A stretch of DNA of 64,000 nucleotides from positions 1,856 through 65,855 of the forward strand of contig JAUYDX010000088.1 of assembly GCA_030691625.1 (NCBI GenBank), written 5' to 3'. The notes beneath the pieces are model-generated. The model ran no database searches and was not told where the DNA came from. It saw only the letters and a program-made list of their open reading frames with translations. This stretch comes from Candidatus Omnitrophota bacterium. Its GTDB lineage: Bacteria; Omnitrophota; Gorgyraeia; Gorgyraeales; Gorgyraeaceae. This document shows positions 1 to 64,000 of the stretch, in pieces (within the stretch, counting starts at the first letter, position 1; each line of letters opens with the position of its first letter). The translations under genes were made by a program, and so were the position numbers.

Positions 1-548
1 CTTATATAATGGATATCGAAAACGAGATCTACGTGAATCCAAGCCCTTCTCCGGGCCAGAACGAGAATTATGACAAGACAAGGAGATCAGGCGTGGAGCT
101 TGGCATGGAGACGGATCTGCGCAAATTTTATGACATACCCGCGCTCGACAAGCTGGAGTTTTTTACAAATTACGCTTTCCAGGACGCTGAATTCAGAGGC
201 GGCGCGTACAGCGGTAAACAGATACCAATGGTGCCTAAAAATCAGGGCAATGCCGGCTTAAACGCGGGGTTTATGAAAAATTACATCCTGAACGTAACAG
301 GTAAATACGTGGGCGATAGATACGCCATAAACGATACCGGCAATGCGACGCCCAAGGTAAAAAGCTACATCACCATGGACACAAAGCTTTCTTATAAAAG
401 AGACGCTATGGAGATATACGGAAGCATGAACAATGTGTTCAACGAGAAATATTCAACATACGTAGCCAAGAGCACGTCTTCCGCGAAAAAAGATTACTAC
501 CCCGCGCCTGAGAGGAATTTTGAAATCGGCGCGGTCTATAAATGGTGA
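1..548 (+). CDS. C-terminal part of an outer-membrane beta-barrel (TonB-dependent receptor-like); 5' partial
   Basis: ORF runs in from the window edge. Alternating beta-strand pattern; ends ...FEIGAVYKW with a terminal aromatic typical of OMP barrels. Confidence 0.5.
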   Translation, partial: YIMDIENEIYVNPSPSPGQNENYDKTRRSGVELGMETDLRKFYDIPALDKLEFFTNYAFQDAEFRGGAYSGKQIPMVPKNQGNAGLNAGFMKNYILNVTGKYVGDRYAINDTGNATPKVKSYITMDTKLSYKRDAMEIYGSMNNVFNEKYSTYVAKSTSSAKKDYYPAPERNFEIGAVYKW

Positions 549-675
549 GGGTTCTCGACTAAGCTTGCGCGATTAGCCGCAACGTCCGCTCGAACAATAT
601 TGCAGCAAAGGACAAAGTCCCCTAATATTCTTCGAGCGGTCACGAGAGCGTATCATGGGAGCGGAGTCGAGAAGT
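549..675. mobile_element. family-4 MITE (~127 bp) with GGTTCTCGACT / AGTCGAGAA terminal inverted repeats
   Basis: TIRs plus internal palindrome GTCCGCTCGAACAATATT..AATATTCTTCGAGCGGTC; ~90% identical to copy at 5992-6097. Confidence 0.8.
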
Positions 676-714
676 TCTTGTATTTGACAAATCAGCGCGC
701 AATTGATATCATAG

Positions 715-1395
715 ATGCAAATGTTTGAAAATAAATCTTTTCAGCTGGCTGTCCTGGTTTCGATCTTTTTGCATTTTTCCGTGTTCCTGATCACGCCTTA
801 TACAGGCGCGTTGCCAAGAAAAGAACGCATCGATCCCATAAAGGTAGCTTATTTTAAGGTAAAGGCCGAGCCTAAAAAGGTTGTGGGAGAGAGGCCGCGG
901 CCCATTTCTCCTCTGGCGCCAGAGGCATTGCCTAAAGTAAAGAAGGATGAGATTTTAAACCCGCCGCAGGCGCAGGCAAAAAAAAAGGAAGAGCCGACCG
1001 TTGAAACCATAACCTCTGACTCCAGGGCCATAATAGGCGCCAAAGGCAAAAAGTTTGAAACAGTTGTCAATGACGAGAAGGATAGCGGCAAGAAAGCCGC
1101 TTATATAGGTTACTACAGATCAGTAAGGGAAAGGATAAGGTATTACGCTGATAGAAATTATATAAAGCAGGGCAGCGCGGCCCAGGGCGAGGTTTTTCTG
1201 TCCTTTGTGGTGACCTCCAGCGGAGAGCTTCTTCATATAATGGTTATTGACGCAAAGTCAGCGGATGACGCGATGTTGAGAAACATAGCTGTGGACAGCG
1301 TGAGAGACGCGAGCCCCTTCCCGGCATTTCCCCAGGGCATGAACCAGTACCAGGTCACCTTCAACGTAATAATCTCCTTCGAACTCAACAAATAA
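715..1395 (+). CDS. TonB family energy transducer (N-terminal TM, Pro/Lys-rich linker, TonB_C domain)
   Basis: N-terminal hydrophobic anchor, PKKVVGERPRPISPLAPEALPKVKK proline-rich spacer, C-terminal TonB-like fold (GEVFLSFVV...NVIISFEL). Confidence 0.6.
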   Translation: MQMFENKSFQLAVLVSIFLHFSVFLITPYTGALPRKERIDPIKVAYFKVKAEPKKVVGERPRPISPLAPEALPKVKKDEILNPPQAQAKKKEEPTVETITSDSRAIIGAKGKKFETVVNDEKDSGKKAAYIGYYRSVRERIRYYADRNYIKQGSAAQGEVFLSFVVTSSGELLHIMVIDAKSADDAMLRNIAVDSVRDASPFPAFPQGMNQYQVTFNVIISFELNK

Positions 1396-1434
1396 CTTTA
1401 CACTTCAAACAATGTTACAAGTGTCAAGTTGTTT
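1394..1434. repeat. family-1 40-bp palindrome (AACTTKACACTT..AAGTGTCAAGTT) copy A, upstream of groES promoter
   Basis: near-perfect inverted repeat. Confidence 0.9.
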
Positions 1435-1444
1435 AAAAAAATAC

Positions 1445-1473
1445 TTGACAAAGAGCCAGGGTTTGGTATTATA
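1445..1473 (+). promoter_or_regulatory. sigma-70-like promoter of groES (TTGACA, 17 nt spacer, ATTATA)
   Basis: TTGACA at 1445-1450, 17 nt spacer, ATTATA at 1468-1473, immediately upstream of CIRCE. Confidence 0.55.
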
Positions 1474-1482
1474 TTACAATAA

Positions 1483-1509
1483 ATAGCACTCCTCTTGGTA
1501 GAGTGCTGA
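1483..1509 (+). promoter_or_regulatory. CIRCE operator (HrcA binding site) aTAGCACTC-N9-GAGTGCTgA
   Basis: Matches consensus TTAGCACTC-N9-GAGTGCTAA; located between promoter and groES RBS. Confidence 0.85.
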
Positions 1510-1528
1510 CAAAATAAGGAGGTGTTAT

Positions 1529-1816
1529 ATGGCAATACAACCTTTAGGAGACAGAGTTCTCGTAAAAAGGCTTGAAGCAGAGGAAAAGACCAAAGGAGGC
1601 ATTGTTTTACCAGACACTGCCAAGGAAAAGCCCCAAAAAGGCGAGGTGGTAAGCTGCGGCAAAGGCAAGACGCTTGAGAGCGGCAAGGTAGAGCCTTTGG
1701 AGGTTAAAAAAGGCGATGTGGTGCTTTTTGGCAAATATTCAGGCGCGGAAATCACTTATAAAGAGGAAGAGTATCTGATATTAAAGGAAGAGGACATTTT
1801 AGCAATAATCAAATAA
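1529..1816 (+). CDS. groES: co-chaperonin GroES
   Basis: 95 aa, [14 protein letters not shown]...[14 protein letters not shown] classic Cpn10; SD AAGGAGG upstream. Confidence 0.95.
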
Positions 1817-1859
1817 ACAACTTTACACTTCAAACAATGTTACAAGTGTCAAGTTGTTT
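1815..1859. repeat. family-1 palindrome copy B, between groES stop and groEL RBS
   Basis: AAACAACTTTACACTTCAAACAATGTTACAAGTGTCAAGTTGTTT. Confidence 0.9.
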
Positions 1860-1881
1860 GGGAAAAAGGGAGGGAAATAAG

Positions 1882-3522
<1,641 letters not shown>

Positions 3523-3530
3523 TAGTTTGA

Positions 3531-3609
3531 CTTCTCGACTCTGCTCTCCTGATATGCTTTCGTGACCGCTCGAAGAATATTGCTCGAGCGAACGAAGTGA
3601 GTCGAGAAC
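3531..3609. mobile_element. family-4 MITE, shorter copy in inverted orientation
   Basis: TTCTCGACT...GTGACCGCTCGAAGAATATTGCTCGAGCG...AGTCGAGAA. Confidence 0.75.
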
Positions 3610-3623
3610 ATTAGGCCACACTT

Positions 3624-3657
3624 AAGCCCGCGGCGAGAAATCGCCGCGGGCTTTTTA
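3624..3657 (+). terminator. rho-independent terminator after groESL
   Basis: 12 bp GC stem AAGCCCGCGGCG/CGCCGCGGGCTT, AGAAAT loop, T-run. Confidence 0.75.
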
Positions 3658-3665
3658 TTGCCTCC

Positions 3666-3712
3666 CAAACAACTTGACACTTCAAACAATGTTACAAGTG
3701 TCAAGTTGTTTG
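3666..3712. repeat. family-1 palindrome copy C
   Basis: inverted repeat, same consensus. Confidence 0.9.
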
Positions 3713-3729
3713 TTGTTCAAATAGCGTAT

Positions 3730-3758
3730 TTGACAATAAGATATCTATGTGATATATT
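3730..3758 (+). promoter_or_regulatory. sigma-70-like promoter (TTGACA-17-TATATT) for MoxR operon
   Basis: consensus hexamers with 17 nt spacer about 60 nt upstream of RBS. Confidence 0.5.
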
Positions 3759-3816
3759 TGAGGTAATATTTTATATTAAATTAATTAGATAATCAAACTC
3801 ACAAGGAGGATGCGGC

Positions 3817-4755
3817 ATGCCAGACCTTTACGAAATCCCCAAAAAGCTTATTGAGAATATCTCAAAGGTTATAGTGGGCAAAAAAGATGTAATTGAGCTG
3901 GTTGTTGTGGGCCTTATGGCCAATGGGCACGTGCTGCTGGAAGATGTGCCCGGACTGGGAAAAACAATGCTTTCCAGGACGCTCGCGAAATCCATAGCGG
4001 GCAGATTCAAAAGAATCCAGTTCACGCCGGATCTTCTGCCATCGGATGTTACCGGCGTTTCGATATACAATCAGAAAACAGGCGAGTTCGAATTCAACGA
4101 AGGCCCTGTATTCGCGAATATAGTGCTGGCCGATGAAATAAACCGCACCACGCCAAGGACCCAGTCAGCCCTGCTGGAAGCCATGCAGGAATTTAACGTT
4201 ACCATAGATGGGATCTTAAGGGAACTGCCGACCCCGTTTTTTGTAATAGCCACAGAAAACCCCATAGAATTTCACGGCACATATCCTCTGCCGGAGTCGC
4301 AGGTGGACAGGTTCCTTATGCAGCTTGCGGTAGGGTATCCTTCAAATGTGGAAGAGGTAAATATCCTTACAAGGAATTTCAGGGAATCCCCCCTGGAGAC
4401 CCTGCAGAGCGTAGTCAGCATAGAAGAAATAATAGAGGTCCAGAAGGCAGTGATGTCGGTGCACATAGACCAGAAAGTGGCTGATTACATAGTCCAGATA
4501 GTTTCCAGTTCCAGAAATATGCCTGGCGACATAAAGCTCGGGGCCAGTCCCAGGGCGTCGCTGGCGCTCATGCGCACGTCAAGGGCGCTGGCATTCCTTG
4601 ATAAAAGGGATTATGTAATACCTGATGATGTAAAAAATCTCTCGTATCATGTGCTTAAACACAGGCTTATCCTTCAGCCGCGCTCCATAGTGCGCGGGCT
4701 GACAACAAGAGACATTGTAAATCATATATTAAAAAAGGTCTCTGTGCCGGTTTAG
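3817..4755 (+). CDS. MoxR-like AAA+ ATPase
   Basis: Walker A GLGKT, Walker B DEINR, MoxR family length and motifs. Confidence 0.9.
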   Translation: MPDLYEIPKKLIENISKVIVGKKDVIELVVVGLMANGHVLLEDVPGLGKTMLSRTLAKSIAGRFKRIQFTPDLLPSDVTGVSIYNQKTGEFEFNEGPVFANIVLADEINRTTPRTQSALLEAMQEFNVTIDGILRELPTPFFVIATENPIEFHGTYPLPESQVDRFLMQLAVGYPSNVEEVNILTRNFRESPLETLQSVVSIEEIIEVQKAVMSVHIDQKVADYIVQIVSSSRNMPGDIKLGASPRASLALMRTSRALAFLDKRDYVIPDDVKNLSYHVLKHRLILQPRSIVRGLTTRDIVNHILKKVSVPV

Positions 4756-4758
4756 TAT

Positions 4759-5991
4759 ATGCTGATAACCCTCAAAGGCATATCTCTTCTTTTAGCCGTA
4801 ATAGTCCTCATAGCTATTGCCTGGAATACCGACATAACAATGGTGTACATATTTTTTGTGGTGGCCTTTGTTATGTTTGTACTGTCCCTGGCGCATACCT
4901 ATCTTAACATCCCGGATATAGATGTCCAGCGCGCGGTCCAGGAAACCGCATTCGAAGAAGAAGTGCTTAATATCAAGATGCGCATCCGCAATAAACTGTC
5001 CAGGCCTGTTTACTTTTTTGAGCTGTTGGATTTTTTTCCAGGCGGCCAGCCGGGCAAGGAGAAGATATCCCTGTTTATCCTGGCCATAAACCCGGGAGGG
5101 GAGATCAATTTTAATTACAGCGCGGATTGTTACAAAAGAGGCGTATGGAAACTCGGGCCTATAGAGATTACGTCTCAGGATGCCCTGGGTTTTTTTAGAA
5201 TGAAAAAAATCCTGGACGTAGTATCTGATATAGTTGTATATCCGGCTGTTTTCAGGATAATGGCTTTTCCTGCCCTGGCCAGCGGGTCTGTTTCATGGAT
5301 GGGAGTGGAGACAGCCAAGATAAGCGGAGACAGCCACGAATTTTTCGGGATCAGGGAATATCAGCGCGGAGACACGATAAGCAAGATGCATTGGCCGTCC
5401 ACAGCCAAGCATAATAAATTGATAGTGAGGCAGTTTGAGCGCAACGCGGTCCAGGAGGCGACCATAGTGCTGGACCTTATGAAGGGCCATGATATAGGCG
5501 CGGGCAGGGAAACTACGCTTGAGTACGCTGTAAAGATATCCGCATCCATAGCGAAGTTTCTGCTCAATAGCGGTGTCTTTGTGCAGGTAATGGGATATAC
5601 AGACGAGGCGCTGGTGATACCGTTCGGAAAAGGCGAATCCCATATGTATAAAATACTGGAATACCTGGCAAAGGTCCAGTCTACAGGAGGGCATAATCTC
5701 AGCGAGACGCTGGAAGAGGCGAGTTTTCTTACGCCTTATAGCTCCACGCTTGTGGTGACAATGCTGGACAATGACATGGACGCGCTTTCCAGCCTGGTGC
5801 AGTTCAGGGCAAAAGGCGTAAAGCTCATAGTGGCTGTGCTTTCTGTTTCAACTTTTGGCCACTCTGATGAGATTGAGTATCTGGATACAGAGGCCGCTAA
5901 AAAGTTTGACGAGGCGCTGGTGGGCCTGGATGCCTACGTGTACAGGATATCCAAAGGCGATGATTTTGAGAAAAAATTCGAGACAGCGTAA
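4759..5991 (+). CDS. DUF58 (vWA-like) protein, MoxR partner
   Basis: conserved EFxGxREYxxGD motif (HEFFGIREYQRGD), N-terminal TM helices, operon position after MoxR. Confidence 0.8.
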   Translation: MLITLKGISLLLAVIVLIAIAWNTDITMVYIFFVVAFVMFVLSLAHTYLNIPDIDVQRAVQETAFEEEVLNIKMRIRNKLSRPVYFFELLDFFPGGQPGKEKISLFILAINPGGEINFNYSADCYKRGVWKLGPIEITSQDALGFFRMKKILDVVSDIVVYPAVFRIMAFPALASGSVSWMGVETAKISGDSHEFFGIREYQRGDTISKMHWPSTAKHNKLIVRQFERNAVQEATIVLDLMKGHDIGAGRETTLEYAVKISASIAKFLLNSGVFVQVMGYTDEALVIPFGKGESHMYKILEYLAKVQSTGGHNLSETLEEASFLTPYSSTLVVTMLDNDMDALSSLVQFRAKGVKLIVAVLSVSTFGHSDEIEYLDTEAAKKFDEALVGLDAYVYRISKGDDFEKKFETA

Positions 5992-6097
5992 TGGTTCTCG
6001 ACTGGGCTTGCGCATTACGATAATAACGTCCGCTCGAACAATACTAATATTCTTCGAGCGGTCAGAAGAGCGCATCATGGGAGCGGAGTCGAGAAGC
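5992..6097. mobile_element. family-4 MITE
   Basis: TIRs GGTTCTCGACT / AGTCGAGAAG, same internal palindrome. Confidence 0.8.
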
Positions 6098-6111
6098 CCT
6101 TTAATATTTAT

Positions 6112-7743
6112 ATGAATAGAGACTTTTTATATTTTCATTTTGCGAATCTGGGGCTTATTATGATAGGGATATTGTCTGCGCAGAAAATCCTGGGCCCTAT
6201 TATCACAGCAGGGCTTTTAGCCGGGATTGTGGCGGGATTTTTCTTCAGCTGGAGTATCAGGAAGGCCAGGCCTCCGCACATAGATACTTTTATAGGCATG
6301 CTCTCGCTGGCCAGCGTGGTGATTATACTGAGCAGGTTTTACGAGGTGCAGATAACCTTTGAAAATCTCATAAAGATTTTTTCAACAGCCCTTGTCTGGC
6401 TCAGCCTTTTCCAGTCTTTCGGGCTGGAGGACTACAAGAATTATAATATAGTCCAATTTATATCAGTCTGCCTTTTGATCGCTTCTGTAAGCCTCGCGCT
6501 TGAAAATGAGGCGATCTACGTCTTTTACCTTACGGTTTTTCTGTTTCTGTTTATTTTCACTACGCGCCTGGGCCTTGTGTGCAAAAAACAGACCCAGGGC
6601 TCTGTCATCATAGGCGATAAGGAAGAGATAATGAGCCTGTGGCAGCAGATAAAGATAGGCGCGATCATGTTTTCTATTGTCCTGATGCTCTCTGCCCTGG
6701 TTTACCCTATGGTGCCCAGGTTCAACAGCCTTTCTTTAAGCTGGGTGCCTGCCTCGCTTCTGGGCCTGCCTGAGAAGATCCCGCTTTTAAAATTGATAAA
6801 TGACGCGAGGCAGAAGATCAAAGACAAAAAAAATAAGAAAGACCAGCTGATAACGGACAATCTTAAGAAAAGAGAGACAAGCGGAGACAAGATTCAGCAA
6901 AAAAAGCTTGAAAAACAAAAAGAGAAGCAGACATCTACAGAAAGATTCAAGGCGGGAGATTTTGATAAATCCGTGGATGTTTTAAAAATAGAGAGCCTTA
7001 CGATAAAGGCGGATAAAAACGAGATACCGCTTGATCAAAAAGCAAATCTGAAGGCGGAATTAAAACTGACAGACGGTTCCGGTATCCCTGCCACAAGGCT
7101 TGTGGACTGGAAGGTCATAGGGTCAGGGCAGGGCTCAGGCGGCGGCATCGGAAGAGTTATGATAGACAAAGACGGGAATATTACCCCCAGGGGGCCTGGG
7201 TTTGTCACTATATCCGCCTCTTACATGGGGACCTTCAGCAACGACGTGAAAATCAAGATAAAAGAACCGCTGAAGCCTAAAAAGAAAAGAGGTTTTTTAT
7301 TTTATTTTTTTATTTTTTTCTTATGGTTATTATTGCTATCGCTCGTTATCCTGACCATAAGGACTATTATAAGGGTATACACCTTGACGGAGATGCGGGA
7401 ATTGGCCCCGAAGAGGTTCATAAAAGAACTGTATTTTGCGCTTTGCAGGGCGCTTAAATTTTACGGGGTCCGCAAAATGAATTATACGGCTTACAGGGAA
7501 TTCTATAAGTTCATCAAAGAGCTTATCCGCGCGAGGCCGGAGCCGATGTACGCCTTTACAGAAAATTTTATGGAATCGCATTTCTCCGAGCACGAGATTA
7601 CCACAGAGCATTCCCATAAATACCTGGATTTATTCCACGAAACAAAAGACGTCATCCTGGAAAGAGACGATAAAAATAGCTTTTTGAGGGGTATCCTCTT
7701 CAGGCTGTATTTGCTCGACATATTACTCATACCCAAAAAATAA
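6112..7743 (+). CDS. multi-pass membrane protein with Big_2 Ig-like domain and DUF4129-like C-terminus (third gene of MoxR/DUF58 operon)
   Basis: N-terminal TM bundle, K/E-rich linker, Big_2-like segment (KVIGSGQGSGGG...VTISASY), TM helix, C-terminal domain typical of DUF4129. Confidence 0.5.
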   Translation: MNRDFLYFHFANLGLIMIGILSAQKILGPIITAGLLAGIVAGFFFSWSIRKARPPHIDTFIGMLSLASVVIILSRFYEVQITFENLIKIFSTALVWLSLFQSFGLEDYKNYNIVQFISVCLLIASVSLALENEAIYVFYLTVFLFLFIFTTRLGLVCKKQTQGSVIIGDKEEIMSLWQQIKIGAIMFSIVLMLSALVYPMVPRFNSLSLSWVPASLLGLPEKIPLLKLINDARQKIKDKKNKKDQLITDNLKKRETSGDKIQQKKLEKQKEKQTSTERFKAGDFDKSVDVLKIESLTIKADKNEIPLDQKANLKAELKLTDGSGIPATRLVDWKVIGSGQGSGGGIGRVMIDKDGNITPRGPGFVTISASYMGTFSNDVKIKIKEPLKPKKKRGFLFYFFIFFLWLLLLSLVILTIRTIIRVYTLTEMRELAPKRFIKELYFALCRALKFYGVRKMNYTAYREFYKFIKELIRARPEPMYAFTENFMESHFSEHEITTEHSHKYLDLFHETKDVILERDDKNSFLRGILFRLYLLDILLIPKK

Positions 7744-7761
7744 TCAACCTAACCGCCCCAG

Positions 7762-7804
7762 CAACTTTACACTTGTAACAATGTTTGTAGTGTCAAGTTG
7801 TTTG
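7762..7804. repeat. family-1 palindrome copy D (inner segment in opposite orientation)
   Basis: outer arms conserved, inner 19 nt reverse-complemented relative to copy A. Confidence 0.85.
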
Positions 7805-7823
7805 ACCAAGGGTGTCAACTTTC

Positions 7824-7852
7824 TTGACTTTATGGCGGATTTGCTGTATTAT
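7824..7852 (+). promoter_or_regulatory. sigma-70-like promoter (TTGACT-17-TATTAT)
   Basis: hexamers with 17 nt spacer upstream of 7895 gene, just after a family-1 palindrome. Confidence 0.5.
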
Positions 7853-7894
7853 ACAATCTCTAAACAGTTGTTTCGTAAATTCAGGAGGTATTAA

Positions 7895-9055
7895 ATGGGC
7901 GAGTGGGTTGGAAGAGGCAGGAAGGCAAGGAGATGTTATGGGTTTGACGAGATCGCGCTTGTCCCCGGCAATGTTACGATAAATCCAAAAGAGACAGATA
8001 CGAGCTGGGAACTGGACGGAAAGAAATACAAGGTGCCTATTCTGGCAGCTGCCATGGACGGGGTAGTGGATGTGAAATTCGCGATAGAGATGTCCAGGCT
8101 CGGCGGGATAGCCGTCCTTAATTTAAACGGCGTGCAGACCAGGTATGAAGATCCTGATGAGGTGCTTGAGAAAATATCGCGCGCTAACCCGGAAGAAGCC
8201 ACAAAACTTGTGCAGTCGCTTTATCTGAAGCCTGTGCAGGAAAAACTTATCGCGAAAAGGATCAAGGAGATCAAATCCAAGAAAGGCGTGGCAGCTGTAA
8301 GTGCCATACCGCAGGACGCAGAAAAGTTCGGCAAGGTGGCTCAGGAGGCTGGCGCTGATATCTTTTTTATTCAATCAACTGTCATAAGCGTCAATCATGT
8401 CTCCAGCGAATATAAGATCGTGGACCTGGCGAAATTTATCAAATCAATGAAGATACCTGTGGTGCTGGGAAATTGCGTTACGTATTCCGTGGCGTTGGAA
8501 TTAATGGAGGCCGGGCCTGCGGCTATCCTGGTCGGGATAGGTCCTGGCGCGGCGTGCACCACTCGGGGCGTCTTAGGTATAGGCGTGCCTCAGGTAACAG
8601 CCACTTCGGATATAGCTGCGGCAAGGGATTTTTATTACAAGAAGACAGCGAAATACATACCTATTATAACAGACGGCGGCATGGATTCAGGCGGAGATAT
8701 ATGCAAGGCATTTGCCTGCGGCGCAGACGCGGTAATGGTGGGCTCTGCTTTCGCGAGGGCAAAGGAGGCGCCTGGCAAGGGATATCACTGGGGAATGGCA
8801 ACGCCACACGCCAACCTTCCCCGCGGCACCAGGATTCACGTTGGCACCACAGGGACACTGGAAGAGATCCTCCTGGGCCCTGCGAAGCTCGATGACGGCT
8901 CTCAGAATTTAGTAGGCGCTCTTATGACGTCAATGGGAAACCTCGGCGCTAGAAACATTAGAGAGATGCAGCTCACTGAAATTATCATAGCCCCATCCAT
9001 CAAGACCGAAGGCAAGATCATGCAAAGGGTCCAAAAGGTTGGCATGGGTAAATAA
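7895..9055 (+). CDS. IMP dehydrogenase/GMP reductase family protein (no CBS pair)
   Basis: TIM-barrel IMPDH motifs (GIGPGAACTTR catalytic Cys loop, GGMDSGGDICKAFACGADAVMVGS). Confidence 0.75.
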   Translation: MGEWVGRGRKARRCYGFDEIALVPGNVTINPKETDTSWELDGKKYKVPILAAAMDGVVDVKFAIEMSRLGGIAVLNLNGVQTRYEDPDEVLEKISRANPEEATKLVQSLYLKPVQEKLIAKRIKEIKSKKGVAAVSAIPQDAEKFGKVAQEAGADIFFIQSTVISVNHVSSEYKIVDLAKFIKSMKIPVVLGNCVTYSVALELMEAGPAAILVGIGPGAACTTRGVLGIGVPQVTATSDIAAARDFYYKKTAKYIPIITDGGMDSGGDICKAFACGADAVMVGSAFARAKEAPGKGYHWGMATPHANLPRGTRIHVGTTGTLEEILLGPAKLDDGSQNLVGALMTSMGNLGARNIREMQLTEIIIAPSIKTEGKIMQRVQKVGMGK

Positions 9056-9068
9056 AGTTAACCCGGAT

Positions 9069-9115
9069 TCAAACAACTTGACACTTGAAACAATGTCACA
9101 AGTGTCAAGTTGTTT
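9069..9115. repeat. family-1 palindrome copy E, between IMPDH-like stop and dnaE start
   Basis: inverted repeat. Confidence 0.9.
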
Positions 9116-9125
9116 GGTTGATTAT

Positions 9126-12100
9126 ATGCTTCATAGCGATTTCGTCCACCTGCACGTCCACACGCAATACAGCCTTCTTGACGGCGCCTGCATAATACCT
9201 AATCTCATTGACCTCGCGAGGCGCATGAAGATGCCTGCCTGCGCCATAACAGACCACGGCAACATGTTCGGCGCCATTGAATTCTACCAATCATGCATGA
9301 CGAATGGGATCAAGCCTATAATAGGGTCAGAGGTTTATATCGCCCCCAAAGGCAGGCTTGACAAGACCTTTTCCGCCGGAGAAGAAACAGCCAATCACCT
9401 GATACTGCTTGTCAAAGACGAGGCAGGATATAAAAATCTGATGAAGCTGGTCTCCATCGGTTATCTGGAAGGTTTTTATTATAAACCGAGGATCGATAAA
9501 GAGGTCCTGGCGCAGTATTCAAAAGGATTGATCGCGCTATCCAGCTGTTTAAAAGGCGAGATCCCCAGGTCTATAATGTCAGGGAAGGAAGAAAGGGCAA
9601 AACAGCTGGCAGATGAGTATTGCGCTATCATGGGCAAGGAAAATTTTTATTTTGAACTGCAGGATAACGGGATACCTGAGCAAAGGGAGGTCAGCAGGGA
9701 ACTTATAAGGCTTGGCAAAGAATTGGGCATAGGAGTAGTTGCCACTAACGACGTGCACTATCTTACCAGGGACAGCGCTAAGGCGCACGAGGCGCTTCTA
9801 TGCATACAGACGCAGACCACGCTGGATGACCCTAACCGCATGAAACTGCAGACAGACCAGTTTTATTTCAGGTCTGGCGAAGAAATGAAAGCGCTTTTTA
9901 AGGATACGCCGGACGCCATTTCCAACACAATAAAAATAGCGGAAAGGTGTAACCTGGAACTGGATTTCAAAAAGACATATCTTCCTCATTATGCCGCGCC
10001 TGAAGGCACCACGCGGGAAAAATTTATGAGAGAGCTCTGCGAAAATAATCTGGAGAAAAGATATCCCTTGTCTACCTGTCCAACTTCGCAAGTTGCCCCG
10101 ATGGGCAACTTGCGAAGTTGGACAGGTGGGGATATGAGACAAATAAAGGAAAGGCTGGATTATGAATTAAAGGTCATAAGCAAGGCAGGCTACACAAGTT
10201 ATTTCCTCATAGTGTGGGATTTTATAAGCCACGCGAAATCAAAAGGCATAGCTGTCGGGCCGGGAAGAGGTTCTGCGGCAGGGAGCATAGTGAGCTATCT
10301 CTTAGGCATAACAGACATAGACCCGCTCAGGTACAATCTCCTCTTTGAAAGATTTTTAAACTCTGAGCGCGTGAGCATGCCTGATATTGACATAGATTTC
10401 TGCTACGAAAGAAGGCCGGAGGTTATAGATTATGTCGTGCAGAAATACGGCAAGGACAATGTCGCGCAGATAATAACCTTCGGGACCATGGCAGCCAGGG
10501 CAGTAATAAGGGATGTGGGCAGGGTGATGAACCTTCCTTACGCTGATGTCGACAGGATAGCGAAGCTTGTGCCGATGGAACTGGACGTGACCCTGGAACT
10601 CGCGCTTGAAAAAGAACCGGAGCTCGCGAGATTATACAAAGAAGACCCAAGGGTGCGCGAACTTATAGATACCTCAAAAAAACTGGAAGGCCTTACGCGC
10701 CACGCGTCCACGCACGCGGCAGGGGTGGTCATAAGCGAGGATTCGCTCACCAACCACGTCCCAATATTTAAGACCAGCGATGGGCAAATTTCAACAGGCT
10801 ACGCCATGGGCTCTCTTGAAAAGATAGGGCTTTTTAAAAATGGATTTCCTGGGCTTGAGGACATTGACCGTTATTCAGGAGGCGATAAAGATAATCAACA
10901 GGGTCAATAATGTAGGGGCGGTCAATGACCGCCCCCTACGGGTTGAGGACATACCAATGGACGACCCTAAGACTTACAGGCTTTTGAATAACGCTGAATC
11001 AGAAGGCATATTCCAGCTGGAAAGTTCAGGGATGAGAGACCTTTTGAGGAAATTAAAGGCAGAGAAATTCGAGGACATAATAGCTCTTCTCGCGTTATAC
11101 AGGCCCGGCCCGATAGGAAGCGGCATGCTTGATGATTACATGAAGCGCAAGCACGGCAAGGTGGACGTGAGGTATGACCACCCGCTTCTTGAGGCGAGCC
11201 TGAAAGAGACATACGGCATCATTGTGTACCAGGAGCAGGTAATGACAATAGTCTCCTCGCTCGCTGGCTTTTCGCTGGCGCAGGCAGACCTTTTAAGAAG
11301 GGCTATCGGCAAAAAAACACCGGAGATAATGGAGCAGCAGAAAAAGGCCTTTATCGACGGCGCCGCGAAAAATAAAATAGACAGGCGTATTGCGGAAAAG
11401 ATATTTAACCTGATAGAGCATTTCGCCGGTTACGGCTTCAACAAAAGCCATTCAGCGGCGTACGCCATGATCTCTTACAGGACAGCGTACCTGAAGGCGA
11501 ACTTTCCCGTTGAGTTCATGACAGCCCTTCTCACCAGCGAAAAAGATAACACGGATAAGATAGTGGAATACATAGACGAGGCAGAGCGCATGGGTATAAA
11601 GATACTGCCTCCTGATATAAACGAGAGCTACGCGAATTTTACCATGATAAATAAAAATGAGATAAGATTTGGTTTGAGCGCTGTTAAAAATGTGGGCGAA
11701 GGCGCCATAGAATCCATAATCGAGGCCAGGAAAAAATACGGCCGTTTCTCGTCCCTGTACGAATTCTGCGAAAAGACAGATTCGAGGCTTGTGAATAAAA
11801 AGGTCATGGAGAGCCTTATAAAATGCGGGGCGTTTGACAGCGCGGGCCTTAAAAGATCCCAGCTGATGGCAATGCTGGCGGACACAATGAATGCCGCGGA
11901 TTCCGCGCACAAGGAATCCGCCACAGGCCAGATGACGCTTTTTACCAAGGACAGCCGCGAACCGCAGGCCCCGGATATAAAGGAGTGGCCTGAGAGCCAG
12001 CTTTTGAATTTTGAAAAAGATATGATAGGGTTTTATATAACAGGCCACCCTCTCGCCAAATACGAAAAGATGATCAAGGAATATTCCACAGCAGGCAGCG

Positions 12101-12633
12101 CCGGGCTGAGGAAGCTCGAGGACGGCCAGAAGGTCTGGTTCGGCGGCATAATAAACAAAATAAAAAACACGGTCACAAAGCGTTCCGGGGAAAAAATGGC
12201 TATCATGATGATGGAGGATATGGAAGGCAGCGTAGAAGCGCTTGTATTCCCAAACTCGTACAAAAACGTCTCCAGGAACATATTGCCTAATGCGGCAGTA
12301 TTTGTGAACGGCAGGCTCAGCCTTAAAGAGGAAAGGCCTAAGATAATCGTGGAGGAGATAATACCTATAACAGACGCCAGGAAAAAATTTACCCAGTCCA
12401 TTTCCATAAATCTCGCCAGCCAGGGCTCGGACGAGGAATTTTTCAACAGGCTCAGGAATGTCTTTTCAAGGTATCAGGGAGATACGCCTGTTTACATCAA
12501 TTTTTCCACTAAAGAAAACGGGTCTTTCCGCCAGGTCGTGGACAGGAAGCTTTTCGTGAGCCCCACCAATGAACTCGCCTCCGAGCTCGAGTCCCTGCTC
12601 GGCCGCGAACACATCCACTTCGAAAAATCCTAA
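9126..12633 (+). CDS. dnaE: DNA polymerase III alpha subunit DnaE, interrupted by a 1-nt frameshift in T5A5 run (10831-10840); contains two in-frame palindromic insertions
   Basis: PHP domain start MLHSDFVHLHVHTQYSLLDGA; two overlapping ORFs 9039-10910 and 10840-12633; removing one A restores ...GLFKMDFLGLRTL... Confidence 0.85.
10073..10127. repeat. family-2 palindrome, variant CCAACTTCGCAAGTTGCC, in frame inside dnaE
   Basis: 23-bp arms CCTGTCCAACTTCGCAAGTTGCC / GGCAACTTGCGAAGTTGGACAGG; adds ~18 aa STCPTSQVAPMGNLRSWTGG. Confidence 0.9.
10912..10939. repeat. GTAG-type REP-like hairpin GTAGGGGCGGTC-AAT-GACCGCCCCCTAC in frame inside dnaE
   Basis: 12/13-bp inverted repeat bounded by GTAG/CTAC; a related copy at 30949-30982. 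Confidence 0.8.
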
Positions 12634-12635
12634 CC

Positions 12636-12682
12636 CCAAACAACTTGACACTTCAAACAATGTCACAAGTGTCAAGTTGTTG
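12636..12682. repeat. family-1 palindrome copy F, after dnaE
   Basis: inverted repeat. Confidence 0.9.
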
Positions 12683-12694
12683 CATTGAAATCTG

Positions 12695-12723
12695 TTGACA
12701 ATAACCGGCTAAACTGTTACACT
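12695..12723 (+). promoter_or_regulatory. sigma-70-like promoter for hup (TTGACA-17-TACACT)
   Basis: consensus -35, 17 nt spacer, -10-like hexamer. Confidence 0.5.
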
Positions 12724-12767
12724 ACCCCTTGTATTTACGATAGATAGAAAAACCAAGGAGGATTTTT

Positions 12768-13052
12768 ATGGCCAAGAGTATGACTAAGAAAGAAATAGTG
12801 ATGAAGATTGCCACTGACACCAATATCAAACAAATAGATGTTAAAAAAGTGGTGCAGATGACGTTTGATATTATTGTGGACGCCCTGGCCAGGGGTGAAA
12901 AGATAGAGCTGAGGAATTTCGGCGTTTTTAAGACAAAGTCCAGAAAAGGCAGAATGGGCCGCAACCCCAGGACAGGCGTTCAGGTACCTGTCCAGCCTAA
13001 AAGGGTGGCTGTGTTCAAACCAGGCCTTATAATGAAGGCAAAGGTAAAATAA
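12768..13052 (+). CDS. hup: DNA-binding protein HU
   Basis: 94 aa, MTKKEIV...RNPRTG...KPG HU/IHF fold signature. Confidence 0.9.
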   Translation: MAKSMTKKEIVMKIATDTNIKQIDVKKVVQMTFDIIVDALARGEKIELRNFGVFKTKSRKGRMGRNPRTGVQVPVQPKRVAVFKPGLIMKAKVK

Positions 13053-13062
13053 TTGTAGCGAT

Positions 13063-13099
13063 TGGTGCCAGGCACTATTTAAATAGTGCCTGGCACCAA
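13063..13099. repeat. family-3 GC-rich palindrome TGGTGCCAGGCAC..GTGCCTGGCACCA
   Basis: 13-bp arms around TATTTAAATA. Confidence 0.9.
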
Positions 13100-13109
13100 A
13101 AAGGTAAGC

Positions 13110-14393
13110 ATGATTAAAGCATTGCGCGGCACAAAAGATATTCTGCCAGGCGAGTCGGATTTATGGCAATTTATAGAATCTACTGGCAGGGATATATTTA
13201 ATATATATGGGTATAATGAGATAAGGACGCCGATAATAGAGGAGGCGTCTTTGTTTATAAGGGGCATAGGAGACCTGACTGACATAGTGCAGAAAGAGAT
13301 GTATGTTTTTTCTGACAGGGGCAATAGGCGAGTTGCGCTGAGGCCTGAGGCCACAGCGTCTATTGTCCGCGCGTATATAGAAAATTCAATGTCCCAGTCA
13401 GGCGGGGCCGCAAAGCTATTTTACACAGGCCCGATGTTCAGGAGCGAGAGGCCTCAGCAGGGCAGGCAGAGGCAGTTCTATCAGATAGGCGTGGAGGCAA
13501 TAGGCTCGGACAGCCCGTTTCTTGACGCTGAGGTTATTGCGCTGGCTGTGAGATTTCTTGACAGGCTTGGCGTTAAAAATTATCACGTGAAATTGAACAG
13601 CCTGGGCTGTCAGAAGGATAAAATGGCCGCAATAGCAAAACATAAAGAGAACTTTAAGCCTCATTTTGAAAAATTATGCGACACCTGCAAGGCCAGGTTT
13701 GACAAAAATGTCTTGAGGATATTTGACTGCAAGGGCGATACGTGCAGGGTCATTGCTGAAAATGTAAAGGTGGAGGCAGCGCTCTGCAATGACTGCGAGT
13801 CGCATTTTAAAAAGGTGAAACAGTGCCTGGACGAACTGGGCGTTAAATACACTGTGGATCATAAAATAGTAAGGGGCCTGGATTATTATACAAAGACTGT
13901 ATTTGAGATAACCCAGGATGACCTGGGCGCGAAAGACGCCATATGCGCCGGAGGCAGATATAATAATCTGGTAAAGGAACTGGGCGGGAAAGATACGCCT
14001 GCTACCGGGTTTGCTTTTGGCGTGGAGCGCCTGGCGCTTGCGTTAAAAGCTGTCAGCTGTCAGCATTCAGCTGTCAGCCCTAAAGTTTTTGTTGCGGTTG
14101 CGGGAGAAGGGCTTTACCCTGAAGCGTTTAAATTGCTGGATTCTTTGCGCGGCGCCGGGATCGCAAGCGAAATGGATTATGACGAGAGAAGCTTAAAGAG
14201 CCAGATGAGAAAGGCAGAGAAGCTCGGGGCAGGGTTTGTGGTTATTTTAGGGGAAGATGAGTTTAAAAAAGGCAAAGCTGTATTAAAGGATATGAGTAGC
14301 GGAGACCAAAAAGAAATAATGCTGAATGAAATTATTTCGGCGCTCCATACCATAAAAACTTCGCAGGTTGCCGAAGGCAACCTGCGAAGTTGA
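13110..14393 (+). CDS. hisS: histidyl-tRNA synthetase; C-terminal 11 aa and stop supplied by a family-2 palindrome
   Basis: class II aaRS motifs, MIKALRGTKDILP start; ends TSQVAEGNLRS* inside REP. Confidence 0.9.
   Translation: MIKALRGTKDILPGESDLWQFIESTGRDIFNIYGYNEIRTPIIEEASLFIRGIGDLTDIVQKEMYVFSDRGNRRVALRPEATASIVRAYIENSMSQSGGAAKLFYTGPMFRSERPQQGRQRQFYQIGVEAIGSDSPFLDAEVIALAVRFLDRLGVKNYHVKLNSLGCQKDKMAAIAKHKENFKPHFEKLCDTCKARFDKNVLRIFDCKGDTCRVIAENVKVEAALCNDCESHFKKVKQCLDELGVKYTVDHKIVRGLDYYTKTVFEITQDDLGAKDAICAGGRYNNLVKELGGKDTPATGFAFGVERLALALKAVSCQHSAVSPKVFVAVAGEGLYPEAFKLLDSLRGAGIASEMDYDERSLKSQMRKAEKLGAGFVVILGEDEFKKGKAVLKDMSSGDQKEIMLNEIISALHTIKTSQVAEGNLRS
14048..14078 (+). repeat. short tandem repeat (GCTGTCAGC x3) inside hisS coding sequence
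   Basis: gctgtcagctgtcagcattcagctgtcagc encoding AVSCQHSAVS. Confidence 0.7.
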
Positions 14394-14398
14394 GGTGG
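14356..14398. repeat. family-2 palindrome forming hisS 3' end and aspS RBS
   Basis: AACTTCGCAGGTTGCC-GAA-GGCAACCTGCGAAGTT + GAGGTGG. Confidence 0.9.
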
Positions 14399-14402
14399 TT
14401 AA

Positions 14403-15776
14403 ATGATGAAACGCACGCATACATGCGGTGAATTGACAAAAAAAGATATAGGCAAAAAAGCCACGCTTGTCGGCTGGGTGTATAAGAGGCGCGATCACGG
14501 GAAATTGATTTTTATAGATATCCGCGACAGGTACGGCGTGACCCAGATAGTGTTTTTTAAAATGAAAGAGGCGGAGGAGCTTCGCAGTGAATACGTCATA
14601 GCGGTAAAAGGCGTTGCGCAGGAGAGGCCAAAAGGCACGGTAAACCCCAATATACCCACAGGAGAGGTGGAGCTTGGCGTCACAGAGCTGGAGATATTGA
14701 ATCCATCGCTGACCCCGCCTTTTGAGCTGGATAATACAGGCGAGATCTCGGAAGAGGTCAGGCTGAAATACAGATATATTGATCTAAGAAGGCCTGATAT
14801 GCAGAAAAAACTTATCCTGCGGCACAAGGTAATAAAATCAATGAGGGATTATCTGGATAAGCAGGATTTTATAGAAGTCGAAACACCTGTACTCACAAAA
14901 TCAACCCCTGAGGGCGCAAGAGATTTTCTGGTGCCGTCCAGGCTCAATCATGGGAAATTTTTTGCGCTTCCTCAGTCTCCGCAGTTATTCAAACAATTGC
15001 TGATGGTGTCAGGCCTTGAGAGGTATTTCCAGATAGCCAAGTGTTTCAGGGATGAAGACCTCAGGGCAGACAGACAGCCTGAATTCACCCAGCTGGACAT
15101 GGAATTTTCATTCACGGACGAGGACGAGATTTTCGCCACGATAGAGAAGCTCCTCAAATATACGTTCAAGGAAGCCCTGGGGCTTGATCTAAAAACGCCT
15201 TTTCCGCGCATGTCATATAAAGACGCGATGGAAAAATACAATTCAGACAAGCCTGACATCAGGGAAAAGAAAGAGGGATTTCAATTCTTATGGGTCACAA
15301 GTTTCCCGCTTTTCAAATACAATGAAGAAGAAAAAAAATGGGACATGGAGCACCATCCTTTCACATATCCTCTGGTGGAGGATATTGACCTCATAGAAAA
15401 GGACCCTGCTAAAGTCAGGTCCAGGGCTTATGATCTGGTCATTAACGGGGTCGAGATAGCCTCAGGCAGTATAAGGATCCATAAAAGAGATTTGCAGGAA
15501 AAGATATTCAAACGCATAGGCCTGAGCGCGGAAGAGGCAAAAGAGAGGTTCGGATTTTTACTGGAGGCGTTTCAATACGGCGCGCCGCCGCACGGAGGCA
15601 TTGCGCTCGGCCTGGACAGGCTGATCGCGCTCATGGCAGGGTCTGATACAATAAGAGATGTTATAGCTTTTCCAAAAACTCAGAAGGCGATCTGTCCTTT
15701 GACAGACGCCCCATCGTCAGTGGACGAGACTCAGCTAAAGGAGTTGGGGATTAGAATAGAAAAAGAGGCCAAATAA
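14403..15776 (+). CDS. aspS: aspartyl-tRNA synthetase, short archaeal/eukaryal-type (457 aa)
   Basis: class II AspRS motifs ([28 protein letters not shown]); lacks the bacterial GAD insertion by length. Confidence 0.88.
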
Positions 15777-15824
15777 CCAAACAACTTTACATTGAGACAA
15801 TGACGGAATGTAAAGTTGTTTGGG
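15777..15824. repeat. family-1 palindrome copy G (TTTACATTG/CAATGTAAA compensatory variant)
   Basis: stem substitutions on both arms preserve pairing. Confidence 0.85.
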
Positions 15825-15846
15825 CAATATGAAAAAAGGAGGGGTT

Positions 15847-16482
15847 ATGAAAAATATGATTTTGTGCTGTATAGTACTTGCAATATTTATGATGTCCGGC
15901 TGTGTCACAAGAACGTACACCACGCAAATTGACAGGGTTGATCAGGAAATATATGGCAATAGGGGCGTTATAGTGGGCACGCCTCCTCCGGTTGAAGAGA
16001 CAGATGTGAAGAAGACAAGAGAGGTTTACAATCTGGAAGTAGAAGTGCCTTCCTTATATAAAGGCGCGTCAAGCCAGAACCAGCGCAGGGCATATAAAAA
16101 AGAACGGGTCAGGGAAGATGACAGGGATCTGGACGGCAACAGGGGATATGTGCAGGGGAGCATCAGCCCTGAAAAAGAGGTCTATGTGCCTGAAACTACT
16201 CAAGGACAGCAGTCTAATGTGCGGATCAGCGGAGGGTCGTATTCAGGAAGAACGCCGCAGGTAGTTTACAGCGAGCCTTCCAGTAAGACAAGTTCCAGTT
16301 CTGTCTCAGGAGAAGCTAAAGAGTATTACGTGGTAGAGAAAGGCGACACCCTGCAGACTATATCTGAAAAGTTTTACGGTACCACTAAAAAATGGACTGT
16401 CTTGTACGAAGCGAACAAACATATTCTTAAAAGCCCTGACAGGATAAGGCCAGGCCAGAAATTAGTGATACCCAAAGATTAG
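15847..16482 (+). CDS. LysM-domain lipoprotein
   Basis: signal and lipobox MMSGCV; C-terminal LysM (YYVVEKGDTLQTISEKFYG...GQKLVIP). Confidence 0.7.
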   Translation: MKNMILCCIVLAIFMMSGCVTRTYTTQIDRVDQEIYGNRGVIVGTPPPVEETDVKKTREVYNLEVEVPSLYKGASSQNQRRAYKKERVREDDRDLDGNRGYVQGSISPEKEVYVPETTQGQQSNVRISGGSYSGRTPQVVYSEPSSKTSSSSVSGEAKEYYVVEKGDTLQTISEKFYGTTKKWTVLYEANKHILKSPDRIRPGQKLVIPKD

Positions 16483-16508
16483 CAAAGCAGGGAACAGCCG
16501 CGATCGTA

Positions 16509-16571
16509 CCGCCTCAACCTCGCAGGTTACCTCGCAGGTTACCTCGCAGGTAACCTGCGAGGTTGAGGCGG
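16509..16571. repeat. family-2 palindrome with internal triplication (CCTCGCAGGTTA x3)
   Basis: CCGCCTCAACCTCGCAGGTTACCTCGCAGGTTACCTCGCAGGTAACCTGCGAGGTTGAGGCGG. Confidence 0.9.
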
Positions 16572-16605
16572 TTTGTTGTAAAGTTGTTGAGGGTGTAAAC
16601 CTTGG

Positions 16606-17553
16606 ATGGAAAGATTAATTGATATATCTAACAATGACGAGGCCAGGCAGCTTTTCGGGAGTTTTGACGAAAATCTGAAGACAGTGGAGTCTAATTTCGG
16701 GGTCAAGATAGTATCGCGCGGGGAGAAGCTGGCTATTAAAGGGGCCAAGAGGTCAGTAGACAATAGCGCGAGGCTTTTAGAGGAGATGCTTTTTGTAATA
16801 AGGAGGGGCGGCGCCATAAAAAGAGACGAGCTTTCATATTCCATAAGGTCTTTTAAAATAAATCCAGGCGTTGACCTGGAGGCCATATACCTGGACAGAA
16901 TAGAGGTGTCTTCCAGGCGGCAGTTTATAACCCCGAAAACACAAGGCCAGAAAAAATATATAGACGCTATAAGAGAGCACGATATCGTATTCGGCGTTGG
17001 GCCTGCCGGCACAGGCAAGACATACCTTGCCATGGCAATGGCTGTGAATGCCCTTAAAAGGCGCGAGGTATCAAGGATTATACTTACAAGGCCGGCTATT
17101 GAGGCAGGGGAAAGCCTGGGCTATCTGCCAGGCGATCTCTATCAAAAGGTAACCCCGTACTTGAGGCCGCTCTACGACGCCCTCTACGACATGATGGAGA
17201 TAAGCGAGATACAGGACTCTATTGAGCGCGGGGTCATAGAGGTGGCGCCTCTTGCCTACATGAGAGGCCGCACGCTTAATGATTCTTTCATTATCCTCGA
17301 CGAAGCCCAGAATTCCACAACAGAGCAGATGAAGATGTTTCTAACCAGGTTAGGTTTTGACTCCAAAACAGTCATTACCGGAGACAATACCCAAAGCGAC
17401 CTTCCTTCAGGCAGAGAGTCAGGCCTGACCCAGGTCCAGAAGATCCTGAGCCGCATAAAAGGCATAGCCTTCGCGTATTTCACAGGAGAAGACGTGGTGA
17501 GGCACAGCCTGGTGCAGGAAATAATAAAGGCATATGAGGAAAACTCTAAATAA
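16606..17553 (+). CDS. phoH: PhoH-like ATPase
   Basis: Walker A GPAGTGKT, PhoH family conserved blocks. Confidence 0.9.
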   Translation: MERLIDISNNDEARQLFGSFDENLKTVESNFGVKIVSRGEKLAIKGAKRSVDNSARLLEEMLFVIRRGGAIKRDELSYSIRSFKINPGVDLEAIYLDRIEVSSRRQFITPKTQGQKKYIDAIREHDIVFGVGPAGTGKTYLAMAMAVNALKRREVSRIILTRPAIEAGESLGYLPGDLYQKVTPYLRPLYDALYDMMEISEIQDSIERGVIEVAPLAYMRGRTLNDSFIILDEAQNSTTEQMKMFLTRLGFDSKTVITGDNTQSDLPSGRESGLTQVQKILSRIKGIAFAYFTGEDVVRHSLVQEIIKAYEENSK

Positions 17554-19726
17554 AAAACAGAAAAACCCGGGATTTTCCAGTAAGCTATCGCATGTCCTTA
17601 TAGCTGTAATCACGTGCCTGGTGCTGGTATTGATAGTGGAATGGGACACAAGCCTTTTCGACGCTGTATTTACCGAGGGCGACATAGTGCTGAAGTCCAC
17701 CTACGCGCCTTTTGATTTTAAGATAAAAGGCGAGATAGACTCTAATGCCACTGAATCCGCCAGAAAAAGCGCGATGGAAAAAGTCCCGCCTGTATACCTC
17801 ATTGACAGCTCTATCAAAGAAACAGTTTTAAGCAGGGTAAATTCTATTTCCGACGCAATAAACTCCCTTCATGTCCCTAAAGAGGGAGAGTCCCCTGAAG
17901 ACAGGCTCTCCAGGATCAAGGAAACTATGGCGCCTTTTGAAATACCAATGCCTTTAACGCATAACATGCTGGAACTTAAAGACCCAAAGGGGTTTTTTGA
18001 AGAAGCTGTAAAGACCGCGGAATATATCCTGGACACCGGCCTTATATCCAGCCAGGAGCTCGCCAGGCTGGATAAGGAATCTGTAAAGACAGTGACGCTG
18101 TTAGATAAGGCAAAAAACACGGAACAGGTTAAATTCACGAACGAGCTGTGGTTATTTTCTGACGCGAGAAAGAGGGCGGATAACCTGTTGGCCGCGTTGA
18201 AGGAAAAAAAGGAAAAGGCCCTGCTCATAGATCTTATAAGCGGCGTAATAACAACCCCGAATATAAAATATCAGGACTCTGAAACTGATTTTAGAAGGCA
18301 GGCCGCGGCTGCCAAGGTAAAACCTATATACACCACTCTGGAAGTAAAAAAGAACGAACTTATAATAAATAAAGGCGAGCGCATATCAAAAGAGGATATG
18401 CTGAAGCTGGAGGCTATTGCGCAGAAAGAGCCCTATCCCACAAAGGTCGTGGCGTTTTTCGGGATCGCGCTGATAATAATTTTATTCATGCTGATCCTCG
18501 TATTTTATATAGAATTTTATGAACCTGACCTGATAGTGGGCAATAAAGAACTTGTACTTCTCGCGTCAATATGCGTCCTGGTGATTTTAGCGGCAAAGCT
18601 GATCGTGCTATCCCCTTACCCGAGTAACTTTATACCCATAGCAGCGGCGTCCATGCTTATCGCGCTTCTCTTGAATAGCAGGCTCGCGATAATCACGACG
18701 TGTTTCTTGGGCATACTGGCAGGCATGGTTTCCGGCGGGAGAATGGATATAGCGGCAATGTCCATAATAGGAGGCATGATAGGGATATTTGCGGTGAGGA
18801 ATGTTAGAAGGAGATCCCAGCTTATATCAGCCGGATTTTTAGTGGGACTGGCCAATATGACTTATTTCATAGCCATAGGGCTTATAAATTCCCTGGATTT
18901 CCACACCTATATGACAGAGGCGTCCATAGGAATGGCTAACGGCATGGTGTCCGCGATAATAGTGACAGGCGTTTTGCCTATTTTTGAAAGTATGTTCAAA
19001 AGTATTACTGATATAAGCCTTCTTGAGACAGCGGATTTGAACCACCCAATCCTTAAAGAGATGGTTATAAAGGCGCCCGGAACATATCACCACAGTCTTG
19101 TGGTGGGGAACCTGGCTGAGGCCGCGTGCGAGACAATAGGCGCCAATGCGCTCCTCGCGCGGGTGAGCTCGTATTTTCACGATATAGGAAAGATAGAAAA
19201 GGCGGAATATTTCAGCGAAAACCAGGCAGGCGAATCCCCGCACGATAAACTCTCTCCCACAATGAGCAGCCTGATAATAACAAACCACGTGAAAAACGGA
19301 GTGGAACTCGCAGAGAAATACGGCTTAAACACCAGGATCGTGGCTATAATAAAGCAGCACCACGGCACAGGGCTTGTTTTTTATTTTTTCAAAAGGGCGC
19401 TGGAGAAGACCGTGGAAGATCAGGAGGTTTTTGAAGAGGGCTTCAGGTATCCTGGCCCAAAGCCGCAGACAAAAGAGGCCGCGTGCGTGCTTCTGGCTGA
19501 CTCGGTAGAGGCCGCGTCCAGGACTCTTGACGACCCTACGACATCCAGCATACAGGGCCTCGTGAAAAAGATCATAAATAATAAATTCATAGACGGCCAG
19601 CTGGACGAGTGCGAATTAACGCTGAAGGACCTGGAAAAGATAGCGGATGTATTCACGCACATCTTGACCGGCATATACCACAACCGCGTGGAATATCCGG
19701 AAGACACCGGCAAGAAGAAGGCATGA
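17534..19726 (+). CDS. 7TM receptor with intracellular HD hydrolase (PgpH/YqfF family)
   Basis: N-terminal extracellular domain, 7 TM helices, C-terminal HD domain (HHSLVVGNLAE...HDIGK); phoH-pgpH-ybeY synteny. Confidence 0.85.
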   Translation: MRKTLNKKQKNPGFSSKLSHVLIAVITCLVLVLIVEWDTSLFDAVFTEGDIVLKSTYAPFDFKIKGEIDSNATESARKSAMEKVPPVYLIDSSIKETVLSRVNSISDAINSLHVPKEGESPEDRLSRIKETMAPFEIPMPLTHNMLELKDPKGFFEEAVKTAEYILDTGLISSQELARLDKESVKTVTLLDKAKNTEQVKFTNELWLFSDARKRADNLLAALKEKKEKALLIDLISGVITTPNIKYQDSETDFRRQAAAAKVKPIYTTLEVKKNELIINKGERISKEDMLKLEAIAQKEPYPTKVVAFFGIALIIILFMLILVFYIEFYEPDLIVGNKELVLLASICVLVILAAKLIVLSPYPSNFIPIAAASMLIALLLNSRLAIITTCFLGILAGMVSGGRMDIAAMSIIGGMIGIFAVRNVRRRSQLISAGFLVGLANMTYFIAIGLINSLDFHTYMTEASIGMANGMVSAIIVTGVLPIFESMFKSITDISLLETADLNHPILKEMVIKAPGTYHHSLVVGNLAEAACETIGANALLARVSSYFHDIGKIEKAEYFSENQAGESPHDKLSPTMSSLIITNHVKNGVELAEKYGLNTRIVAIIKQHHGTGLVFYFFKRALEKTVEDQEVFEEGFRYPGPKPQTKEAACVLLADSVEAASRTLDDPTTSSIQGLVKKIINNKFIDGQLDECELTLKDLEKIADVFTHILTGIYHNRVEYPEDTGKKKA

Positions 19727-20172
19727 AGATAGATATACAGAATCTGCAAAGTATAATCAAGCTTGATAAGGCTAAGATAACAGAGCGCGCAGGCGCGGTG
19801 TTAAGCGCCATGTCAGAACCTGACGCGGAATTGAGCCTGGTTTTCGTGAACGACATGTATATCAGGAATCTGAACTGGAAGTACAGGAGGATAGATTCCG
19901 CCACAGACGTGCTGGCGTTTCCCATGCGGGACTCGAGAGGGCTTTCAGGCTCCATACTGGGAGACGTGGTGATATCCGTGGAGACTGCGAGGCGCGAGGC
20001 AAAAAAACGAAAAAAGGATTTTCAGGAAGAGCTGGATTTATATCTGGCGCACGGCATATTGCATCTTTTAGGCTACGACGACGAAAAGCCAAGAGCAAGA
20101 AAGAAGATGAGAGAGAAGGAGAAAGAGCTCCTCCGTCTATTCCAAAGTTCTCGACTTAGTATTCATATATAG
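19723..20172 (+). CDS. ybeY: endoribonuclease YbeY; last ~10 codons and stop lie inside a family-4 MITE
   Basis: HGILHLLGYDD metal-binding motif; overlaps upstream stop (ATGA). Confidence 0.88.
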   Translation: MKIDIQNLQSIIKLDKAKITERAGAVLSAMSEPDAELSLVFVNDMYIRNLNWKYRRIDSATDVLAFPMRDSRGLSGSILGDVVISVETARREAKKRKKDFQEELDLYLAHGILHLLGYDDEKPRARKKMREKEKELLRLFQSSRLSIHI

Positions 20173-20245
20173 CCACAATGTCCGCTCGAACACTAATATT
20201 CTTCGAGCGGTCACGAAAGCTGGATGTGAGAGCAAAGTCGAGAAA
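20146..20245. mobile_element. family-4 MITE overlapping ybeY 3' end
   Basis: GTTCTCGACT...GTCCGCTCGAACACTAATATTCTTCGAGCGGTCACGAAAGC...AGTCGAGAAA. Confidence 0.8.
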
Positions 20246-20254
20246 ATATATGAG

Positions 20255-20962
20255 GTGGATGTGCAGCAGCAGAGTTTAGTCGAAAGTTTTAACGCGGCCA
20301 TAGAAGGCTTTGTGTATGTGTTTAAGAGCCAGCGCAACATGAGGCTCCATTTTTTAATGGGCCTTTTCGCGCTGCTTTTAGGCGTGCTCCTGAATTTCAC
20401 ATACGTAGAGCTAATGATATTGTGCCTCACTATAGCGTTTGTGCTTTTCGCGGAGATGTTCAATACAGCCATAGAGTATACAGTGAACCTGGTGAGCCAG
20501 GAATACAATCCTCTCGCCAGGATAGTGAAGGATATAGGCGCCGGAGCTGTTTTATTGAGCTCAATGGCAGCAATAGTGGTAGGGTATATCTTATTTGCCT
20601 CCAGGGCAGGAATAAGGATAGAAGACAATATCGCGAAAATAAGGGATTCCAGCTGGCACATAACGTTTATAGTGCTTATCCTGATCCTGGCTATAGTGGT
20701 TTTAAGCAAGATATTTTTGCAGAGAGGCACTCCTCTTAGAGGCGGTATGCCCAGCGGCCACAGCGCCGTGGCGTTTTCCATATGGGCTATTATCTCGCTT
20801 TTATATCCCAGCGGGCTCGTGATCTTCCTGGTGTTTCTCCTGGCCATGCTGGTGGCCAGAAGCAGGGTAAGTTCGCAGGTGCACAGCTTTATGGAGGTTT
20901 TTATAGGCGCTGTTCTTGGGATCCTGACAACAGTGGCCATATTCCAATTTTTGAGGAGATGA
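20255..20962 (+). CDS. diacylglycerol kinase (DgkA) fused to PAP2-like phosphatase domain
   Basis: N-terminal DgkA-like 3-TM region (EGFVYVFKSQRNMRLH...), C-terminal PSGHS...SRVSSQVHS PAP2 motifs. Confidence 0.7.
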   Translation: MDVQQQSLVESFNAAIEGFVYVFKSQRNMRLHFLMGLFALLLGVLLNFTYVELMILCLTIAFVLFAEMFNTAIEYTVNLVSQEYNPLARIVKDIGAGAVLLSSMAAIVVGYILFASRAGIRIEDNIAKIRDSSWHITFIVLILILAIVVLSKIFLQRGTPLRGGMPSGHSAVAFSIWAIISLLYPSGLVIFLVFLLAMLVARSRVSSQVHSFMEVFIGAVLGILTTVAIFQFLRR

Positions 20963-20963
20963 T

Positions 20964-21641
20964 ATGTGGCGTAAATTAAGGGCGTATTTTTTTACAGGGC
21001 TTCTGATAATCGTACCGAGCGTGATCACTTTCTGGGTGCTGTATTTTATAATAGCAAAGCTTAATTTTTTACTACTCGAGCCCCTGACAAAGATTTTTGG
21101 CGCGTGGATACCTGATAGGATTTATCTGGAGATCCTTACGAAGCTGGTAATAGTAATAATAGTAGCGGCATTGCTTGTCTTGATCGGTTTTGCGGGCAAG
21201 GTTATCGTAATAAGAAGGATATTCCGATGGGGGGAGAGAGTTCTTTATAAAGTACCCATAATAAGCCCTATATATAAAAGCATAAGAGATATGTCGAACG
21301 CGTTCTTCTCTGAAAAAAATCCTATTTTCAAGAGAACAGTGCTGATAGAATACCCAAGGAACGGGATATATTCCATAGGTTTTGTTACTTCTGAAGCGGG
21401 CGGCGAGCCGGGCAGAAAGGCAGGGAAAGATGTTGTAAATGTATTTGTGCCGACCTCGCCTACTCCAGGATCGGGTTTCTTTGTAATAGTCCCGAGGGAT
21501 CAGGTTATACAGCTTGACATGAGTGTTACAGATGGAATTAAAATGGTCATATCAGGCGGCGCGGTTGTGCCTGGTTTGAATTATGGCAATACAAAAGACA
21601 GAAGCGATACTGTTAAAAAAGAAGGACTTCAGGGAAACTAG
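20964..21641 (+). CDS. DUF502-family membrane protein
   Basis: two N-terminal TM helices, conserved DUF502-like core; overlaps recO start. Confidence 0.55.
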   Translation: MWRKLRAYFFTGLLIIVPSVITFWVLYFIIAKLNFLLLEPLTKIFGAWIPDRIYLEILTKLVIVIIVAALLVLIGFAGKVIVIRRIFRWGERVLYKVPIISPIYKSIRDMSNAFFSEKNPIFKRTVLIEYPRNGIYSIGFVTSEAGGEPGRKAGKDVVNVFVPTSPTPGSGFFVIVPRDQVIQLDMSVTDGIKMVISGGAVVPGLNYGNTKDRSDTVKKEGLQGN

Positions 21642-22221
21642 CCTCATCCTTACTTTTTTTACAAAAGATTTCGGGAAGATAGACGGCATCATAAAAGGCG
21701 CCAGGGGCGCCAGGCCCAGGGGCGACGCTAACCCGATATTTTTCAGCCTGGACCAGATAGTTTTTTACGAAAAAAAATTTGGAGGCATCTCCATAATCTC
21801 GCAATGCGAGACAGAGGAGGTGTTCCTCAATATATTGAAGGAGTGGGCCAGGGCGTCGTCAGCTTATTACATGCTGGAACTGGCAGACGTATTCACCGAG
21901 CCTGAAGGCAGGTCAGAAGAGGTTTTCGAGGCGCTTTACAGCGGCTTTAAATCCCTAGACAGCGGGAAGGATGCCTCAGGTATAACCAGGCTTTTTGAGA
22001 TAAAATTACTCATGGCGCTTGGTTTCTGGCCTGGCGCGGAATATTTCAAGCTGACCAAAGGCGCGATGTCCAGCGTCATGCATCTTGAAAAAGAACCCTG
22101 GAAAACAGCCTCTAATATAAAACTGGCAAAAGAGGTAAATGGCGAGATCAGGGCTGTTACGGCTAAACTTATCGAAGAAAATCTTGACAGGCCGCTAAAA
22201 ACCGTCAGATTTTTAACTTAA
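21583..22221 (+). CDS. recO: DNA repair protein RecO
   Basis: MAIQKTEAILLKKKDFRETSLIL N-terminal OB fold typical of RecO. Confidence 0.75.
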   Translation: MAIQKTEAILLKKKDFRETSLILTFFTKDFGKIDGIIKGARGARPRGDANPIFFSLDQIVFYEKKFGGISIISQCETEEVFLNILKEWARASSAYYMLELADVFTEPEGRSEEVFEALYSGFKSLDSGKDASGITRLFEIKLLMALGFWPGAEYFKLTKGAMSSVMHLEKEPWKTASNIKLAKEVNGEIRAVTAKLIEENLDRPLKTVRFLT

Positions 22222-22262
22222 ACCTCGTAGGTTGCCGTAGGCAACCTACGAGGTTGTGGTGG
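22222..22262. repeat. family-2 palindrome between recO stop and glyQ start
   Basis: ACCTCGTAGGTTGCC-GTAG-GCAACCTACGAGGTT + GTGGTGG. Confidence 0.9.
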
Positions 22263-22267
22263 TTTCT

Positions 22268-23113
22268 ATGAAAAAACTATCTTTTCAAGAAGTTGTGGAG
22301 AAGCTGAATAAGTTCTGGGCTGATAAGGGGTGTCTGATTGTCGAGCCGCTGGATACAGAGGTGGGCGCAGGCACTTTTCATCCAGCCACTTTTTTTAAAT
22401 CCCTTGGGAAAGACCCGTGGAGGGTGGCGTATGTCCAGCCTTCAAGGCGGCCGTGCGACGGAAGATACGCGGATAATCCTTTAAGGCTTCAGCATTATTA
22501 TCAGTATCAGGTGGTCATAAAGCCGACAGTCCCTGACATAAGAAAAATCTATCTGGACAGCCTCAAATACCTGGGTATAAATTTAAAGGCCCATGAGGTG
22601 AGATTTGTGGAAGACGACTGGGAATCTCCCACGCTGGGAGCGTCAGGACTGGGCTGGGAAGTCTGGCTGGACAGCCTGGAGATCACGCAGTTTACTTATT
22701 TTCAGCAGGTGGCAGGCATAGAGCTGGACATGGTGCCGTGCGAAATCACTTACGGGCTCGAACGCATATGCATGTTTATCCAGGAGAAATTCAATCTGTT
22801 TGACCTGGAGTGGCATAAGGGCGTGACCTACGGAGATATTCACAGGCGCCACGAACTGGAATATTCAAAATATAATTTCGAGGAAGCTGACATAGAGATG
22901 TATTTAAAGATGTTTGAATGGTTCGAGAAAGAGGCGAATAGGCTGGCGGATAAAGGCCTGGCGTATCCCGCGTACAGTTTCGCGCTCAAAGCGTCTCACG
23001 CGTTCAACGTGCTGGACGCGAGAGGCGCGATAAGCCAGAACGAGAGGCCGCGTTATATCGCGAGGGTGCGCGGACTTGCCAAACGCTGCGCCGAGACATA
23101 CCTTCAATCATAA
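22268..23113 (+). CDS. glyQ: glycyl-tRNA synthetase alpha subunit
   Basis: highly conserved GlyQ sequence ([16 protein letters not shown]...); start codon 6 nt after GGTGG provided by family-2 palindrome. Confidence 0.95.
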
Positions 23114-23156
23114 ACAACTTGACACTTGTGACATTGTTATAAGTGTCAAGTTGTTT
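23112..23156. repeat. family-1 palindrome copy H, between glyQ stop and glyS
   Basis: inverted repeat beginning at the glyQ TAA. Confidence 0.9.
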
Positions 23157-23172
23157 GGGGATGGGGAGTAGT

Positions 23173-25221
23173 ATGACGGATTTTTTGCTGGAGATAAATG
23201 TGGAAGAGCTGCCTTGCGGTTATGTGAGGCCTGGCCTGGATAGATTAAGGAGCGCGTTTTCCGAAAAGCTCAAGCTAAACCGCATAGCTCATGGCGAGAT
23301 ATATAGTTTCGGGACAGCAGGCGCGCTTGTTTGTTATATAAAGGATATGGCGTTGAAACAGGAGGAGCTCATCGAGGAAGTGAGCGGCCCGCCAAAAAGG
23401 GTGGCGTTTGATGAAAATAACAATGTCACGGCTCAGGGCGCTGGTTTTGCGAAAAATCAGGGCGTGGACGTAAAAGACCTGCAGGTAAAATCAACGCCTA
23501 AAGGCGAGTACGTATTCATTGTCAGAAAAATAAAGGCAAGGCCGGCAAAAGAAATCCTGGCAAGCCTGGTTCCTGAAATTATAAAATCCCTCACTTTTCC
23601 AAAGACAATGAAATGGGACAGCTCAGGCCTGAGATTCGCAAGGCCTATAGAGTCTATATTGGTTTTACTGGACAAGGAAAATATAAATATCAAAATGGGA
23701 AACGCGCCTGCCAAAATTATTAAAGGCGTATCAGCGGCCGCGTATCTTAGAAAACTTCAAAAAACCTATATCCTGGACCAGGACAAAAGAAAACAGGAGA
23801 TAGAAAATATGATCGCCTCAGCCCAGAAAAAACTCGGCCTGGACGAGGCAATTGACCAGGCGCTTCTCGAGGAGACGACGTTTCTTGTCAAATCGCCTGT
23901 ATTAATGACAGGGGATTTTGACAAGAAGTTTCTCGCCATACCAAAAGATGTCCTGGCTGCCAGCATGTCAAAGCATCAGAGGATTTTTACGCTTTCCAAA
24001 GGCGGAAAACTCGTGAATAAATTTATCGCCGTGATCGACGGAAAAGGCAGGGATATATCAAAGATGAAAAGGGTCTACGCGAATATCCTGGAGGCCAGGC
24101 TAAAGGACAGCCTGTTTTTTTACAACGAAGACATTAAGAGGCCTCTCGACAGCCAGACCGAAAAATTAAAAGACTCGATTTTTCAAAAGGATTTAGGTAG
24201 TATGTTCGAAAAAATTCAAAGGCTGGAAGAGCTGTCTTTATTTATCGCGGAAAAGCTGGGCATAGACGCTTCAAAAAGAGCAGACATAAAAAGGGCGGCG
24301 CGTCTTTCGAAATCAGACCTGGTAACTCACATGGTAGGCGAATTTCCGAGCCTGCAGGGCGCCATGGGCATGGAATACGCCATTAAAAGCGGAGAAAAAG
24401 AAGCAGCAGCGATAGCCATAAAAGAGCATTATCTGCCTAAGGGCATGGACGATAGCCTCCCATCGACAATAGAAGGCGCTGTGTTAGCGATAACTGACAG
24501 GCTGGACAATATAGTCGGATTTCTGGGAAGCGGCATGGAGCCTAAGGGCAGTTTTGATCCGTTTGGCATCAGGAGAAACACCCAGGGCCTGATCCAGATT
24601 TTAAATAACAGGTGTTTCAGGCTGGACATCACTACGCTGATCAGCAAGGCAATAGAGCTGTATAAAGGCAAGCTCAAGGTGCCGGCCAGCGAGTTAGAGC
24701 AAAAGGCGATCGCCTATATAAAGGAAAGGATAGGATTTCTCGCGCCTGACACAAGGCCGCTGGAATTAAAACAGGCGGTGCTTAAGGCCGGCTGCAATGA
24801 CATTGTGGCTGTATTTAAAAGGGTGGAGGCGCTTTCAGAGATAAGCGCTGAAAAATATTTTTTAAAGGCGGCCAAGGTATGCGAAAGGACGAGCAATATC
24901 CTGAAAGGCGCCAGGGGAGAAAAAATAGGCTCAGTGGACCAGGCCCTTTTAAAGGAGGATCTGGAAAAAGAGGTATGGAAGCTATACTCAGCCAATAGCG
25001 AAACGATACGAGATTTGATAAAAAAAGAAAGATACAAAGAGGCCACCAGGGTGTATGGAGAGGCGTTTTTCGAAGCCCTGCATAAATTTTTCGACAACGT
25101 TCTTGTGAACGCGGAAGATAAGGCCTTGAGGCAGAACAGGCTTGCGATGATGCATGCTATAAACAGGCTATATACGGATGATGTAGCTGATCTGGCAATG
25201 TTGCCGCAGATAGTAGTTTAA
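23173..25221 (+). CDS. glyS: glycyl-tRNA synthetase beta subunit
   Basis: GlyS family, follows glyQ. Confidence 0.9.
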   Translation: MTDFLLEINVEELPCGYVRPGLDRLRSAFSEKLKLNRIAHGEIYSFGTAGALVCYIKDMALKQEELIEEVSGPPKRVAFDENNNVTAQGAGFAKNQGVDVKDLQVKSTPKGEYVFIVRKIKARPAKEILASLVPEIIKSLTFPKTMKWDSSGLRFARPIESILVLLDKENINIKMGNAPAKIIKGVSAAAYLRKLQKTYILDQDKRKQEIENMIASAQKKLGLDEAIDQALLEETTFLVKSPVLMTGDFDKKFLAIPKDVLAASMSKHQRIFTLSKGGKLVNKFIAVIDGKGRDISKMKRVYANILEARLKDSLFFYNEDIKRPLDSQTEKLKDSIFQKDLGSMFEKIQRLEELSLFIAEKLGIDASKRADIKRAARLSKSDLVTHMVGEFPSLQGAMGMEYAIKSGEKEAAAIAIKEHYLPKGMDDSLPSTIEGAVLAITDRLDNIVGFLGSGMEPKGSFDPFGIRRNTQGLIQILNNRCFRLDITTLISKAIELYKGKLKVPASELEQKAIAYIKERIGFLAPDTRPLELKQAVLKAGCNDIVAVFKRVEALSEISAEKYFLKAAKVCERTSNILKGARGEKIGSVDQALLKEDLEKEVWKLYSANSETIRDLIKKERYKEATRVYGEAFFEALHKFFDNVLVNAEDKALRQNRLAMMHAINRLYTDDVADLAMLPQIVV

Positions 25222-25222
25222 C

Positions 25223-25265
25223 TTTGGTGCCAGGCACCGTGCCAGGCACGGTGCCTGGCACCAAA
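25223..25265. repeat. family-3 palindrome with duplicated arm
   Basis: TTTGGTGCCAGGCACCGTGCCAGGCACGGTGCCTGGCACCAAA. Confidence 0.9.
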
Positions 25266-25288
25266 TGAGAAAGGAAGGCAGTAGCAAA

Positions 25289-28015
25289 ATGGGCAAGATG
25301 GTTTACTTCTTTGGCGGTGGAAAGGCGGACGGAAAAGAGAGCATGAAAAATCTCTTAGGGGGAAAGGGCGCTAACCTGGCTGAAATGGCGGGCCATAAGG
25401 ATTTAAGGCTGCCCGTGCCTCCCGGTTTTACAATAACTACAGAGGTGTGCGCTTATTATTATCAGAATAAAGGCAGATACCCGAAGGCCCTGAAAGAAGA
25501 GGTTGAGAAAAATCTGGCAAAGGTGGAAAAATTAATGGCTAAGGGCTTTGGCGACACAATGAACCCGCTCCTGGTTTCTGTGCGTTCCGGCGCGCGCAAA
25601 TCAATGCCGGGCATGATGGAGACAGTTTTAAACGTAGGCCTGACTGAAAAAACAATACCAGGACTCATAAAACAGACAGGCAACGAGAGGTTTGTTTACG
25701 ACGCGTACAGGCGGCTCATAATGATGTATTCAGACGTTGTCATGGAAAAGGCAGCCGGAGTGGAACCTGAAGGCGACATGGGTATACGTAAACAGCTTGA
25801 GAAGATAATGAGCGCTGTAAAACAGAAAAAGGGAGCGAAGAGCGACACTGATCTGAACGCGGCGGACCTTAAGAAACTCTGCGGTGATTTCAAGAAAAAG
25901 ATAAAAGAGGCGCTTGGCAAGGATTTCCCGGATGATCATTATGAACAGCTCTGGGGCGGCATAAGCGCTGTATTCGCGTCGTGGAATGGCAAGCGCGCCA
26001 TATCTTACAGGAGGATAGAGAACATACCTCACGAGTGGGGCACTGCTGTGAATGTGCAGACAATGGTGTTCGGCAACATGGGCAATGACTCAGCCACAGG
26101 CGTGGCGTTTACCAGAAATCCCGGCAACGGCGAAAATGATTTTTACGGCGAGTATCTCGTGAACGCGCAGGGAGAAGATGTGGTTGCGGGCATCAGGACC
26201 CCTGCCCCGATAAACGCGTATTCCGCGAGCGAACACAATAAAGAGCTTGTAAGGCTTGAAAAATTCATGCCTGATATTTACAAAGAACTTTGCGGCATAA
26301 GAAAGAGATTGGAAAAACATTACAGGGACATGCAGGATATTGAGTTTACCATTGAAAAGGGAAAGCTTTTTATGCTCCAGTGCCGCTCAGGAAAAAGGAA
26401 CGGGCCGGCCGCGGTAAGGATGGCCGTGGACATGATAAAGGAAAAACTCATAGACGCTAAAACAGCTGTTATGAGGGTTACCCCGGATCAGATGGATGAA
26501 TTACTGCATCCTATAATAGACCCTAAAGCAGAGAAGGCGACTAAGCCGGTCGCGAAAGGTTTGCCTGCAGGCCCCGGAGGCGCGGTGGGCCAGGCGGTGT
26601 TCACAGCCGAAGACTCTGTCAAGTGGAAGAAAGACGGCAAAAAGACAATACTTGTGCGCGAAGAGACGAATCCTGAAGACGTTGAGGGTATGAGGGCGTC
26701 TGAAGCGATACTTACAGTGAGGGGCGGAATGACTTCTCACGCCGCGCTTGTCGCGAGGGGCTGGGGCAAGTGCTGTATCGTGGGGTGCGGCAGTATAACA
26801 GTTGACCTGGAGGCGAAGGAATTTTCCGTCGGAGGAAAGACCTTCAAGGAAGGCGACTGGATTACGCTTAACGGCACAAAAGGTTATGTGTATGAAGGAA
26901 AACTTTCTATGATGGACGCGACAGAAGAAAATGATATACTGAGCCAGTTTCTCAAGACGTGCGATTCTGTCAGAAAACTGAAAATCAGGACCAACGCTGA
27001 CACGCCGCAGGACGCGAAGAAGGCAAGGTCGTTCGGAGCCGAGGGCATCGGCCTTTTCAGGACAGAGCACATGTTTTACGGCAAGGGTTCGGAAGAGCCT
27101 TTGTTTAAATTAAGAAAGATGATTGTTTCCAAGACAGTGGAGGAGAGAAAGGCGGCTCTGGCTGAACTTTTTGTTCACGTGAAGAGCGACATAAAGGGCA
27201 CACTTGAGGCCATGGAAGGATATCCTGTTACAATAAGGCTTCTGGACCCGCCGCTTCATGAGTTTGTGCCGCACGAAGAGGCAAAATTAAAAGAGCTGGC
27301 AGAGAGCCTGAATATCTCAATGGAAGAGCTGGAAAAGAGGGCTTCGAACCTGCGCGAGTCAAATCCTATGATGGGGCACCGCGGTGTAAGGCTCGGGGTC
27401 ACGTATCCTGAAGTCACTGAGATGCAGGTCCGCGCCATACTTGAATCAGCAGTCGAACTTATCCAGGCGGGGAAAAAGATTTCGCCTGAGATAATGATAC
27501 CTGTGGTGTGCGACAAGAACGAACTGGTGAATCAAAAGGATATCGTAGACAGGGTTTATCAGGAGGTGACCAGTAAATATAAGGTAAAGAAACTGCCTTA
27601 CATGTTCGGCACCATGATAGAAATACCCAGGGCCGCGATAATGGCCGGCCGCATAGCGGAAAGCGCTGAGTTCTTTTCTTTCGGCACCAATGACCTCACC
27701 CAGATGAGTTTTGGTTTTTCAAGGGACGATATGGGCGGGTTCATAGGCGATTACCTGGAAAAAAATATTCTTCCAGCGGATCCGTTCCAGACCATTGATC
27801 AGGACGGGGTGGGAGAGCTGATAAAGATCGCTATTGAGCGCGGAAGAAAAACGCGGAAGGATCTGAAAATAGGGATTTGCGGAGAGCACGGCGGGGAACC
27901 GAAGTCAGTGGAGTTCTGCCACAAGGCCGGTATGAATTACGTGAGCTGTTCGCCGTTCAGGGTGCCGATCGCGAGATTAGCCGCGGCCCAGGCAGTGGCA
28001 AAGGAAATAAAATAA
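25289..28015 (+). CDS. ppdK: pyruvate, phosphate dikinase
   Basis: MGKMVYFFGGGKADG..., catalytic His region GGMTSHAALVARGWGKCC, PEP-utilizing C-terminal domain. Confidence 0.95.
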   Translation: MGKMVYFFGGGKADGKESMKNLLGGKGANLAEMAGHKDLRLPVPPGFTITTEVCAYYYQNKGRYPKALKEEVEKNLAKVEKLMAKGFGDTMNPLLVSVRSGARKSMPGMMETVLNVGLTEKTIPGLIKQTGNERFVYDAYRRLIMMYSDVVMEKAAGVEPEGDMGIRKQLEKIMSAVKQKKGAKSDTDLNAADLKKLCGDFKKKIKEALGKDFPDDHYEQLWGGISAVFASWNGKRAISYRRIENIPHEWGTAVNVQTMVFGNMGNDSATGVAFTRNPGNGENDFYGEYLVNAQGEDVVAGIRTPAPINAYSASEHNKELVRLEKFMPDIYKELCGIRKRLEKHYRDMQDIEFTIEKGKLFMLQCRSGKRNGPAAVRMAVDMIKEKLIDAKTAVMRVTPDQMDELLHPIIDPKAEKATKPVAKGLPAGPGGAVGQAVFTAEDSVKWKKDGKKTILVREETNPEDVEGMRASEAILTVRGGMTSHAALVARGWGKCCIVGCGSITVDLEAKEFSVGGKTFKEGDWITLNGTKGYVYEGKLSMMDATEENDILSQFLKTCDSVRKLKIRTNADTPQDAKKARSFGAEGIGLFRTEHMFYGKGSEEPLFKLRKMIVSKTVEERKAALAELFVHVKSDIKGTLEAMEGYPVTIRLLDPPLHEFVPHEEAKLKELAESLNISMEELEKRASNLRESNPMMGHRGVRLGVTYPEVTEMQVRAILESAVELIQAGKKISPEIMIPVVCDKNELVNQKDIVDRVYQEVTSKYKVKKLPYMFGTMIEIPRAAIMAGRIAESAEFFSFGTNDLTQMSFGFSRDDMGGFIGDYLEKNILPADPFQTIDQDGVGELIKIAIERGRKTRKDLKIGICGEHGGEPKSVEFCHKAGMNYVSCSPFRVPIARLAAAQAVAKEIK

Positions 28016-28021
28016 AAACTG

Positions 28022-28061
28022 TTTGGTGCCTGGCACCATTTTAAAAGGTGCCAGGCACCAA
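28022..28061. repeat. family-3 palindrome
   Basis: TTTGGTGCCTGGCACC-ATTTTAAAA-GGTGCCAGGCACCAA. Confidence 0.9.
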
Positions 28062-28068
28062 TAAAATT

Positions 28069-28890
28069 ATGGACGCTATAAAATTATATCTCAAGGCAAT
28101 AAAGGATACGCCGTTATTGACAGCTGCGGAAGAAATTTCCCTGGCTAAAAAAGTCAGGGCAGGCAATGTCCACGCCCAGAAAAGGATGATACAATCCAAT
28201 CTGAGGCTCGTGGTAAATATTGCCAAGAGATATTCCAAGCTTGGCGTTCCCATGATGGACCTTATAGAGGAGGGGAATCTGGGCCTTATGAAGGCGGTGA
28301 AAAAATACAACCCTCATAAAGGCTACAGGTTTTCCACATATGCCGCGTGGTGGATAAAGCAGTACATCACAAGGGCCATTGCCAACCAGGGCAAGACCAT
28401 CAGGATACCTGTTTACATGACAGAGATCATTAACAGGTGGAAAAGGGTGACTGAGCATCTGACGCAGAAATACGGAAGGAAGCCGAAGACAAAAGAGGTG
28501 GCAAAGCTTATGAGACTGCCTATGAGAAAGATCAGGGAGATAAGCGAGACAGCCACCAAGATCTCCTCGCTTGACGCCCCTATCGGCGAAGAAGGCACGG
28601 GCCAGTTTATTGACCTCATAGAAGACGCCTCGAGCATTTCTCCGACAGACAATGTGACTGACAGCCTCCGCCGCGAAAGGGTGGTCCAGCTTTTGGACAG
28701 GATGAACGAGCGCGAGAAAAAAATACTGGACCTCAGGTTTGGCCTGACTGACGGAACTACTCATACGCTGGGCGAGACAGCGAAGATGTTCGGCATCACG
28801 AGAGAAAGGGTCAGGCAGATAGAAAGCGCGGCGCTGGAAAAATTAAGGCAATACATCATGCAGCAGACAGGGGAAATGGGGGAATACTAA
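28069..28890 (+). CDS. sigma-70 family RNA polymerase sigma factor (short; regions 2-4 only)
   Basis: region 2.4 YAAWWIKQYITRAI, region 4 helix-turn-helix TLGETAKMFGITRERVRQIES. Confidence 0.85.
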   Translation: MDAIKLYLKAIKDTPLLTAAEEISLAKKVRAGNVHAQKRMIQSNLRLVVNIAKRYSKLGVPMMDLIEEGNLGLMKAVKKYNPHKGYRFSTYAAWWIKQYITRAIANQGKTIRIPVYMTEIINRWKRVTEHLTQKYGRKPKTKEVAKLMRLPMRKIREISETATKISSLDAPIGEEGTGQFIDLIEDASSISPTDNVTDSLRRERVVQLLDRMNEREKKILDLRFGLTDGTTHTLGETAKMFGITRERVRQIESAALEKLRQYIMQQTGEMGEY

Positions 28891-29405
28891 TGGACGACTT
28901 AAAGAAATATATCCGCAATATCCAGGATTTTCCTAAGAAAGGCATTCTTTTCAGGGACATTACCACGCTGATCGGGAATAAAGAAAAATTCAGAGAGGTA
29001 ATAGACGCGCTGGCTGAAAGATATTCCGGCAAAAAAATAGACGCGGTTATTGCCATTGAATCGCGCGGTTTTATTTTCGGCGCGGCCCTGGCTTATAAAT
29101 TAGGAGCCGGTTTTGTGCTGGTGAGAAAAAAAGGGAAACTTCCTTATAAGACAATCCAGGCGGCATATTCCCTGGAATACGGCGAAGATACGCTCGAGAT
29201 GCACCAGGACGCCATAGCGCCTGGCGCAAGGGTATTGCTCATAGATGATTTGCTGGCAACGGGCGGTACCATGGCCGCGGTGACAGGCCTTGTGAAAAAA
29301 TTAAAAGGCGAGATCGCGGAGATCGCGTTTATCATAGAGCTGAAGGACCTGAAAGGCCGCTCCAAGCTCAAAGATTTCCCGGTCTATTCCATGATCCAAT
29401 ATTAA
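28890..29405 (+). CDS. apt: adenine phosphoribosyltransferase
   Basis: PRTase motif VLLIDDLLATGGT, Apt length. Confidence 0.9.
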   Translation: MDDLKKYIRNIQDFPKKGILFRDITTLIGNKEKFREVIDALAERYSGKKIDAVIAIESRGFIFGAALAYKLGAGFVLVRKKGKLPYKTIQAAYSLEYGEDTLEMHQDAIAPGARVLLIDDLLATGGTMAAVTGLVKKLKGEIAEIAFIIELKDLKGRSKLKDFPVYSMIQY

Positions 29406-29424
29406 GTCGTAGAGCTTATGCAGG

Positions 29425-29526
29425 AGTTCTCGACTAGGCTTGCATTTTAAGATTACTGCGTCCGCTCGAACAATAATATTCTTCGAGCGGCCCCGGGAGC
29501 GGGATACGTAAGCAGAGTCGAGAACT
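29425..29526. mobile_element. family-4 MITE between apt and tRNA-Arg
   Basis: GTTCTCGACT...CGCTCGAACAATAATATTCTTCGAGCGG...AGTCGAGAAC. Confidence 0.8.
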
Positions 29527-29548
29527 AATTACGGAACTGCGCGGAAGA

Positions 29549-29625
29549 TGTCCCAGTAGCTCAGATGGATAGAGCACAGGTTTCCTAAACCTGGGGTCGG
29601 GCGTTCGAATCGCCCCTGGGACGCC
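29549..29625 (+). tRNA. tRNA-Arg (anticodon CCT)
   Basis: manual fold: acceptor GTCCCAG/CTGGGAC, D-arm GCTC..GAGC, anticodon stem CAGGT/ACCTG with loop TTCCTAA, T-arm GGGCG-TTCGAAT-CGCCC, discriminator G, encoded CCA. Confidence 0.88.
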
Positions 29626-29670
29626 AAACAACCTTACACTTGTGACATTGTTATAAGTGTCAAGTTGTTT
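29625..29670. repeat. family-1 palindrome copy I, abutting the CCA end of tRNA-Arg
   Basis: inverted repeat starting at the final A of the tRNA CCA. Confidence 0.9.
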
Positions 29671-29684
29671 GAGGGGGATGAGAA

Positions 29685-30332
29685 ATGATAGATTTACATA
29701 CGCATACATTGCTTAGCGATGGGGAGCTTTTACCGAGCGAGCTTGCCAGGCGCGCGCAGGAAAAGGGTTACAAGGTTATTGGTATAACTGATCACGCGGA
29801 TTCTTCCAATATTGATTTTGTGGCGCCGCGCGTTGTGACAGTGTGCAGTGATATAAACAAGCACTGGAAGATAAAGGCGGTCCCTGGCATAGAGATCACG
29901 CACATGCCGCTCGAGCTTATAAAAGGCGCGGTGAAATTCGCCAGGTCTAAGGGCGTGAAGCTTATATTGGCGCACGGAGAGACAATCGCGGAGCCGGTTA
30001 TTGAAGGCACGAATAAGCAGGCGCTGCTTTCAGGCATTGATATTTTAAGTCATCCCGGGCTTATTTCTCCGGAAGACGCGAAGCTCGCCGCCAATAAAAA
30101 CATATACCTTGAAATTACAGCCCGCAAAGGCCACTCGCTTACTAACGGCCATGTTGTGAAAATTGCCAGGGCCGCAGGCGCGAAACTGGTCTTAAACACA
30201 GATTCCCATTCGCCTGAAAATCTCATTACAAAAGATCTCGCGGAAAAAATTCTTTCTGGCGCGGGGCTTGATAAAAAAGAAATCGCGCAGGTGTTTAAAA
30301 ATTCCGAAGACCTGGTTAAGAAGCTATCTTGA
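29685..30332 (+). CDS. PHP-domain phosphoesterase (histidinol-phosphatase-like)
   Basis: MIDLHTHTLLSDG start and HD.. motifs of the PHP family. Confidence 0.7.
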   Translation: MIDLHTHTLLSDGELLPSELARRAQEKGYKVIGITDHADSSNIDFVAPRVVTVCSDINKHWKIKAVPGIEITHMPLELIKGAVKFARSKGVKLILAHGETIAEPVIEGTNKQALLSGIDILSHPGLISPEDAKLAANKNIYLEITARKGHSLTNGHVVKIARAAGAKLVLNTDSHSPENLITKDLAEKILSGAGLDKKEIAQVFKNSEDLVKKLS

Positions 30333-30378
30333 CAATAATAGGCATGTGTAGTAACCTTATTACAAAAAGGGGGATGAT

Positions 30379-30849
30379 ATGAACAAAACAAGGTTTTTAG
30401 TTCTTATTGCTTGTTTATTGGCTTTATCGGCAGGCTGTGTCACGCTTCCTAAAGACGAATCTGTCGATGGAGAAAAAAATGCCGCGCCGCTTTCCGTGGC
30501 GCCTATCCTTAAATTTGAAGACATACCTGTTCCTGCGGGTTTTAAGCTTCTGGACAAGGAGTCTTTCGCGTTCCAGAACGATAAGTCGAGAGTCGCGCTT
30601 TTGAAATATTACGGCGGTAAGAATTCTGAAAATGTGATTATGTTCTACAAAGAGCAGATGGCGGCATTTAACTGGTCTTTGGTCAACATAATAGAGTATG
30701 AAAGAAAGGTCATGAACTATGAAAATTCAGAGGAAAGCTGTATTATCACCATACAGCCACAGGGCGGGAAAAGCCTGATAACAGTGGCGCTTTCTCCTAA
30801 GTCAAGGCCTATGAAACCGGAAAAATCCAGCTCCAGGGAATACAAATAG
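30379..30849 (+). CDS. hypothetical lipoprotein
   Basis: signal peptide plus lipobox LSAGC; no recognisable domain. Confidence 0.45.
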   Translation: MNKTRFLVLIACLLALSAGCVTLPKDESVDGEKNAAPLSVAPILKFEDIPVPAGFKLLDKESFAFQNDKSRVALLKYYGGKNSENVIMFYKEQMAAFNWSLVNIIEYERKVMNYENSEESCIITIQPQGGKSLITVALSPKSRPMKPEKSSSREYK

Positions 30850-30853
30850 TATA

Positions 30854-30896
30854 AAATGGTGCCAGGCACTACTACAAATAGTGCCTGGCACCATTT
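30854..30896. repeat. family-3 palindrome
   Basis: AAATGGTGCCAGGCACTACTACAAATAGTGCCTGGCACCATTT. Confidence 0.9.
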
Positions 30897-30913
30897 AAAC
30901 ACCCTTTTTCCAC

Positions 30914-30942
30914 TTGACAAGTATATATATATAAGGTATACT
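30914..30942 (+). promoter_or_regulatory. sigma-70-like promoter (TTGACA-17-TATACT) driving long leader of porin-like gene
   Basis: consensus hexamers, 17 nt spacer; transcript would begin with the 17-bp GTAG hairpin at 30949-30982. Confidence 0.6.
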
Positions 30943-30948
30943 TTTTTG

Positions 30949-30982
30949 TAATGTAGGGCGGGTTTAAACCCGCCCTACATTA
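30949..30982. repeat. GTAG-type REP-like perfect 17-bp-arm palindrome TAATGTAGGGCGGGTTT/AAACCCGCCCTACATTA at 5' end of porin leader
   Basis: perfect inverted repeat right after the -10 box. Confidence 0.85.
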
Positions 30983-31167
30983 GTGCAAAAGAAGTAAACG
31001 CTTTCAAGTAAGCGTATACCGCTATAGGCAGCTTTAATCTTTGCGAGAAAGGAGAGTGAAAAACTTAAAGCAGAAGCAGCCAAAACATATAGCGATATAT
31101 CATAGAGAGAAAGATAATTTTAGGTAAAACCTAGTTATAATAAAATGTAACCAAGGAGGAAAAGTAA

Positions 31168-32631
31168 ATGAGTAGATTCTTAAAATTAATGAGTATACTA
31201 GCGATAGTAGCTCTCATTGCTGTGCCGGCGTTCGCAGAAGTGCAGAACGTAAAGGTCAGCGGTGATATTGATTCAAAGGCTATTTCGAGGAACCAGTATG
31301 ATTTTTCCAATGGTAACTCAAATGGCAACGCGCAGCCAGGTACCTTCTCTTACAATGATAATGATACATGGTTCAACACAACTGCAAGGGTTCAGGTTGA
31401 CGCAGATTTGACTGACAATGTATCTACTGTCGTAAGGCTTTTGAATGAAAGAGATTGGGGCGTAGAAGCACCTGCAGGTAACACATCTGGCGACACAACT
31501 ATAGCTCTGGATCTCGCGAACGTAAAGATGAAAGAGATATTTTGTCAGCCTCTAGCCTTAACCATTGGCCGTCAGAACATCAGATTAGGCAGTGGATTAG
31601 TGGTTGGGGATCCTGATACAAATGACATGAGCGTAAACGGCGCTGCTTTTGCAGGGGATCTTTCTGTGAGAAAATCTTTCGACGCTATAAAGGCAACATT
31701 GGATTATAATCCTTTGACAGTTGACCTTATTATGGCAAAGATTGATTCAAATACCGTTGGAAGAGCTCTTACAACAACCGGTTCCAGGACCAAAGATGAT
31801 GTTGACCTGTATGCAGTTAACGCGGCGTACAAGTTCAATAAGTATAATTCAGAATTAGAAGGATATTTAATTACAAAGATTGACCAGTCAATCGGCACAA
31901 CAACACCTCTTAAAGATCAGGTTAATGTATATGGAATAAGAGGCAGTTTGGAACCTATATCAAAGTTAATCCTGGATGCAGAACTGGCATATCAGAATGG
32001 TTCGTACGCAGATGCTACAATCAGCAGAACGATTGACAGGGAAGCATGGGCAGGCGACGTAGGCGCGCAGTTGGCAGTAGGTACAAAGTGGTCACCTGTA
32101 CTCGCAGCAAGATACAGCTATCGTTCCGGCCAGCAATCTCCGGGCACAGATGCTGATGCGGATGCAGAAAATTATGCCGGCGGCCAGGCAAAAACCAATA
32201 AATACGAGGCGTGGGACACCATGTTTGAAGACCAGACTCACGGCATTATCGCGAACGCGATTTTCTCCAACAATAATGACGGCGTGGATTCAAACGGCCA
32301 CACGATCAATGTAATGGCTTCTGTAGTGCCTTTACAGGACCTCACAGTGGCAGTGGATTATTACCATTATCTGTTAGCTGAAAAATGGTACTCAGACAAC
32401 CAGGCCGGAAGCACACTCAGCAACAGGATCATGAACAACGGCAACACAAGCTATGAAGTAAAAGACAAGACAGATTTAGGAGATGAAGTTGACGTATCAT
32501 TGGCGTATGACTACACAGAGGATGTGAAGCTTGGTTTAACAGCAGGGTTCTTTTTACCAGGCAAAGCGTTCCAGACGAACAACGAGAACATGGCATCAAC
32601 AGTCATGGCTGATGTAAAGGTTAGCTTCTAA
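31168..32631 (+). CDS. outer-membrane porin-like beta-barrel protein
   Basis: signal peptide, amphipathic beta-strand periodicity, C-terminal ...DVKVSF. Confidence 0.5.
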   Translation: MSRFLKLMSILAIVALIAVPAFAEVQNVKVSGDIDSKAISRNQYDFSNGNSNGNAQPGTFSYNDNDTWFNTTARVQVDADLTDNVSTVVRLLNERDWGVEAPAGNTSGDTTIALDLANVKMKEIFCQPLALTIGRQNIRLGSGLVVGDPDTNDMSVNGAAFAGDLSVRKSFDAIKATLDYNPLTVDLIMAKIDSNTVGRALTTTGSRTKDDVDLYAVNAAYKFNKYNSELEGYLITKIDQSIGTTTPLKDQVNVYGIRGSLEPISKLILDAELAYQNGSYADATISRTIDREAWAGDVGAQLAVGTKWSPVLAARYSYRSGQQSPGTDADADAENYAGGQAKTNKYEAWDTMFEDQTHGIIANAIFSNNNDGVDSNGHTINVMASVVPLQDLTVAVDYYHYLLAEKWYSDNQAGSTLSNRIMNNGNTSYEVKDKTDLGDEVDVSLAYDYTEDVKLGLTAGFFLPGKAFQTNNENMASTVMADVKVSF

Positions 32632-32657
32632 CCTGGTTTCGGCTTTAAGTTTTACAG

Positions 32658-32689
32658 CCCCCGGAGGAGTAATCCTCCGGGGGTTTTTT
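32658..32689 (+). terminator. rho-independent terminator
   Basis: CCCCCGGAGG-AGTAAT-CCTCCGGGGG stem-loop followed by TTTTTT. Confidence 0.85.
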
Positions 32690-32725
32690 ATTTACATTGG
32701 ATTGATTTAAATGTATAATATATCC

Positions 32726-34021
32726 ATGAGAAAAATATTCGTGCTTGATACAAACGTGATTATCCATAACGCGGATGCGATAAATGTGTTCGCGGATAAC
32801 GAAGTGGTCCTGCCCATTGATGTCATAGAGGAGCTGGACATATTCAAAAAAGACAGCGATGAAAAAGGCCGCAACGCCCGCGCGGCAATCAGGATGCTGG
32901 ATGATCTAAGGGAGCGCGGAAAACTGGGCGAAGGCGTGCCTCTGGAAAATGGCGGGGTATTAAGGATTATCATGCATCACCCTGATACAAAGGGGCTTTT
33001 AAACATCGCTCCGAACGAGCGCGACAACAGGATCTTAATGGTAGCGTATGACCTCCAGCAAAAAGGCAATAAGGTAGTATTTGTCTCCAAGGACATAAAC
33101 GCCAGGGTCAAGGCAGATGCCCTGGGCATAAAGGCAGTGGATTTTGAAAAGCAAAAGGTGGATATAGAAACCCTTTACAGCGGCTGGAAAGAGATAATGG
33201 TAAGCTCAAGGGAAGTGGACACTTTTTATGAAAGGAAATTTTTCAATGTAAAAGAAAACGGCATGTTCCCCAATCAGTATGTCCTTTTGAAAGACAGCGC
33301 TTCAGATAAGCACACCGCGCTCGGAAGGTTTGATGTAAAGCAAAAAGGCGTTGTGCCTTTAAAATCAGACCAGGGGGATGTGTGGGGCATAAAGCCGAGG
33401 AACAAAGAGCAGGCAATAGCCCTGGACCTGCTTCTGGACGATAACATAAAGCTTGTCACGCTCGTAGGCGTCGCAGGCACAGGAAAAACGCTTCTCGCTC
33501 TCGCGGCAGGATTAAAAAAGACAGTGGACGAACACGCGTATAAAAGGATACTTGTTTCAAGGCCTGTAATCCCGATGGGAAAAGACATAGGATATCTTCC
33601 GGGCACAAAAGAGGAGAAGCTGGTAAACTGGATGCAGCCTATCTTTGACAATCTGGAATATATCCTTACCATCAGAAAACGAAAAGAGCACGTGGATGAC
33701 CTTATAGAGAGCGATCTTCTTCAGCTAGAGGCGCTTACCTATATGAGAGGAAGAAGTATCCCGAACCAATTCATAATAATAGACGAGGCGCAGAATCTTA
33801 CCCCTCATGAAATAAAAACAGTTGTGAGCCGCGCCGGCAACAATACGAAAATGGTGCTCACAGGAGACCCTTACCAGATAGACAGCCCATACCTTGATTC
33901 ATCCTCCAACGGCCTCAGCTACGCAGTAGAGCGCATGAAAGGCCAGGAAATGTTCGGCCACGTCACCCTTACCAAGAACGAACGCTCAGGCCTCGCGTCC
34001 GTCGCAGCAGAACTTTTATAA
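32726..34021 (+). CDS. PIN domain + PhoH-like ATPase (YlaK family)
   Basis: N-terminal PIN (MRKIFVLDTNVIIH), C-terminal PhoH ATPase with GVAGTGKT. Confidence 0.85.
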   Translation: MRKIFVLDTNVIIHNADAINVFADNEVVLPIDVIEELDIFKKDSDEKGRNARAAIRMLDDLRERGKLGEGVPLENGGVLRIIMHHPDTKGLLNIAPNERDNRILMVAYDLQQKGNKVVFVSKDINARVKADALGIKAVDFEKQKVDIETLYSGWKEIMVSSREVDTFYERKFFNVKENGMFPNQYVLLKDSASDKHTALGRFDVKQKGVVPLKSDQGDVWGIKPRNKEQAIALDLLLDDNIKLVTLVGVAGTGKTLLALAAGLKKTVDEHAYKRILVSRPVIPMGKDIGYLPGTKEEKLVNWMQPIFDNLEYILTIRKRKEHVDDLIESDLLQLEALTYMRGRSIPNQFIIIDEAQNLTPHEIKTVVSRAGNNTKMVLTGDPYQIDSPYLDSSSNGLSYAVERMKGQEMFGHVTLTKNERSGLASVAAELL

Positions 34022-34063
34022 ATGGTGCCAGGCACCGTGCCTGGCACGGTGCCTGGCACCATC
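34021..34063. repeat. family-3 palindrome with duplicated arm
   Basis: AATGGTGCCAGGCACCGTGCCTGGCACGGTGCCTGGCACCAT. Confidence 0.9.
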
Positions 34064-34121
34064 TGCACTTGTTTTTTTCTATTTCTGTGGCATACTTATG
34101 AGTAGAGACAACTGAATAGCA

Positions 34122-34250
34122 TTACGACAAAGGCAAACCATTCGAAAGAATGGGGCGCAAAGTCAACAGGCCTAAAGCCCTGAAGGGCAACGGCGGCTGG
34201 ATTACCGAAATTAAAAACCTATTCTGCCATGAGGCCGGATAGGTTTTTTA
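34122..34250 (+). ncRNA. c-di-GMP-I (GEMM) riboswitch candidate with intrinsic terminator, in leader of RlpA-like gene
   Basis: GGCAAACC-AUUCGAAAGAAUGG-GGCGCAAAG-..GGCCUAAAG..GGAUUACCGAAAU closely matches the Vibrio Vc2 GEMM aptamer as recalled from memory (GGGCAAACCAUUCGAAAGAGUGGGACGCAAAGCC..GGCCUAAAC..GGUUACCGAUGG); followed by AACCUAU..AUAGGUUUUUU terminator 15 nt before the RBS. Confidence 0.6.
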
Positions 34251-34265
34251 TTTGGGAGTCTCAAG

Positions 34266-34649
34266 ATGAAAAAGGCCGCAGTCATATTGATAATTCTAAT
34301 GGCTGTGGTTTTTTCTTTAAATAATGCAAAGGGGGTCGCGACTTCCTCTGCCACCATTATTAAAGGTAAGGCATCCTGGTATTCCCAGAATGACCCCGGA
34401 ATCCTCCTCACTACAGCCAATATGGAGAGATTTGACGATTCCCAGTTTACCTGCGCCATATGGGACTTGCCATTCAACACTATATTAAAGGTAACAAACC
34501 TTGAGAACGGCAAATCTGTCATTGTCCGGGTTAATGACAGGGGCCCGGCAAAGAGGTTAAACCGCGCAATAGACCTCACCAAAACCGCGTTTTCCCAAAT
34601 ATGCGACCCTGAAAAAGGCCTCGCAGATGTTTCTGTGGAAACAATGTAA
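34266..34649 (+). CDS. RlpA-like double-psi beta-barrel (DPBB) lipoprotein
   Basis: signal peptide; GKASWY...ANGE..RVNDRGP motif typical of RlpA/3D DPBB domains. Confidence 0.65.
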   Translation: MKKAAVILIILMAVVFSLNNAKGVATSSATIIKGKASWYSQNDPGILLTTANMERFDDSQFTCAIWDLPFNTILKVTNLENGKSVIVRVNDRGPAKRLNRAIDLTKTAFSQICDPEKGLADVSVETM

Positions 34650-34838
34650 AACTCGCCTATTATACCTAAGTACAATTGATTTCATTTTGACATTCCTCTA
34701 TAGTATAAGCAGGTTTTAGAATGAGGAGAAAGGAGGCAATATGAAAGCGGAGGAAAAGGGGTTCAAAAAATTTTTATTGACAAATCAATTAAGGTAATTT
34801 ATAATACTTATTAACAAACTTTTAAAAGGAGGTGCGTG

Positions 34839-37409
34839 ATGCACAAGAAATTCTTGTTTTTGACTATCACAGCTATTGTATTTTGCTCATTTGTATTGGT
34901 GGGACTGGGATTCTGCTACCAGGTTCCCGGAGAACAGAGTAACGTTAAATACCTTTATACATTCGGAAAAGACGGCCAAAAAACATACGGCGCAATGAAA
35001 ACCGGGCCTCTGGTAATATTCGTCAGAGTTCCCAGTACCTATAATGGCAACATCCAGATAGGTATTTATGATCCTGATACAGGCGGCGCAATAGATGAAA
35101 AAGACGGCCAGTGGGATACAATCACAAAGTTTTCTATTTTAGGCGGAAAGAAAACGTATACTTCACTCCTGGAAGCGGACGAGAGTCATGTGCTTATTGA
35201 TAAAGAAAGCGACACGAATCCTGTGGATCCTTACCATGGAGATCTATTAGCTGAAAAGACATTCGGCAATGATGAGCAGTATGACAAAAAGATTTATAGC
35301 TTTGACCCTATTGACGCTTCAAAGGGCGAAGAAGCAGGCGGCTACAGGTATTTTAAAATAGTGATAGAAGGGCTTTCAGGCAACGATAACAATCTTTTTT
35401 CATTAGATATCTCTCCTGATACGTTAGAGGCCTTTAGCTTCGCGCCTAGGATAAGATTAGCGGAAACACGCGGCGCGAAAATGGCTTTTTATCCAGAAAT
35501 ACCTTCTGACTCAAGTAGAATTTATGAATATAACTATGACTTGGATCCTACAGGCGGAACCATAGACCTCATAAGCGCTTCCAGGGATTTCAGGATAAAA
35601 GGTTCTGCGACAGGCATGTGGGAAAGCACAGAAATTAAAGTCCCCAGCCAGGACGCAGGCAAAAGATGGGTTTATGAAATAACAAAAGACAGGCAGAAAC
35701 AGGGTAATATGGCATTTAGTTTATTGACAGACAAGGGCAGGTCAATACCTATATACTTTACTCCCGGCGCCGAAGGCCCTAAGCTGGTATTTGTTGAAAA
35801 ACCAAAAGAAACGCCTGCGCCAACCGGACAGCCTCTTTCGTGCAATACCTTCACATTTGACGGCTCGAAATCCTATGCGGCTGATAATAGCAAGCTGGCG
35901 TATTTCTGGGATTTCGGCGACGGAACTACAAGCACGGATATGAGAATAATGCATACCTATAAAGATGCGGGCAAATACCTTGTTAAATTGACAGTAAAAG
36001 ACGCTTCAGACGCGGAATGCAACACCGCAGACACACAGCAGATGGTAAAGGTAAACCAGCCGCCATGCGCTATCGCGGACGGCCCTGATCTGTCATGTTT
36101 GAACGAAGAGATCACATTTGACGGTTCGCAGACAACAGACAGCCCGGATGACAAGCTTACTTACAGATGGGATTTCGGGGACGGCCAGACAGCTGACGGT
36201 ATAAAGGTGAAGCATAAATACGCAAGAGGCGGGAATTATCAGGCTACGCTGACGGTAACGGATGATTCCGGTACCATATGCGACACCAGCGTTGATAAAA
36301 TAAAGGTAGGTATTAATACGCCTCCTACGGCAGACGCGGGCAAGGACACATTTATATGCAGTGTGAACCCGAGCCAGCCTCTGGATGTGGCGTTTGACGC
36401 TGCCGGTTCAAAGGATCAGGACGGAGACAAGCTTACTTATACATGGGATTTCGGCGATGGCCAGACAGGCGAAGGAAGGACCGTAAAACACACCTACGCT
36501 AAAGGCGGAGAGTATATAGCGAAGCTTATAGTGAGCGACAATACAGACACAGAATGCGACAAGGCAGTATCTACTAAGACAGTGGTGCTGAACAGAGCCC
36601 CCATAGCGAACGCGGGCAACGATCTTCAGATATGCACGGGCGATACAGCCAGTTTTGACGCGTCCGGTTCAACAGATAACGACGGAGACAGACTTAGCTA
36701 TGCCTGGGATTTTGGGGACGGTGAAAAAGCTGAAGGCAAGACTGTTTCCCATAAATATACAAAAGGCGGGGTTTATCAGGTTAAACTTATCGTGGACGAT
36801 GGCGCAAAAACAGACTGCTCGAGCGCGTCTGATAAACTGCTCGTTAACGTGAACACAGCCCCGAGCGCGATAATCGCTTCCAAGGATACCGCTTCTGTGG
36901 GCCAGACTGTGAATTTTGACAGCGCCAACTCAAATGATCTGGACGGCGACAAGCTCGGCTACACATGGGATTTTGGCGATGGCACCAGCGCGAGCGGAAG
37001 CGCGGCAAAGCACAGCTATTCAAAAGGCGGGCTTTATAAGGTAACGCTCGTTGTAGACGACCAGAAGAGGACAGACTGCTCGTCAGCCATCAATTCCCAG
37101 TACGTGAAGGTCAATACGCCTCCTGCGGCAGTCACGGGCCCGAATCTGATAGCCTGCGTAGGTGACGAAATTGAATTTGACGGGTCTAAGTCTACTGACC
37201 TGGATGGAGATAAACTGACATACAGGTGGGATTTTGGAGACGGGGAAACAGCGGAAGGCTTGAAAGTAAAGCACGCTTATAAAAAGCTTGGAACTTACAA
37301 GGTGAGCCTGATGGTTACAGATGACTCCGGCGTTGAAGGTAATTCATCAACATCCAGTCTTATGGCAACTATACATGATCAGCCTGTTTCGAAAATAGAG
37401 GTCATGTAA
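34839..37409 (+). CDS. secreted protein with N-terminal domain and ~8 tandem PKD domains
   Basis: repeated Y(R/T/A)WDFGDG(Q/T/E).. blocks about 85 aa apart, signal peptide. Confidence 0.8.
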   Translation: MHKKFLFLTITAIVFCSFVLVGLGFCYQVPGEQSNVKYLYTFGKDGQKTYGAMKTGPLVIFVRVPSTYNGNIQIGIYDPDTGGAIDEKDGQWDTITKFSILGGKKTYTSLLEADESHVLIDKESDTNPVDPYHGDLLAEKTFGNDEQYDKKIYSFDPIDASKGEEAGGYRYFKIVIEGLSGNDNNLFSLDISPDTLEAFSFAPRIRLAETRGAKMAFYPEIPSDSSRIYEYNYDLDPTGGTIDLISASRDFRIKGSATGMWESTEIKVPSQDAGKRWVYEITKDRQKQGNMAFSLLTDKGRSIPIYFTPGAEGPKLVFVEKPKETPAPTGQPLSCNTFTFDGSKSYAADNSKLAYFWDFGDGTTSTDMRIMHTYKDAGKYLVKLTVKDASDAECNTADTQQMVKVNQPPCAIADGPDLSCLNEEITFDGSQTTDSPDDKLTYRWDFGDGQTADGIKVKHKYARGGNYQATLTVTDDSGTICDTSVDKIKVGINTPPTADAGKDTFICSVNPSQPLDVAFDAAGSKDQDGDKLTYTWDFGDGQTGEGRTVKHTYAKGGEYIAKLIVSDNTDTECDKAVSTKTVVLNRAPIANAGNDLQICTGDTASFDASGSTDNDGDRLSYAWDFGDGEKAEGKTVSHKYTKGGVYQVKLIVDDGAKTDCSSASDKLLVNVNTAPSAIIASKDTASVGQTVNFDSANSNDLDGDKLGYTWDFGDGTSASGSAAKHSYSKGGLYKVTLVVDDQKRTDCSSAINSQYVKVNTPPAAVTGPNLIACVGDEIEFDGSKSTDLDGDKLTYRWDFGDGETAEGLKVKHAYKKLGTYKVSLMVTDDSGVEGNSSTSSLMATIHDQPVSKIEVM

Positions 37410-37499
37410 TTTGTAAGCAGAGTTTCTTGGGAGAGAGGCCCCGCTCAGAGCATTAAAAAAATGTTTTGTCCGGGGCCTTTTTTATGGTATATTAATTAT

Positions 37500-39623
37500 A
37501 TGAGAAAGATACTTTTAGCTTTTATATTTTTATCGCTTTTCATTTTCTCCTCACAGCCATGTTCTGCGGAGCCCAGGAAGCTTACTATTATTTTCACCGG
37601 CGATACAAGGGGCGAGCTGGAGAATTGTCATTGCCCAAAGAACGACTTCGGCGGTTTCCAGAGAAGGTTTAATTACATCGACGATGCAAGAAAGGATGCG
37701 GATGAAATTCTTCTTCTTGACGTGGGCGATGTCCTGCCTTTATTAAACTCCAGTTTTACCAGAAAAAATATAACATATGCCGCGTTTATATCGTTTAAAT
37801 CAATGCAGTATATTGGTTATGACGCCATGAACGCTGGCGAAAGCGATCTTGTGCTCGGAGAGGCGTTTCTGAAGAATAAGTCTAAAAATCTGGAATTCCC
37901 GATAATTTCCTCTAATATTGTTTCTAAATCCGGGTACCTGCCTTTTTTCAAGCCATACGCAATAAAGACAATGAATAACGGGCTAAAGGTGGGCATAATA
38001 GGCGTGACAAATGAGCGCTACGTGATAAATTCCGAAAGGCTTGAGGTGGCGGCCAACAGAGAGGCTGTTAAGAAATATGTCAATCAGATAAGGGACCAGG
38101 TTGACGTTGTAATAGCGCTGGGCCATATAGGCCTGCCTTATTCTATTGAGCTGGCGGAAAAGGTAGAAGGCATAGACGTGATACTCAGCGGCCACTGGGA
38201 CAGCGAAACGCAGGAGCCCCAGAGAGTGGGAAAGACCATAGTCATGCCGACAGTATCCTATTCCAGGAGCGTAGGCAGGCTGGACATGGAGATAGAAGGC
38301 GAAGGCGTAATTTCTTCTTATGAGTGGCAGTCTGTACAGCTGGACGCAAAATATGACGGAGACGATCTTATAAAGAGACTTGTATCCAAAATGCCGTCTG
38401 AAAATAACATGGAATCGCGGGGATCTGCCGGCGCGGAGAGAAAATCCGCGGTAGAGAAGCCCAGGCCTGTTTTAATCGACACTGCTTCCAGACCGGAGCC
38501 TGACAGGCCTTTGAGGGTGTTTGTATTTTACGCCGCAGGGTGCAGGTCCTGCGCGGTAATCAAAAGGGATGTGCTTCCAGGGATTGAGGAAAAATACGGC
38601 AATAAGATTTCTATTGAAAGATACGACATAGGGATTTCCAGGAATTACGCGCAAATGGTGAGGCTGGAAAAACTTTACGGCGCAGAAGGCGGTTATGTGC
38701 CTGAGGTGATAGTTTCAAAATACGTGCTAATGGGCGAGGAGAAGATACGCTCCAGCCTTGATAAAACCATAGAAAAGGCGCTTTTGGAGCCGCGCCGGGA
38801 AGAAACAGCTAAGCTCACCGAGTTGGACGCTGCTGGATATCAGGTACCTGACGCCCAGTCGCTTATACTCTCGAGGTTTGAGTCATTCAGCGCCTTTACC
38901 GTAGGAGCAGCCGGGTTTTTAGACGGCATAAACCCATGCGCTTTTACAACAATAGCGTTTTTCATATCGTTCCTGGCATTTGCGGGTTACAGGAAACGCG
39001 AGATGATCATGGCAGGGAGTTTTTTTACCCTGGCTGTTTTTCTGGCGTATTTTCTTATAGGCCTCGGGATCTTCAGGTTTTTAAGGTCAATAAGCGCTTT
39101 CAGCTATCTTACTCTCGCGATAAATATTTTAATAGGCGGCCTTGCTTTTACGCTGGGCATATTGAGCCTCGTAGATTATTTTAGATTCAGAAAAACGCGC
39201 GATGTAAAAACAAGCATACTCCAGCTTCCCAAGTCAATAAAAAACAGGATACATTCCGTGATAGGCGGGGATTTCAGAAAGGGCGGGAAAGTGAAAAGAG
39301 GAGCTCTTTTGAAAATAGCATGGATTGCTTTTACCTCCGGCTTTATGGTGTCTATACTTGAATCAATATGCACCGGCCAGGTATATCTGCCTACAATAGC
39401 TTACGTGCTCAGGATGCCGGCTAAGCACACGCCTGCCCTGTCATATCTCGTGCTTTACAATCTGGCCTTTATAACCCCGCTTGTGATAGTGTTTATCCTC
39501 GGCCTTTTCGGAGCTACTTCAGGCGCCTTTGCAAAATTCATGCAGAAGCACTTCGGATTCGTAAAACTTTCCACAGCGACCCTGTTTTTCATCCTTGCCG
39601 CAACCCTGGTCCTCGTCAGATAA
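37500..39623 (+). CDS. fusion: periplasmic metallophosphatase/5'-nucleotidase-like domain + thioredoxin-like CxxC + DsbD/CcdA-like membrane domain
   Basis: signal peptide, calcineurin-like N-terminal segment, AAGCRSCAVIK thioredoxin motif, C-terminal 6-TM region with conserved Cys pair as in CcdA/DsbD. Confidence 0.55.
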   Translation: MRKILLAFIFLSLFIFSSQPCSAEPRKLTIIFTGDTRGELENCHCPKNDFGGFQRRFNYIDDARKDADEILLLDVGDVLPLLNSSFTRKNITYAAFISFKSMQYIGYDAMNAGESDLVLGEAFLKNKSKNLEFPIISSNIVSKSGYLPFFKPYAIKTMNNGLKVGIIGVTNERYVINSERLEVAANREAVKKYVNQIRDQVDVVIALGHIGLPYSIELAEKVEGIDVILSGHWDSETQEPQRVGKTIVMPTVSYSRSVGRLDMEIEGEGVISSYEWQSVQLDAKYDGDDLIKRLVSKMPSENNMESRGSAGAERKSAVEKPRPVLIDTASRPEPDRPLRVFVFYAAGCRSCAVIKRDVLPGIEEKYGNKISIERYDIGISRNYAQMVRLEKLYGAEGGYVPEVIVSKYVLMGEEKIRSSLDKTIEKALLEPRREETAKLTELDAAGYQVPDAQSLILSRFESFSAFTVGAAGFLDGINPCAFTTIAFFISFLAFAGYRKREMIMAGSFFTLAVFLAYFLIGLGIFRFLRSISAFSYLTLAINILIGGLAFTLGILSLVDYFRFRKTRDVKTSILQLPKSIKNRIHSVIGGDFRKGGKVKRGALLKIAWIAFTSGFMVSILESICTGQVYLPTIAYVLRMPAKHTPALSYLVLYNLAFITPLVIVFILGLFGATSGAFAKFMQKHFGFVKLSTATLFFILAATLVLVR

Positions 39624-39635
39624 TTTCCGATAATT

Positions 39636-39684
39636 CCCAAACAACTTTACACTTGTGACAATGTTTGTAGTGTCAAGTTGTTTT
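39636..39684. repeat. family-1 palindrome copy J
   Basis: inverted repeat. Confidence 0.9.
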
Positions 39685-39730
39685 GAAAAATGTATTTGAC
39701 TGGGCTAATTTTTTAGAATAAACTAACTTT

Positions 39731-40519
39731 ATGGCTTATTTAAGAGGAATGCTTTTAGTTGCGGCGCTTTTATTTTTTGGCGCGGGCTGCGCCACGCATG
39801 AGTACAATACCGCCACAGGCAAGGAAGATATCATCTTTGTAGATACGCAGAAGGAAGTTAATATAGGGAAAAGCATCGCAGAAGGCATTGAAAAAAATAA
39901 AGACATAAAACTGGATCCTGACCCGCTCATGACAGAAAGGGTAAATGAGGTGGGCCAGAAAATAGCCTCTGTCAGCGGCAGAAAAGAAGTGCTGTACTCG
40001 TTCAGGGTTATAGACGAGGATGAAGTGAATGCGTTCGCGCTTCCCGGAGGGTATGTTTTTGTATTTAAAGGCCTGGTGGATAAAGTTGATTCGGACGACG
40101 AACTCGCAGCTGTTATCGCGCACGAAATCGCCCACGTGGTTGCCAGGCATTCAATAAAAAGGCTTCAGGGAAGCGTGGGATATGATATACTTAGGATACT
40201 GATGGCTATCACAGGCGCGGGAAGCAGGGATGCGGGACGCATTGATTCCGCGTTTACCCAGCTTATCATGTCATATTCCAGGGAAGACGAGGCCCTGGCT
40301 GACAAGATGGCGATTAAATATCTGAAGGGAGCAGGCTATGACCCATGGGCTATAGTGAGCCTGCTTAAAAAGCTTCAGGAGGCGGATAAGGTAGCTCCTA
40401 TAAGGCCTTACAGCAGCTATCGTTCGCATCCCTATGTGGCGGACAGGATCAGGATGGTCAAGAAGGAACTTGCGGGCGAAGTGGATTTTAGCGATTATAT
40501 GAATAAGGGCTTGGAATAG
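39731..40519 (+). CDS. M48-family zinc metallopeptidase lipoprotein
   Basis: lipobox GAGC, HEIAHVVARH zinc motif, C-terminal TPR-like segment. Confidence 0.85.
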   Translation: MAYLRGMLLVAALLFFGAGCATHEYNTATGKEDIIFVDTQKEVNIGKSIAEGIEKNKDIKLDPDPLMTERVNEVGQKIASVSGRKEVLYSFRVIDEDEVNAFALPGGYVFVFKGLVDKVDSDDELAAVIAHEIAHVVARHSIKRLQGSVGYDILRILMAITGAGSRDAGRIDSAFTQLIMSYSREDEALADKMAIKYLKGAGYDPWAIVSLLKKLQEADKVAPIRPYSSYRSHPYVADRIRMVKKELAGEVDFSDYMNKGLE

Positions 40520-40531
40520 GCATCTCTGCGT

Positions 40532-40578
40532 CAACAACTTGACACTTAAGACAATGTCACAAGTGTCAAGTTGTTTGG
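40532..40578. repeat. family-1 palindrome copy K
   Basis: inverted repeat. Confidence 0.9.
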
Positions 40579-40608
40579 AGCGTGAAGGGGATAATTAAAG
40601 GAGGCGGC

Positions 40609-41250
40609 ATGTTAAAGAGAGATGATTTTACAACGCAGGACCCGTGGCGGATATTCAGGATAATGGGGGAATTTGTGGAGGGTTTCGAGGAGCTTTCCAA
40701 GATAGGGCCTGCGATTACTGTATTTGGTTCAGCCAGGACAAGGCCCGGCGATAAATACTACAAGTTAGCCGAAGAGATCACGTTTTTACTGGCGAACGAG
40801 GGCTACGCGATAATCACTGGAGCAGGGCCTGGCATCATGGAGGCTGCTAATAAAGGCGCGAAAAAAGGCGGAGCCGCCTCAATAGGACTCAATATACAGG
40901 TACCTGTGGTCCAGAAGCCCAATAAGTTTATAACAAAACTCCTGGATTTCAGGTATTTTTTCTGCAGAAAGGTAATGTTCCTGAAATACGCGAAGGCGTC
41001 TATAATATTCCCCGGCGGATACGGTACTATGGATGAATTTTTCGAGACAATAACGCTTATCCAGACAGAGAGGATAGAAAAATTCCCGGTGATTCTGGTG
41101 GGCAGGGAGTACTGGAAAGGGCTCATGGACTGGGTTAAAAAAGCAATGCTCAATGCCGGCCGCATATCAAAAGAGGACCTGGACATATTCTGCATAATAG
41201 ATAAGCCCGAGGAAGCTGTAGAGGCAATCAAAGATTTCTATTCCAGGTAA
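40609..41250 (+). CDS. LOG family protein (cytokinin riboside 5'-monophosphate phosphoribohydrolase-like)
   Basis: PGGYGTMDE motif and TIGR00730-like length. Confidence 0.85.
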   Translation: MLKRDDFTTQDPWRIFRIMGEFVEGFEELSKIGPAITVFGSARTRPGDKYYKLAEEITFLLANEGYAIITGAGPGIMEAANKGAKKGGAASIGLNIQVPVVQKPNKFITKLLDFRYFFCRKVMFLKYAKASIIFPGGYGTMDEFFETITLIQTERIEKFPVILVGREYWKGLMDWVKKAMLNAGRISKEDLDIFCIIDKPEEAVEAIKDFYSR

Positions 41251-41266
41251 AGTTGACAAACTGTCA

Positions 41267-41296
41267 TTGACAGAAGCGCAAACTTTGGTATATAAT
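41267..41296 (+). promoter_or_regulatory. sigma-70-like promoter (TTGACA-18-TATAAT) ending 7 nt before ATG 41303 (possible leaderless mRNA)
   Basis: near-consensus hexamers; -10 abuts start codon. Confidence 0.4.
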
Positions 41297-41302
41297 CCGT
41301 TT

Positions 41303-42280
41303 ATGGCTCACAGGTTTATCAGCGATCTGAAAGAGGGAGAGGCAATAGATTCTGTTTATCTTGTAAAAGAAAAGTCGTTTGATATCACGAAAAACGGGAA
41401 TCCCTATATATCGCTTGAGCTGTCCGACAGGACGGGAATGGTGGATTGCAGGAAATGGGACGCCCTAAAATCGCTGTTTGACTCTTTTGGCGTTGACGAT
41501 TTTGTAAGGATAAAAGGCAGGGTAGAGTTTTACAGGAATTATCCGCAGTTAAAGCTGGACTTCATAGAAAAGGCGGAAGAAAAATCCCTCGATATCTCGC
41601 ATTACATACCGGTTTCAGATAAAGACAGGGGCGAGATGTTCGCCTCTTTCTTATCAAAGCTGAAATCAATTGAAAATCCTTTTCTCAAGACGCTGCTAGG
41701 CAATATATTCTCGGACAAGGAAATGGCCGAAAAATTCAAAACAGCTCCCGCTGCCACTGATTTTCATCACCCGTACATAGGAGGGCTTCTGGAGCATACC
41801 CTGGGATGCGTTGAACTGGCAGGCCTGGTCGCTTCCAGATACAGAGACATCAATACAGACCTGCTTTTATGCGGGACAGCGCTTCACGACATAGGCAAGA
41901 CAGAAGAGCTTGCGTATAAAAGGAGTTTTTATTATACTGATAAGGGGAGGCTCATAGGCCACATTGTGCTGGGGGCCAATATCGTAAGTTCCGCGATAGA
42001 TAGCATAAAAGGTTTTCCCGAGGATTTAAAAAACCTGGTCCTGCATATAATCCTGAGCCATCACGGCGAGCACGAATGGGGTTCGCCTAAAAGGCCGATG
42101 TGTTTCGAGGCGATAATACTTCATCACATAGACAACCTGGACGCCAAGATCAACGGGTTCAGGCATTTTGTAAACACGTACAATGACCCTGATTCCAGCT
42201 GGACAAAGCACAGCAAGATGTTCGGGGAATTTTTGTATAAAAAATCGGAGGTGAGGCATGAAGAAAAAGAAATCCGGTAA
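41303..42280 (+). CDS. YhaM-like 3'-5' exoribonuclease (OB-fold + HD domain)
   Basis: N-terminal OB-fold, HD motif HHPYIGGLLEHT...HDIGK. Confidence 0.7.
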   Translation: MAHRFISDLKEGEAIDSVYLVKEKSFDITKNGNPYISLELSDRTGMVDCRKWDALKSLFDSFGVDDFVRIKGRVEFYRNYPQLKLDFIEKAEEKSLDISHYIPVSDKDRGEMFASFLSKLKSIENPFLKTLLGNIFSDKEMAEKFKTAPAATDFHHPYIGGLLEHTLGCVELAGLVASRYRDINTDLLLCGTALHDIGKTEELAYKRSFYYTDKGRLIGHIVLGANIVSSAIDSIKGFPEDLKNLVLHIILSHHGEHEWGSPKRPMCFEAIILHHIDNLDAKINGFRHFVNTYNDPDSSWTKHSKMFGEFLYKKSEVRHEEKEIR

Positions 42281-42671
42281 GTCGGTTAAAAAGCCTGTCA
42301 GGAAGGCAAAGAAAAAACCTGCTTGTAAAAAACCTGCCGGCGCGGCAAAGAAGAAAAAAGCGTTAAAGACAAAGAAACAGCCGGTTAAAAAGGCTTCATC
42401 TGTGTCTATTGACGCATCGCTGGAAGAGGTGGGCGTGGTTACCCATTATTTTCCGAAAGTGGACGCCGCTGTAGTAAAACTTACAAAGGCAGGGCTCTCT
42501 GTAGGGGATAAGATCGTCATAAAGGGGCATACCTCGGATTTCAAGGAAAACGTGGAATCCATACAGCTTGATCATGCGCCTATACAGAACGCTGAAAAGG
42601 ACATGGAGATAGGCCTGAAGGTAAAGGCAAAGGTCAGGGAACACGACGTGGTTTATAAGAGATTAAAGTAA
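42258..42671 (+). CDS. histone H1-like lysine/alanine-rich protein with conserved C-terminal beta-rich domain
   Basis: N-terminal KKKKSGKSVKKPVRKAKKKPACKKPAGAAKKKK tail; C-terminal ~85 aa globular part. Confidence 0.45.
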   Translation: MKKKKSGKSVKKPVRKAKKKPACKKPAGAAKKKKALKTKKQPVKKASSVSIDASLEEVGVVTHYFPKVDAAVVKLTKAGLSVGDKIVIKGHTSDFKENVESIQLDHAPIQNAEKDMEIGLKVKAKVREHDVVYKRLK

Positions 42672-42680
42672 TATCCGGTC

Positions 42681-42800
42681 TTGCTTTTATTGAAAAGTGT
42701 GATATACTTTCAGATGAAGCCGATAAAGCTAAGAAAGTTGCCTGAAATAAGGCTATGCCGGGTCGCGCAAGGCGATCAATCTTTATCGGCTTCTTTTTTT
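42681..42800 (+). promoter_or_regulatory. promoter (TTGCTT-16-TATACT) plus ~85 nt structured leader ending in T7 tract upstream of patatin gene (attenuator/riboswitch-like)
   Basis: 13-bp long-range inverted repeat GAAGCCGATAAAG (42717-42729) / CTTTATCGGCTTC (42781-42793) followed by TTTTTTT. Confidence 0.35.
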
Positions 42801-42802
42801 AT

Positions 42803-43708
42803 ATGGAGAACCCTGATAATAAAAATATGATAGGCCTGGCGCTTGGGTCAGGCGCCGCTTTCGGGCTCGCGCACATAGGCGTATTGCGCGTTCTTGAGAG
42901 GGAAAAGATTCCAGTAGGGGTTGTTTCAGGCGCGAGCATAGGCGCCCTTATCGCGGCAATGTGGTGCATTGGCCTGAGTTCAAATGACATAGAAGCGATT
43001 TCCGCGAAACTGAAAAGAAAGCTCAATATCATGAGGCTCCTGGATTTTACATTTCCGATATCCGGGATACTGGCAGGCAGGCGGCTCAAGAGATTTTTAA
43101 GGGCTATCCTGGGGGACAGGACATTCGAAGACCTGAAGATCCCCGTCAAAATAATAGTTTACGACCTGGCAAGCAGGGAGACAATAGTAGCGGACAAAGG
43201 CAGGATCCTGGACGCTGTATATAAAAGCATAGCTGTTCCGGGTATTTTTCAGCCAATAATGGAAGACGGAAGGATGTACGTGGACGGAGGAATCCTGGAT
43301 CCCGTGCCTGTGGATATACTTTTCAGGAGCGGCGCGAAAAAGGTCATAGCGGTCAATGTCCTGCCCGGGCCGAAGAATATACGCGAAAGAAATGTGGCCC
43401 TAAAAGAGATTGCCAAAGAAGAGGAAAACATGCTTAGGCACGGCTCATTGGGAGAAAAGATGTGCGCCTATATCTCCAGGTTTTTCAGAAAGGTTTTTAC
43501 GCCCAATATATTCGACGTCATAATGACCAGTATGCAGGCAATGGAATACTCTATAGCCGAGGTAAATTGCTGCAGGGCTGACGTGAACCTGCACCCTGTT
43601 TTAAGCGACGCCAGCTCGATAGATTTTCATCTTGTGAAGAGTTTTGTGAAAATAGGCGAGGAAGAGGCCCTGAGGCACATAGACAAGATAAGAGCTCTAA
43701 CAACTTGA
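42803..43708 (+). CDS. patatin-like phospholipase; last 3 codons and stop lie inside a family-1 palindrome
   Basis: GxGxxG oxyanion hole (GSGAAFG), GASIG nucleophile elbow, DGG catalytic Asp motif. Confidence 0.85.
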   Translation: MENPDNKNMIGLALGSGAAFGLAHIGVLRVLEREKIPVGVVSGASIGALIAAMWCIGLSSNDIEAISAKLKRKLNIMRLLDFTFPISGILAGRRLKRFLRAILGDRTFEDLKIPVKIIVYDLASRETIVADKGRILDAVYKSIAVPGIFQPIMEDGRMYVDGGILDPVPVDILFRSGAKKVIAVNVLPGPKNIRERNVALKEIAKEEENMLRHGSLGEKMCAYISRFFRKVFTPNIFDVIMTSMQAMEYSIAEVNCCRADVNLHPVLSDASSIDFHLVKSFVKIGEEEALRHIDKIRALTT

Positions 43709-43743
43709 CACTTGTGACATTGTCACAAGTGTCAAGTTGTTGG
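43698..43743. repeat. family-1 palindrome copy L, perfect palindrome, contains patatin stop codon
   Basis: TAACAACTTGACACTTGTGACATTGTCACAAGTGTCAAGTTGTTGG. Confidence 0.9.
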
Positions 43744-43761
43744 CGGGAGGGGCAAAGGGCG

Positions 43762-44916
43762 ATGGCAATGGAAAAACAAAATATCAAGGTATTGATAGCG
43801 GATTTTACAAGCGCCAATATAGCGGACATAAAAAAGGTCCTTTCCGGGATACCGGGAGTTTCATATGATATATCCTGGCCGCAGATGGGAGAGAATATCC
43901 TGGAAAAAGCTGAGGCAGGGAAATACGACATCATACTCCTTTCTTATGATATACCGGGCATGAACGGACTGGAGATACTTGTTGATATGCAATATAAAGA
44001 ATTATCAGGCCCTGTTGTTATGATGGCTGACCCAAAGGATGAGGAATTCGCGCCCCAGGCAATACGTGACGGCGCTTACGATTATGTGTTAAGGGAAAAA
44101 GGTTTTGAGCAGGGCCTCCCTGTGATCATACACAACGCGCTTAACGCGTTTCGCGCTGCCAGGGAAAGAGAAAGGATGCAGAAAGAGATAGCGGCCAAAA
44201 AGATAGAGCTCGAGGCGGCAAATAAAAAATTGCAGCAGCTGGACAAGATAAAGTCAGACTTTGTGGCAAACGTGGCGCATGAATTCAGGACGCCTCTTAC
44301 TATCATAAAGGGCAATGTAGACCTTGTTAATAAGGGCGGGCTGGGAGACGTGGCGCCCGCTCAGAAGGAGATGCTGGACGGCGCCATAAATATAGTCAAC
44401 AGGCTTTCAAGGCTCGTAAACGACCTCCTGGACATATCCAAGATAGAATCAGGGAAGATGGAGCTGAAAAAAGAAACAGTTGACATGAACAGCGTAATAG
44501 AAGAAAATCTGCTTATATTTGACAAGATGATAAAGGATAAAAAACAGAAATTGGAGAAGACTATTGCCAAAGGCCCGGCAAATATAAATGCGGACAAAGA
44601 TAAGGTGACGCAGGTATTCGTGAATCTCCTGAGCAACGCTATAAAATACACCCCGGAATCAGGGGTTATCGCGATAAAGACCACTGACCTTGAAAAAGAA
44701 ATAATGGTGGAGGTCTCTGATACGGGCGAAGGCGTCGCGCCTGAAGACCTGGACAAGATATTCGATAAATTCACCAGGGTGACTGCTGAGAAAAAAGAGG
44801 GCACAGGCCTTGGCTTGCCAATAGCAAAGGATATAGTGGCGCTTCATAACGGCAGGATATGGGTAAAGAGCGAATTGGGAAAAGGCAGCCGGTTCTATTT
44901 TACATTGCCAAAATAA
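43762..44916 (+). CDS. hybrid response-regulator receiver + histidine kinase
   Basis: N-terminal REC domain, coiled coil, HisKA H-box HEFRTPLT, HATPase_c N/G boxes. Confidence 0.85.
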   Translation: MAMEKQNIKVLIADFTSANIADIKKVLSGIPGVSYDISWPQMGENILEKAEAGKYDIILLSYDIPGMNGLEILVDMQYKELSGPVVMMADPKDEEFAPQAIRDGAYDYVLREKGFEQGLPVIIHNALNAFRAARERERMQKEIAAKKIELEAANKKLQQLDKIKSDFVANVAHEFRTPLTIIKGNVDLVNKGGLGDVAPAQKEMLDGAINIVNRLSRLVNDLLDISKIESGKMELKKETVDMNSVIEENLLIFDKMIKDKKQKLEKTIAKGPANINADKDKVTQVFVNLLSNAIKYTPESGVIAIKTTDLEKEIMVEVSDTGEGVAPEDLDKIFDKFTRVTAEKKEGTGLGLPIAKDIVALHNGRIWVKSELGKGSRFYFTLPK

Positions 44917-44929
44917 TATCGGAGGGAAA

Positions 44930-45061
44930 ATGAGACGTTTTATCTGGATTGTTTTAGTGCTGGCGCTTGTGGCAGGGATAGCAGGATGCAGCAGGGCAAA
45001 ACGCATAGCCAATGACGTGGACTGGATTGTTTTTGACGGCCAGCCGTCAAAGGATAACTGA
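44930..45061 (+). CDS. small lipoprotein (43 aa), hypothetical
   Basis: SD GGAGGG, signal with lipobox IAGC; below ORF-track length cutoff. Confidence 0.3.
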
Positions 45062-45066
45062 TAAAA

Positions 45067-45107
45067 ACCTCGTAGGTTGCCAAAGGCAACCTGCGAGGTT
45101 GAGGTGG
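45067..45107. repeat. family-2 palindrome upstream of cysE
   Basis: ACCTCGTAGGTTGCC-AAA-GGCAACCTGCGAGGTT + GAGGTGG. Confidence 0.9.
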
Positions 45108-45113
45108 TATAAA

Positions 45114-45830
45114 ATGTTTTTAGCTAGAATGAGTGAAGATATAAGATCCGCGATCAATAAGGACCCTGCGGCAAAGAGCGGCCTGGAAGTCATGTTCTGC
45201 TATCCGGGCGTTCACGCCATATGGTTTCACAGGATAGCGCATTTTTTCTACAATAGAAAAATGCGCCTCGCCGCCAGGATGATTTCCCATTTTGCCAGGT
45301 TTGTTACAGGCGTGGAGATCCATCCCGGCGCCAGTATCGGAAGGCGCGTGTTTATAGACCACGGTATGGGCGTTGTGATAGGCGAGACCTCTGAGATAGG
45401 CGATGACTCTCTTATTTACAAAGGCGTTGTGCTTGGAGGCACAAGCCTTGAAAAAGGCAAGCGCCATCCCACGCTCGGGAAGAATGTAGTGGTGGGGTCA
45501 AACGCCTGCGTGCTCGGCCCTATTAAAATAGGCGACGGCGCCAAGATAGGCTCGGGCTCTGTGGTCATAAAGGACGTGCCTAGCGGCGCCACTGTGGTGG
45601 GCGTGCCTGGCAAGATAGTGGAAAAGAAAACAGCGGATAAGCTGGCCCTGGATTTCGAGCATGGGAACCTGCCTGACCCTGTGGCAGACGTCGTGAAGAT
45701 CATGCTCAAGATGCAGCACGAGCTGGAGCAGAGGCTGAACACCATTGAAAAGGACCACAATATAAACGTCAGGAGCATATTCCACGATTACGAGGAAAAG
45801 GCTGCTGAAGAGCTTCCTGATGAAAAATAA
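45114..45830 (+). CDS. cysE: serine O-acetyltransferase
   Basis: SATase N-terminal domain and hexapeptide repeats; start 6 nt after GAGGTGG of a family-2 palindrome. Confidence 0.9.
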
Positions 45831-45841
45831 GCTTGCGCGAA

Positions 45842-45870
45842 TTGACAAAATAAAAATCATAGTGTATAAT
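45842..45870 (+). promoter_or_regulatory. consensus sigma-70 promoter TTGACA-17-TATAAT for cspA
   Basis: perfect hexamers with 17 nt spacer. Confidence 0.7.
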
Positions 45871-45909
45871 TTAGTAAATTTTAGGTAACGCGGAAGGAGG
45901 GTAGTGTAA

Positions 45910-46113
45910 GTGCCGAAAGGAAAAGTGAAGTGGTTCAGCAATCAAAAAGGCTACGGCTTCATCACTCCTGAAGATGGCAAAGATGTCTTCGTGCATCATA
46001 CTGCCATAACGGGAGATGGGTACAAGACTCTGCAGGAAGGCCAGGAAGTAGAGTTTGAGATTGTCCAGGGACCAAAAGGAGAACAGGCAGCTAATGTGAA
46101 GAAATTGTCATAA
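45910..46113 (+). CDS. cspA: cold-shock protein CspA family
   Basis: [19 protein letters not shown]1 motif, GTG/ATG start region. Confidence 0.9.
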
Positions 46114-46135
46114 ATCTCGCGGATTAGCAGCCTCT

Positions 46136-46168
46136 GCCCCTCGTCATTTTATGGCGAGGGGCTTTTTT
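46136..46168 (+). terminator. rho-independent terminator after cspA
   Basis: GCCCCTCG..CGAGGGGC stem then TTTTTT. Confidence 0.8.
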
Positions 46169-46173
46169 ATGAA

Positions 46174-47778
46174 ATGAAAAATATACTTATTCTTTCCGCA
46201 ATCCTGATACTGATATCAGCCGCAGCAGCGGTTTACGCCCCGGCCCTGAATACGCCTTTCCAGTTTGATGACGTAAAGCGCATAGTGGGCCAGGCGCAGG
46301 TGGAAAACCTGGATCTCGCAGATATCTTTCATTATTCAAAAAGCAGGTTCCTGCTTTATCTTACGCTGGCGCTTAATTATCATTTTGGCGGATATGGTGT
46401 ATTCGGTTTTCACCTTGTTAACCTGGTTATCCATATAATATCCTCTCTCGCGGTATTTGCTTTAGGCATTATTGTATTTAATTCCCCCAGGCTTAAAAAC
46501 CAGGCCCTATCGCGGCACAGCCGCATGCTGGCGTTCTTTTCCTCAATGATATTCGCGCTCCACCCCATGCAGACAGAGTCTGTTACATATATCTGGCAGA
46601 GGGCTGAATCAATGACAGGGATGTTTTATCTCCTGGCGATATTCCTATACGCGAAATTCAGGCTTGCGAGCGCTGCCAGGCCTCGGTTTATGTTTTACGC
46701 GGCATGTTTATTATCAATAATCCTGTGCTCATTCACAAAACCCAATTCCGTAACCCTCCCGGCAGCCATATTGCTTTTCGAGGCATGTTTTCTCAGCAGG
46801 AGCATTAAGGACTTTAAAGGATCCTTAAAATATCTCGCTCCAATTCTTTTATTTATCTTATTGCCCGCGGCGCTGGCTAAATTTGACGTTGGGGAGAATA
46901 AGGGTGTCAGCGTGAGATTTGACAGTTACTACCTGCCGTATTATTACACCAAACTCAGGGTACTGGCAAATTCCCTGTGGCTTATGTTCGCGCCTTTTAA
47001 TCAGACCATAGAGCATGATTTTAGCTGGAGCGCATCTCTTGTAAATCCGATCTCAACCCTCTATAGCGCGGCGGCGCTTTTATCCCTGGCACTGGCAGGC
47101 ATCTTGAGTTTCAGGCGAAGGGTTCTAATAGCTTTTAGCGTCATGTGGTTTTATCTCACGCTCTCAGTCACAACCATACTTTTTTTAGACGATTTATTTT
47201 TCGAGCATTATTTATACCTGCCTATATTCGGATTCAGCCTTGTCTTGCCGGCATTGGGCATGGAAATCGCGGATAATTTCAAACTGGATAAAAAATGGCT
47301 GGCGGCGTGCCTGATTATTTTACTCGCGGCGTATTCTTACGGGACGTATTCCAGGAATCTTGTATGGAAGACAGAGATAACGCTATGGGAAGACGCTGTT
47401 AAAAAAGCCCCTCTAAATGCCAGGGCGCATTATACGTTAGGCGTGTATTATTTCAGGGAGCATAGAAATAATGAGGCGCTGAGAGAATATGAGCTTTCCC
47501 TGAAGCTTAAACCGGAATATCCTGAGGCTTATTACAGGCTCGGGGAGTATTATTTCGATTCCGGCGCCATAGACAAATCCATTTATAATTATAAAAAGGC
47601 ATTGGACATGAATCCTGATTTTTTTGAGGCATATGTAAATCTCGGGAACGCCTACATGGGTTCGGGCCAGAACAAAGATGCCCTTGCCTGCTTTAAAAAC
47701 GCTTTAAGGCTTACTGTTGACAAAAGGTATATCACGGAAATAAACAGCATAATAGATAGGCTGGTAAAATATGAGTGA
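46174..47778 (+). CDS. polytopic membrane protein with C-terminal TPR repeats (glycosyltransferase GT39/PMT-like fold family)
   Basis: about 11 TM helices then 3-4 TPR repeats; paralog of 49675-51411. Confidence 0.6.
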   Translation: MKNILILSAILILISAAAAVYAPALNTPFQFDDVKRIVGQAQVENLDLADIFHYSKSRFLLYLTLALNYHFGGYGVFGFHLVNLVIHIISSLAVFALGIIVFNSPRLKNQALSRHSRMLAFFSSMIFALHPMQTESVTYIWQRAESMTGMFYLLAIFLYAKFRLASAARPRFMFYAACLLSIILCSFTKPNSVTLPAAILLFEACFLSRSIKDFKGSLKYLAPILLFILLPAALAKFDVGENKGVSVRFDSYYLPYYYTKLRVLANSLWLMFAPFNQTIEHDFSWSASLVNPISTLYSAAALLSLALAGILSFRRRVLIAFSVMWFYLTLSVTTILFLDDLFFEHYLYLPIFGFSLVLPALGMEIADNFKLDKKWLAACLIILLAAYSYGTYSRNLVWKTEITLWEDAVKKAPLNARAHYTLGVYYFREHRNNEALREYELSLKLKPEYPEAYYRLGEYYFDSGAIDKSIYNYKKALDMNPDFFEAYVNLGNAYMGSGQNKDALACFKNALRLTVDKRYITEINSIIDRLVKYE

Positions 47779-48061
47779 CCTTGTGAGGGTGTGGAAAGAG
47801 GTGGATATAGCGGATATAGCTAAAAGCCTTTTAATAATCGGGCTTTCAACAGGCGATTGTTCCAACTGCAGGGAACTGGGCATAGACTATTCCAGCGCCA
47901 AGGCCTGCCCTAAGTGCGGGGCTGTATTTAAATACATAGCTTCCAGGAGTAAAGAGATAAAAAAGATAAAAAATAAAAGGCCGGATTTGATATTTATAGA
48001 TCTTGAGGATTACAAAAAAGTCTCAGGGTCCATCAAGGCCAAGGATTTCTTCTCCGCTTGA
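47771..48061 (+). CDS. hypothetical small protein with CxxC..CxxC zinc-ribbon
   Basis: CSNC and CPKC pairs; overlaps upstream stop. Confidence 0.35.
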   Translation: MSDLVRVWKEVDIADIAKSLLIIGLSTGDCSNCRELGIDYSSAKACPKCGAVFKYIASRSKEIKKIKNKRPDLIFIDLEDYKKVSGSIKAKDFFSA

Positions 48062-48107
48062 CAAACTACTTTACATTGAGACAATGACGCAATGTAAAGT
48101 AGTTTAG
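48062..48107. repeat. family-1 palindrome copy M (TTTACATTG variant)
   Basis: same variant as copies G and Q. Confidence 0.85.
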
Positions 48108-48796
48108 AGGGAGTATTTGATGATGGCCCACAATACGCCCAGAGAATATATCCTTTTGAATTTTTTGCCTTCTTTGAATGTCCTGGCTTTATAGGGGATA
48201 GGGACCTCTCTGATTTTAAAACCCGCCTTGCTTATCTTAGCCGTTATTTCCGGCTCTATGTCAAAACCCCTGGATTTCAGGGTAATATTGCTCAGCGCGC
48301 GTTTTTTAAAGACCTTAAAACATGTCATGCAGTCTGTGAGGGATGTGCGGCACAGGGCATTTGTAAGGTAATTCCCGAAACGGTTTGCCAGAAAATACGA
48401 AAGCCTCATTCCTAAAGGGTGCGGTTCTGCCAGGAACCTGGAACCGTAAACAACGTCGGCATTTTCCGTTATAACAGGTTTCAGCAGGCTGGGATACAGG
48501 GAAGGGCTGTATTCCAGGTCAGCGTCCTGGATTATTATTATGTCGCCTGTGGCGTGCGCTATCCCTGATATGAGCGCCGCTCCTTTCCCCTGGTTTTTCA
48601 CGTGCCTGATAACCCTCGCGCTTGGCATTACTATGGAGGCCTTTTCAACCGTCTTGTCTGTGGACCCGTCGTCAATCAAAAGGACCTCTTTTTCAGATAT
48701 ACCGAAAGGAGAAAGGTCCAGGGATTTTATTTCCCTCATAACCTGGGCTATGGTGGCTTCTTCATTGTAAGCGGGTACCAGGATAGAAAGTTTCAT
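48104..48796 (-). CDS. family-2 glycosyltransferase (dolichyl-phosphate mannose synthase-like)
   Basis: GT2 motifs [22 protein letters not shown]. Confidence 0.85.
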
Positions 48797-48853
48797 AGAA
48801 GGCAGTATATACGAAAAATATCATTTTTGCAACCTTTTACTACCTTAACCTGC

Positions 48854-48886
48854 CCCAACCTACGAGGTAACCTGCGAGGTTGAAGA
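48854..48886. repeat. family-2 palindrome (partial left arm), upstream side of REPtron
   Basis: CCCCAACCTACGAGGTAACCTGCGAGGTTGAAG. Confidence 0.8.
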
Positions 48887-48946
48887 TAAAAAATTAAAAT
48901 TTTTGAAAGAAACCCCTCATCTAAATGTGTCTTATATGGTAAATAA

Positions 48947-48988
48947 ACCACCTCAACCTGCGAGGTAACCTGCGAGGTTGAAGTGGTT
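48947..48988. repeat. family-2 palindrome immediately 5' of RAYT gene
   Basis: AACCACCTCAACCTGCGAGGTAACCTGCGAGGTTGAAGTGGTT. Confidence 0.9.
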
Positions 48989-49008
48989 AAATCAAAGAGG
49001 AGGTGGAT

Positions 49009-49638
49009 ATGTTTGTTACAGGCGAAATTTATCATGTTTATAGTAAGAGTATAGCTGATTTTAAGATATTCAATAATGATTTTGAATACCAGAGAATTAA
49101 TAAAGCAATGCAATATTATCAAGTTTCTAAACGGCCTGGAAGTTTTTCTAACTTTTTGGAATACGGGAAACAGCTTTCAGCGGGTAATACCAATAATAAA
49201 CTGGTGCAAATTATTTCTTATTGTCCGATGCCGACTCATTTGCATTTTACCTTAAAGCAATTAATAGAAAAAGGGATATCAACATTTATGAGCAATGTCC
49301 TCAATAGCTATACCCGTTATTTTAATATCAAGCATAACCGTAAAGGTCCGCTATGGGAAGGGCGGTTCAAGAAAGTATTGGTGAAAAGCGATGAACAGCT
49401 AATTCATCTGACTCGCTATATCCATTTAAATCCTGTTACAGCAGGTTTGGTTAATAATCCGATAGATTGGCCATGGTCTTCTTATCATGAGTTTATTAAT
49501 AAAGATTTAACAGAAGACAGCATTTGTGAATACAAAAATATATTAGACATAAAACCTGATAGTTATAAAGCATTCACAGAAGATAGAGCTTCTTATCAAA
49601 GAGAATTGGCAAAAATAAAGCATATACTGATCGATTAG
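49009..49638 (+). CDS. REP-associated tyrosine transposase (RAYT; IS200/IS605 TnpA-like HUH enzyme)
   Basis: HUH motif HLHFTL, catalytic Tyr region RYIHLNPV, ~200 aa; flanked on both sides by inverted family-2 palindromes. Confidence 0.8.
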   Translation: MFVTGEIYHVYSKSIADFKIFNNDFEYQRINKAMQYYQVSKRPGSFSNFLEYGKQLSAGNTNNKLVQIISYCPMPTHLHFTLKQLIEKGISTFMSNVLNSYTRYFNIKHNRKGPLWEGRFKKVLVKSDEQLIHLTRYIHLNPVTAGLVNNPIDWPWSSYHEFINKDLTEDSICEYKNILDIKPDSYKAFTEDRASYQRELAKIKHILID

Positions 49639-49680
49639 ACCACCTTAACCTACGAGGTAACCTGCGAGGTTGAGATGGTT
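49639..49680. repeat. family-2 palindrome immediately 3' of RAYT gene
   Basis: GACCACCTTAACCTACGAGGTAACCTGCGAGGTTGAGATGGTT. Confidence 0.9.
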
Positions 49681-51411
49681 ATCAGGGTGTGGTATAATAG
49701 ACGCATGGCAGTTAAAAATATATTTTTAATTATCATTATAATTATCGCGGCAGCCGCGCCTTATATAAACTCCATGCACAATCCTTTCATCTGGGACGAG
49801 GAGGAGATTATAGTAAAAAATCCCGTGATAAAAGATTGGAGCTACCTGCCGCATGTTTTTAAGACAAACATTTTCGGGACAGCAATAACCCCGTCCGGTT
49901 ACTACAGGCCCATGTATACGCTGTCATTCATGGCAGATTACAATATCTGGGGCCTTAATACCTTCGGATACCACCTCTTTAATATCCTATTCCATGTTTT
50001 AAACGCTATTTTGCTGTATTTACTTCTCATGAAGCTTGGGCTGGACAGGAAAATCGCATGCTTTAGCAGTGTATTATTCGCTGTGTATCCGATAAACTGC
50101 GAAGCTGTTACGCTTATAGCCGCAAGAGTGGAGCTCATAGCGGGTTTTCTGCTTTTATCGTGCATGATATGTTTTATCAATGGCGTAAAAGGCCGGGGGC
50201 TTAATTTTCTATTGTCCATTATTTTCTTTGCGCTGGCCATGTTGACAAAAGAAAGCGTTATGGTATTCCCGTTTATACTACTGGCTTACACCCTGATATT
50301 CGTAGAGAAAAAGCCCGGGTCAAAGGCTATTTTACCTTTAATGGTTTTGATATTAATGGCCGCGTTTTACGGTATTGCCAGGTTCCTGCTTCTGGGCCAC
50401 TCGCCGGTCACAACCTTATCCCTTATAAACAGCGCCAGTTTTATTGAAAAGGTTTTTACGTTGCCGGGGATATTATTTACATATGTGTCGCTTATATTGT
50501 TTCCTGTCAGGCTGATAAGCGAATACGATTTTGTGCTGCGAAGTTTCTGGGATCCGCGCGTCTGGCTGGCAGCGTTTTTATTAATAGCCATGTTTTCAGC
50601 CGCGTATCTGCGGCTTAAGCCAAAAAAATATCCGCTATTTTTCATATCCTGGTTTTTAATAAGCCTGGCGCCTTACTTTAATATAATAATCCCCCTGCAT
50701 GCCACTCTTATGGAGCATTGGGCGTATTTTTCCACAATGGGTTTCGCTGCCCTGTCAGGGATAGCTGTTTTTAATATGGCTGAATCCGCGTCTTCCAGGT
50801 GGCTGAAAGGGCTTCTGATCCTGATGGCCGCGTCCCTTATCGGATTTTATATCGCGAAGATAACAGAGCGCAACATGGAATGGAGCGATCCTTTCAGGTT
50901 ATACCAGGCAGATGTTAAAAAAGAGCCGAATAGTTTTTTACTGCATTGCAATCTGGGCGTGGAGTATTTCAGGAGAGGGATGACGGAAGAGGCTGAAAAA
51001 GAATTCCTGGAATGCAATAATGTAAGCCCCGGCGGTAAATATGACACAGCCTGCAATAACCTGGGAGTGATATACGCGAGAAAAGGCAGGACAGAAGAGG
51101 CAATAGCTTTATACAAGGAGAGCATAGACATCAATAACTATCCCCTGGCTTATGAAAATTTAGGCGGGCTTTATAATGCCATGGGTAAACATAGAGACGC
51201 TGTATTAATTCTTGAAAAAGGCGCTGAGCTGTACCCATTAAACATTAATATCCTGTACCAGTTAGGGATCGCTTATTACATGAACAAGGAATTTGGCCCG
51301 GCTAAACAGATGTTTCTGAGGGTGGAGGGGATCCAGAAAAATTATTCAGACACAGCCAAATTCCTCAATCTCCTAAACAACTTGACACTTCAAACATTGT
51401 CACAAGTGTAA
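49675..51411 (+). CDS. polytopic membrane protein with C-terminal TPR repeats, paralog of 46174-47778; C-terminus and stop inside a family-1 palindrome
   Basis: same architecture and alignable N-terminus (..WDEEEII / FQFDDVKRIVG..) as the paralog. Confidence 0.6.
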   Translation: MVIRVWYNRRMAVKNIFLIIIIIIAAAAPYINSMHNPFIWDEEEIIVKNPVIKDWSYLPHVFKTNIFGTAITPSGYYRPMYTLSFMADYNIWGLNTFGYHLFNILFHVLNAILLYLLLMKLGLDRKIACFSSVLFAVYPINCEAVTLIAARVELIAGFLLLSCMICFINGVKGRGLNFLLSIIFFALAMLTKESVMVFPFILLAYTLIFVEKKPGSKAILPLMVLILMAAFYGIARFLLLGHSPVTTLSLINSASFIEKVFTLPGILFTYVSLILFPVRLISEYDFVLRSFWDPRVWLAAFLLIAMFSAAYLRLKPKKYPLFFISWFLISLAPYFNIIIPLHATLMEHWAYFSTMGFAALSGIAVFNMAESASSRWLKGLLILMAASLIGFYIAKITERNMEWSDPFRLYQADVKKEPNSFLLHCNLGVEYFRRGMTEEAEKEFLECNNVSPGGKYDTACNNLGVIYARKGRTEEAIALYKESIDINNYPLAYENLGGLYNAMGKHRDAVLILEKGAELYPLNINILYQLGIAYYMNKEFGPAKQMFLRVEGIQKNYSDTAKFLNLLNNLTLQTLSQV

Positions 51412-51420
51412 AGTTGTTAG
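51373..51420. repeat. family-1 palindrome copy N, supplies C-terminus and stop of TPR-membrane gene
   Basis: inverted repeat; host ORF ends ..NLTLQTLSQV* inside it. Confidence 0.9.
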
Positions 51421-51463
51421 GATGGCTTGACCGGAGATGGATTATGCGATATAATAAAAACCA

Positions 51464-52909
51464 ATGAGCGCTGGGAAAAAGAAGGTATTATTAGCTGAGC
51501 ATGAGACAGGCATTGCTGAAATAATCCAGTATCTCCTTAAGGCGTGGGATTACGAAACGATTATTATTTCAAAGGGCTCGGCAGTGCTGGAGGCAGTGAG
51601 GCGGGAACAGCCGGATATTATAATAATAGACTGGGGCCTGCCTGACATGGACGGCCTCAAGGTTTCCAGGGTACTCAAGGAAGATTTTCTCACCGCGCAC
51701 ATACCCGTAATAGTCCTCATAGACAAAAAACAGATAAGAAAAAAGATGCTCGAGATAGAGCAGGGCGTGGACGATTATATCGCCAACCCGCCTGACCCTA
51801 TAGACCTGGAGGTCAGGATGGAGCTTGCCCTGCGCAGGACCAGCCACCAGCTTTACGCGAATGCCCTCACAAAACTCCCGGGAAATAAACAGATAGAAAA
51901 GGCCATACATGCCAGGATGGATGCGAAAGAATTGTTTTCAGTGGCGTATTATGATATAGATAATTTTAAATCATTCAATGACAAATACGGCTACATGAAA
52001 GGCGACAGCGTGATAAGGCACACGGCTTATATTATCTCCACAACGGTCAAGAGATACGGTAATCCCGGCGATTTCGTGGGGCACATAGGAGGGGACGATT
52101 TCGTGGTGGTCACTACGCCTGACAGGGACAGGCTGGTCGCATCAGAGTCTATACTGGCCTTTACCAGGGCAGTGCATTTTCATTATTCAAAAGAGGACAG
52201 GGACAGGACTTATATAGTGGCAAAAGACAGGCGGGGCAACGTGGTGAATACGCCTCTGATGAGCATCTCAATAGCCATAGCGAACAATAAAAATTTCCCT
52301 ATAAAAAATATGGTGGAGCTGATGGAGATTATCACAGAGATAAAACATTACCTGAAGACCCTGCCCGGGAGCAATTTTCTTGTGAATAGGCGCCAGACTG
52401 AAAAGAGGTTATTCATAGAAGAACCCTGCGCCGCGCCGGGACAGGCTAACAAAGAAGATAAATTCAGGCATAAGCCGCTCGGCCAGATACTGCTGGAGTC
52501 GCAGGTGATTACGCCGGAACAGCTTGAAACCGCGCTAAACAGGCATTGGTCCACCGGCCAGAAAATAGGACAAAGCATAATGAACCTTGGCATGGCCAGC
52601 TCAGGTGATATTGCCAGGGCACTGGAAACGCAGTTCAATGTCCCGCACTTTGATATCCGGGACATGAGCGAAAACGGAGAATTAAAAGAGATAATGTCCA
52701 AGGTGTCTTTTGAGATAATGAAACATTACGGGGTTGTGCCTGTGAGAAAGGATAAAAATACGCTGCTCCTGGCAATGCTCGACCCTAAAAATATGGAGGC
52801 AATGGCTAAGATAAAAAGCCTCACTGGGTGCGTCATAGCGCCTTTATTTGTCCTGGAGAGCGAATTCAGCGAGATATTTGACAGGGTGGCGGTTAAATCA
52901 GGGCTATAA
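51464..52909 (+). CDS. response-regulator receiver + GGDEF diguanylate cyclase (GGDDF) + C-terminal MshEN/T2SSE_N c-di-GMP-binding domain
   Basis: REC with conserved Asp; GGDDF active-site variant with RxxD-like I-site region; C-terminal LGQILLESQVITPEQLETAL...LLLAMLDP pattern typical of the GspE-N/MshEN fold. Confidence 0.8.
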   Translation: MSAGKKKVLLAEHETGIAEIIQYLLKAWDYETIIISKGSAVLEAVRREQPDIIIIDWGLPDMDGLKVSRVLKEDFLTAHIPVIVLIDKKQIRKKMLEIEQGVDDYIANPPDPIDLEVRMELALRRTSHQLYANALTKLPGNKQIEKAIHARMDAKELFSVAYYDIDNFKSFNDKYGYMKGDSVIRHTAYIISTTVKRYGNPGDFVGHIGGDDFVVVTTPDRDRLVASESILAFTRAVHFHYSKEDRDRTYIVAKDRRGNVVNTPLMSISIAIANNKNFPIKNMVELMEIITEIKHYLKTLPGSNFLVNRRQTEKRLFIEEPCAAPGQANKEDKFRHKPLGQILLESQVITPEQLETALNRHWSTGQKIGQSIMNLGMASSGDIARALETQFNVPHFDIRDMSENGELKEIMSKVSFEIMKHYGVVPVRKDKNTLLLAMLDPKNMEAMAKIKSLTGCVIAPLFVLESEFSEIFDRVAVKSGL

Positions 52910-52911
52910 AA

Positions 52912-53090
52912 AAGAAAAAAGCCGATAAAGGCTTTTAGCTTCGGCTTTTCATCGCTCGGCAACCCGGCCGCCATATTATTACTGACTGCCTCACTGACCA
53001 TTTGCGTTAGCTCAGGTCACGGCTTGTCAGAATAACTTAGGCCCGTAGGCTTTGCGCCCCCTGATTTCTCAGGGTTTGCCCTTATCGGCT
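52912..53090 (-). ncRNA. c-di-GMP-I (GEMM) riboswitch-like RNA with own promoter and terminator, convergent with/antisense-oriented to the GGDEF gene
   Basis: minus-strand RNA AGCCGAUAAGGGCAAACC-CUGAGAAAUCAGG-GGGCGCAAAGCC-UACGGGCCUAAG...GGCGGCCGGGUUGCCGAGCGAUG matches the GEMM consensus; ends in a hairpin plus U6. Confidence 0.55.
52917..52950. terminator. bidirectional intrinsic terminator (ends GGDEF gene on + and GEMM RNA on -)
   Basis: AAGCCGA..TCGGCTT hairpin flanked by A-run on one side and T-run on the other. Confidence 0.6.
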
Positions 53091-53096
53091 ATAATA

Positions 53097-53125
53097 AGTA
53101 TACCATATAAATCCAGGGTTTTCAA
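53097..53125 (-). promoter_or_regulatory. sigma-70-like promoter on minus strand (TTGAAA-17-TATACT) driving the GEMM RNA
   Basis: reverse complement of 53120-53125 is TTGAAA, 17 nt spacer, TATACT at 53102-53097, TSS about 53090. Confidence 0.6.
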
Positions 53126-53137
53126 GGGCGCTGGTGG

Positions 53138-53183
53138 CAACAACTTGACACTTGTAACAATGTCACAAGTGTCAAGTTGTTGG
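53138..53183. repeat. family-1 palindrome copy O
   Basis: inverted repeat. Confidence 0.9.
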
Positions 53184-53196
53184 AGGGAGGTGAGGA

Positions 53197-54210
53197 TTGA
53201 AGAGATACAGTCTGGCAGTTTTGTTTGGCTTTGCGCTTGTATTGATGTCTTATGAATGCGCGTTTTGCAAGCCAATACCTATACGCAACCAGATGCCTTT
53301 GTATTTATTTTATCTGCAGATGGAGCCTGATAAAGCAGGCGTAACAGAGAAGGATAAATTTGATATAGACGCGGATTATACAGTTTCAAACGTAACCGTA
53401 AGCTGTTTCACCCCTGACACGTCCATGTACAATATAAACATTGACGCTGAGGTTTCCAGGGTGACGCTTGATCTAAGATACGGCGTTTTTGAGAATTTCG
53501 AGGCAGGCCTGGAGGCGCCTTATCTGATCCTGTCGCGGGGTTACTTAGATAGTTTTGTGGAAGATTTTGAGGACGCGATAGGCGCCAGGACGCCGCGCTC
53601 CAGGATACGCCAGGGCACAAATAATTACAATTACTCTTTTATCTACAATGGCCAGGATCTGATAAATAAGAAAAGCGCCTCGGACGGCCTGGGCGATATG
53701 GCGCTGAAGGCCAAATACAGGATTATCGAGGAGGAAGAAGGTTTTTTCGCGCCTAATGTCTCTATAAGGAGCGCGCTGAAGCTTCCCACGGGCAGGAAAA
53801 GGGACCTCCTGGGCAGCGGAGAATTTGACTGGGGCCTGGGCGTGATAGCTGACAAGTCATTTTCCAAGAGGATGAGTTTTTACTGCGGCCTGAATGTCGT
53901 GTTTATACAAAAGCCGGATTTTTTCAGCGCGTTGAATATAAAAAAGGAGATAGCCTCCGGTTTTATTGGCATTGAATATTTTTTCACAGAAAGGTTTTCC
54001 CTGGTGGCGCAGGTCTCAGGCAATACCACGCCTTACCCTGACAGCGGGACAAATGCCCTGGACGAGTCCGCGGGCGATGTGAGTTTCGGTATTAATTATA
54101 TCTGGAAAGAAAAGCGCAATGTTTCGTGGCGTTTCGCGTTTACGGAAAATATAAATTCCGCGTCCAGTCCGGACGTGAGTTTTAATACAGGGTGGGATGT
54201 GGGGTTCTGA
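53197..54210 (+). CDS. outer-membrane beta-barrel protein, hypothetical
   Basis: signal peptide, beta-strand periodicity, C-terminal GWDVGF. Confidence 0.5.
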   Translation: MKRYSLAVLFGFALVLMSYECAFCKPIPIRNQMPLYLFYLQMEPDKAGVTEKDKFDIDADYTVSNVTVSCFTPDTSMYNINIDAEVSRVTLDLRYGVFENFEAGLEAPYLILSRGYLDSFVEDFEDAIGARTPRSRIRQGTNNYNYSFIYNGQDLINKKSASDGLGDMALKAKYRIIEEEEGFFAPNVSIRSALKLPTGRKRDLLGSGEFDWGLGVIADKSFSKRMSFYCGLNVVFIQKPDFFSALNIKKEIASGFIGIEYFFTERFSLVAQVSGNTTPYPDSGTNALDESAGDVSFGINYIWKEKRNVSWRFAFTENINSASSPDVSFNTGWDVGF

Positions 54211-54213
54211 TCA

Positions 54214-55164
54214 ATGAAGATAAAAGGGGTTTTTATAACAGTTTTTGTTATTTTAGTGATTTTAATTGCCGCGCTGGCTGTTTTTATACTGACCTTTGAC
54301 GCCAACCGCTATAAAGGCGCGTTGATAGAAAAGCTGGAGGCGTCTATGGATAAGGACGTGCGCATAGACAGCATCTCTGTAAATATCCTGGCCGGGTTCG
54401 GCGTGGAGGCAAAAGGCATCGCCATAAAAGACAGGGGTAAGCCGTGGACCGATTATTTATTAGAGGCCAAGAGCCTGAATGCGAGCGTAGAGATCTTTCC
54501 GCTTCTGAAAAAGGATATTCGGATTCAGAGATTGCGCATACCCGGCCTGATCATAAATACCGGATCCGGCACAAATTTCAGGTGCGCGCTTGATTTAAAA
54601 ATGAGTATTTTAATCAATAGCATGTCGCAGGAAGACATGTTGAAGACATTAAGCGCGAAGGGAAACATGAAAGTGGACAATGCGGTTCTGGAAAACGTGA
54701 ATGTCCTGAATGCGGCATTGGATAAGCTGAATATGCTGCCTGACCTTGTCCAGAAATTAAAGGATAATCTGCCTGAGAAATACAGCAAGCTTTTAGACCA
54801 GAATAACACTGTGTTTAAGCCCATGGATGCGGATTTCGAAATAAGGGATGCCAGGATTTATTTTGACAAGCTTTTGGTGGAATCAGACGCGTTTTATCTG
54901 GCGGGCAAAGGGTCTATCGGCATGGACCAGGCCTTAGATATAGGCGCTTATCTATCCATACCGCAGGACCTTTCAGAGGCGTTTATTAAAGTCGTGCCGG
55001 AACTAGGCTATCTTACAGATAAAAAAGGCCTTATAACAATGCCGCTCCAGATAACAGGCAGCGCGCCAAATATATCTATCGCGCCTGACCTCAATTACGT
55101 GATACAGAGATTGCTTGTGTCAAAAGGCCAGGAACTGCTGGATAAACTCTTTAAAAGAAAATAG
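54214..55164 (+). CDS. AsmA-like membrane-anchored protein
   Basis: single N-terminal TM anchor, AsmA-family-like repetitive beta-rich region. Confidence 0.4.
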   Translation: MKIKGVFITVFVILVILIAALAVFILTFDANRYKGALIEKLEASMDKDVRIDSISVNILAGFGVEAKGIAIKDRGKPWTDYLLEAKSLNASVEIFPLLKKDIRIQRLRIPGLIINTGSGTNFRCALDLKMSILINSMSQEDMLKTLSAKGNMKVDNAVLENVNVLNAALDKLNMLPDLVQKLKDNLPEKYSKLLDQNNTVFKPMDADFEIRDARIYFDKLLVESDAFYLAGKGSIGMDQALDIGAYLSIPQDLSEAFIKVVPELGYLTDKKGLITMPLQITGSAPNISIAPDLNYVIQRLLVSKGQELLDKLFKRK

Positions 55165-55225
55165 GAAAGGGATGAGCAAAGCGAGTAAGCAGAATTTTAA
55201 TACCCGCCTCTTTAGCCGCTAATCC

Positions 55226-55570
55226 TTAGAATTTCGTCTTAAAGATATATTTTGCCTCGTTATTTTTAAATTCAGGCCTGCCTTTTATGCGGAAGATCCT
55301 GACGCTGGTTTTTTCCCTTACCTTGGATTCCACTTCCTTTGCCTTGAAATAAGCATAAAATATATCTATCCCGAGATTCTGTCTCCATTGTTCCCTCAAA
55401 ACTATCTTTTCCGCGTTTTCGTCAATCCTGGTATTTCCAGGCTGGGCATTTATCCATTCAGAGAAAGAACAGGATGCTGAATTTGCCGCAATTCCGGAAT
55501 CTGCGCCTGCGTACGCCAATGCAGGCGTCATAGCTAAAACCAGGATTAGGGCAATATTCAGCCTGGCCAT
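55226..55570 (-). CDS. small secreted hypothetical protein
   Basis: signal peptide MARLNIALILVLAMTPALAYA; RBS AGGAGGA. Confidence 0.4.
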   Translation of the reverse strand: MARLNIALILVLAMTPALAYAGADSGIAANSASCSFSEWINAQPGNTRIDENAEKIVLREQWRQNLGIDIFYAYFKAKEVESKVREKTSVRIFRIKGRPEFKNNEAKYIFKTKF

Positions 55571-55654
55571 CTTATCCTCCTACTATAACTATACCACATT
55601 TTTACAGCCAATTCAAATTCATAACCATATATATTATAATAAGTTACGCCTCAA

Positions 55655-55738
55655 AAAACAACTTGACGCGGAGACATTGTCTCAATGTCAAGAAACAACT
55701 TTACATTGAGACAATGACGCAATGTAAAGTTGTTTGGG
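55655..55738. repeat. tandem pair of family-1 palindromes (degenerate copy P + variant copy Q) in divergent intergenic region
   Basis: AACAACTTGACGCGGAGACATTGTCTCAATGTCAAG followed by AAACAACTTTACATTGAGACAATGACGCAATGTAAAGTTGTTT. Confidence 0.8.
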
Positions 55739-55872
55739 ATGGGGCGTGGTACGCAATGTCTGCCAGGCAATCTTAAGTGCCTTGTTTGTCCTTGTCTACC
55801 CTATTTTCGGGAGGTATATTAAATTTGCTTATTTTCTCCAATTTAGTATCTCGCCAAACCATGGAGGCCCAC

Positions 55873-57405
55873 ATGAAACCAGCAGTTTTCTTTATCGCGT
55901 TTTCTATCCTGGCAATAAACTTGAGCCTTGCGTGCCTTGCAGCGGAATCGTGGGAACGAGTACCGGGATTCAACGAAGCAGACCTTATGGATATAGCAAT
56001 AGATTTTTACAATAAGGGCGCTGTGTACGCAGCCGGAGAAAATACCCTGTATAAAAGCCAGACAATAAATGGGCCATGGACAGCCGTTTTTTCTATCGAA
56101 GGAGAAAATAACAGCATCAATTTTATAGCTATTTTTGAAAGCGGGATATTTGCCTGCACAAAAAACGGCGTGTTTAAAAGCGCAGACCAGGGCGCAACAT
56201 GGAAAAGGGTATATAAAGGCATGGGCGTAAAAGAGAACAATGTCCGGCATGCGGCATTCCTAAAGGACAGGGGGATTTTTCTGGGGACGCAGGCAGGGCT
56301 TTTTAAAAGCGCGGATAACGGGGCCTCTTGGGAAAAATACCAGGATGAATCCAAAGGGTTTAATATAAGATGGATAGAGTTTTTGGGCGAATATATATTT
56401 CTTGCGACAGAAAAAGGCGCGTACAGGGGTTCGGGATCCGGCTGGAAAAGGATATTCGGCATTATGGCGCAGGAAGGCGAGTTTGATCCTGATGCGATAG
56501 ATGAGTCTATCCAGGCGGTAAAGCCTGTGAATAGCATCCTGGTTCGCGCAGATGACGTATTACTAGCAACGGATTCAGGGATATTTATAAGCCGGGACAA
56601 GGGAGAGACATGGAAAAGGTTTGACCAGGAAGGGCTTTTGTCTCTGGCAGTGAAAAGGCTTTTATTCAGCGAGGCGCTTTACGCAGTTACAGATAAAGGT
56701 ATATTTATTTTTTCAGAAAAAGAGAGGCTGTGGCACAGCCTGTATAGCGGTATGGATACAAGAGGGACAAAAGACATGGCAATCGACCGGGATGGAAATA
56801 TCCTGGCTGCTACAAAAAAAGGCCTGTATGCGCTTTCTAAAAACAAGACTTACGCGGCCGGGGATGACAGCGGATACCCTCAAGATAAGAAACAGGATAT
56901 ATTGAACAGTTTTGATTTCGAGCCTTCTATAGGAGATATCCAAAAGGCAGCTATTGAATATGCGGAGGTGCATCCGGATAAAATAAAGGAATGGAGAAAC
57001 TCCGCTGACAAAAAAGCCCTGCTTCCAAATGTCTCCGTGGGCCTTGATAGATATGTGACCGATCTTCTTCACTGGGATTCAGGGACAAATCCGGACACAT
57101 TGCAAAAAGGAAAAGATACTGTGGAGTGGGATGTCACTATGACATGGGATATGAGCGAGCTTATATGGAATTCAGACCAGACATCCATAGACACGCGTTC
57201 AAAACTGATGGTAGAACTCAGGGATGACATAATGAACGAGGTTACCAGGACCTATTTTGAAAGAAGGCGGCTGCAGATAGAGATGTTGACCTCGCCCCCG
57301 CAGGATTTAAAACTCAGCCTGGAGAAGGAGCTGAGGCTCCAGGAACTCACCGCGGACATAGACGCCCTTACCGGCGGCTACCTCTCTAAGTATACAGAAA
57401 AATAG
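55873..57405 (+). CDS. secreted BNR/Asp-box repeat protein (Ycf48-like beta-propeller) with C-terminal domain
   Basis: repeated S/A-x-D-x-G-x-(T/S)-W motifs (FKSADQGATW, FKSADNGASW, ISRDKGETW), signal peptide. Confidence 0.6.
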   Translation: MKPAVFFIAFSILAINLSLACLAAESWERVPGFNEADLMDIAIDFYNKGAVYAAGENTLYKSQTINGPWTAVFSIEGENNSINFIAIFESGIFACTKNGVFKSADQGATWKRVYKGMGVKENNVRHAAFLKDRGIFLGTQAGLFKSADNGASWEKYQDESKGFNIRWIEFLGEYIFLATEKGAYRGSGSGWKRIFGIMAQEGEFDPDAIDESIQAVKPVNSILVRADDVLLATDSGIFISRDKGETWKRFDQEGLLSLAVKRLLFSEALYAVTDKGIFIFSEKERLWHSLYSGMDTRGTKDMAIDRDGNILAATKKGLYALSKNKTYAAGDDSGYPQDKKQDILNSFDFEPSIGDIQKAAIEYAEVHPDKIKEWRNSADKKALLPNVSVGLDRYVTDLLHWDSGTNPDTLQKGKDTVEWDVTMTWDMSELIWNSDQTSIDTRSKLMVELRDDIMNEVTRTYFERRRLQIEMLTSPPQDLKLSLEKELRLQELTADIDALTGGYLSKYTEK

Positions 57406-57409
57406 GCGC

Positions 57410-57457
57410 CCCCAACAACTTTACACTTGTGACATTGTTTGAAGTGTCAAGTTGTTT
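57410..57457. repeat. family-1 palindrome copy R
   Basis: inverted repeat. Confidence 0.9.
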
Positions 57458-57520
57458 GAAGGGCGTAATTTGTAATTTTACTCTTGACGCAATAGTTCAT
57501 ATATGATAAACTTATGAGCA

Positions 57521-58567
57521 ATGGAAAAAATAAACCGCGGAAGATTTGCAAAAATCGGGCTAGTCTGTCTTGCAATTTTATTTTTCCTGCCGTTATTTAA
57601 TATCTCTTATATATATGCCGCTAAGGATAAAGGAATAGCCGCGGATTCAGAGACCTATAGGGAAAAAGGCTATGAGGCGCAGCAGCGCGGTGATATAGAT
57701 ACCGCCATAGAATGGTATCAGAAGGCAGCCAATATCAAGCCTGATTTCGCAGCCCCGCACAACGACCTGGGAATTCTTTTTGAGACAAAAGGCTGGCTGG
57801 ACAGGGCGGAATCAGAATACCAGAAAGCGCTCGCGATAGATTCAAGCTACAAAGAGGTGCATACGAACCTGGCGCTTCTTTATGAAAGAAAAGGGGAGCT
57901 GGAAAAGGCGGCGTTTCACTGGATGAGAAGGTATAAACTGGGCGACGCCGAGGACCCGTGGACCCAGGAGGCTAAAAGCAGGCTGGAAAAACTAGGGCTT
58001 CTTGATAAGACAGAAAGATCAGGGCAAAATGCCCAGCAGCGGACCTCGATTAAAAAAGCCCTGGAAAAAGAGGAATCGCCGAAGGCCAAGACGTCAAAAC
58101 CTGTTCCGAAAAAGCAGAAACCCGAGGCAAAGGTAAAAAAGGATTCCGGATGGACCAGGGTAGGCGCTGGAAAAACTTCTCCGGAAAAGAAAGAATCCGT
58201 TGACAATACTACGAGTAAGGCTCTTGATAAGGAGCTGGAGGAATCGCTGAAGCTGGCAGAGGAAAGGCTGCGTAAGGAAAAAAGCTCTAAGGTGATAGCT
58301 GAAGGCCGGGCAAACAGCATGTACTCCAAGGCAAGGGATTATTACAGTAAAGGCGAGTACTCAAAGGCATTGGATGCAATAAGGCTCGCCAAGCAGAACA
58401 CACCTGACAATAAATCCCTGCTGGAGCTGGAAGAGGAAATCAAGTTTAAAATGAAGGAGGAGAGGATACAGGATCACTTTAAAGAAGGCATGATACGCTA
58501 CCGCCAGAAAGATTTTGCAGGCGCCAGAAAAGAGTTTGAAGCGATCTTGAGCATTTTACCCGAATAG
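57521..58567 (+). CDS. TPR-repeat protein with lysine-rich linker
   Basis: signal/anchor, N-terminal and C-terminal TPR blocks separated by K/E-rich region. Confidence 0.65.
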   Translation: MEKINRGRFAKIGLVCLAILFFLPLFNISYIYAAKDKGIAADSETYREKGYEAQQRGDIDTAIEWYQKAANIKPDFAAPHNDLGILFETKGWLDRAESEYQKALAIDSSYKEVHTNLALLYERKGELEKAAFHWMRRYKLGDAEDPWTQEAKSRLEKLGLLDKTERSGQNAQQRTSIKKALEKEESPKAKTSKPVPKKQKPEAKVKKDSGWTRVGAGKTSPEKKESVDNTTSKALDKELEESLKLAEERLRKEKSSKVIAEGRANSMYSKARDYYSKGEYSKALDAIRLAKQNTPDNKSLLELEEEIKFKMKEERIQDHFKEGMIRYRQKDFAGARKEFEAILSILPE

Positions 58568-58632
58568 GCGCCCGCTCCTGAAACATGCAAGTAAATCCCA
58601 CTCTATATTAGAAAATCCCAAGTAAATATCAG

Positions 58633-61293
58633 ATGACGAAAAAAGAAAAGCTTTTTTTGATAGACGGAAACTCTTATTGTTACAGGGCTTTTTACGCCAT
58701 AAAGGACCTTAGGAATTCAAAAGGCCGGCCTACGAACGCCGCGTACGGTTTTGTCCTGATGCTAAGGAAACTGCTGGAAAAGGAAAAGCCGGATTATATC
58801 GGCGTGGCGTTTGACCTGAAAGGCCCCACGTTCAGGCATAAACAGTTTGAGGATTACAAGGCGCACAGAAAGCCCATGCCTGATGACCTCGTGAGCCAGA
58901 TGGATTTGATCAAGGAGATTATATCAGCTTACAGGATAGCCATTTTTGAAAAACAGGGTTTTGAGGCAGATGACATACTGGCAACAATAGCGGAAAAGGC
59001 GTCTCTGGCAGGCATAGACGTTTACATAGTTACAGGCGACAAGGACATGCTGCAGATAATAAACAACCGTATAAAGGTTTACAGCACCCATAAAGACGAT
59101 CTCGTGTATGACAATGAAAAGGTAAAGGAGAGGTTCTTGGGCCTCGGCCCTGAGAACATAACGGATTTCATAGCCCTGGCAGGCGATACCAGCGACAATA
59201 TACCGGGCGTACGCGGTATAGGCGAAAAAACAGCCATAGAGCTGATAAAGGAATTCGGCGACATAGACTCTCTTTACAAAAATCTGGACAATATTAAGAG
59301 CGAATCAAAAAGAAAGATGCTGGGGGAGCAGGAGGAAAACGCCAGGATGTCCAAAGAGCTCGCAACAGTGGACAGAAACGTGCCCATAGAGATAGACTTT
59401 GGCGCTATGCGGGTGAAAGGCCCTGACCAGGAAGCGCTTCTCGCTATTTTCAAAGACCTGGAATTTAAGAATTTCGCGAAAGAGATCGCCTCGCGTGATT
59501 CAGATGTCCACAAAGAGGCATGCTATAAGACAATTTCAAGCGCAGGAGGCCTCGACTCATTTATTAAAGAGCTCGGGAAACAAAAGGAATTTGTCCTGGA
59601 TATTGAGACCACGAGCGAACAGCCGATGGAGGCTGAACTGGTAGGTATTTCGTTTTGCTGGAAAGACGGGGAGGCGTATTACGTAGCGCTGAAAAATATC
59701 CCGGACGCAATGAAGGAACTGAAACCTATCCTTGAAGACGAAAAGATAAAAAAGATCGGACAGAATATAAAATACGACAAGCTGGTTTTGTCGCGCTATG
59801 GCGCGGATGTCAGAGGCATAGCATTTGATACAATGATAGCGGCATATCTATTGAATCCTTCCAGTATGAGCCATGGCCTGGATGACCTCGCGTTTGAATA
59901 TCTGGACCACAAGATGACGCCTATTGACGAGCTCCTGGGTAAGGGCAAAAAAAAGGTCACCATGGACATGGTGGACATTGAAAAGGTATCCATGTATTCC
60001 TGCGGAGACAGCGACGTTACGCTGAGGCTTAAAAATATATTCGAAAAAGAGCTTTCCAAAAAAGAGCTCGAGCCCCTTTTCCGGGACATAGAACTGCCGC
60101 TGGTGGATGTCCTGACTGATATGGAAAAAAACGGGGTAAAGATAGACTCAGATTTTTTAAAAGGGGCGTCTATCGATATGGAAAAAGAGCTTTTAGTCCT
60201 CATTAGGGACATATATAAAATAGCCGGCGAAGAATTCAATATAAATTCCCCTAAACAGCTTAGCCGGATCCTGTTTGAAAAACTGGGGCTGCCCGTAGTA
60301 AAAAAGACAAAAACAGGGGCTTCTACTGACGTGGAGGTCCTGGAGAGGCTTTCTCCGATGCATCCTCTTCCAAAGGAACTCCTGAGGTACAGGGAACTGT
60401 CCAAACTTAAATCTACTTACGTGGACGCCCTGCCCGAGCTTATCAATAAAAAAACAGGCAGGCTTCACACGTCTTTTAACCAGGCGATCACAGCCACTGG
60501 CAGGCTTTCGTCGTCCAACCCAAATCTCCAGAATATCCCCATAAAAACAGAAGAGGGCAGAAAGATCAGAAAGGCGTTTATCGGGGAAAAAGGGAATCTC
60601 ATAATGTCAGCTGATTATTCCCAGATAGAGCTTAGGATACTGGCGCACCTTTCAAAAGACCCTGAGCTGATATCAGCCTTTGAGCAGGACAGGGACGTGC
60701 ACAGCCACACGGCGTCGCTTATTTTTGGGGTGAGCGAAAAAGAAGTCACGCCTGAGATGAGGTCTAATGCCAAGACAGTGAATTTCGGGATTATTTACGG
60801 TATCAGCGGATTCGGGCTGGGTAAATCCCTTAATACAGACCCTGCCAGCGCCCAGGAGTTCATAGATGCTTATTTCGAGAGATATCCGCGTGTAAAAGTC
60901 TATATGGAGGATAAAATAGAGGAAGCCAGAAGCTCCGGATATGTGACAACCCTTTTTAACAGGCGCAGGTATATCCCTGAGATCCAGACAGGCGGCATGA
61001 GAGAAAAACAGCAGGCAGAGCGTATTGCCATAAATACGCCTGTGCAGGGCTCTGCCGCGGACTTGATAAAGATAGCCATGATAAATATTTACACAGAGAT
61101 GAGGAAAAGGAAAATGAAGTCGCTGATGACAATGCAGGTCCACGACGAACTTGTGTTCGAGGTGGTTAAAAGCGAATTAGAGGAAATGAAGGAATTGGTA
61201 AAAAGGGAGATGGAAGGCGCTGTGAAGCTCTCAGTGCCTGTCAAGGTAAGCATCCAGTGCGGCAAAAACTGGCTGGATATGGAGGACGCGTAG
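58633..61293 (+). CDS. polA: DNA polymerase I
   Basis: 5'-3' exonuclease, 3'-5' exo-like and polymerase domains; motif A DYSQIELR, motif C QVHDELVFE. Confidence 0.97.
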   Translation: MTKKEKLFLIDGNSYCYRAFYAIKDLRNSKGRPTNAAYGFVLMLRKLLEKEKPDYIGVAFDLKGPTFRHKQFEDYKAHRKPMPDDLVSQMDLIKEIISAYRIAIFEKQGFEADDILATIAEKASLAGIDVYIVTGDKDMLQIINNRIKVYSTHKDDLVYDNEKVKERFLGLGPENITDFIALAGDTSDNIPGVRGIGEKTAIELIKEFGDIDSLYKNLDNIKSESKRKMLGEQEENARMSKELATVDRNVPIEIDFGAMRVKGPDQEALLAIFKDLEFKNFAKEIASRDSDVHKEACYKTISSAGGLDSFIKELGKQKEFVLDIETTSEQPMEAELVGISFCWKDGEAYYVALKNIPDAMKELKPILEDEKIKKIGQNIKYDKLVLSRYGADVRGIAFDTMIAAYLLNPSSMSHGLDDLAFEYLDHKMTPIDELLGKGKKKVTMDMVDIEKVSMYSCGDSDVTLRLKNIFEKELSKKELEPLFRDIELPLVDVLTDMEKNGVKIDSDFLKGASIDMEKELLVLIRDIYKIAGEEFNINSPKQLSRILFEKLGLPVVKKTKTGASTDVEVLERLSPMHPLPKELLRYRELSKLKSTYVDALPELINKKTGRLHTSFNQAITATGRLSSSNPNLQNIPIKTEEGRKIRKAFIGEKGNLIMSADYSQIELRILAHLSKDPELISAFEQDRDVHSHTASLIFGVSEKEVTPEMRSNAKTVNFGIIYGISGFGLGKSLNTDPASAQEFIDAYFERYPRVKVYMEDKIEEARSSGYVTTLFNRRRYIPEIQTGGMREKQQAERIAINTPVQGSAADLIKIAMINIYTEMRKRKMKSLMTMQVHDELVFEVVKSELEEMKELVKREMEGAVKLSVPVKVSIQCGKNWLDMEDA

Positions 61294-61392
61294 GGTTCTC
61301 GACTTTGCTGCCGTAATAAGCTTTCGTGACCGCTCGAACAATATTGTTCGAGCGGACGTTGTGGCTATGCATGTAAGCTTAGTCGAGAACCC
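61293..61392. mobile_element. family-4 MITE between polA and coaE, perfect 12-bp TIRs GGGTTCTCGACT/AGTCGAGAACCC
   Basis: TIRs and internal CGCTCGAACAATATTGTTCGAGCG palindrome. Confidence 0.85.
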
Positions 61393-61408
61393 TTGCGACG
61401 AGAAAGAC

Positions 61409-61948
61409 ATGGTAATAGGCGTTACAGGAAGTTTTGGGAGCGGGAAGACCACAGTGGCCAGGATGTTTGCGAAGCTCGGGGCATATTATATAGACGCTGA
61501 CAGGGTGTATCATTCCCTTTTGAGACATGACAGCGCTATGCGTAAAAAAATTATAAAGCATTTCGGCGAGACCGTAACTATGAGCGCGGGAAAGATAGAC
61601 ACAAAAAAGCTTGCGAAGATCGTGTTCAGCGACCGCGCGAAACTTGATTTATTGAACAGGTTGACCCATCCTGCGATAAAAAACAAGATAAAGGACATGA
61701 TCCGCGCTGAAAAAACAAGGGATATTGTCCTTGAGGCGCCGCTTCTTATTGAATCTCGCTTTTACAGGGAGGCGGATATTGTCATAGTCATTGAAGGGAG
61801 AGAAAAAGAAGACGCGCTCATGAGAACAAGGATGCAGATGCCTTTAAATAAAAAACTGGCATTTGCTGATTTTATCATAGATAATAGCGGAACCAGAGAA
61901 AAGACATTCAGCCAGGTCAGGGAGATCTGGAAAAAAAGAGGAGAATAA
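61409..61948 (+). CDS. coaE: dephospho-CoA kinase
   Basis: [17 protein letters not shown]-loop; ORF-track upstream start lies inside family-4 MITE. Confidence 0.85.
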
Positions 61949-61949
61949 C

Positions 61950-63215
61950 ATGGAAACAAAGGAAAAACTGGATATTGAAAAATTGAAATCAATGAAGATA
62001 TCTGAATTGAACAAGCTCGCCCACGGATTAAACGTGAACAGCGTGAGCGGCCTTAAGAAGCAGGACCTGATATTCAAGGTGCTTCAGGCGCAGACAGAAA
62101 AAGACGGGCTTATATTCGGGGAAGGGGTCCTGGAGATACTGCCGGACGGTTTTGGATTTTTACGCTCTCCTAATTATAATTATCTGCCGTGCCCGGATGA
62201 TATATACATATCCCCGTCCCAGATAAGGAAATTTGAACTGAGGACAGGGGATACTGTGAGCGGCCAGATACGGCCCCCTAAAGAGGGCGAAAGATATTTC
62301 GCACTGCTAAAGGTAGAGGCTGTAAATTTTGAAAGCCCGGAGGCTGCGAAAGACAAGATTCTCTTTGACAACCTCACTCCTATATATCCCAATGTCAGGT
62401 ATAAGCTGGAGACCAAGGCCCAGGACATATCTATGCGCATAATGGATCTGTTGACGCCTGTAGGAAAAGGCCAGAGGGGCATGATAGTCGCGCCTCCGTA
62501 TAGCGGCAAAACCATAATAATGCAGAAAATAGCCAACAGCATCGCGACCAATTTTCCTGATACTGTTATAATGGTGCTCTTGATAGACGAGCGGCCTGAA
62601 GAGGTTACTGACATGCAGAGGTCTGTAAAGGGCGAGGTCGTCAGTTCCACATTTGACGAGCCTGCTGAAAGGCATGTGCAGGTGGCTGAAATGGTGCTTG
62701 AAAAGGCAAAGAGGCTCGTGGAGCATAATAAAGACGTTGTGATTCTCCTGGACAGCATTACCAGGCTTGCAAGGGCGTATAATTCTGTTGTGCCGCATTC
62801 CGGCAAGATACTCTCGGGCGGCGTGGATTCAAACGCGCTTCATAAACCGAAAAGATTTTTCGGAGCTGCCAGGAATATAGAGGAAGGCGGCAGCCTCACT
62901 GTCATAGCCACAGCGCTTGTGGATACAGGTTCCAGGATGGATGAGGTAATTTTTGAAGAATTCAAAGGCACAGGCAACATGGAACTCCAGCTCGACAGGA
63001 CACTTTTCCAGAGAAGGGTTTATCCCGCGATAGACATAAAGAGGTCCAACACAAGGAAAGAAGAGCTGCTTGTAGATCCAAAAGAGCTACAGAGGATATG
63101 GATACTTAGAAAGGTTTTGAACGAGCTCAATAGCGTGGAGGCAATGGAACTTTTAATTGAAAAGATATCAAAGACCAAGACAAACGAGGATTTTCTGAGC
63201 AACATGAACCAGTAG
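61950..63215 (+). CDS. rho: transcription termination factor Rho
   Basis: N-terminal RNA-binding domain, Walker [10 protein letters not shown] and R loops. Confidence 0.95.
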
Positions 63216-63223
63216 ATTAGACC

Positions 63224-63270
63224 ATGTCCAACTTCGCAAGTTGCCCACGGCAACTTGCGAAGTTGGACAT
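63224..63270. repeat. family-2 palindrome (CCAACTTCGCAAGTTGCC variant) between rho and rpmE
   Basis: ATGTCCAACTTCGCAAGTTGCC-CAC-GGCAACTTGCGAAGTTGGACAT. Confidence 0.9.
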
Positions 63271-63282
63271 AAGACACCATAA

Positions 63283-63499
63283 GGGGGAGAAAATGAAAGA
63301 CAAAATTCATCCGGAATACAAAGACGCCACAATCACATGCGCGTGCGGTGAGGTGGTACACACCCGTTCCACAAAACAGAACATACGCGTGGAAATCTGT
63401 TCCAAGTGCCACCCGTTTTTTACAGGCAAGCAGAAATTCGTGGACTCCGCGGGCAGGGTGGAAAAGTTTCTTAAAAAATACAAAAAGAGTTCTTCCTAA
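63283..63499 (+). CDS. rpmE: 50S ribosomal protein L31
   Basis: MKDKIHPEY..CxC...CxKCHPF zinc-ribbon L31; ORF-track start lies inside a palindrome. Confidence 0.9.
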
Positions 63500-63510
63500 C
63501 AACTTTATAC
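63498..63510. repeat. truncated family-1 left arm (copy S) fused to a family-2 palindrome
   Basis: TAACAACTTTATAC only, followed by family-2 element. Confidence 0.5.
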
Positions 63511-63520
63511 AAAAATAAAT

Positions 63521-63567
63521 AACCTCGCAGGTTACCTACGAGGTAACCTGCGAGGTTGAGGTGGTTT
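63521..63567. repeat. family-2 palindrome supplying RBS of prfA
   Basis: AACCTCGCAGGTTACCTACGAGGTAACCTGCGAGGTTGAGGTGG then TTTTAAATG. Confidence 0.9.
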
Positions 63568-63570
63568 TAA

Positions 63571-64000
63571 ATGTTTAAGAGGCTGGATTCTTTATTGAAG
63601 CGGTATGAGGAATTGCACGTTCTGATGGCTGATAGCGAGATCGCGTCTGATTCTGACAAATATCAAAGGCTTGCCAAAGAGCTGGCGTCTATGGAAGACA
63701 AGGTGTCTAAATATAAGGAATACAAAAAGATCCTTTCTGAGATAGAAGGCGCCCTTCATGTAATGGAAAAGGAAACGCACGAGGAGCTGGTCCAGATGGC
63801 AAAAAATGAGCTGCAGGAGCTCGAGGCAAAAAAGGCAGCGCTCCAGGCAGAGCTTGAGGAGAAGATGCTTGACGAGGATCCTGATTCTGACAAGGATGTG
63901 ATAATGGAGATAAGGGCGGGCACAGGGGGCCGAGAGGCGTCACTTTTCGCAGGGGATCTTTTCAGGATGTATTCCAAGTACGCCGCGAACAATGGCTGGA
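63571..64000 (+). CDS. prfA: peptide chain release factor 1 (3' partial)
   Basis: [17 protein letters not shown]... RF1 N-terminus, runs off window; start 5 nt after GAGGTGG of a family-2 palindrome. Confidence 0.9.

What the first reader, a model, noticed from the sequence alone, without database searches (positions are those of the whole stretch)
20146..20245. Mobile palindromes donate C-termini and stop codons to host genes (ybeY, hisS, patatin, TPR-membrane protein, ORF-track N-termini of coaE/rpmE/groEL)
ybeY ends ..FQSSRLSIHI* inside a family-4 MITE. hisS ends TSQVAEGNLRS* inside a family-2 REP (14356-14398). Patatin ends ..ALTT* with its TGA in the family-1 TTGACA (43698-43743). The TPR gene ends ..NLTLQTLSQV* in a family-1 copy (51373-51420).

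These insertions have remodelled 3' ends of conserved genes, and annotation pipelines will mis-extend 5' ends through the same elements.
Basis: seen in the sequence. Interest (0 to 1): 0.55.

Follow-up and report, generated by a model that had tools for sequence, protein, structure and literature searches.

The report
Palindromic repeats rewriting gene ends
In this compact Omnitrophota genome, small mobile palindromic repeats sit right against stop codons and in a few genes (ybeY, hisS, a TPR glycosyltransferase, and inside dnaE) encode short extra peptides, which is real but has already been described for such repeats in other bacteria.

Summary
The window is a Candidatus Omnitrophota MAG contig carrying about 39 copies of four palindromic repeat families, and the four named genes do end inside copies.

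Comparison with syntenic relatives that lack these copies supports the interpretation for three of the four genes.
- **ybeY:** the last 8 codons and the stop are coded by a ~100-nt MITE. The ancestral end (TGC AGC AGC AGA GTT TAG) survives downstream of the MITE.
- **hisS:** 13 extra residues and a TGA come from a REP.
- **TPR-PMT gene:** 11 residues and a TAA come from a family-1 palindrome.
- **Patatin:** not supported. Relatives without F1 there end RALTT* or RALTA*, so only the stop codon lies in the repeat arm.

The predicted 5' mis-extension mostly did not happen. NCBI's proteins for hisS, rpmE and groEL use the short starts; only coaE starts inside a MITE.

- A family-2 palindrome sits in frame inside dnaE and adds 20 residues.
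- A RAYT-like transposase gene is flanked by family-2 copies.
- Repeats lie a median of 2 nt from the upstream stop and 23 nt from the next start.

REPs that supply stop codons and sit inside dnaE and tRNA-synthetase genes were reported in 2013 (PMC3733652). This is a new member of a known kind, of modest interest.

The parts
20147..20245 (+). F4 MITE-like element inserted in the 3' end of ybeY. It codes the last 8 residues (SSRLSIHI) and the TAG at 20170-20172.
   Evidence: 10-nt terminal inverted repeat and nested hairpin, -43 kcal/mol, z -7.5. Absent from the ybeY-dgkA junction of L002, L003, L004 and L005.
19723..20172 (+). ybeY, 149 aa. The Pfam YbeY match ends at residue 138.
20250..20279 (+). 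Relic of the ancestral ybeY 3' end (ATG AGG TGG ATG TGC AGC AGC AGA GTT TAG = MRWMCSSRV*). It now overlaps the dgkA start (GTG at 20261 or 20255).
   Evidence: Aligns with the orthologs' ..ATG GAA AAT TTA TGC AGC AGC AGA GCT TAG.
14352..14399 (+). F2 REP copy coding the hisS tail (I)KTSQVAEGNLRS and its TGA. Its 3' end GAGGTGG lies 9 nt before the ortholog-aligned aspS ATG (14406).
13110..14393 (+). hisS, 427 aa as annotated by NCBI. It is 13 aa longer at the C-terminus than its syntenic orthologs.
51376..51418 (+). F1 copy coding the last 11 residues (NNLTLQTLSQV) and the TAA of the TPR/PMT gene.
43699..43741 (+). F1 copy containing the patatin TGA. The protein residues are unchanged relative to orthologs.
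10074..10127 (+). F2b palindrome in frame inside dnaE. Net 60-nt, 20-residue insertion (STCPTSQVAPMGNLRSWTGG) between the PHP and NTPase domains.
   Evidence: Absent from L002 and L004 dnaE. 28-bp hairpin, -54.5 kcal/mol.
49009..49638 (+). RAYT-like Y1 transposase gene. Its TAG overlaps the first bases of the downstream F2 copy.
   Evidence: Pfam Y1_Tnp E 3.9e-6. NCBIfam REP_Tyr_transpos 62 bits, below the 80-bit cut-off. Best PDB hit 4ER8 TnpArep, with HUH (HLH) and YIHLNPV aligned.
48944..48989 (+). F2 copy upstream of the RAYT gene.
49636..49681 (+). F2 copy downstream of the RAYT gene.
22218..22265 (+). F2 copy containing the recO TAA (4-nt overlap). Its GTGGTGG lies 6 nt before the glyQ ATG.
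61295..61390 (+). F4 copy 1 nt after the polA stop. NCBI's coaE start (61367) lies inside it.

Best explanation
The window comes from a streamlined Omnitrophota genome in which neighbouring genes abut or overlap. Several families of non-autonomous palindromic elements have spread into the gene junctions. F2 is a REP family with a RAYT-like gene on the same contig. F4 is a ~100-nt MITE-like element. F1, F1b and F3 are REP-like palindromes with no mobilising gene in the window.

Insertions survive only where they do little harm. That is immediately 3' of a stop codon, upstream of the next gene's ribosome-binding site.

Where the ancestral junction left no room, the element landed in the last codons of the upstream gene. 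This is the case for hisS-aspS (4-nt spacer) and ybeY-dgkA (19-nt overlap). The gene now reads into the element until it meets a stop codon there. The result is a short repeat-coded tail appended after the conserved domain (hisS +13 aa, TPR-PMT 11 aa) or replacing a few non-essential residues (ybeY: 8 aa in place of about 11). An F2 subtype that is open in all frames has also been tolerated in frame inside dnaE.

Shown: the repeats, the stops inside them, their absence at the orthologous sites, the ancestral ybeY end downstream of the MITE, and the stop-proximal placement.

Inferred: the mobilising enzymes, the selection filter, and that the tails are translated and harmless.
For: - Repeat families and copy numbers.
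- Syntenic relatives lack the copies at ybeY-dgkA, hisS-aspS (L004) and inside dnaE, and have 4-nt or overlapping junctions there.
- The ancestral ybeY end is retained after the MITE.
- Tails start after the Pfam domain ends (YbeY to residue 138 of 149; HGTP_anticodon to 420 of 435).
- The hisS TGA is part of the F2 consensus GTTGAGG. The F2b subtype has TGG there, and that is the codon read through in dnaE.
- In 27 single-element spacers the median stop-to-element distance is 2 nt and the median element-to-start distance is 23 nt. 24 elements are closer to the stop and 2 closer to the start (sign test p = 1e-5). 9 contain the stop and none contains a supported start.
- The RAYT-like gene is flanked by F2 copies.
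- F4 relatives occur at other loci in other Omnitrophota (L002, L009, L011). Among 20 complete copies from metagenomes, 5 share their first G with the stop codon of a long open frame and 2 receive a long open frame that ends 21 nt inside.
- F1, F2 and F3 are absent from all comparator loci.
- The same behaviour of GTAG REPs is published: PMC3733652.
Against: - No target-site duplication or parent IS was found for F4.
- No mobilising gene for F1, F3 or F4 is in the window.
- The RAYT score is below NCBIfam's cut-off.
- For hisS and TPR-PMT, insertion into the coding end cannot be told apart from insertion just after the stop followed by loss of the stop.
- Only one ortholog, at 57% identity, is available for TPR-PMT.
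- Relatives carry other palindromes at several of the same spacers. Some sites may therefore hold old elements that changed sequence rather than new insertions.
- Translation of the tails is untested.
- dnaE carries a frameshift downstream of its insertion, so its functional state is unclear.
Confidence: 0.8

Rival explanations
1. Stop-codon loss rather than insertion into the gene. The elements inserted just downstream of intact stop codons, and the stops later mutated, so translation runs on into a pre-existing element.
For: Most copies start 0-16 nt after a stop, so one point mutation would produce such a tail. For hisS an in-frame TAA lies two codons after the repeat's TGA. No ancestral stop is visible upstream of the element in hisS or TPR-PMT.
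Against: Excluded for ybeY, where the ancestral stop is downstream of the MITE. In L004 the hisS-aspS spacer is only 4 nt, which leaves almost no room for an insertion that spares the stop. The native parts of hisS and TPR-PMT are no longer than the orthologs' full lengths.
Confidence: 0.12
2. The palindromes are not mobile insertions. They are conserved intercistronic hairpins (terminators or mRNA stabilisers) inherited in place and homogenised within each genome, so the overlaps with gene ends are old features.
For: Relatives have unrelated or F1-like palindromes at the same spacers: dnaE-hup, glyQ-glyS and recO-glyQ in L004; hisS-aspS in L002; the patatin 3' end in L006, L008, L009 and L011. 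All copies form strong hairpins.
Against: ybeY-dgkA, hisS-aspS (L004), the dnaE site and several F3 sites are empty in relatives. Near-identical copies are scattered over 64 kb. A RAYT-like gene is flanked by F2 copies. F4 occurs at non-orthologous loci in other genomes.
Confidence: 0.05
3. Assembly or gene-calling artefact. Repeat-induced misjoins in a MAG create false gene/repeat junctions, or the tails are not part of the real genes.
For: The source is a metagenome-assembled contig. dnaE carries a 1-nt T-run frameshift that could be an error. The Logan contig L001 breaks inside the MITE.
Against: The elements (43-100 nt) are shorter than typical reads. L001 reproduces the ybeY/MITE junction exactly. 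Synteny with relatives is unbroken on both sides of every element examined. NCBI's annotation contains the same C-termini.
Confidence: 0.03

Closest known systems
GTAG-tagged REPs and REPtrons (REP + RAYT): Nunvar et al. 2010, PMC2817692; Di Nocera et al. 2013, PMC3733652
   Same: - F2 is a 40-50-nt palindrome with a G(T/C)AG..CT(A/G)C core and many copies.
- It lies mostly downstream of co-directional genes.
- A Y1/HUH transposase-like gene is flanked by copies.
- Di Nocera et al. already report REP termini providing stop codons, about 10% of intragenic REPs at the 3' ends of coding regions, and REPs inside dnaE, dnaE2 and tRNA-synthetase genes.
   Different: - The phylum is Omnitrophota; the library search found no paper on dispersed palindromic repeats in this phylum.
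- The RAYT scores below the NCBIfam cut-off.
- The F2 3' end carries GAGGTGG at Shine-Dalgarno distance from four downstream starts.
Rickettsia palindromic elements (RPEs), inserted in frame in protein-coding genes (reviewed in PMC10969869)
   Same: A palindromic repeat inserted in frame in an essential gene (dnaE), adding a peptide absent from orthologs. The same repeat-coded peptide (TSQVA..GNLRS) appears in two unrelated proteins.
   Different: RPEs are about 100-150 bp and frequently intragenic. Here there is one fully internal case among about 39 copies, and the element is a 54-nt REP-type hairpin.
Bacterial MITEs such as Correia/NEMIS, ERIC and RUP, which make in-frame fusions with host ORFs (PMC10969869)
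   Same: F4 is about 100 nt with 10-nt terminal inverted repeats and no coding capacity. It shows presence/absence at orthologous sites and fuses its sequence to a host ORF's 3' end.
   Different: No target-site duplication and no parent IS identified. The nested inner hairpin is conserved.
E. coli REPs within about 15 nt of stop codons that lower upstream-gene expression through ribosome stalling and tmRNA (Liang, Rudd and Deutscher, Mol Cell 2015; cited from my own knowledge, not found in the library)
   Same: 25 of 27 single-spacer elements start no more than 16 nt after a stop codon, or contain it.
   Different: No functional data here. Whether the mechanism operates in Omnitrophota is unknown.

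Membership tests
REP/RAYT system (REPtron), for F2 | Short imperfect palindrome present in many dispersed copies | tested here: met
   10 copies in 64 kb. Hairpins of -36 to -54 kcal/mol.
REP/RAYT system (REPtron), for F2 | GTAG (or a close variant) tag at the palindrome terminus | tested here: met
   Core G(T/C)AGGTTGCC..GGCAACCT(A/G)C. GTAG in the copies at 22218 and 45063, GCAG in others.
REP/RAYT system (REPtron), for F2 | A RAYT gene flanked by copies of the same REP | tested here: met
   ORF 49009-49638 lies between the F2 copies at 48944-48989 and 49636-49681.
REP/RAYT system (REPtron), for F2 | The RAYT protein has the HUH motif and catalytic Tyr and matches the family model | tested here: inconclusive
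   HLH and YIHLNPV align with E. coli TnpArep 4ER8 (E 3.4e-6). NCBIfam REP_Tyr_transpos gives 62 bits, below the 80-bit cut-off.
REP/RAYT system (REPtron), for F2 | The RAYT cleaves and mobilises its REP | not testable with these tools
   Needs biochemistry.
MITE, for F4 | Terminal inverted repeats, 50-500 nt long, no coding capacity | tested here: met
   GTTCTCGACT/AGTCGAGAAC, 78-124 nt.
MITE, for F4 | Target-site duplication | tested here: inconclusive
   No consistent direct repeat flanks the six copies.
MITE, for F4 | Presence/absence polymorphism at orthologous sites and copies at non-orthologous sites | tested here: met
   Empty ybeY-dgkA site in four loci. Copies elsewhere in L002, L009 and L011 and in 20 metagenome contigs.
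MITE, for F4 | A parent IS or transposase with matching terminal inverted repeats | not tested
   None in the window. The rest of the genome was not available.
RPE-like in-frame palindromic insertion, for F2b in dnaE | The insert keeps the reading frame and is absent from orthologs | tested here: met
   Net 60 nt, 20 aa, absent from L002 and L004.
RPE-like in-frame palindromic insertion, for F2b in dnaE | The host protein remains functional | not testable with these tools
   A +1 T frameshift 700 nt downstream splits dnaE in this assembly.
REP-like elements, for F1, F1b and F3 | A cognate RAYT or other mobilising enzyme | not tested
   None in the window. F1, F1b and F3 cores were not found in any of the comparator loci searched (L001-L016).

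The most novel reading that the evidence does not exclude
The F2 REPs, and perhaps the other families, may act as ready-made gene-junction cassettes. One insertion would bring a stop codon for the upstream gene (TGA in GTTGAGG), a strong hairpin, and a Shine-Dalgarno sequence (GAGGTGG, 6-9 nt before the ATG of aspS, glyQ, a hexapeptide transferase and the gene starting at 63571) for the downstream gene. That would let them split abutting or overlapping, translationally coupled genes in a streamlined genome without killing either. Hairpins placed at stop codons could then tune termination, trans-translation or mRNA stability across the genome.
Probability: 0.2. Interest if true: 0.55.

Novelty: new member of a known kind. 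Interest (0 to 1): 0.3.

Why it matters
The window gives a clear, ortholog-controlled example, in a poorly studied uncultured phylum, of how selfish palindromic repeats change protein ends when a compact genome leaves them no intergenic room. The practical value lies in annotation and comparative work on MAGs. Repeat-coded tails and the dnaE insert should not be read as lineage-specific protein features, and a few starts (coaE, possibly TPR-PMT) are probably called inside repeats. It does not open a new question, because the same behaviour is documented for REPs, RPEs and MITEs elsewhere.

Tried and rejected
- **Shared 'SSR' in ybeY.** I rejected this because the codons differ (AGT TCT CGA against AGC AGC AGA) and the ancestral codons are still present after the MITE.
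- **In-silico excision of the MITE.** Removing 98 nt restores the frame to ..FQKYMRWMCSSRV*, which resembles the 152-aa ortholog P0011. Removing 99 nt does not, and the exact element boundary is uncertain, so I do not use this as proof.
- **L004 as an element-free comparator.** My first repeat scan missed its own palindromes with 11-nt arms at three spacers. It is empty only at the ybeY, hisS, dnaE and F3 sites.
- **Target-site duplication for F4.** None found.
- **Metagenome pattern scan for F4.** It returned 120 or more loci, but only 20 carry a complete element. I expect, without having calculated it, that many of the rest are chance matches to a 19-base gapped pattern.
- **Exact look-up of the window's ybeY.** It gave only a 1-kb Logan contig.
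- **Rfam.** No family matches any palindrome.
- **Literature.** Nothing found on dispersed palindromic repeats (REPs/MITEs) in Omnitrophota. The Liang 2015 REP-translation paper is not in the library.
- **Small overlaps.** Overlaps of 1-5 nt at 1395, 1816, 22221, 23113 and 49638 are treated as ambiguous because the repeat boundaries are not defined to the base.

Full report
**Source and layout.** The window is part of a 72.8-kb contig of a Candidatus Omnitrophota MAG. The ybeY product is 100% identical to an NCBI protein from that contig. NCBI accessions MDP2921891-MDP2921941 match other genes here. Almost every gene is on the + strand and the spacers are very short.

**The repeats.** Four families of palindromic repeats are present.
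- F1 is a 43-nt palindrome, AACAACTTGACACTTGTGACA-N-TGTCACAAGTGTCAAGTTGTT, with 14 copies. The F1b variant adds 4.
- F2 has the core G(T/C)AGGTTGCC..GGCAACCT(A/G)C with outer arms AAACCACCTCAAC/GTTGAGGTGGTTT, and 10 copies including the F2b subtype.
- F3 is built on TGGTGCCAGGCAC, with 5 copies.
- F4 is about 100 nt, with the terminal inverted repeat GTTCTCGACT/AGTCGAGAAC and the inner hairpin CCGCTCGAA..TTCGAGCGG, and 6 copies.

All fold into hairpins far more stable than shuffled controls, z -4 to -12. None matches an Rfam family.

**Checking the observation.** The four gene ends are exactly as described, and Pfam confirms the gene identities. An independent Logan assembly (L001) is identical over window 19196-20209, which includes the ybeY/MITE junction.

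**ybeY.**
- Two syntenic loci were recovered: L002 (GCA_030649895.1) and L004 (JGI 3300028903, an 833-kb contig). In both, ybeY is 145 aa, ends ..ELMENLCSSRA* or ..LCGSKI*, overlaps dgkA by 19 nt, and has no MITE.
- Most of the 120 closest ybeY homologs (59-100% identical to the window's protein) also end ..LCSSR[VA]*.
- In the window the F4 element follows codon 141. Translation runs 8 codons into it (AGT TCT CGA CTT AGT ATT CAT ATA) to a TAG.
- The old end, TGC AGC AGC AGA GTT TAG, is still present at 20262-20279, downstream of the MITE. It now serves only as the first codons of dgkA.
- The 'SSR' shared with orthologs is a coincidence, because the codons differ.
- This is direct evidence for insertion inside the coding end. 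It also uncoupled ybeY from dgkA.

**hisS.**
- The window protein is 13 residues longer than both orthologs..NEIISALHTIKTSQVAEGNLRS* against ..DSVITELRR* and ..EDIVKNII*.
- The extra codons are the F2 copy, and the TGA is part of the F2 consensus GTTGAGG.
- L004 has only 4 nt between hisS and aspS. L002 has an unrelated palindrome there.

**TPR/PMT gene.** The only ortholog, L008 at 57% identity, ends ..FLDMITDKH*. The window's last 11 codons are F1 sequence. The promoter-like TTGACC-N17-GATATAAT shared with L008 is retained after the element.

**Patatin.** L008, which has no F1 at this site (an unrelated palindrome lies further downstream), ends RALTT* (ACA ACA TAG). L012, with no palindrome there, ends RALTA*. 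The window ends RALTT* (ACA ACT TGA). No residue has changed. The left end of F1 (AACAAC) coincides with native sequence, and only the stop codon lies in the repeat.

**5' ends.**
- The mechanical ORFs run into repeats upstream of hisS, glyQ, glyS, ppdK, the sigma factor, groEL, rpmE and coaE.
- Exact look-ups show that NCBI annotated the short, ortholog-supported forms of hisS (427 aa), rpmE (68 aa) and groEL (546 aa).
- Only coaE (193 aa) starts inside an F4 copy. The Pfam CoaE match begins 14 residues later.
- The TPR-PMT start at 49675 lies in an F2 copy and may also be too long.

**Additional findings.**
1. *An in-frame repeat in dnaE.* An F2b palindrome (10074-10127) lies in frame inside dnaE, between the PHP and NTPase domains. 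It adds STCPTSQVAPMGNLRSWTGG, which is absent from L002 and L004. It is read in the same frame as the hisS tail. F2b has TGG where F2 has TGA.
2. *A RAYT-like gene.* ORF 49009-49638 matches Pfam Y1_Tnp and NCBIfam REP-associated tyrosine transposase (62 bits, below the cut-off). Its best PDB match is E. coli TnpArep 4ER8, with the HUH and Tyr motifs aligned. It is flanked by F2 copies. None of the comparator loci has this gene.
3. *Placement next to stop codons.*
   - In 27 spacers that hold one element, the median distance from the upstream stop is 2 nt and from the next supported start 23 nt.
   - 24 elements are closer to the stop and 2 closer to the start (p = 1e-5).
   - 9 elements contain the stop, 4 of them by 10 nt or more. 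None contains a supported start.
   - One F1 copy starts directly after the 3' end of tRNA-Arg(CCT).
4. *A Shine-Dalgarno-like end on F2.* The F2 3' end GAGGTGG (GTGGTGG in one copy) lies 6-9 nt before the start of four downstream genes.
5. *Distribution in other genomes.*
   - F4 relatives occur at other loci in other Omnitrophota.
   - A metagenome scan gave 20 complete copies. Five share their first G with the stop codon of a long open frame. Two receive a long open frame that ends 21 nt inside.
   - F1, F2 and F3 were not seen in any comparator locus.
   - Those genomes carry their own palindromes at several of the same spacers.

**Mechanism.** Non-autonomous palindromic elements spread through a genome with almost no intergenic space. 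Copies persist where they do least harm, which is just after a stop and before the next ribosome-binding site. Where genes abut or overlap, the copy lands in the last codons, and the gene ends at the first stop inside the repeat. The Pfam domains end before the tails, so these are short appended or replaced tails, not remodelled domains.
- Shown: the repeats, the junctions, the empty orthologous sites and the ancestral ybeY relic.
- Inferred: which enzymes move F1, F3 and F4, that selection rather than targeting explains the placement, and that the tails are translated and tolerated.

**Comparison with what is known.** Di Nocera et al. 2013 (PMC3733652) report that GTAG REP termini often provide stop codons. 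They also report that some REPs lie at the ends of coding regions or inside ORFs, and that the targets include dnaE, dnaE2 and tRNA-synthetase genes. In-frame fusions by MITEs and Rickettsia palindromic elements are reviewed in PMC10969869. I found no paper on dispersed palindromic repeats in Omnitrophota.

**Verdict.** The phenomenon is a new member of a known kind.

Noticed in passing
window 10828-10845: dnaE is split into two ORFs (9039-10910 and 10840-12633) by one extra T in a T-run: GGGCTTTTTAAAAATGG here, GGGCTTTTAAAAATGG in L002. NCBI's accession numbering leaves no slot for dnaE between guaB and hup, so it was probably called a pseudogene. This is either an assembly error or a real frameshift.
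   Followed up: partly
window ~10915-10935: dnaE has six extra residues (AVNDRP) relative to L002 and L004, just downstream of the frameshift. Origin not examined.
   Followed up: no
window 14390-14396, 22255-22261, 45100-45106, 63557-63563: The 3' end of F2 (GAGGTGG or GTGGTGG) lies 6-9 nt upstream of the ortholog-supported ATG of aspS, glyQ, a hexapeptide transferase and the gene starting at 63571. The repeat may therefore supply a Shine-Dalgarno sequence. The left outer arm (CCACCTC) is its complement.
   Followed up: partly
window 29550-29669: tRNA-Arg(CCT) at 29550-29626 is flanked by an F4 copy (29426-29525) upstream and by an F1 copy that starts at the base after its 3' CCA (29627).
   Followed up: partly
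window 34122-34209 (+) and 52954-53089 (-): Two c-di-GMP-I class riboswitch aptamers (Rfam RF01051 at 81.8 bits; RF03167 at 59.9 bits). The second is on the minus strand in a region where almost all genes are on the plus strand.
   Followed up: no
window 16606-17553: A PhoH-like gene lies between the LysM gene and the 7TM-HD gene. It is absent from that position in the otherwise syntenic L002 and L004. An F2 copy (16508-16574) precedes it.
   Followed up: no
window 35891-37244: Five tandem 261/276-nt coding repeats with the motif ..DKLTY.WDFGDG.. inside the 857-aa gene at 34836-37409. This looks like a repeated extracellular domain.
   Followed up: no
L004 ~4235-4275, ~12390-12440, ~13300-13345: L004 has its own palindrome family ((T)AAGTTTACA..TGTAAACTTA(C/T), 11-nt arms) at the dnaE-hup, recO-glyQ and glyQ-glyS spacers. 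These are the same spacers that hold F1 or F2 in the window. Its architecture resembles F1, and the glyQ stop lies in its arm. Either these spacers are recurrent hot spots or the elements are old and diverged in place.
   Followed up: partly
L006 ~4465-4510, L011 ~4510-4555, L009 ~6652-6680: At the patatin 3' end, other Omnitrophota carry different palindromes that include the stop codon: AAATAAGGTTACA.. in L006 and L011, and TAGGGACAGGACA.. in L009.
   Followed up: partly
homologs P0031, P0051, P0052, P0016, P0018: Several ybeY orthologs end in ..VIARS(K/E)ATKQ... This looks like a tail coded by another repeat family, which would suggest the ybeY 3' end has been hit repeatedly in this clade. 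Their DNA was not examined.
   Followed up: no
window 20252-20263: After the MITE, the dgkA start region reads GAGGTGGATGTG, where orthologs have GGAAAATTTATG. There is a stronger Shine-Dalgarno-like sequence and GTG in place of ATG. This may be compensation for the lost translational coupling with ybeY.
   Followed up: no

What the first reader, a model, noticed from the sequence alone, without database searches (positions are those of the whole stretch)
34122..34265. GEMM (c-di-GMP-I) riboswitch with terminator platform controlling an RlpA-like DPBB lipoprotein
The leader of gene 34266-34649 contains GGCAAACC-AUUCGAAAGAAUGG-GGCGCAAAG..GGCCUAAAG..GGAUUACCGAAAU, with the P2 hairpin nearly identical to Vc2 (AUUCGAAAGAGUGG). 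It is followed by an AACCUAU/AUAGGUU hairpin plus U6, then 15 nt later the RBS GGGAG and ATG.

This is a classic transcription-termination expression platform. c-di-GMP riboswitches are known mainly in Firmicutes, Deltaproteobacteria and Vibrio. A DPBB/RlpA-like secreted protein as the regulated cargo is uncommon.
Basis: partly seen in the sequence, partly recalled or inferred. Interest (0 to 1): 0.6.

Follow-up and report, generated by a model that had tools for sequence, protein, structure and literature searches.

The report
c-di-GMP riboswitch before a DPBB gene
This is a genuine c-di-GMP-sensing riboswitch with a terminator, sitting in front of a small secreted RlpA-like cell-wall-type protein in an uncultured Omnitrophota bacterium; it is a new example of a well-known RNA class, most likely a ligand-OFF switch, and it has an extra conserved 5'-leader/ribosome-site pairing.

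Summary
Window 34122-34209 (+) matches Rfam RF01051 (c-di-GMP-I) at 81.8 bits (gathering score 35). It carries the canonical ligand-contact triad G20/A47/C92 (34132, 34159, 34205). Across 30 relatives, 17 of 23 tested base pairs show compensatory changes. A strong intrinsic terminator (34213-34249, U6) follows, then SD GGGAG and the ATG of a 127-aa DPBB protein. That protein passes the NCBIfam rlpA subfamily model, has a signal peptide but no lipobox cysteine, and lacks a SPOR domain, so "lipoprotein" is unsupported.

The window comes from a Candidatus Omnitrophota MAG. The aptamer-DPBB pairing recurs in 36 of 80 species-level genomes as an independent single-gene cassette.

The aptamer and terminator share no bases and can coexist, which is the Cd1-type OFF layout. 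In sister lineages the P2 loop/3' arm forms a 12-15-bp antiterminator or anti-sequestor (z -3.4 to -6.5); the window keeps 8 bp. Terminator-less relatives bury the AUG in an extended P1. I infer that c-di-GMP turns the gene off (about 0.6).

This complementarity is conserved and tolerates insertions, but has no true covariation.

Verdict: new member of a known kind, modest interest.

The parts
34069..34096 (+). Inferred sigma-70-type promoter: -35 TTGTTT (34069-34074), 16-nt spacer, -10 CATACT (34091-34096). The transcription start is inferred at about 34103-34104.
   Evidence: cTTGtttttt-N16/17-(C/T)ATA(C/A)T is conserved at a fixed distance upstream of the leader in about 25 species. There are no transcript data, so the start site is an inference.
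34104..34118 (+). Conserved 5' leader L (AGAGACAACUGAAUA). It is complementary to the SD region in two halves: GAGAC 34105-34109 and CUGAAUA 34112-34118.
   Evidence: Nearly invariant in 44 unique leaders and unique in the window. RNAduplex with the SD region averages -12.5 kcal/mol, z -3.4. Every observed substitution keeps pairing.
34122..34209 (+). c-di-GMP-I (GEMM-I) aptamer. P1 is 34121-34126 with 34206-34211 (one A.A mismatch). P2 is 34138-34153 with a GAAA loop at 34144-34147. P3 is 34161-34203.
   Evidence: RF01051 at 81.8 bits, gathering score 35. Helices covary across 30 relatives.
34132..34132 (+). G20 equivalent (contacts G-alpha of the ligand). With A47 equivalent at 34159 and C92 equivalent at 34205, it forms the canonical c-di-GMP triad.
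   Evidence: Rfam alignment. The 27-nt G20-to-A47 spacing matches Vc2, Vc1 and Bc1. Wild-type G20 discriminates against cGAMP (PMC6140456).
34147..34154 (+). Last loop base plus P2 3' arm and one junction base (AGAAUGGG). This is the candidate antiterminator strand, pairing with CCUAUUCU at 34218-34225.
   Evidence: 8 bp, -10.9 kcal/mol, z -1.7 in the window. The homologous pairing is 12-15 bp, -17 to -20 kcal/mol, z -5 to -6.5 in the sister subclade. L065 and L034 show analogous pairings.
34213..34249 (+). Intrinsic terminator. 5' arm AAAAACCUAUUCUGCC (34213-34228), loop AUGA (34229-34232), 3' arm GGCCGGAUAGGUUUUUU (34233-34249) including U6 (34244-34249).
   Evidence: MFE folds. Hairpin energy -15.3 kcal/mol. 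The RNAalifold consensus shows compensatory changes in the upper stem. It shares no bases with the aptamer.
34249..34262 (+). SD region S: UAUUUGG (34249-34255), GA, GUCUC (34258-34262). It contains SD GGGAG (34254-34258) and is the partner of the 5' leader.
   Evidence: Both halves are retained when 55-70-nt hairpins are inserted (L018, L086, L087, L099, L110).
34266..34649 (+). Regulated gene: a 127-aa secreted stand-alone DPBB protein of the RlpA family, with an N-terminal hydrophobic signal sequence, no lipobox and no SPOR domain.
   Evidence: Pfam DPBB_1 at 58.9 bits. NCBIfam TIGR00413 at 85.4 bits, cut-off 82.15. Best PDB match is 4avr PA4485, E 2.3e-14. 876 homologs, those with names all Omnitrophota.

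Best explanation
A promoter at about 34069-34096 drives a single-gene transcript that starts at about 34104. Its leader contains a canonical c-di-GMP-I aptamer (34122-34209, G20/A47/C92). Behind the aptamer sits a separate, strong intrinsic terminator (34213-34249), then the SD and ATG of a secreted RlpA-family DPBB protein.

Shown:
- The aptamer is a member of the class.
- Its helices covary.
- The terminator hairpin is present.
- The aptamer-gene linkage is conserved in Omnitrophota.

Inferred: the switch is ligand-OFF.
- With c-di-GMP bound, P1-P2-P3 are locked. The pyrimidine-rich 5' arm of the terminator is then free to pair with its 3' arm, and RNA polymerase terminates at the U-run.
- Without ligand, the P2 loop/3' arm (AGAAUGGG) can be invaded by the terminator 5' arm (CCUAUUCU). 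This forms an antiterminator and allows read-through.

In read-through RNA, the first 15 nt of the transcript pair with UAUUUGG..GUCUC around the SD. This closes a three-way junction with the aptamer and the terminator and damps translation, as a second lock. High c-di-GMP would therefore lower production of the DPBB protein.
For: Identity:
- RF01051 at 81.8 bits against a gathering score of 35.
- 17 of 23 pairs have double changes, 0 of 500 shuffles reach the observed values, and slid controls collapse.
- Triad G/A/C at 34132/34159/34205.
- c-di-GMP signalling exists in the same window: a REC-GGDEF-MshEN protein with an MshE-type c-di-GMP-binding motif.

Linkage:
- Aptamer upstream of the DPBB gene in 36 of 80 species-level loci.
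- The cassette is independent of its neighbours, and inverted in L023.

OFF logic:
1. The aptamer and terminator share no bases and coexist in the aptamer-constrained MFE. In characterised GEMM-I switches this is the OFF (Cd1) layout; in the ON switch (pilM) the aptamer and terminator are mutually exclusive (PMC9262584).
2. In the sister subclade, P2 loop+3' arm against the terminator 5' arm+loop gives -17 to -20 kcal/mol, z -5 to -6.5. That is stronger than the terminator itself.
3. Platforms with unrelated sequence in L065 (z -3.4) and L034 (z -3.9; there the strand otherwise pairs with the SD) also use P2 as the switching partner.
4. The terminator-less relatives L022, L023 and L123 place the AUG 4 nt after CCGAAA, inside the extended P1.

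Leader-SD helix:
- -12.5 kcal/mol, z -3.4.
- All substitutions keep pairing.
- 93.8% paired in register against 29-53% when slid.
- It survives hairpin insertions.
Against: - In the window's own subclade the P2:terminator-arm pairing is only 8 bp (-10.9 kcal/mol, z -1.7). It is near chance in L001, L003, L088 and L089.
- The co-transcriptional MFE partner of the terminator 5' arm differs between species.
- P2 is a stable local GNRA hairpin, so invading it needs kinetic help.
- The leader-SD helix has no double compensatory change and does not beat the column-shuffle control (310 of 500). RNAalifold did not predict it.
- The SD is predicted to be mostly paired in every modelled state (P(unpaired) 0.13-0.24). 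It is therefore unclear how translation is ever fully released.
- The transcription start site is inferred only.
- There are no binding, termination or expression data.
Confidence: 0.6

Rival explanations
1. The riboswitch is the same, but ligand-ON. c-di-GMP stabilises P1 and an extension of it. That brings the leader's GAAUAG (34114-34119) onto the terminator 5' arm CUAUUC (34219-34224), acts as an antiterminator, and keeps the leader away from the SD.
For: - GAAUAG:CUAUUC appears in the MFE of transcripts ending at the terminator 5' arm, in the window at lengths 121-125 and in 5 of 24 species.
- Base pairs just outside core P1 differ between species in a pair-preserving way by eye: AUU:AAU, GG:CC, AGG:CCU, UUUG:CAAA.
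- The leader mimics the terminator 3' arm.
Against: - The leader:terminator-arm duplex is only -3 to -5 kcal/mol, z -0.4, so it is not above chance.
- The aligned P1 extension is only 36.8% paired.
- The aptamer and terminator are not mutually exclusive, unlike the characterised ON switch.
- The aptamer-constrained fold keeps the terminator.
- Relatives with the AUG inside the extended P1 argue for OFF.
- The mimicry follows automatically if the leader and the terminator 3' arm both match UAUU(C/U)-type strands.
Confidence: 0.2
2. The terminator is a constitutive attenuator that the ligand does not control. c-di-GMP acts only on translation or stability of read-through mRNA, by stabilising the three-way junction of leader-SD helix, P1 and terminator.
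For: - No statistically strong antiterminator exists in the window's own subclade.
- The leader-SD helix abuts P1 and the terminator with linkers of 0-2 nt in the bound-state fold.
- Terminator-less relatives are clearly translational.
Against: - The terminator 5' arm CCUAUUC is invariant across 44 leaders while the upper stem drifts. That suggests a second pairing partner.
- The sister subclade has a highly significant antiterminator.
- Modelled SD accessibility barely changes with aptamer state.
Confidence: 0.12
3. The aptamer senses 3'3'-cGAMP, or both dinucleotides, as the GEMM-Ib class does, rather than c-di-GMP.
For: GEMM-I and GEMM-Ib share the same fold, and Rfam does not separate them in this hit. 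I briefly entertained this idea after mis-numbering position 20.
Against: - The position equivalent to Vc2 G20 is G (34132), not A. G20 RNAs discriminate against cGAMP, and A is needed for cGAMP recognition.
- This G is at least 90% conserved in the 30 relatives.
- The only cyclase-like gene seen in the window keeps the Asp of the ...KGD base-specifying position, read directly from the sequence.
Confidence: 0.04

Closest known systems
Cd1 c-di-GMP-I riboswitch of Clostridioides difficile (flgB operon), a transcriptional OFF switch
   Same: Same aptamer class. The aptamer and the intrinsic terminator are separate and can coexist. An antiterminator that needs part of the aptamer competes with them (PMC9262584).
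   Different: Here the candidate switching partner is the P2 loop/3' arm rather than the aptamer-closing strand. There is an additional 5'-leader/SD helix. The cargo is a DPBB protein, not flagellar genes. The phylum is Omnitrophota. The OFF behaviour is inferred here, not measured.
Vc2 (Vibrio cholerae) c-di-GMP-I aptamer, the structural reference
   Same: G20/A47/C92 triad. C44-G83-type interhelical positions (C34156, G34196). GAAA tetraloop on P2. The P2 sequence is almost identical to Vc2 as I recall it (from memory, not checked against a held sequence).
   Different: Different expression platform and regulated gene. P1 here carries an A.A mismatch and a species-variable extension.
pilM / Gs1761 GEMM-Ib riboswitches of Geobacter (3'3'-cGAMP, ON)
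   Same: Same three-helix fold, followed by a terminator.
   Different: GEMM-Ib has A at position 20, and its terminator is mutually exclusive with the aptamer. The window has G20 and a non-overlapping terminator.
Bc1/Bc2 c-di-GMP-I riboswitches of Bacillus thuringiensis (long platforms; collagen adhesin cap)
   Same: c-di-GMP-I aptamers with a GAAA tetraloop and terminator-based platforms in front of surface or secreted proteins (PMC11218506, PMC4933901).
   Different: Different platform organisation (Bc1 has a dual terminator) and different cargo. No 5'-leader/SD clamp is described for them.
RlpA (septal-ring lytic transglycosylase) and PA4485 of Pseudomonas aeruginosa
   Same: DPBB domain with the ASWY...VRVNDRGP motifs. 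Passes the TIGR00413 subfamily cut-off. Best solved relative is PA4485, a 95-residue stand-alone DPBB chain.
   Different: No SPOR domain and no lipobox, and only 127 aa. Enzymatic activity is untested. It falls far below the equivalog cut-off for E. coli-type RlpA (59.3 against 201).

Membership tests
c-di-GMP-I riboswitch aptamer (Rfam RF01051, GEMM-I) | Covariance-model score at or above the curated gathering score | tested here: met
   81.8 bits against 35, E 1.5e-14, model positions 1-87 of 87 matched.
c-di-GMP-I riboswitch aptamer (Rfam RF01051, GEMM-I) | Three-helix junction P1/P2/P3 maintained by compensatory substitutions | tested here: met
   In 30 relatives: 88.7% of cells paired, 17 of 23 pairs with double changes, 0 of 500 shuffles reaching the observed values, slid controls 27-42%. 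By helix: P2 98.9%, P3 96.3%, core P1 84.5%.
c-di-GMP-I riboswitch aptamer (Rfam RF01051, GEMM-I) | Ligand-contacting nucleotides G20, A47 and C92 (Vc2 numbering) | tested here: met
   G34132, A34159 and C34205 by the Rfam alignment and by the 27-nt G20-A47 spacing seen in Vc2, Vc1 and Bc1.
c-di-GMP-I riboswitch aptamer (Rfam RF01051, GEMM-I) | GNRA tetraloop on P2 with a receptor-like CUAA element in P3 (type 1 GEMM), plus an interhelical C-G pair | tested here: met
   GAAA at 34144-34147 and CUAA at 34172-34175 match consensus positions. C34156 and G34196 occupy the C44/G83-equivalent positions. Docking itself cannot be tested here.
c-di-GMP-I riboswitch aptamer (Rfam RF01051, GEMM-I) | Selective, high-affinity binding of c-di-GMP | not testable with these tools
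   Needs in-line probing, ITC or equilibrium dialysis.
Transcriptional OFF riboswitch (Cd1 type) | The aptamer and terminator can coexist; an antiterminator that uses an aptamer strand competes with them | tested here: inconclusive
   Coexistence is met: no shared bases, and the aptamer-constrained fold keeps the terminator. The antiterminator is strong in sister lineages (z -3.4 to -6.5) but weak in the window (8 bp, z -1.7).
Rho-independent terminator | GC-containing hairpin immediately followed by a U-run | tested here: met
   Stem of 12+3 pairs at 34213-34249 with U6, -15.3 kcal/mol. Conserved in 44 leaders, with compensatory changes in the upper stem. The simple pattern scan missed it, probably because of the internal mismatch. 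Termination activity was not tested.
RlpA family (NCBIfam TIGR00413) / DPBB_1 (PF03330) | Profile score above the curated cut-off | tested here: met
   TIGR00413 at 85.4 against 82.15. PF03330 at 58.9 against 28.8.
Canonical RlpA (E. coli / P. aeruginosa type lipoprotein) | Lipobox cysteine and a C-terminal SPOR domain | tested here: not met
   No Cys before residue 63, in this protein or in 14 aligned homologs. Only a DPBB domain is found in 127 aa. The equivalog model NF007953 scores 59.3 against a cut-off of 201.

The most novel reading that the evidence does not exclude
The leader may be a composite expression platform not yet described for GEMM-I. It would combine a P2-invading antiterminator with a 5'-terminal leader that clamps the SD into a three-way junction with the aptamer and the terminator. 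c-di-GMP would then shut off both transcription and translation of a secreted RlpA-like glycan-acting protein. That would tie the second messenger to cell-envelope remodelling, or to a host-attack function, in the ultra-small, possibly host-dependent Omnitrophota.
Probability: 0.2. Interest if true: 0.55.

Novelty: new member of a known kind. Interest (0 to 1): 0.35.

Why it matters
This extends a well-understood riboswitch class to a candidate phylum known only from metagenomes. It also identifies a conserved member of the c-di-GMP regulon there: a stand-alone secreted DPBB/RlpA-family protein. No paper in the library links that protein family to c-di-GMP riboswitches.

If the OFF logic is right, these bacteria make the protein when c-di-GMP is low. 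That gives a testable handle on what the protein does in organisms that cannot yet be cultured.

The conserved 5'-leader/SD pairing and the use of P2 as the switching strand are modest but concrete additions to the known range of GEMM-I expression platforms.

Tried and rejected
1. cGAMP (GEMM-Ib) idea. I first took the base before GGCAAAC as position 20, which is an A. Spacing data from Vc2, Vc1 and Bc1 showed that G20 is the first G of GGC. The triad is therefore canonical and the idea was dropped. Two look-ups of the Smith 2009/2010 papers failed because the papers are not held.

2. Leader GAAUAG paired with the terminator 5' arm as an ON-type antiterminator. It looked attractive by eye and in some MFE folds, but the duplex z is -0.4.

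3. P3 3' strand (GGCUGGAU) paired with the terminator arm (AUUCUGCC). It appears in the window MFE at one transcript length, but z is only -0.6 to -1.4 and it is not conserved.

4. Thermodynamic test of ligand-dependent SD exposure. The SD stays paired in the free, bound and antiterminator states, so the test was uninformative.

5. RNAalifold on full leaders. It recovered P2, P3 and the terminator but not P1 or the leader-SD helix, because MAFFT mis-registers the variable U-runs and internal loop. A re-anchored alignment could only test the 5' half of that helix.

6. The simple terminator scan did not list the terminator.

7. Literature searches for RlpA D157 catalytic-residue data, and for c-di-GMP riboswitch together with RlpA, returned nothing.

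8. Distant DPBB-linked aptamers L030, L025, L060, L042 and L080 show no significant P2 complement. Their logic remains open.

Full report
**What is there**

A scan of the whole window against Rfam 15 gives RF01051 (c-di-GMP-I) at 34122-34209 on the + strand. The score is 81.8 bits against a gathering score of 35, E = 1.5e-14, with the full model matched. The 171-nt leader folds far better than its shuffles (z -5.2). Its MFE holds the P2 hairpin and a long hairpin ending in a U-run. The downstream ORF 34266-34649 encodes 127 aa with a Pfam DPBB_1 domain (58.9 bits).

**Origin and conservation**

- The protein is 100% identical to a 'septal ring lytic transglycosylase RlpA family protein' of a Candidatus Omnitrophota MAG. 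It has 876 homologs, and those with names are all from that phylum.
- A profile search of one genome per species returned 80 loci.
- Rfam gathering-threshold scans find a c-di-GMP-I-clan aptamer on the coding strand upstream of the DPBB gene in 36 of the 80. By decreasing protein identity the counts are 19/20, 13/20, 2/20 and 2/20. In one of these, L037, the aptamer is 1.8 kb upstream with other ORFs between.
- Eighty more metagenomic loci brought the set to 46 unique leaders.
- Synteny shows the promoter-riboswitch-DPBB unit is an independent single-gene cassette. Its downstream neighbour differs between species, and the cassette is inverted in L023.

**Aptamer membership**

- An alignment of 30 aptamers was tested against the Rfam-derived structure. 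It gives 88.7% paired cells and 17 of 23 pairs with changes on both sides. 0 of 500 shuffles reach the observed values, and paired cells fall to 27-42% when the 3' partners are slid.
- By helix: P2 is 98.9% paired with double changes at 5 of 6 pairs, P3 is 96.3% paired, and core P1 is 84.5% paired.
- The ligand-contacting positions are G34132, A34159 and C34205.
- I first mis-numbered position 20 as the preceding A and considered a cGAMP (GEMM-Ib) reading. The 27-nt G20-A47 spacing reported for Vc2, Vc1 (G12, A39) and Bc1 (G11, A38) fixes G20 as the first G of GGCAAAC.
- G20 RNAs discriminate against cGAMP, and A is required for cGAMP recognition (PMC6140456).
- The same window encodes a REC-GGDEF-MshEN protein with an MshE-type c-di-GMP-binding motif. 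c-di-GMP is therefore a plausible native ligand.

**The regulated protein**

- It passes NCBIfam TIGR00413 (rlpA subfamily, 85.4 against 82.15). It is far below the E. coli-type RlpA equivalog cut-off (59.3 against 201).
- Its best solved relative is P. aeruginosa PA4485, a 95-residue stand-alone DPBB chain (E 2.3e-14).
- It has an MKK-hydrophobic N-terminus but no cysteine before residue 63, and neither do 14 aligned homologs. It has no SPOR domain.
- It is therefore a secreted or periplasmic stand-alone DPBB protein, not a lipoprotein. Its activity is unknown.

**Expression platform: what is shown**

- The terminator (34213-34249: 5' arm AAAAACCUAUUCUGCC, loop AUGA, 3' arm GGCCGGAUAGGUUUUUU) is predicted by MFE. 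Its energy is -15.3 kcal/mol. It appears in the RNAalifold consensus of 21 leaders, with compensatory changes in the upper stem.
- Its lower stem CCUAUUC/GAAUAGG is invariant in 44 leaders while the upper stem drifts. That hints at a second pairing partner.
- The terminator shares no nucleotide with the aptamer.
- Upstream, a promoter-like cTTGtttttt-N16/17-(C/T)ATA(C/A)T is conserved, followed 6-7 nt later by an almost invariant AGAGACAACUGAAUA. I take the start of this motif as the 5' end of the transcript. That is an inference.

This 15-nt leader is complementary to the SD region in two halves around a 2x2 loop: CUGAAUA with UAUUUGG, and GAGAC with GUCUC. The pairing sequesters GGGAG.

Support:
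- RNAduplex averages -12.5 kcal/mol with z -3.4 across 24 species.
- Every substitution seen preserves pairing: position 10 shows U:G, U:A and C:G; position 11 shows G:U and G:C; positions 2 and 6 show wobble changes.
- Both halves are kept when 55-70-nt hairpins are inserted, either between the terminator and the SD or inside the internal loop (L018, L086, L087, L099, L110). Hairpins inserted between the leader and P1 (L016, L032) also leave the leader intact.

Limits:
- On a register-anchored alignment the 5' half is 93.8% paired against 29-53% when slid. There are no double compensatory changes, and the column-shuffle control is not exceeded (310 of 500).
- RNAalifold did not predict the helix.

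The helix therefore rests on conserved complementarity, not on covariation.

**ON or OFF?**

I tested three candidate partners of the terminator 5' arm.

| Candidate partner | Result |
|---|---|
| Leader GAAUAG (would give an ON switch) | -3 to -5 kcal/mol, z -0.4; not above chance |
| P3 3' strand | z -0.6 to -1.4; not conserved |
| P2 loop/3' arm, window | 8 bp (AGAAUGGG:CCUAUUCU), -10.9 kcal/mol, z -1.7 |
| P2 loop/3' arm, sister subclade | 12-15 bp, -17 to -20 kcal/mol, z -5 to -6.5; stronger than the terminator (-9.5 to -14.7) or P2 (-4 to -6) |

Further evidence for OFF:
- Two more distant DPBB-linked aptamers with unrelated platform sequences do the same. In L065 the pairing scores z -3.4. 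In L034 a 15-bp P2 complement (z -3.9) otherwise pairs with the SD.
- The terminator-less relatives L022, L023 and L123 place the AUG 4 nt after the P1 3' strand, inside an extended P1.
- In characterised GEMM-I switches, the aptamer and terminator are mutually exclusive in the ON switch pilM. In the OFF switch Cd1 they coexist and compete with an antiterminator (PMC9262584). The window has the coexisting layout, and the aptamer-constrained MFE is a compact three-way junction of the leader-SD helix, the aptamer and the terminator.

Together this favours ligand-OFF at about 0.6. I put ON at about 0.2, and a ligand-independent attenuator with translational control only at about 0.12.

Caveats:
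- The window's own antiterminator is weak.
- The MFE partner of the terminator arm varies between species.
- The SD is predicted to be mostly paired in every modelled state.

**Comparison with the known, and novelty**

The RNA is a bona fide member of a class described in 2007-2008. Terminator platforms are standard for that class. The phylum and the cargo gene are not mentioned in any paper I could find. The leader-SD clamp and the use of P2 as the switching strand are variations in platform design. Overall this is a new member of a known kind, of modest interest.

**Seen in passing**

A second canonical c-di-GMP-I aptamer lies at 53089-52954 on the minus strand. It has a roughly 55-nt P3 insertion, and its best Rfam label, RF03167, is only just over threshold at 59.9 against 59. 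It has A, not G, at the position that defines the 'GGC' variant.

It points into the 3' end of the REC-GGDEF-MshEN gene, and no ORF lies downstream on its own strand. The same antisense arrangement is present in 4 of 4 homologous loci with 64-84% protein identity. c-di-GMP riboswitches are reported to have the strongest tendency of any class to act in antisense (PMC9943018).

Noticed in passing
window 52954-53089 (- strand), with terminator-like hairpin and U-run at about 52903-52945: A second c-di-GMP-I aptamer. Its best Rfam label is RF03167 at 59.9 against 59, but it has A at the position that defines the GGC variant, and it carries a roughly 55-nt P3 insertion. It lies on the opposite strand in the spacer between the REC-GGDEF(GGDDF)-MshEN gene (51464-52909) and a DUF3187 gene (53197-54210). 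It points into the 3' end of the signalling gene, and no ORF lies downstream on its own strand. The same antisense arrangement is present in 4 of 4 homolog loci (L161-L164). This may be c-di-GMP feedback through antisense transcription.
   Followed up: partly
window 53140-53175: A perfect inverted repeat, TTGACACTTGTGACATTGTTACAAGTGTCAA, lies just upstream of the second aptamer on the minus strand. It could be a promoter, an operator or a divergent control site shared with the DUF3187 gene.
   Followed up: no
window 34024-34062: Directly after the PIN-PhoH gene stop there are overlapping palindromes, GGTGCCAGGCACC / GTGCCTGGCAC / GGTGCCTGGCACC. They are followed by the T-run that also forms the inferred -35 region of the riboswitch promoter. 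This is probably the upstream gene's terminator, but it is unusually repetitive.
   Followed up: no
window 34741-34797 (+): An 18-codon ORF (MKAEEKGFKKFLLTNQLR) with a strong SD (AAGGAGG) lies between the DPBB gene and the 857-aa six-PKD-domain protein. A perfect 12/12 sigma-70 consensus promoter (34777-34805) lies inside it. This may be a leader peptide or a small protein.
   Followed up: no
L033:1235-1322: Among the DPBB-linked aptamers, L033 alone has A at the G20-equivalent position (AAAGAGCAAACC). It scores just above the gathering threshold (40.2 bits) and could be a GEMM-Ib-like (cGAMP) or degenerate variant.
   Followed up: no
L034:1845-1900: In this relative the platform has no terminator. 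A strand, CGCCCUCAUCCUUUGA, can pair either with the P2 loop/3' arm (15 bp) or with the SD AAGGGGUGAG. This is a clean translational version of the same switching logic.
   Followed up: partly
window 51464-52909 (+): The response-regulator protein has GGDDF in place of GGDEF/GGEEF, fused to a c-di-GMP-binding MshEN domain. It may be a degenerate cyclase acting as a c-di-GMP receptor rather than a synthase.
   Followed up: no

What the first reader, a model, noticed from the sequence alone, without database searches (positions are those of the whole stretch)
48854..49680. REPtron: RAYT tyrosine transposase flanked by inverted family-2 palindromes, with about 10 dispersed cognate REPs whose ends mimic Shine-Dalgarno sites
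ORF 49009-49638 has the HUH (HLHFTL) and catalytic Tyr (RYIHLNPV) hallmarks of REP-associated tyrosine transposases. It is bracketed by copies of a roughly 45-bp palindrome, CCACCTCAACCTCGCAGGTTACC..GGTAACCTGCGAGGTTGAGGTGG.

Eight more copies are scattered in the window. Because the element is palindromic, either orientation ends in GAGGTGG. In at least six cases that motif lies 5-7 nt before the start codon of the next gene (aspS 14403, glyQ 22268, cysE 45114, RAYT 49009, prfA 63571, TPR gene 49675). The REP apparently supplies the ribosome-binding site.

The REPtron sits between two paralogous TPR-membrane genes, next to a GT2 gene on the opposite strand.
Basis: partly seen in the sequence, partly recalled or inferred. 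Interest (0 to 1): 0.7.

Follow-up and report, generated by a model that had tools for sequence, protein, structure and literature searches.

The report
Omnitrophota RAYT transposase with ribosome-site-bearing repeats
A domesticated-type tyrosine transposase gene in an uncultured Omnitrophota genome sits between copies of a short hairpin repeat, and four scattered copies of that repeat have replaced the tight junctions in front of essential genes, so that the repeat's own end is now their only recognisable ribosome-binding site.

Summary
The RAYT call is right. ORF 49009-49638 passes Pfam Y1_Tnp, and its best solved relative is E. coli TnpA-REP. Its only NCBIfam hit is REP_Tyr_transpos, below the curated cut-off.

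The repeat is real: 11 arms in 8 loci against 0.08 expected. It is built from a 12-nt module, AACCT-GCG-AGGTT.

Several details in the finding are wrong:
- The three copies at the RAYT are direct, not inverted.
- Only five further loci exist, not eight to ten.
- The RAYT has its own separate SD.
- The ATG at 49675 lies inside the repeat. The likely TPR start is 49705.

The ribosome-site idea survives for four genes (aspS, glyQ, cysE, prfA):
- A one-sided tail, GAGGTGG or GTGGTGG, lies 4-7 nt before homology-confirmed starts. It is the only SD-like sequence there.
- These four copies lack the complementary CCACCTC arm.
- Repeat-free syntenic relatives have junctions from a 4-nt overlap to 7 nt, with weak SDs inside the upstream gene.

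So the repeat replaced the native signals. In hisS it also supplies the stop codon. Function is inferred, not shown.

Repeats carrying ribosome sites are known (Neisseria REP2), but I found none reported for RAYT-linked REPs. I rate it a new variant of a known kind, of moderate interest.

The parts
49009..49638 (+). RAYT-type Y1 (HUH) tyrosine transposase gene, 209 aa
   Evidence: Pfam Y1_Tnp scores 27.5 bits, above the cut-off of 23. The best PDB match is 4ER8, TnpA-REP, E=3e-6. NCBIfam REP_Tyr_transpos scores 62 bits, below the cut-off of 80. HUH and Tyr are invariant in 21 homologues. It is 100% identical to an NCBI Omnitrophota MAG protein. It is the only such ORF in the window.
48997..49006 (+). 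The RAYT's own Shine-Dalgarno sequence GAGGAGGTGG, 10 nt downstream of the repeat and not part of it
   Evidence: Read directly from the sequence. Duplex with a canonical anti-SD is -16.4 kcal/mol. The MFE fold pairs it with a segment 5' of the repeat, both here and in L017.
48948..48986 (+). Upstream flanking repeat: CCACCTC + AACCTGCGAGGT + AACCTGCGAGGTT + GAAGTGG (two-tailed, two direct modules)
   Evidence: (family D13). The ssDNA hairpin has z=-6.1 on either strand. Tail pairing probability is 0.85.
49640..49678 (+). Downstream flanking repeat in the same orientation: CCACCTT + AACCTACGAGGT + AACCTGCGAGGTT + GAGATGG. It starts 1 nt after the RAYT stop codon.
   Evidence: direct-alignment score 67 against inverted 38. 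ssDNA z=-3.1.
48840..48888 (+). Third, degenerate copy upstream (CTACCTTAACCT..AACCTACGAGGTAACCTGCGAGGTTGAAGATA). It is absent from the orthologous locus L017.
   Evidence: (D13).
49670..49698 (+). Promoter-like site TTGAGA-17-TGnTATAAT. Its -35 hexamer is the tail of the downstream repeat. ATG 49705 lies 6 nt after the -10 hexamer.
   Evidence: It is one of the two best sigma-70 matches in 48000-51600, at 11 of 12 plus TG. This is a consensus match only.
14357..14398 (+). One-tailed repeat: a 16-bp hairpin (14357-14391) plus the tail GAGGTGG (14392-14398), before aspS (ATG 14403/14406). The hisS ORF reads through the hairpin and stops at the TGA inside the tail region.
   Evidence: hisS carries about 22 extra C-terminal residues beyond its profile. 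NCBI starts aspS at the second ATG, giving 456 aa. The REP-free junctions in L101-L103 are shown.
16509..16571 (+). Two-tailed four-module copy, CCGCCTC[-][-][-][+]GAGGCGG, 34 nt before the phoH-like start. Its outer arms carry a compensatory A>G / T>C change.
   Evidence: Tail pairing probability is 1.0. ssDNA z=-13. The same junction in L100 holds other repeats.
22221..22262 (+). One-tailed repeat abutting the recO stop codon. The tail GTGGTGG lies 5 nt before the glyQ ATG at 22268.
   Evidence: The REP-free relatives L101/L102 have an ATGA overlap here.
45066..45107 (+). One-tailed repeat. The tail GAGGTGG lies 6 nt before the cysE ATG at 45114.
   Evidence: L106 keeps a half-repeat with its tail at the same spacing, and L105 has a different SD.
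63521..63564 (+). One-tailed repeat ([-][+'][+] modules). The tail GAGGTGG lies 6 nt before the prfA ATG at 63571.
   Evidence: In L001 rpmE and prfA are 2 nt apart, with no repeat.

Best explanation
SHOWN
The locus is a REPtron-type unit of an Omnitrophota-specific clade of REP-associated tyrosine transposases.
- The RAYT gene is bracketed by two same-orientation imperfect hairpins.
- These hairpins are made of a 12-nt module, AACCT-GCG-AGGTT, plus outer arms CCACCTC...GAGGTGGTT.

INFERRED BY HOMOLOGY
By analogy with E. coli TnpA-REP and IS200/IS605 TnpA, the enzyme binds these hairpins as single-stranded DNA. It then cuts and rejoins next to them. This has spread solo copies to at least five other intergenic sites in this 64-kb stretch.

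SHOWN BY COMPARISON WITH RELATIVES
Four of those copies landed in junctions that range from a 4-nt overlap to 7 nt in repeat-free relatives: hisS|aspS, recO|glyQ, x|cysE and rpmE|prfA.
- There the downstream gene's weak SD lies inside the upstream ORF.
- The insertion pushed the genes 50-70 nt apart and removed the native signals.

INFERRED
The surviving copies are all oriented so that the repeat's 3' flank GAGGTGG(TT) lies 4-7 nt before the ATG.
- GAGGTG matches the canonical anti-SD at six positions.
- These copies have lost, or never had, the complementary CCACCTC arm, so the tail is not locked into the hairpin.

My reading is that the tail now serves as the Shine-Dalgarno site of these four essential genes. 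In hisS it also provides the stop codon. The hairpin itself probably acts as an intercistronic RNA structure.

The SD-likeness stems from the CCACCT/AGGTGG and AACCT/AGGTT stems that are common in this RAYT clade. It lets this repeat family survive in tight operon junctions.
For: RAYT identity.

Repeat reality and structure:
-.
- 4 of 16 stem pairs show double compensatory changes and none is broken (alignment).

The tail belongs to the repeat:
- It is present on the RAYT-flanking copies and on the 16509 copy, all away from start codons.
- It is present as GAGGTGGTTAAAT on the flank of the 77% orthologue L017, although that repeat's module differs (AACCTACGCGGT).

Starts confirmed by profile alignment.

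Position:
- 4 of 5 dispersed copies end within 7 nt of a start.
- The chance of this is P~7e-6 for a 6-nt window, even if insertions are confined to intergenic DNA.

Comparative junctions:
- L101/L102: hisS|aspS gap of 1 nt with AAAGGAAG; recO|glyQ ATGA overlap.
- L103: hisS|aspS gap of 7 nt.
- L001: rpmE|prfA gap of 2 nt.

Predicted SD strength:
- Start-proximal tails: -13.2, -8.5, -12.3 and -12.6 kcal/mol.
- Tails elsewhere: -6.6, -6.5, -1.5 and -8.7 kcal/mol.
- Native SDs in relatives: -0.3 to -8.4 kcal/mol.

Tail accessibility: mean pairing probability is 0.30-0.60 in one-tailed copies and 0.85-1.0 in the three copies that keep both arms.

L106 keeps unit + tail (ATCTACGCGGTTGGGATGG) 6 nt before cysE, although the 5' half of the hairpin is gone.

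Control: the other repeat families of the window (F1, F4) sit upstream of retained native SDs. Examples are glyS, PPDK and hisS.
Against: - There are no expression, ribosome-profiling or mutational data. SD function is inferred from sequence alone.
- Only four cases exist, all within 64 kb. The rest of the genome could not be retrieved.
- The organism's 16S 3' end is not in the window, so the anti-SD was assumed to be canonical.
- In L103 glyQ follows a different repeat with no SD-like sequence at all. These genes may therefore not need an SD.
- Folding still pairs part of the tail in the aspS and glyQ contexts.
- The uniform orientation could reflect the strand bias of single-strand transposition, because almost all genes in the window share one strand.
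- RAYT activity on these repeats is inferred from homology only.
Confidence: 0.6

Rival explanations
1. The SD-likeness is incidental and has no role in translation. The hairpins are selfish DNA, or act only as RNA stabilisers or processing sites. The downstream genes are translated without an SD, from A/U-rich leaders or by residual coupling. The uniform orientation comes from the strand bias of Y1 single-strand transposition. The close spacing to the ATG follows simply because only insertions between an adjacent stop and start leave both genes intact.
For: - L103 glyQ follows an unrelated repeat, and the leader AAAAAAGCGTAAAA-ATG has no SD.
- Native SDs at these junctions in relatives are weak, at -0.3 to -8.4 kcal/mol.
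- CCACCT/AGGTGG and AACCT/AGGTT stems are common on the RAYT flanks of this clade regardless of context.
- Nearly all genes are on one strand.
Against: - Start-proximal tails keep the GAGGTG core, while tails elsewhere are degenerate.
- The complementary arm is missing exactly in the four start-proximal copies.
- L106 retains the tail at the same spacing after the hairpin decayed.
- Most other genes in the window use strong canonical SDs, so the organism does use SDs.
Confidence: 0.22
2. The GAGGTGG next to the ATG is the native SD or target site. The repeat proper is only the hairpin, and it inserts next to SD-like sequences. This would resemble IS200/IS605 elements, which insert 3' of a specific tetra- or pentanucleotide.
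For: - IS608 and ISDra2 have strict adjacent target sequences (established knowledge, summarised in PMC3333891).
- F1 and F4 repeats in this window sit immediately upstream of native SDs.
- In L001 an F2-type hairpin is followed by a separate native SD, AAGGAGGA.
Against: - The tail is uniform: GAGGTGGTT in 3 of 4 copies. It differs from the genome's usual GGAGG-type SDs.
- It occurs on copies not adjacent to starts, and on the RAYT flanks of two genomes.
- In two-tailed copies it is mirrored by CCACCTC, with a compensatory change in the 16509 copy.
- Repeat-free relatives have AAAGGAAG, GGCGGT or CAGGTT at these sites, never GAGGTGG.
Confidence: 0.1
3. RAYT plus its two direct hairpins is an autonomous IS200/IS605-like insertion sequence that moves as a unit, rather than a stationary domesticated REPtron.
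For: - The flanking hairpins are in direct orientation, like the LE and RE hairpins of IS608. This holds here, in L017 and in most of the 72 orthologous loci compared.
- The cassette is absent from the same GT2|response-regulator site in L105, L106 and L107.
- L105 has a solo hairpin, CCACCTTAACAGGTGG, at that spot.
- The contigs of L105 and L106 appear to carry RAYT homologues elsewhere. This is inferred from matching contig lengths.
Against: - The cassette is at the same site in two genomes, and their RAYT divergence (77%) matches that of the neighbouring genes (81-86%).
- There is a single copy in the window.
- The best matches are RAYT models, not IS200 TnpA.
- Solo repeats are dispersed without the gene.
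- Loss through recombination between the direct flanking repeats explains both the empty sites and the L105 scar.
Confidence: 0.12

Closest known systems
E. coli REPtron (tnpA-REP bordered by REP/BIME; Ton-Hoang et al. 2012, PMC3333891; structure 4ER8, PMC3479197)
   Same: - It is a Y1 HUH transposase with the RAYT C-terminal motif.
- The gene is bordered by its cognate imperfect palindromes.
- Solo copies are dispersed in intergenic DNA.
- The gene sits at a lineage-stable site and has been lost from some relatives.
   Different: - The flanking copies are direct single elements, not BIME pairs of inverted REPs.
- No free 5' GTAG tag is present. A GTAG/GCAG lies inside the stem (CTCGTAGGTT).
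- The protein is about 45 aa longer and falls below the NCBIfam RAYT equivalog cut-off.
- The repeat's flank doubles as an SD.
REPIN-RAYT systems of Pseudomonas (Bertels and Rainey 2011, PMC3116915, PMC3337134)
   Same: - The dispersed copies are two imperfect mini-palindromes in inverted orientation that form one long hairpin.
- A central asymmetry (GCG/CGC here, AA/TT there) marks orientation.
- Flanking sequences 'a' and 'b' exist, as do long a-palindrome-a^c forms.
   Different: - The modules are far smaller (12 nt), with almost no spacer.
- Density is low in related genomes.
- The copies beside the RAYT are direct doublets rather than REPINs.
IS200/IS605 family (IS608, ISDra2)
   Same: - It has a Y1 transposase.
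- Hairpins in the same orientation lie at both ends of the gene.
- No terminal inverted repeats or target duplications were detected.
   Different: - Sequence affinity is to RAYTs.
- The gene is single copy.
- Solo hairpins are spread without the gene.
- The cassette sits at the same site in two diverged genomes.
Neisseria REP2 and Borrelia IR repeats (Delihas 2011, PMC3184786)
   Same: They are interspersed repeats that lie immediately upstream of genes and carry the ribosome-binding site used by those genes.
   Different: - REP2 is a longer 5'-UTR-like unit with a promoter, RBS and ATG.
- It has no relation to REPs or to a RAYT.
- It is not a hairpin inserted into operon junctions.
MIRUs of mycobacteria, and GTAG REPs that supply stop codons (PMC3184786; Di Nocera et al. 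2013, PMC3733652)
   Same: - These repeats lie in intercistronic junctions of operons, and their ends overlap or complete the neighbouring ORFs.
- Here the hisS stop codon lies in the repeat, and a sister repeat sits in-frame inside dnaE.
   Different: - MIRUs are tandem minisatellite-like units with no known RAYT.
- The 2013 survey mentions stop codons and intragenic REPs. It has no occurrence of 'Shine-Dalgarno' or 'ribosome'.

Membership tests
RAYT (REP-associated tyrosine transposase) | HUH metal-binding motif and a single catalytic Tyr in a Y1_Tnp fold | tested here: met
   THLHF (H77, H79) and RYIHLNP (Y137) are invariant in 21 homologues. Pfam PF01797 scores 27.5 bits against a cut-off of 23.
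RAYT (REP-associated tyrosine transposase) | Closer to TnpA-REP than to IS200/IS605 TnpA, including the C-terminal DWPxS motif | tested here: met
   The only significant PDB hit is 4ER8, TnpA-REP (E=3e-6), with DWPWSSY aligned to DWPFSTF. The only NCBIfam hit is NF047646, REP_Tyr_transpos.
RAYT (REP-associated tyrosine transposase) | Reaches the curated NCBIfam equivalog score for REP_Tyr_transpos | tested here: not met
   It scores 62 bits against a cut-off of 80. It is therefore a divergent clade: 3456 homologues at E<1e-5, with every named hit among the 120 listed from Omnitrophota/Omnitrophica.
REPtron | RAYT gene bordered on both sides by copies of the repeat family that is dispersed in the same genome | tested here: met
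   Copies lie at 48948-48986 and 49640-49678, with 48840-48888 as a third. They share the 12-nt module and the tail with five dispersed loci.
REPtron | Flanking REPs organised as inverted pairs (BIME/REPIN) | tested here: not met
   Both flanks are direct doublets in the same orientation: direct-alignment score 67 against inverted 38. The same holds in L017 and in most orthologous loci.
REPtron | High genomic copy number of the cognate REP | not testable with these tools
   There are five dispersed loci in 64 kb. The genome is not in the searchable collections. Relatives show 0-1 extra copies within +/-10 kb.
REPtron | Gene does not transpose as a unit (lineage-stable, single copy) | tested here: inconclusive
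   The cassette is at the same GT2|RR site in the window and in L017, with matching divergence. It is absent from that site in L105-L107. There is one copy in the window.
GTAG-tagged REP superfamily (Di Nocera 2013) | Conserved GTAG tetranucleotide at one end of the hairpin | tested here: inconclusive
   GTAG or GCAG occurs inside the stem (AACCTC-GTAG-GTTGCC) in this family and in many orthologous flanks. It is not an unpaired terminal tag.
Functional Shine-Dalgarno site | At least 5-6 nt complementary to the anti-SD, 4-9 nt upstream of a verified start, and no alternative SD | tested here: met
   GAGGTG lies 5-8 nt before the homology-confirmed ATGs of aspS, cysE and prfA. GTGGTG lies before glyQ. 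Duplex energies are -8.5 to -13.2 kcal/mol with an assumed canonical anti-SD.
Functional Shine-Dalgarno site | Translation depends on the motif | not testable with these tools
   This needs reporter mutagenesis or ribosome profiling.

The most novel reading that the evidence does not exclude
This Omnitrophota REP lineage is a portable 'operon-junction cassette'. It is a RAYT-dispersed hairpin whose flank carries a ready-made ribosome-binding site. It can also donate a stop codon (hisS) or a -35 box (TPR paralogue).

That cargo is what lets it colonise the overlapping or near-abutting gene junctions of a streamlined genome. As a result, translation of essential genes (aspS, glyQ, cysE, prfA) now depends on mobile-element DNA.

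The same junctions are repeatedly re-colonised by different REP families in sister lineages.
Probability: 0.3. Interest if true: 0.65.

Novelty: new variant of a known kind. Interest (0 to 1): 0.45.

Why it matters
RAYT/REP systems are known mainly from Proteobacteria. There REPs are credited with roles in mRNA stability, termination and protein binding.

This case extends them to a candidate phylum with compact genomes. It is also comparatively well documented: a RAYT-linked repeat has replaced the native stop/SD signals of essential genes.

If the tail is the working SD, it shows how selfish hairpin repeats can survive in near-gapless operons by bringing their own translation signals. It would also make REP turnover a source of variation in expression of housekeeping genes.

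There is a practical warning for annotation. In this window the repeats misled simple first-in-frame-start ORF calls:
- the TPR gene start (49675 instead of 49705)
- the hisS C-terminus
- an in-frame insertion in dnaE

Tried and rejected
1. Genome-wide census. A scan of GTDB representative genomes for GGYAACCTGCGAGGTTGA found only single, mostly chance hits. The window's genome is not there.
2. Exact look-ups of the RAYT and of L31 found nothing on record. Two earlier L31 look-ups failed because my coordinates were off by one.
3. Rfam has no family at any repeat.
4. Literature searches for RAYT/REP together with Shine-Dalgarno, and for Omnitrophota REPs, gave no relevant paper. A pneumococcal BOX paper was not relevant.
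5. I looked by eye for target-site duplications around the four one-tailed copies. Only short A/T-rich matches (TAAA and the like) turned up, and these cannot be told apart from chance or from the palindrome's own AAACC/GGTTT ends.
6. A sigma-70 promoter for the RAYT in the conserved block TTTTTGAAAG...TATATGG was not called by the scan. A TTGAAA-to-TTATAT pairing read by eye would need about a 23-nt spacer, so I make no promoter claim.
7. The hairpins are not intrinsic terminators. The scan of 48000-51600 called none at the RAYT-flanking copies. By eye, no U-tract directly follows any of the stems.
8. 'GGTTA' as a clade-wide right-end motif is enriched (51% and 32% of flanks against 11% of control windows) but not universal. 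I use it only as supporting colour.
Full report
**SOURCE AND GENE**

The window comes from an uncultured Candidatus Omnitrophota genome. The ORF 49009-49638 is 100% identical to an NCBI MAG protein on a 72,839-nt contig.

The ORF is a Y1/HUH transposase of the RAYT type:
- Pfam Y1_Tnp scores 27.5 bits against a gathering score of 23.
- The only significant solved relative is E. coli TnpA-REP, 4ER8, at E=3e-6. HLH aligns to HMH, YIHLNPV to YIYINPV and DWPWSSY to DWPFSTF.
- The only NCBIfam hit is REP_Tyr_transpos, at 62 bits. That is below the equivalog cut-off of 80.
- H77, H79 and Y137 are invariant in an alignment of 21 homologues.

The clade is large. It has 3456 proteins at E<1e-5, and every named hit among the 120 listed is from Omnitrophota/Omnitrophica. 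No second RAYT is present in the window.

**THE REPEAT**

AACCTGCGAGGTTGA with up to 2 mismatches occurs 11 times, against 0.08 expected. These arms fall in eight loci.

The building block is a 12-13-nt mini-palindrome, AACCT-GCG-AGGTT. Its reverse complement differs only in the centre (CGC), so the central triplet marks orientation.

There are two architectures.

(i) Two-tailed copies
- The RAYT flanks 48948-48986 and 49640-49678 have the form CCACCTC + two direct + modules + GARRTGG.
- The copy at 16509-16571 is CCGCCTC[-][-][-][+]GAGGCGG.
- In the three copies that keep both arms (48948-48986, 49640-49678 and 16509-16571), the tail pairs with the 5' arm, with probability 0.85-1.0.
- A third, degenerate copy at 48840-48888 belongs to this group.

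(ii) One-tailed copies
- Coordinates are 14357-14398, 22221-22262, 45066-45107 and 63521-63564.
- Each has an A-rich 5' side, a 16-17-bp hairpin [-]loop[+], and then GAGGTGG (GTGGTGG at glyQ).

As single-stranded DNA the copies fold with z-scores of -3 to -13. In the alignment, 4 of the 16 stem pairs show double compensatory changes and none is disrupted.

Its 'eight more copies' are five loci.

**CONSERVATION OF THE ARRANGEMENT**

A 77%-identical RAYT (L017) sits at the same site, between a minus-strand GT2 gene and a GGDEF response regulator. It is flanked by two direct copies of ACCACCTCAACCTACGCGGTAACCTACGCGGTTGAGGTGG. The arms and tail are the same, but the module differs.

I compared the two flanks of each of the 72 metagenome RAYT loci that had enough sequence on both sides.
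- In the large majority the flanks share a short imperfect palindrome.
- Often the direct alignment scores higher than the inverted one.
- The core is frequently AACCTCGTAGGTT or CCACCTCGTAGGTGG.
- Few extra copies lie within +/-10 kb.

CCACCT/AGGTGG-type stems are therefore common in the clade. That is where the SD-likeness comes from.

The cassette is absent from the GT2|RR site in three equally distant relatives, L105-L107. GT2 identity among the five genomes is 77-83%. L105 has a solo hairpin, CCACCTTAACAGGTGG, exactly there. This fits deletion by recombination between the direct flanks, but it does not exclude gain.

**THE RIBOSOME-SITE CLAIM**

Profile alignments confirm the four start codons. 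NCBI starts aspS at the second ATG.

| Gene | Start (ATG) | Nt between tail and ATG |
|---|---|---|
| aspS | 14403 / 14406 | 4 / 7 |
| glyQ | 22268 | 5 |
| cysE | 45114 | 6 |
| prfA | 63571 | 6 |

No other SD-like sequence lies in between.

The two other claimed cases fail:
- The RAYT's SD (48997-49006) lies outside the repeat.
- ATG 49675 lies inside the tail. The paralogue alignment supports 49705 as the TPR start.

The position is unlikely by chance. Four of five dispersed copies end within a 6-nt window before a start. That has P~7e-6 even if insertions are restricted to intergenic DNA.

**IS THE TAIL REPEAT-BORNE OR NATIVE?**

Syntenic relatives settle much of this.

| Junction | Repeat-free relative | State there |
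|---|---|---|
| hisS\|aspS | L101/L102 | 1-nt gap, SD AAAGGAAG inside hisS |
| hisS\|aspS | L103 | 7-nt gap, GGCGGT |
| recO\|glyQ | L101/L102 | ATGA overlap |
| rpmE\|prfA | L001 | 2-nt gap |
| upstream of cysE | L105 | ACAGGAGC |

- None of these relatives has GAGGTGG.
- In the window, hisS has lost its native end. It reads through the hairpin to a TGA in the tail region, which adds about 22 residues.
- The tail is the same sequence as on the RAYT flanks of both the window and L017.
- L106 keeps a half-repeat, ATCTACGCGGTTGGGATGG, 6 nt before cysE, although the 5' half of the hairpin is gone.

Predicted duplex energies with a canonical anti-SD:

| Class | kcal/mol |
|---|---|
| Start-proximal tails | -13.2, -8.5, -12.3, -12.6 |
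| Other tails | -6.6, -6.5, -1.5, -8.7 |
| Native SDs of relatives | -0.3 to -8.4 |

Control: the window's other repeat families (F1, F4) sit upstream of retained native SDs. For example, glyS has GGGGATGGGGAGTAGT-ATG where L101 has GGGATGAGATAGAA-ATG, and PPDK keeps AGAAAGGAAGG.

I conclude that the F2 repeat carries the SD-like sequence with it, and that this sequence has replaced the native signals at four junctions.

The close spacing follows from insertion into junctions of 7 nt or less. The orientation and the one-tailed form are what one expects if only SD-restoring insertions survive.

**CAVEATS**

- Nothing here shows translation from the tail.
- L103 glyQ follows an unrelated repeat with no SD at all.
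- Part of the tail is predicted to pair in two contexts.
- The anti-SD is assumed, not read from this genome.
- Orientation could reflect the strand bias of single-strand transposition, since nearly all genes share one strand.
- The genome-wide test could not be run.

**KNOWN CONTEXT**

- REPtrons, RAYTs and REPINs are established (PMC3333891, PMC3116915, PMC3337134).
- GTAG REPs are reported to supply stop codons and to lie inside ORFs (PMC3733652).
- Neisseria REP2 and Borrelia IR repeats carry a promoter, RBS and ATG. MIRU ends overlap operon neighbours (PMC3184786).
- I found no report of a RAYT-linked REP supplying an SD, and none of REPs in Omnitrophota.

**VERDICT**

This is a new clade member of a known system with a new twist. 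It is worth a genome-wide follow-up but is not categorically new.

Noticed in passing
window 1391-57475 (for example 1816-1860, 23113-23157, 53139-53183); also 15779-15824, 48063-48108, 55693-55738: A second, much more abundant palindromic family is present: AACAACTTGACACTT..AAGTGTCAAGTTGTT, with 14 copies. A variant built on ..ACATTGAGACAATGACG.. adds 4 more. These copies fill intergenic gaps but keep the native SDs downstream. No cognate RAYT is in the window.
   Followed up: partly
window 13061-13098, 25225-25263, 28024-28060, 30857-30893, 34023-34061; and 551-675, 3531-3610, 5994-6095, 20147-20244, 29426-29524, 61295-61393: Two further repeat families occur. One is TGGTGCCAGGCACC..GGTGCCTGGCACCA. 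The other is a roughly 100-nt composite, GTTCTCGACT..CGCTCGAACAATATT..GAGTCGAGAA. The 64 kb therefore carries at least five palindromic repeat families.
   Followed up: no
window 10065-10142 (repeat 10077-10124): A sister repeat, TGTCCAACTTCGCAAGTTGCC..GGCAACTTGCGAAGTTGGACA, lies in-frame inside dnaE. It adds about 26 residues relative to the L103 orthologue, at the PHP/palm linker. A second copy lies upstream of rpmE (63225-63269).
   Followed up: partly
window about 10800-10940: dnaE changes reading frame. The N-terminal part is in one frame up to about 10865, and the C-terminal part is in another from about 10792 to 12630. This is either an assembly error or a real frameshift.
   Followed up: no
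window 14327-14393: The hisS ORF runs through the repeat hairpin and stops at a TGA in the tail region. This gives about 22 C-terminal residues with no counterpart in the hisS profile or in relatives.
   Followed up: yes
window 49670-49705: The tail of the downstream RAYT-flanking repeat (TTGAGA) forms the -35 of an 11/12 sigma-70-like site with an extended -10. ATG 49705 follows the -10 by 6 nt, which suggests a leaderless mRNA for the TPR paralogue. That gene is absent from this position in L017.
   Followed up: partly
L100 270-345; L103 16625-16685, 8674-8710, 11972-12039; window 16572-16606: In sister genomes the same gene junctions (hisS|aspS, recO|glyQ, HU|hisS, LysM|next gene) are occupied by different repeat families. 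In the window, half of another repeat (TTGTAAAGTTGTT) remains just after the F2 copy at 16509-16571. The junctions look like recurrent insertion or replacement hot spots.
   Followed up: partly
L105 about 7205-7220; L107 3320-3727: At the site where the window and L017 carry the RAYT cassette, L105 has only a solo hairpin, CCACCTTAACAGGTGG. L107 has an unrelated roughly 250-nt long-inverted-repeat element.
   Followed up: partly
window 48912-48922 with 48997-49006; L017 about 3190-3197 with 3274-3281: In both genomes the MFE fold pairs the RAYT's SD with a segment upstream of the repeat hairpin. The pairing sequences differ: CGCUUCC/GGAGGCG in L017. This may be SD sequestration of the kind reported for IS200 tnpA, but it rests on only two sequences.
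   Followed up: partly
window 34122-34209 (+) and 52954-53089 (-): Two c-di-GMP-I riboswitch matches were found, at 81.8 bits and 59.9 bits. The second only just reaches its gathering score of 59. It lies on the strand opposite to the neighbouring genes, directly after a GGDEF response-regulator gene.
   Followed up: no
window 44931-45075: A short lipoprotein-like ORF ([21 protein letters not shown]...) and a small hairpin lie between the histidine-kinase gene and the cysE repeat. L105 and L106 have only 34-47 nt there.
   Followed up: no
window 35891-37244: Five to six tandem 261-276-nt repeats lie inside a large ORF (34836-37409). They are presumably repeated protein domains.
   Followed up: no
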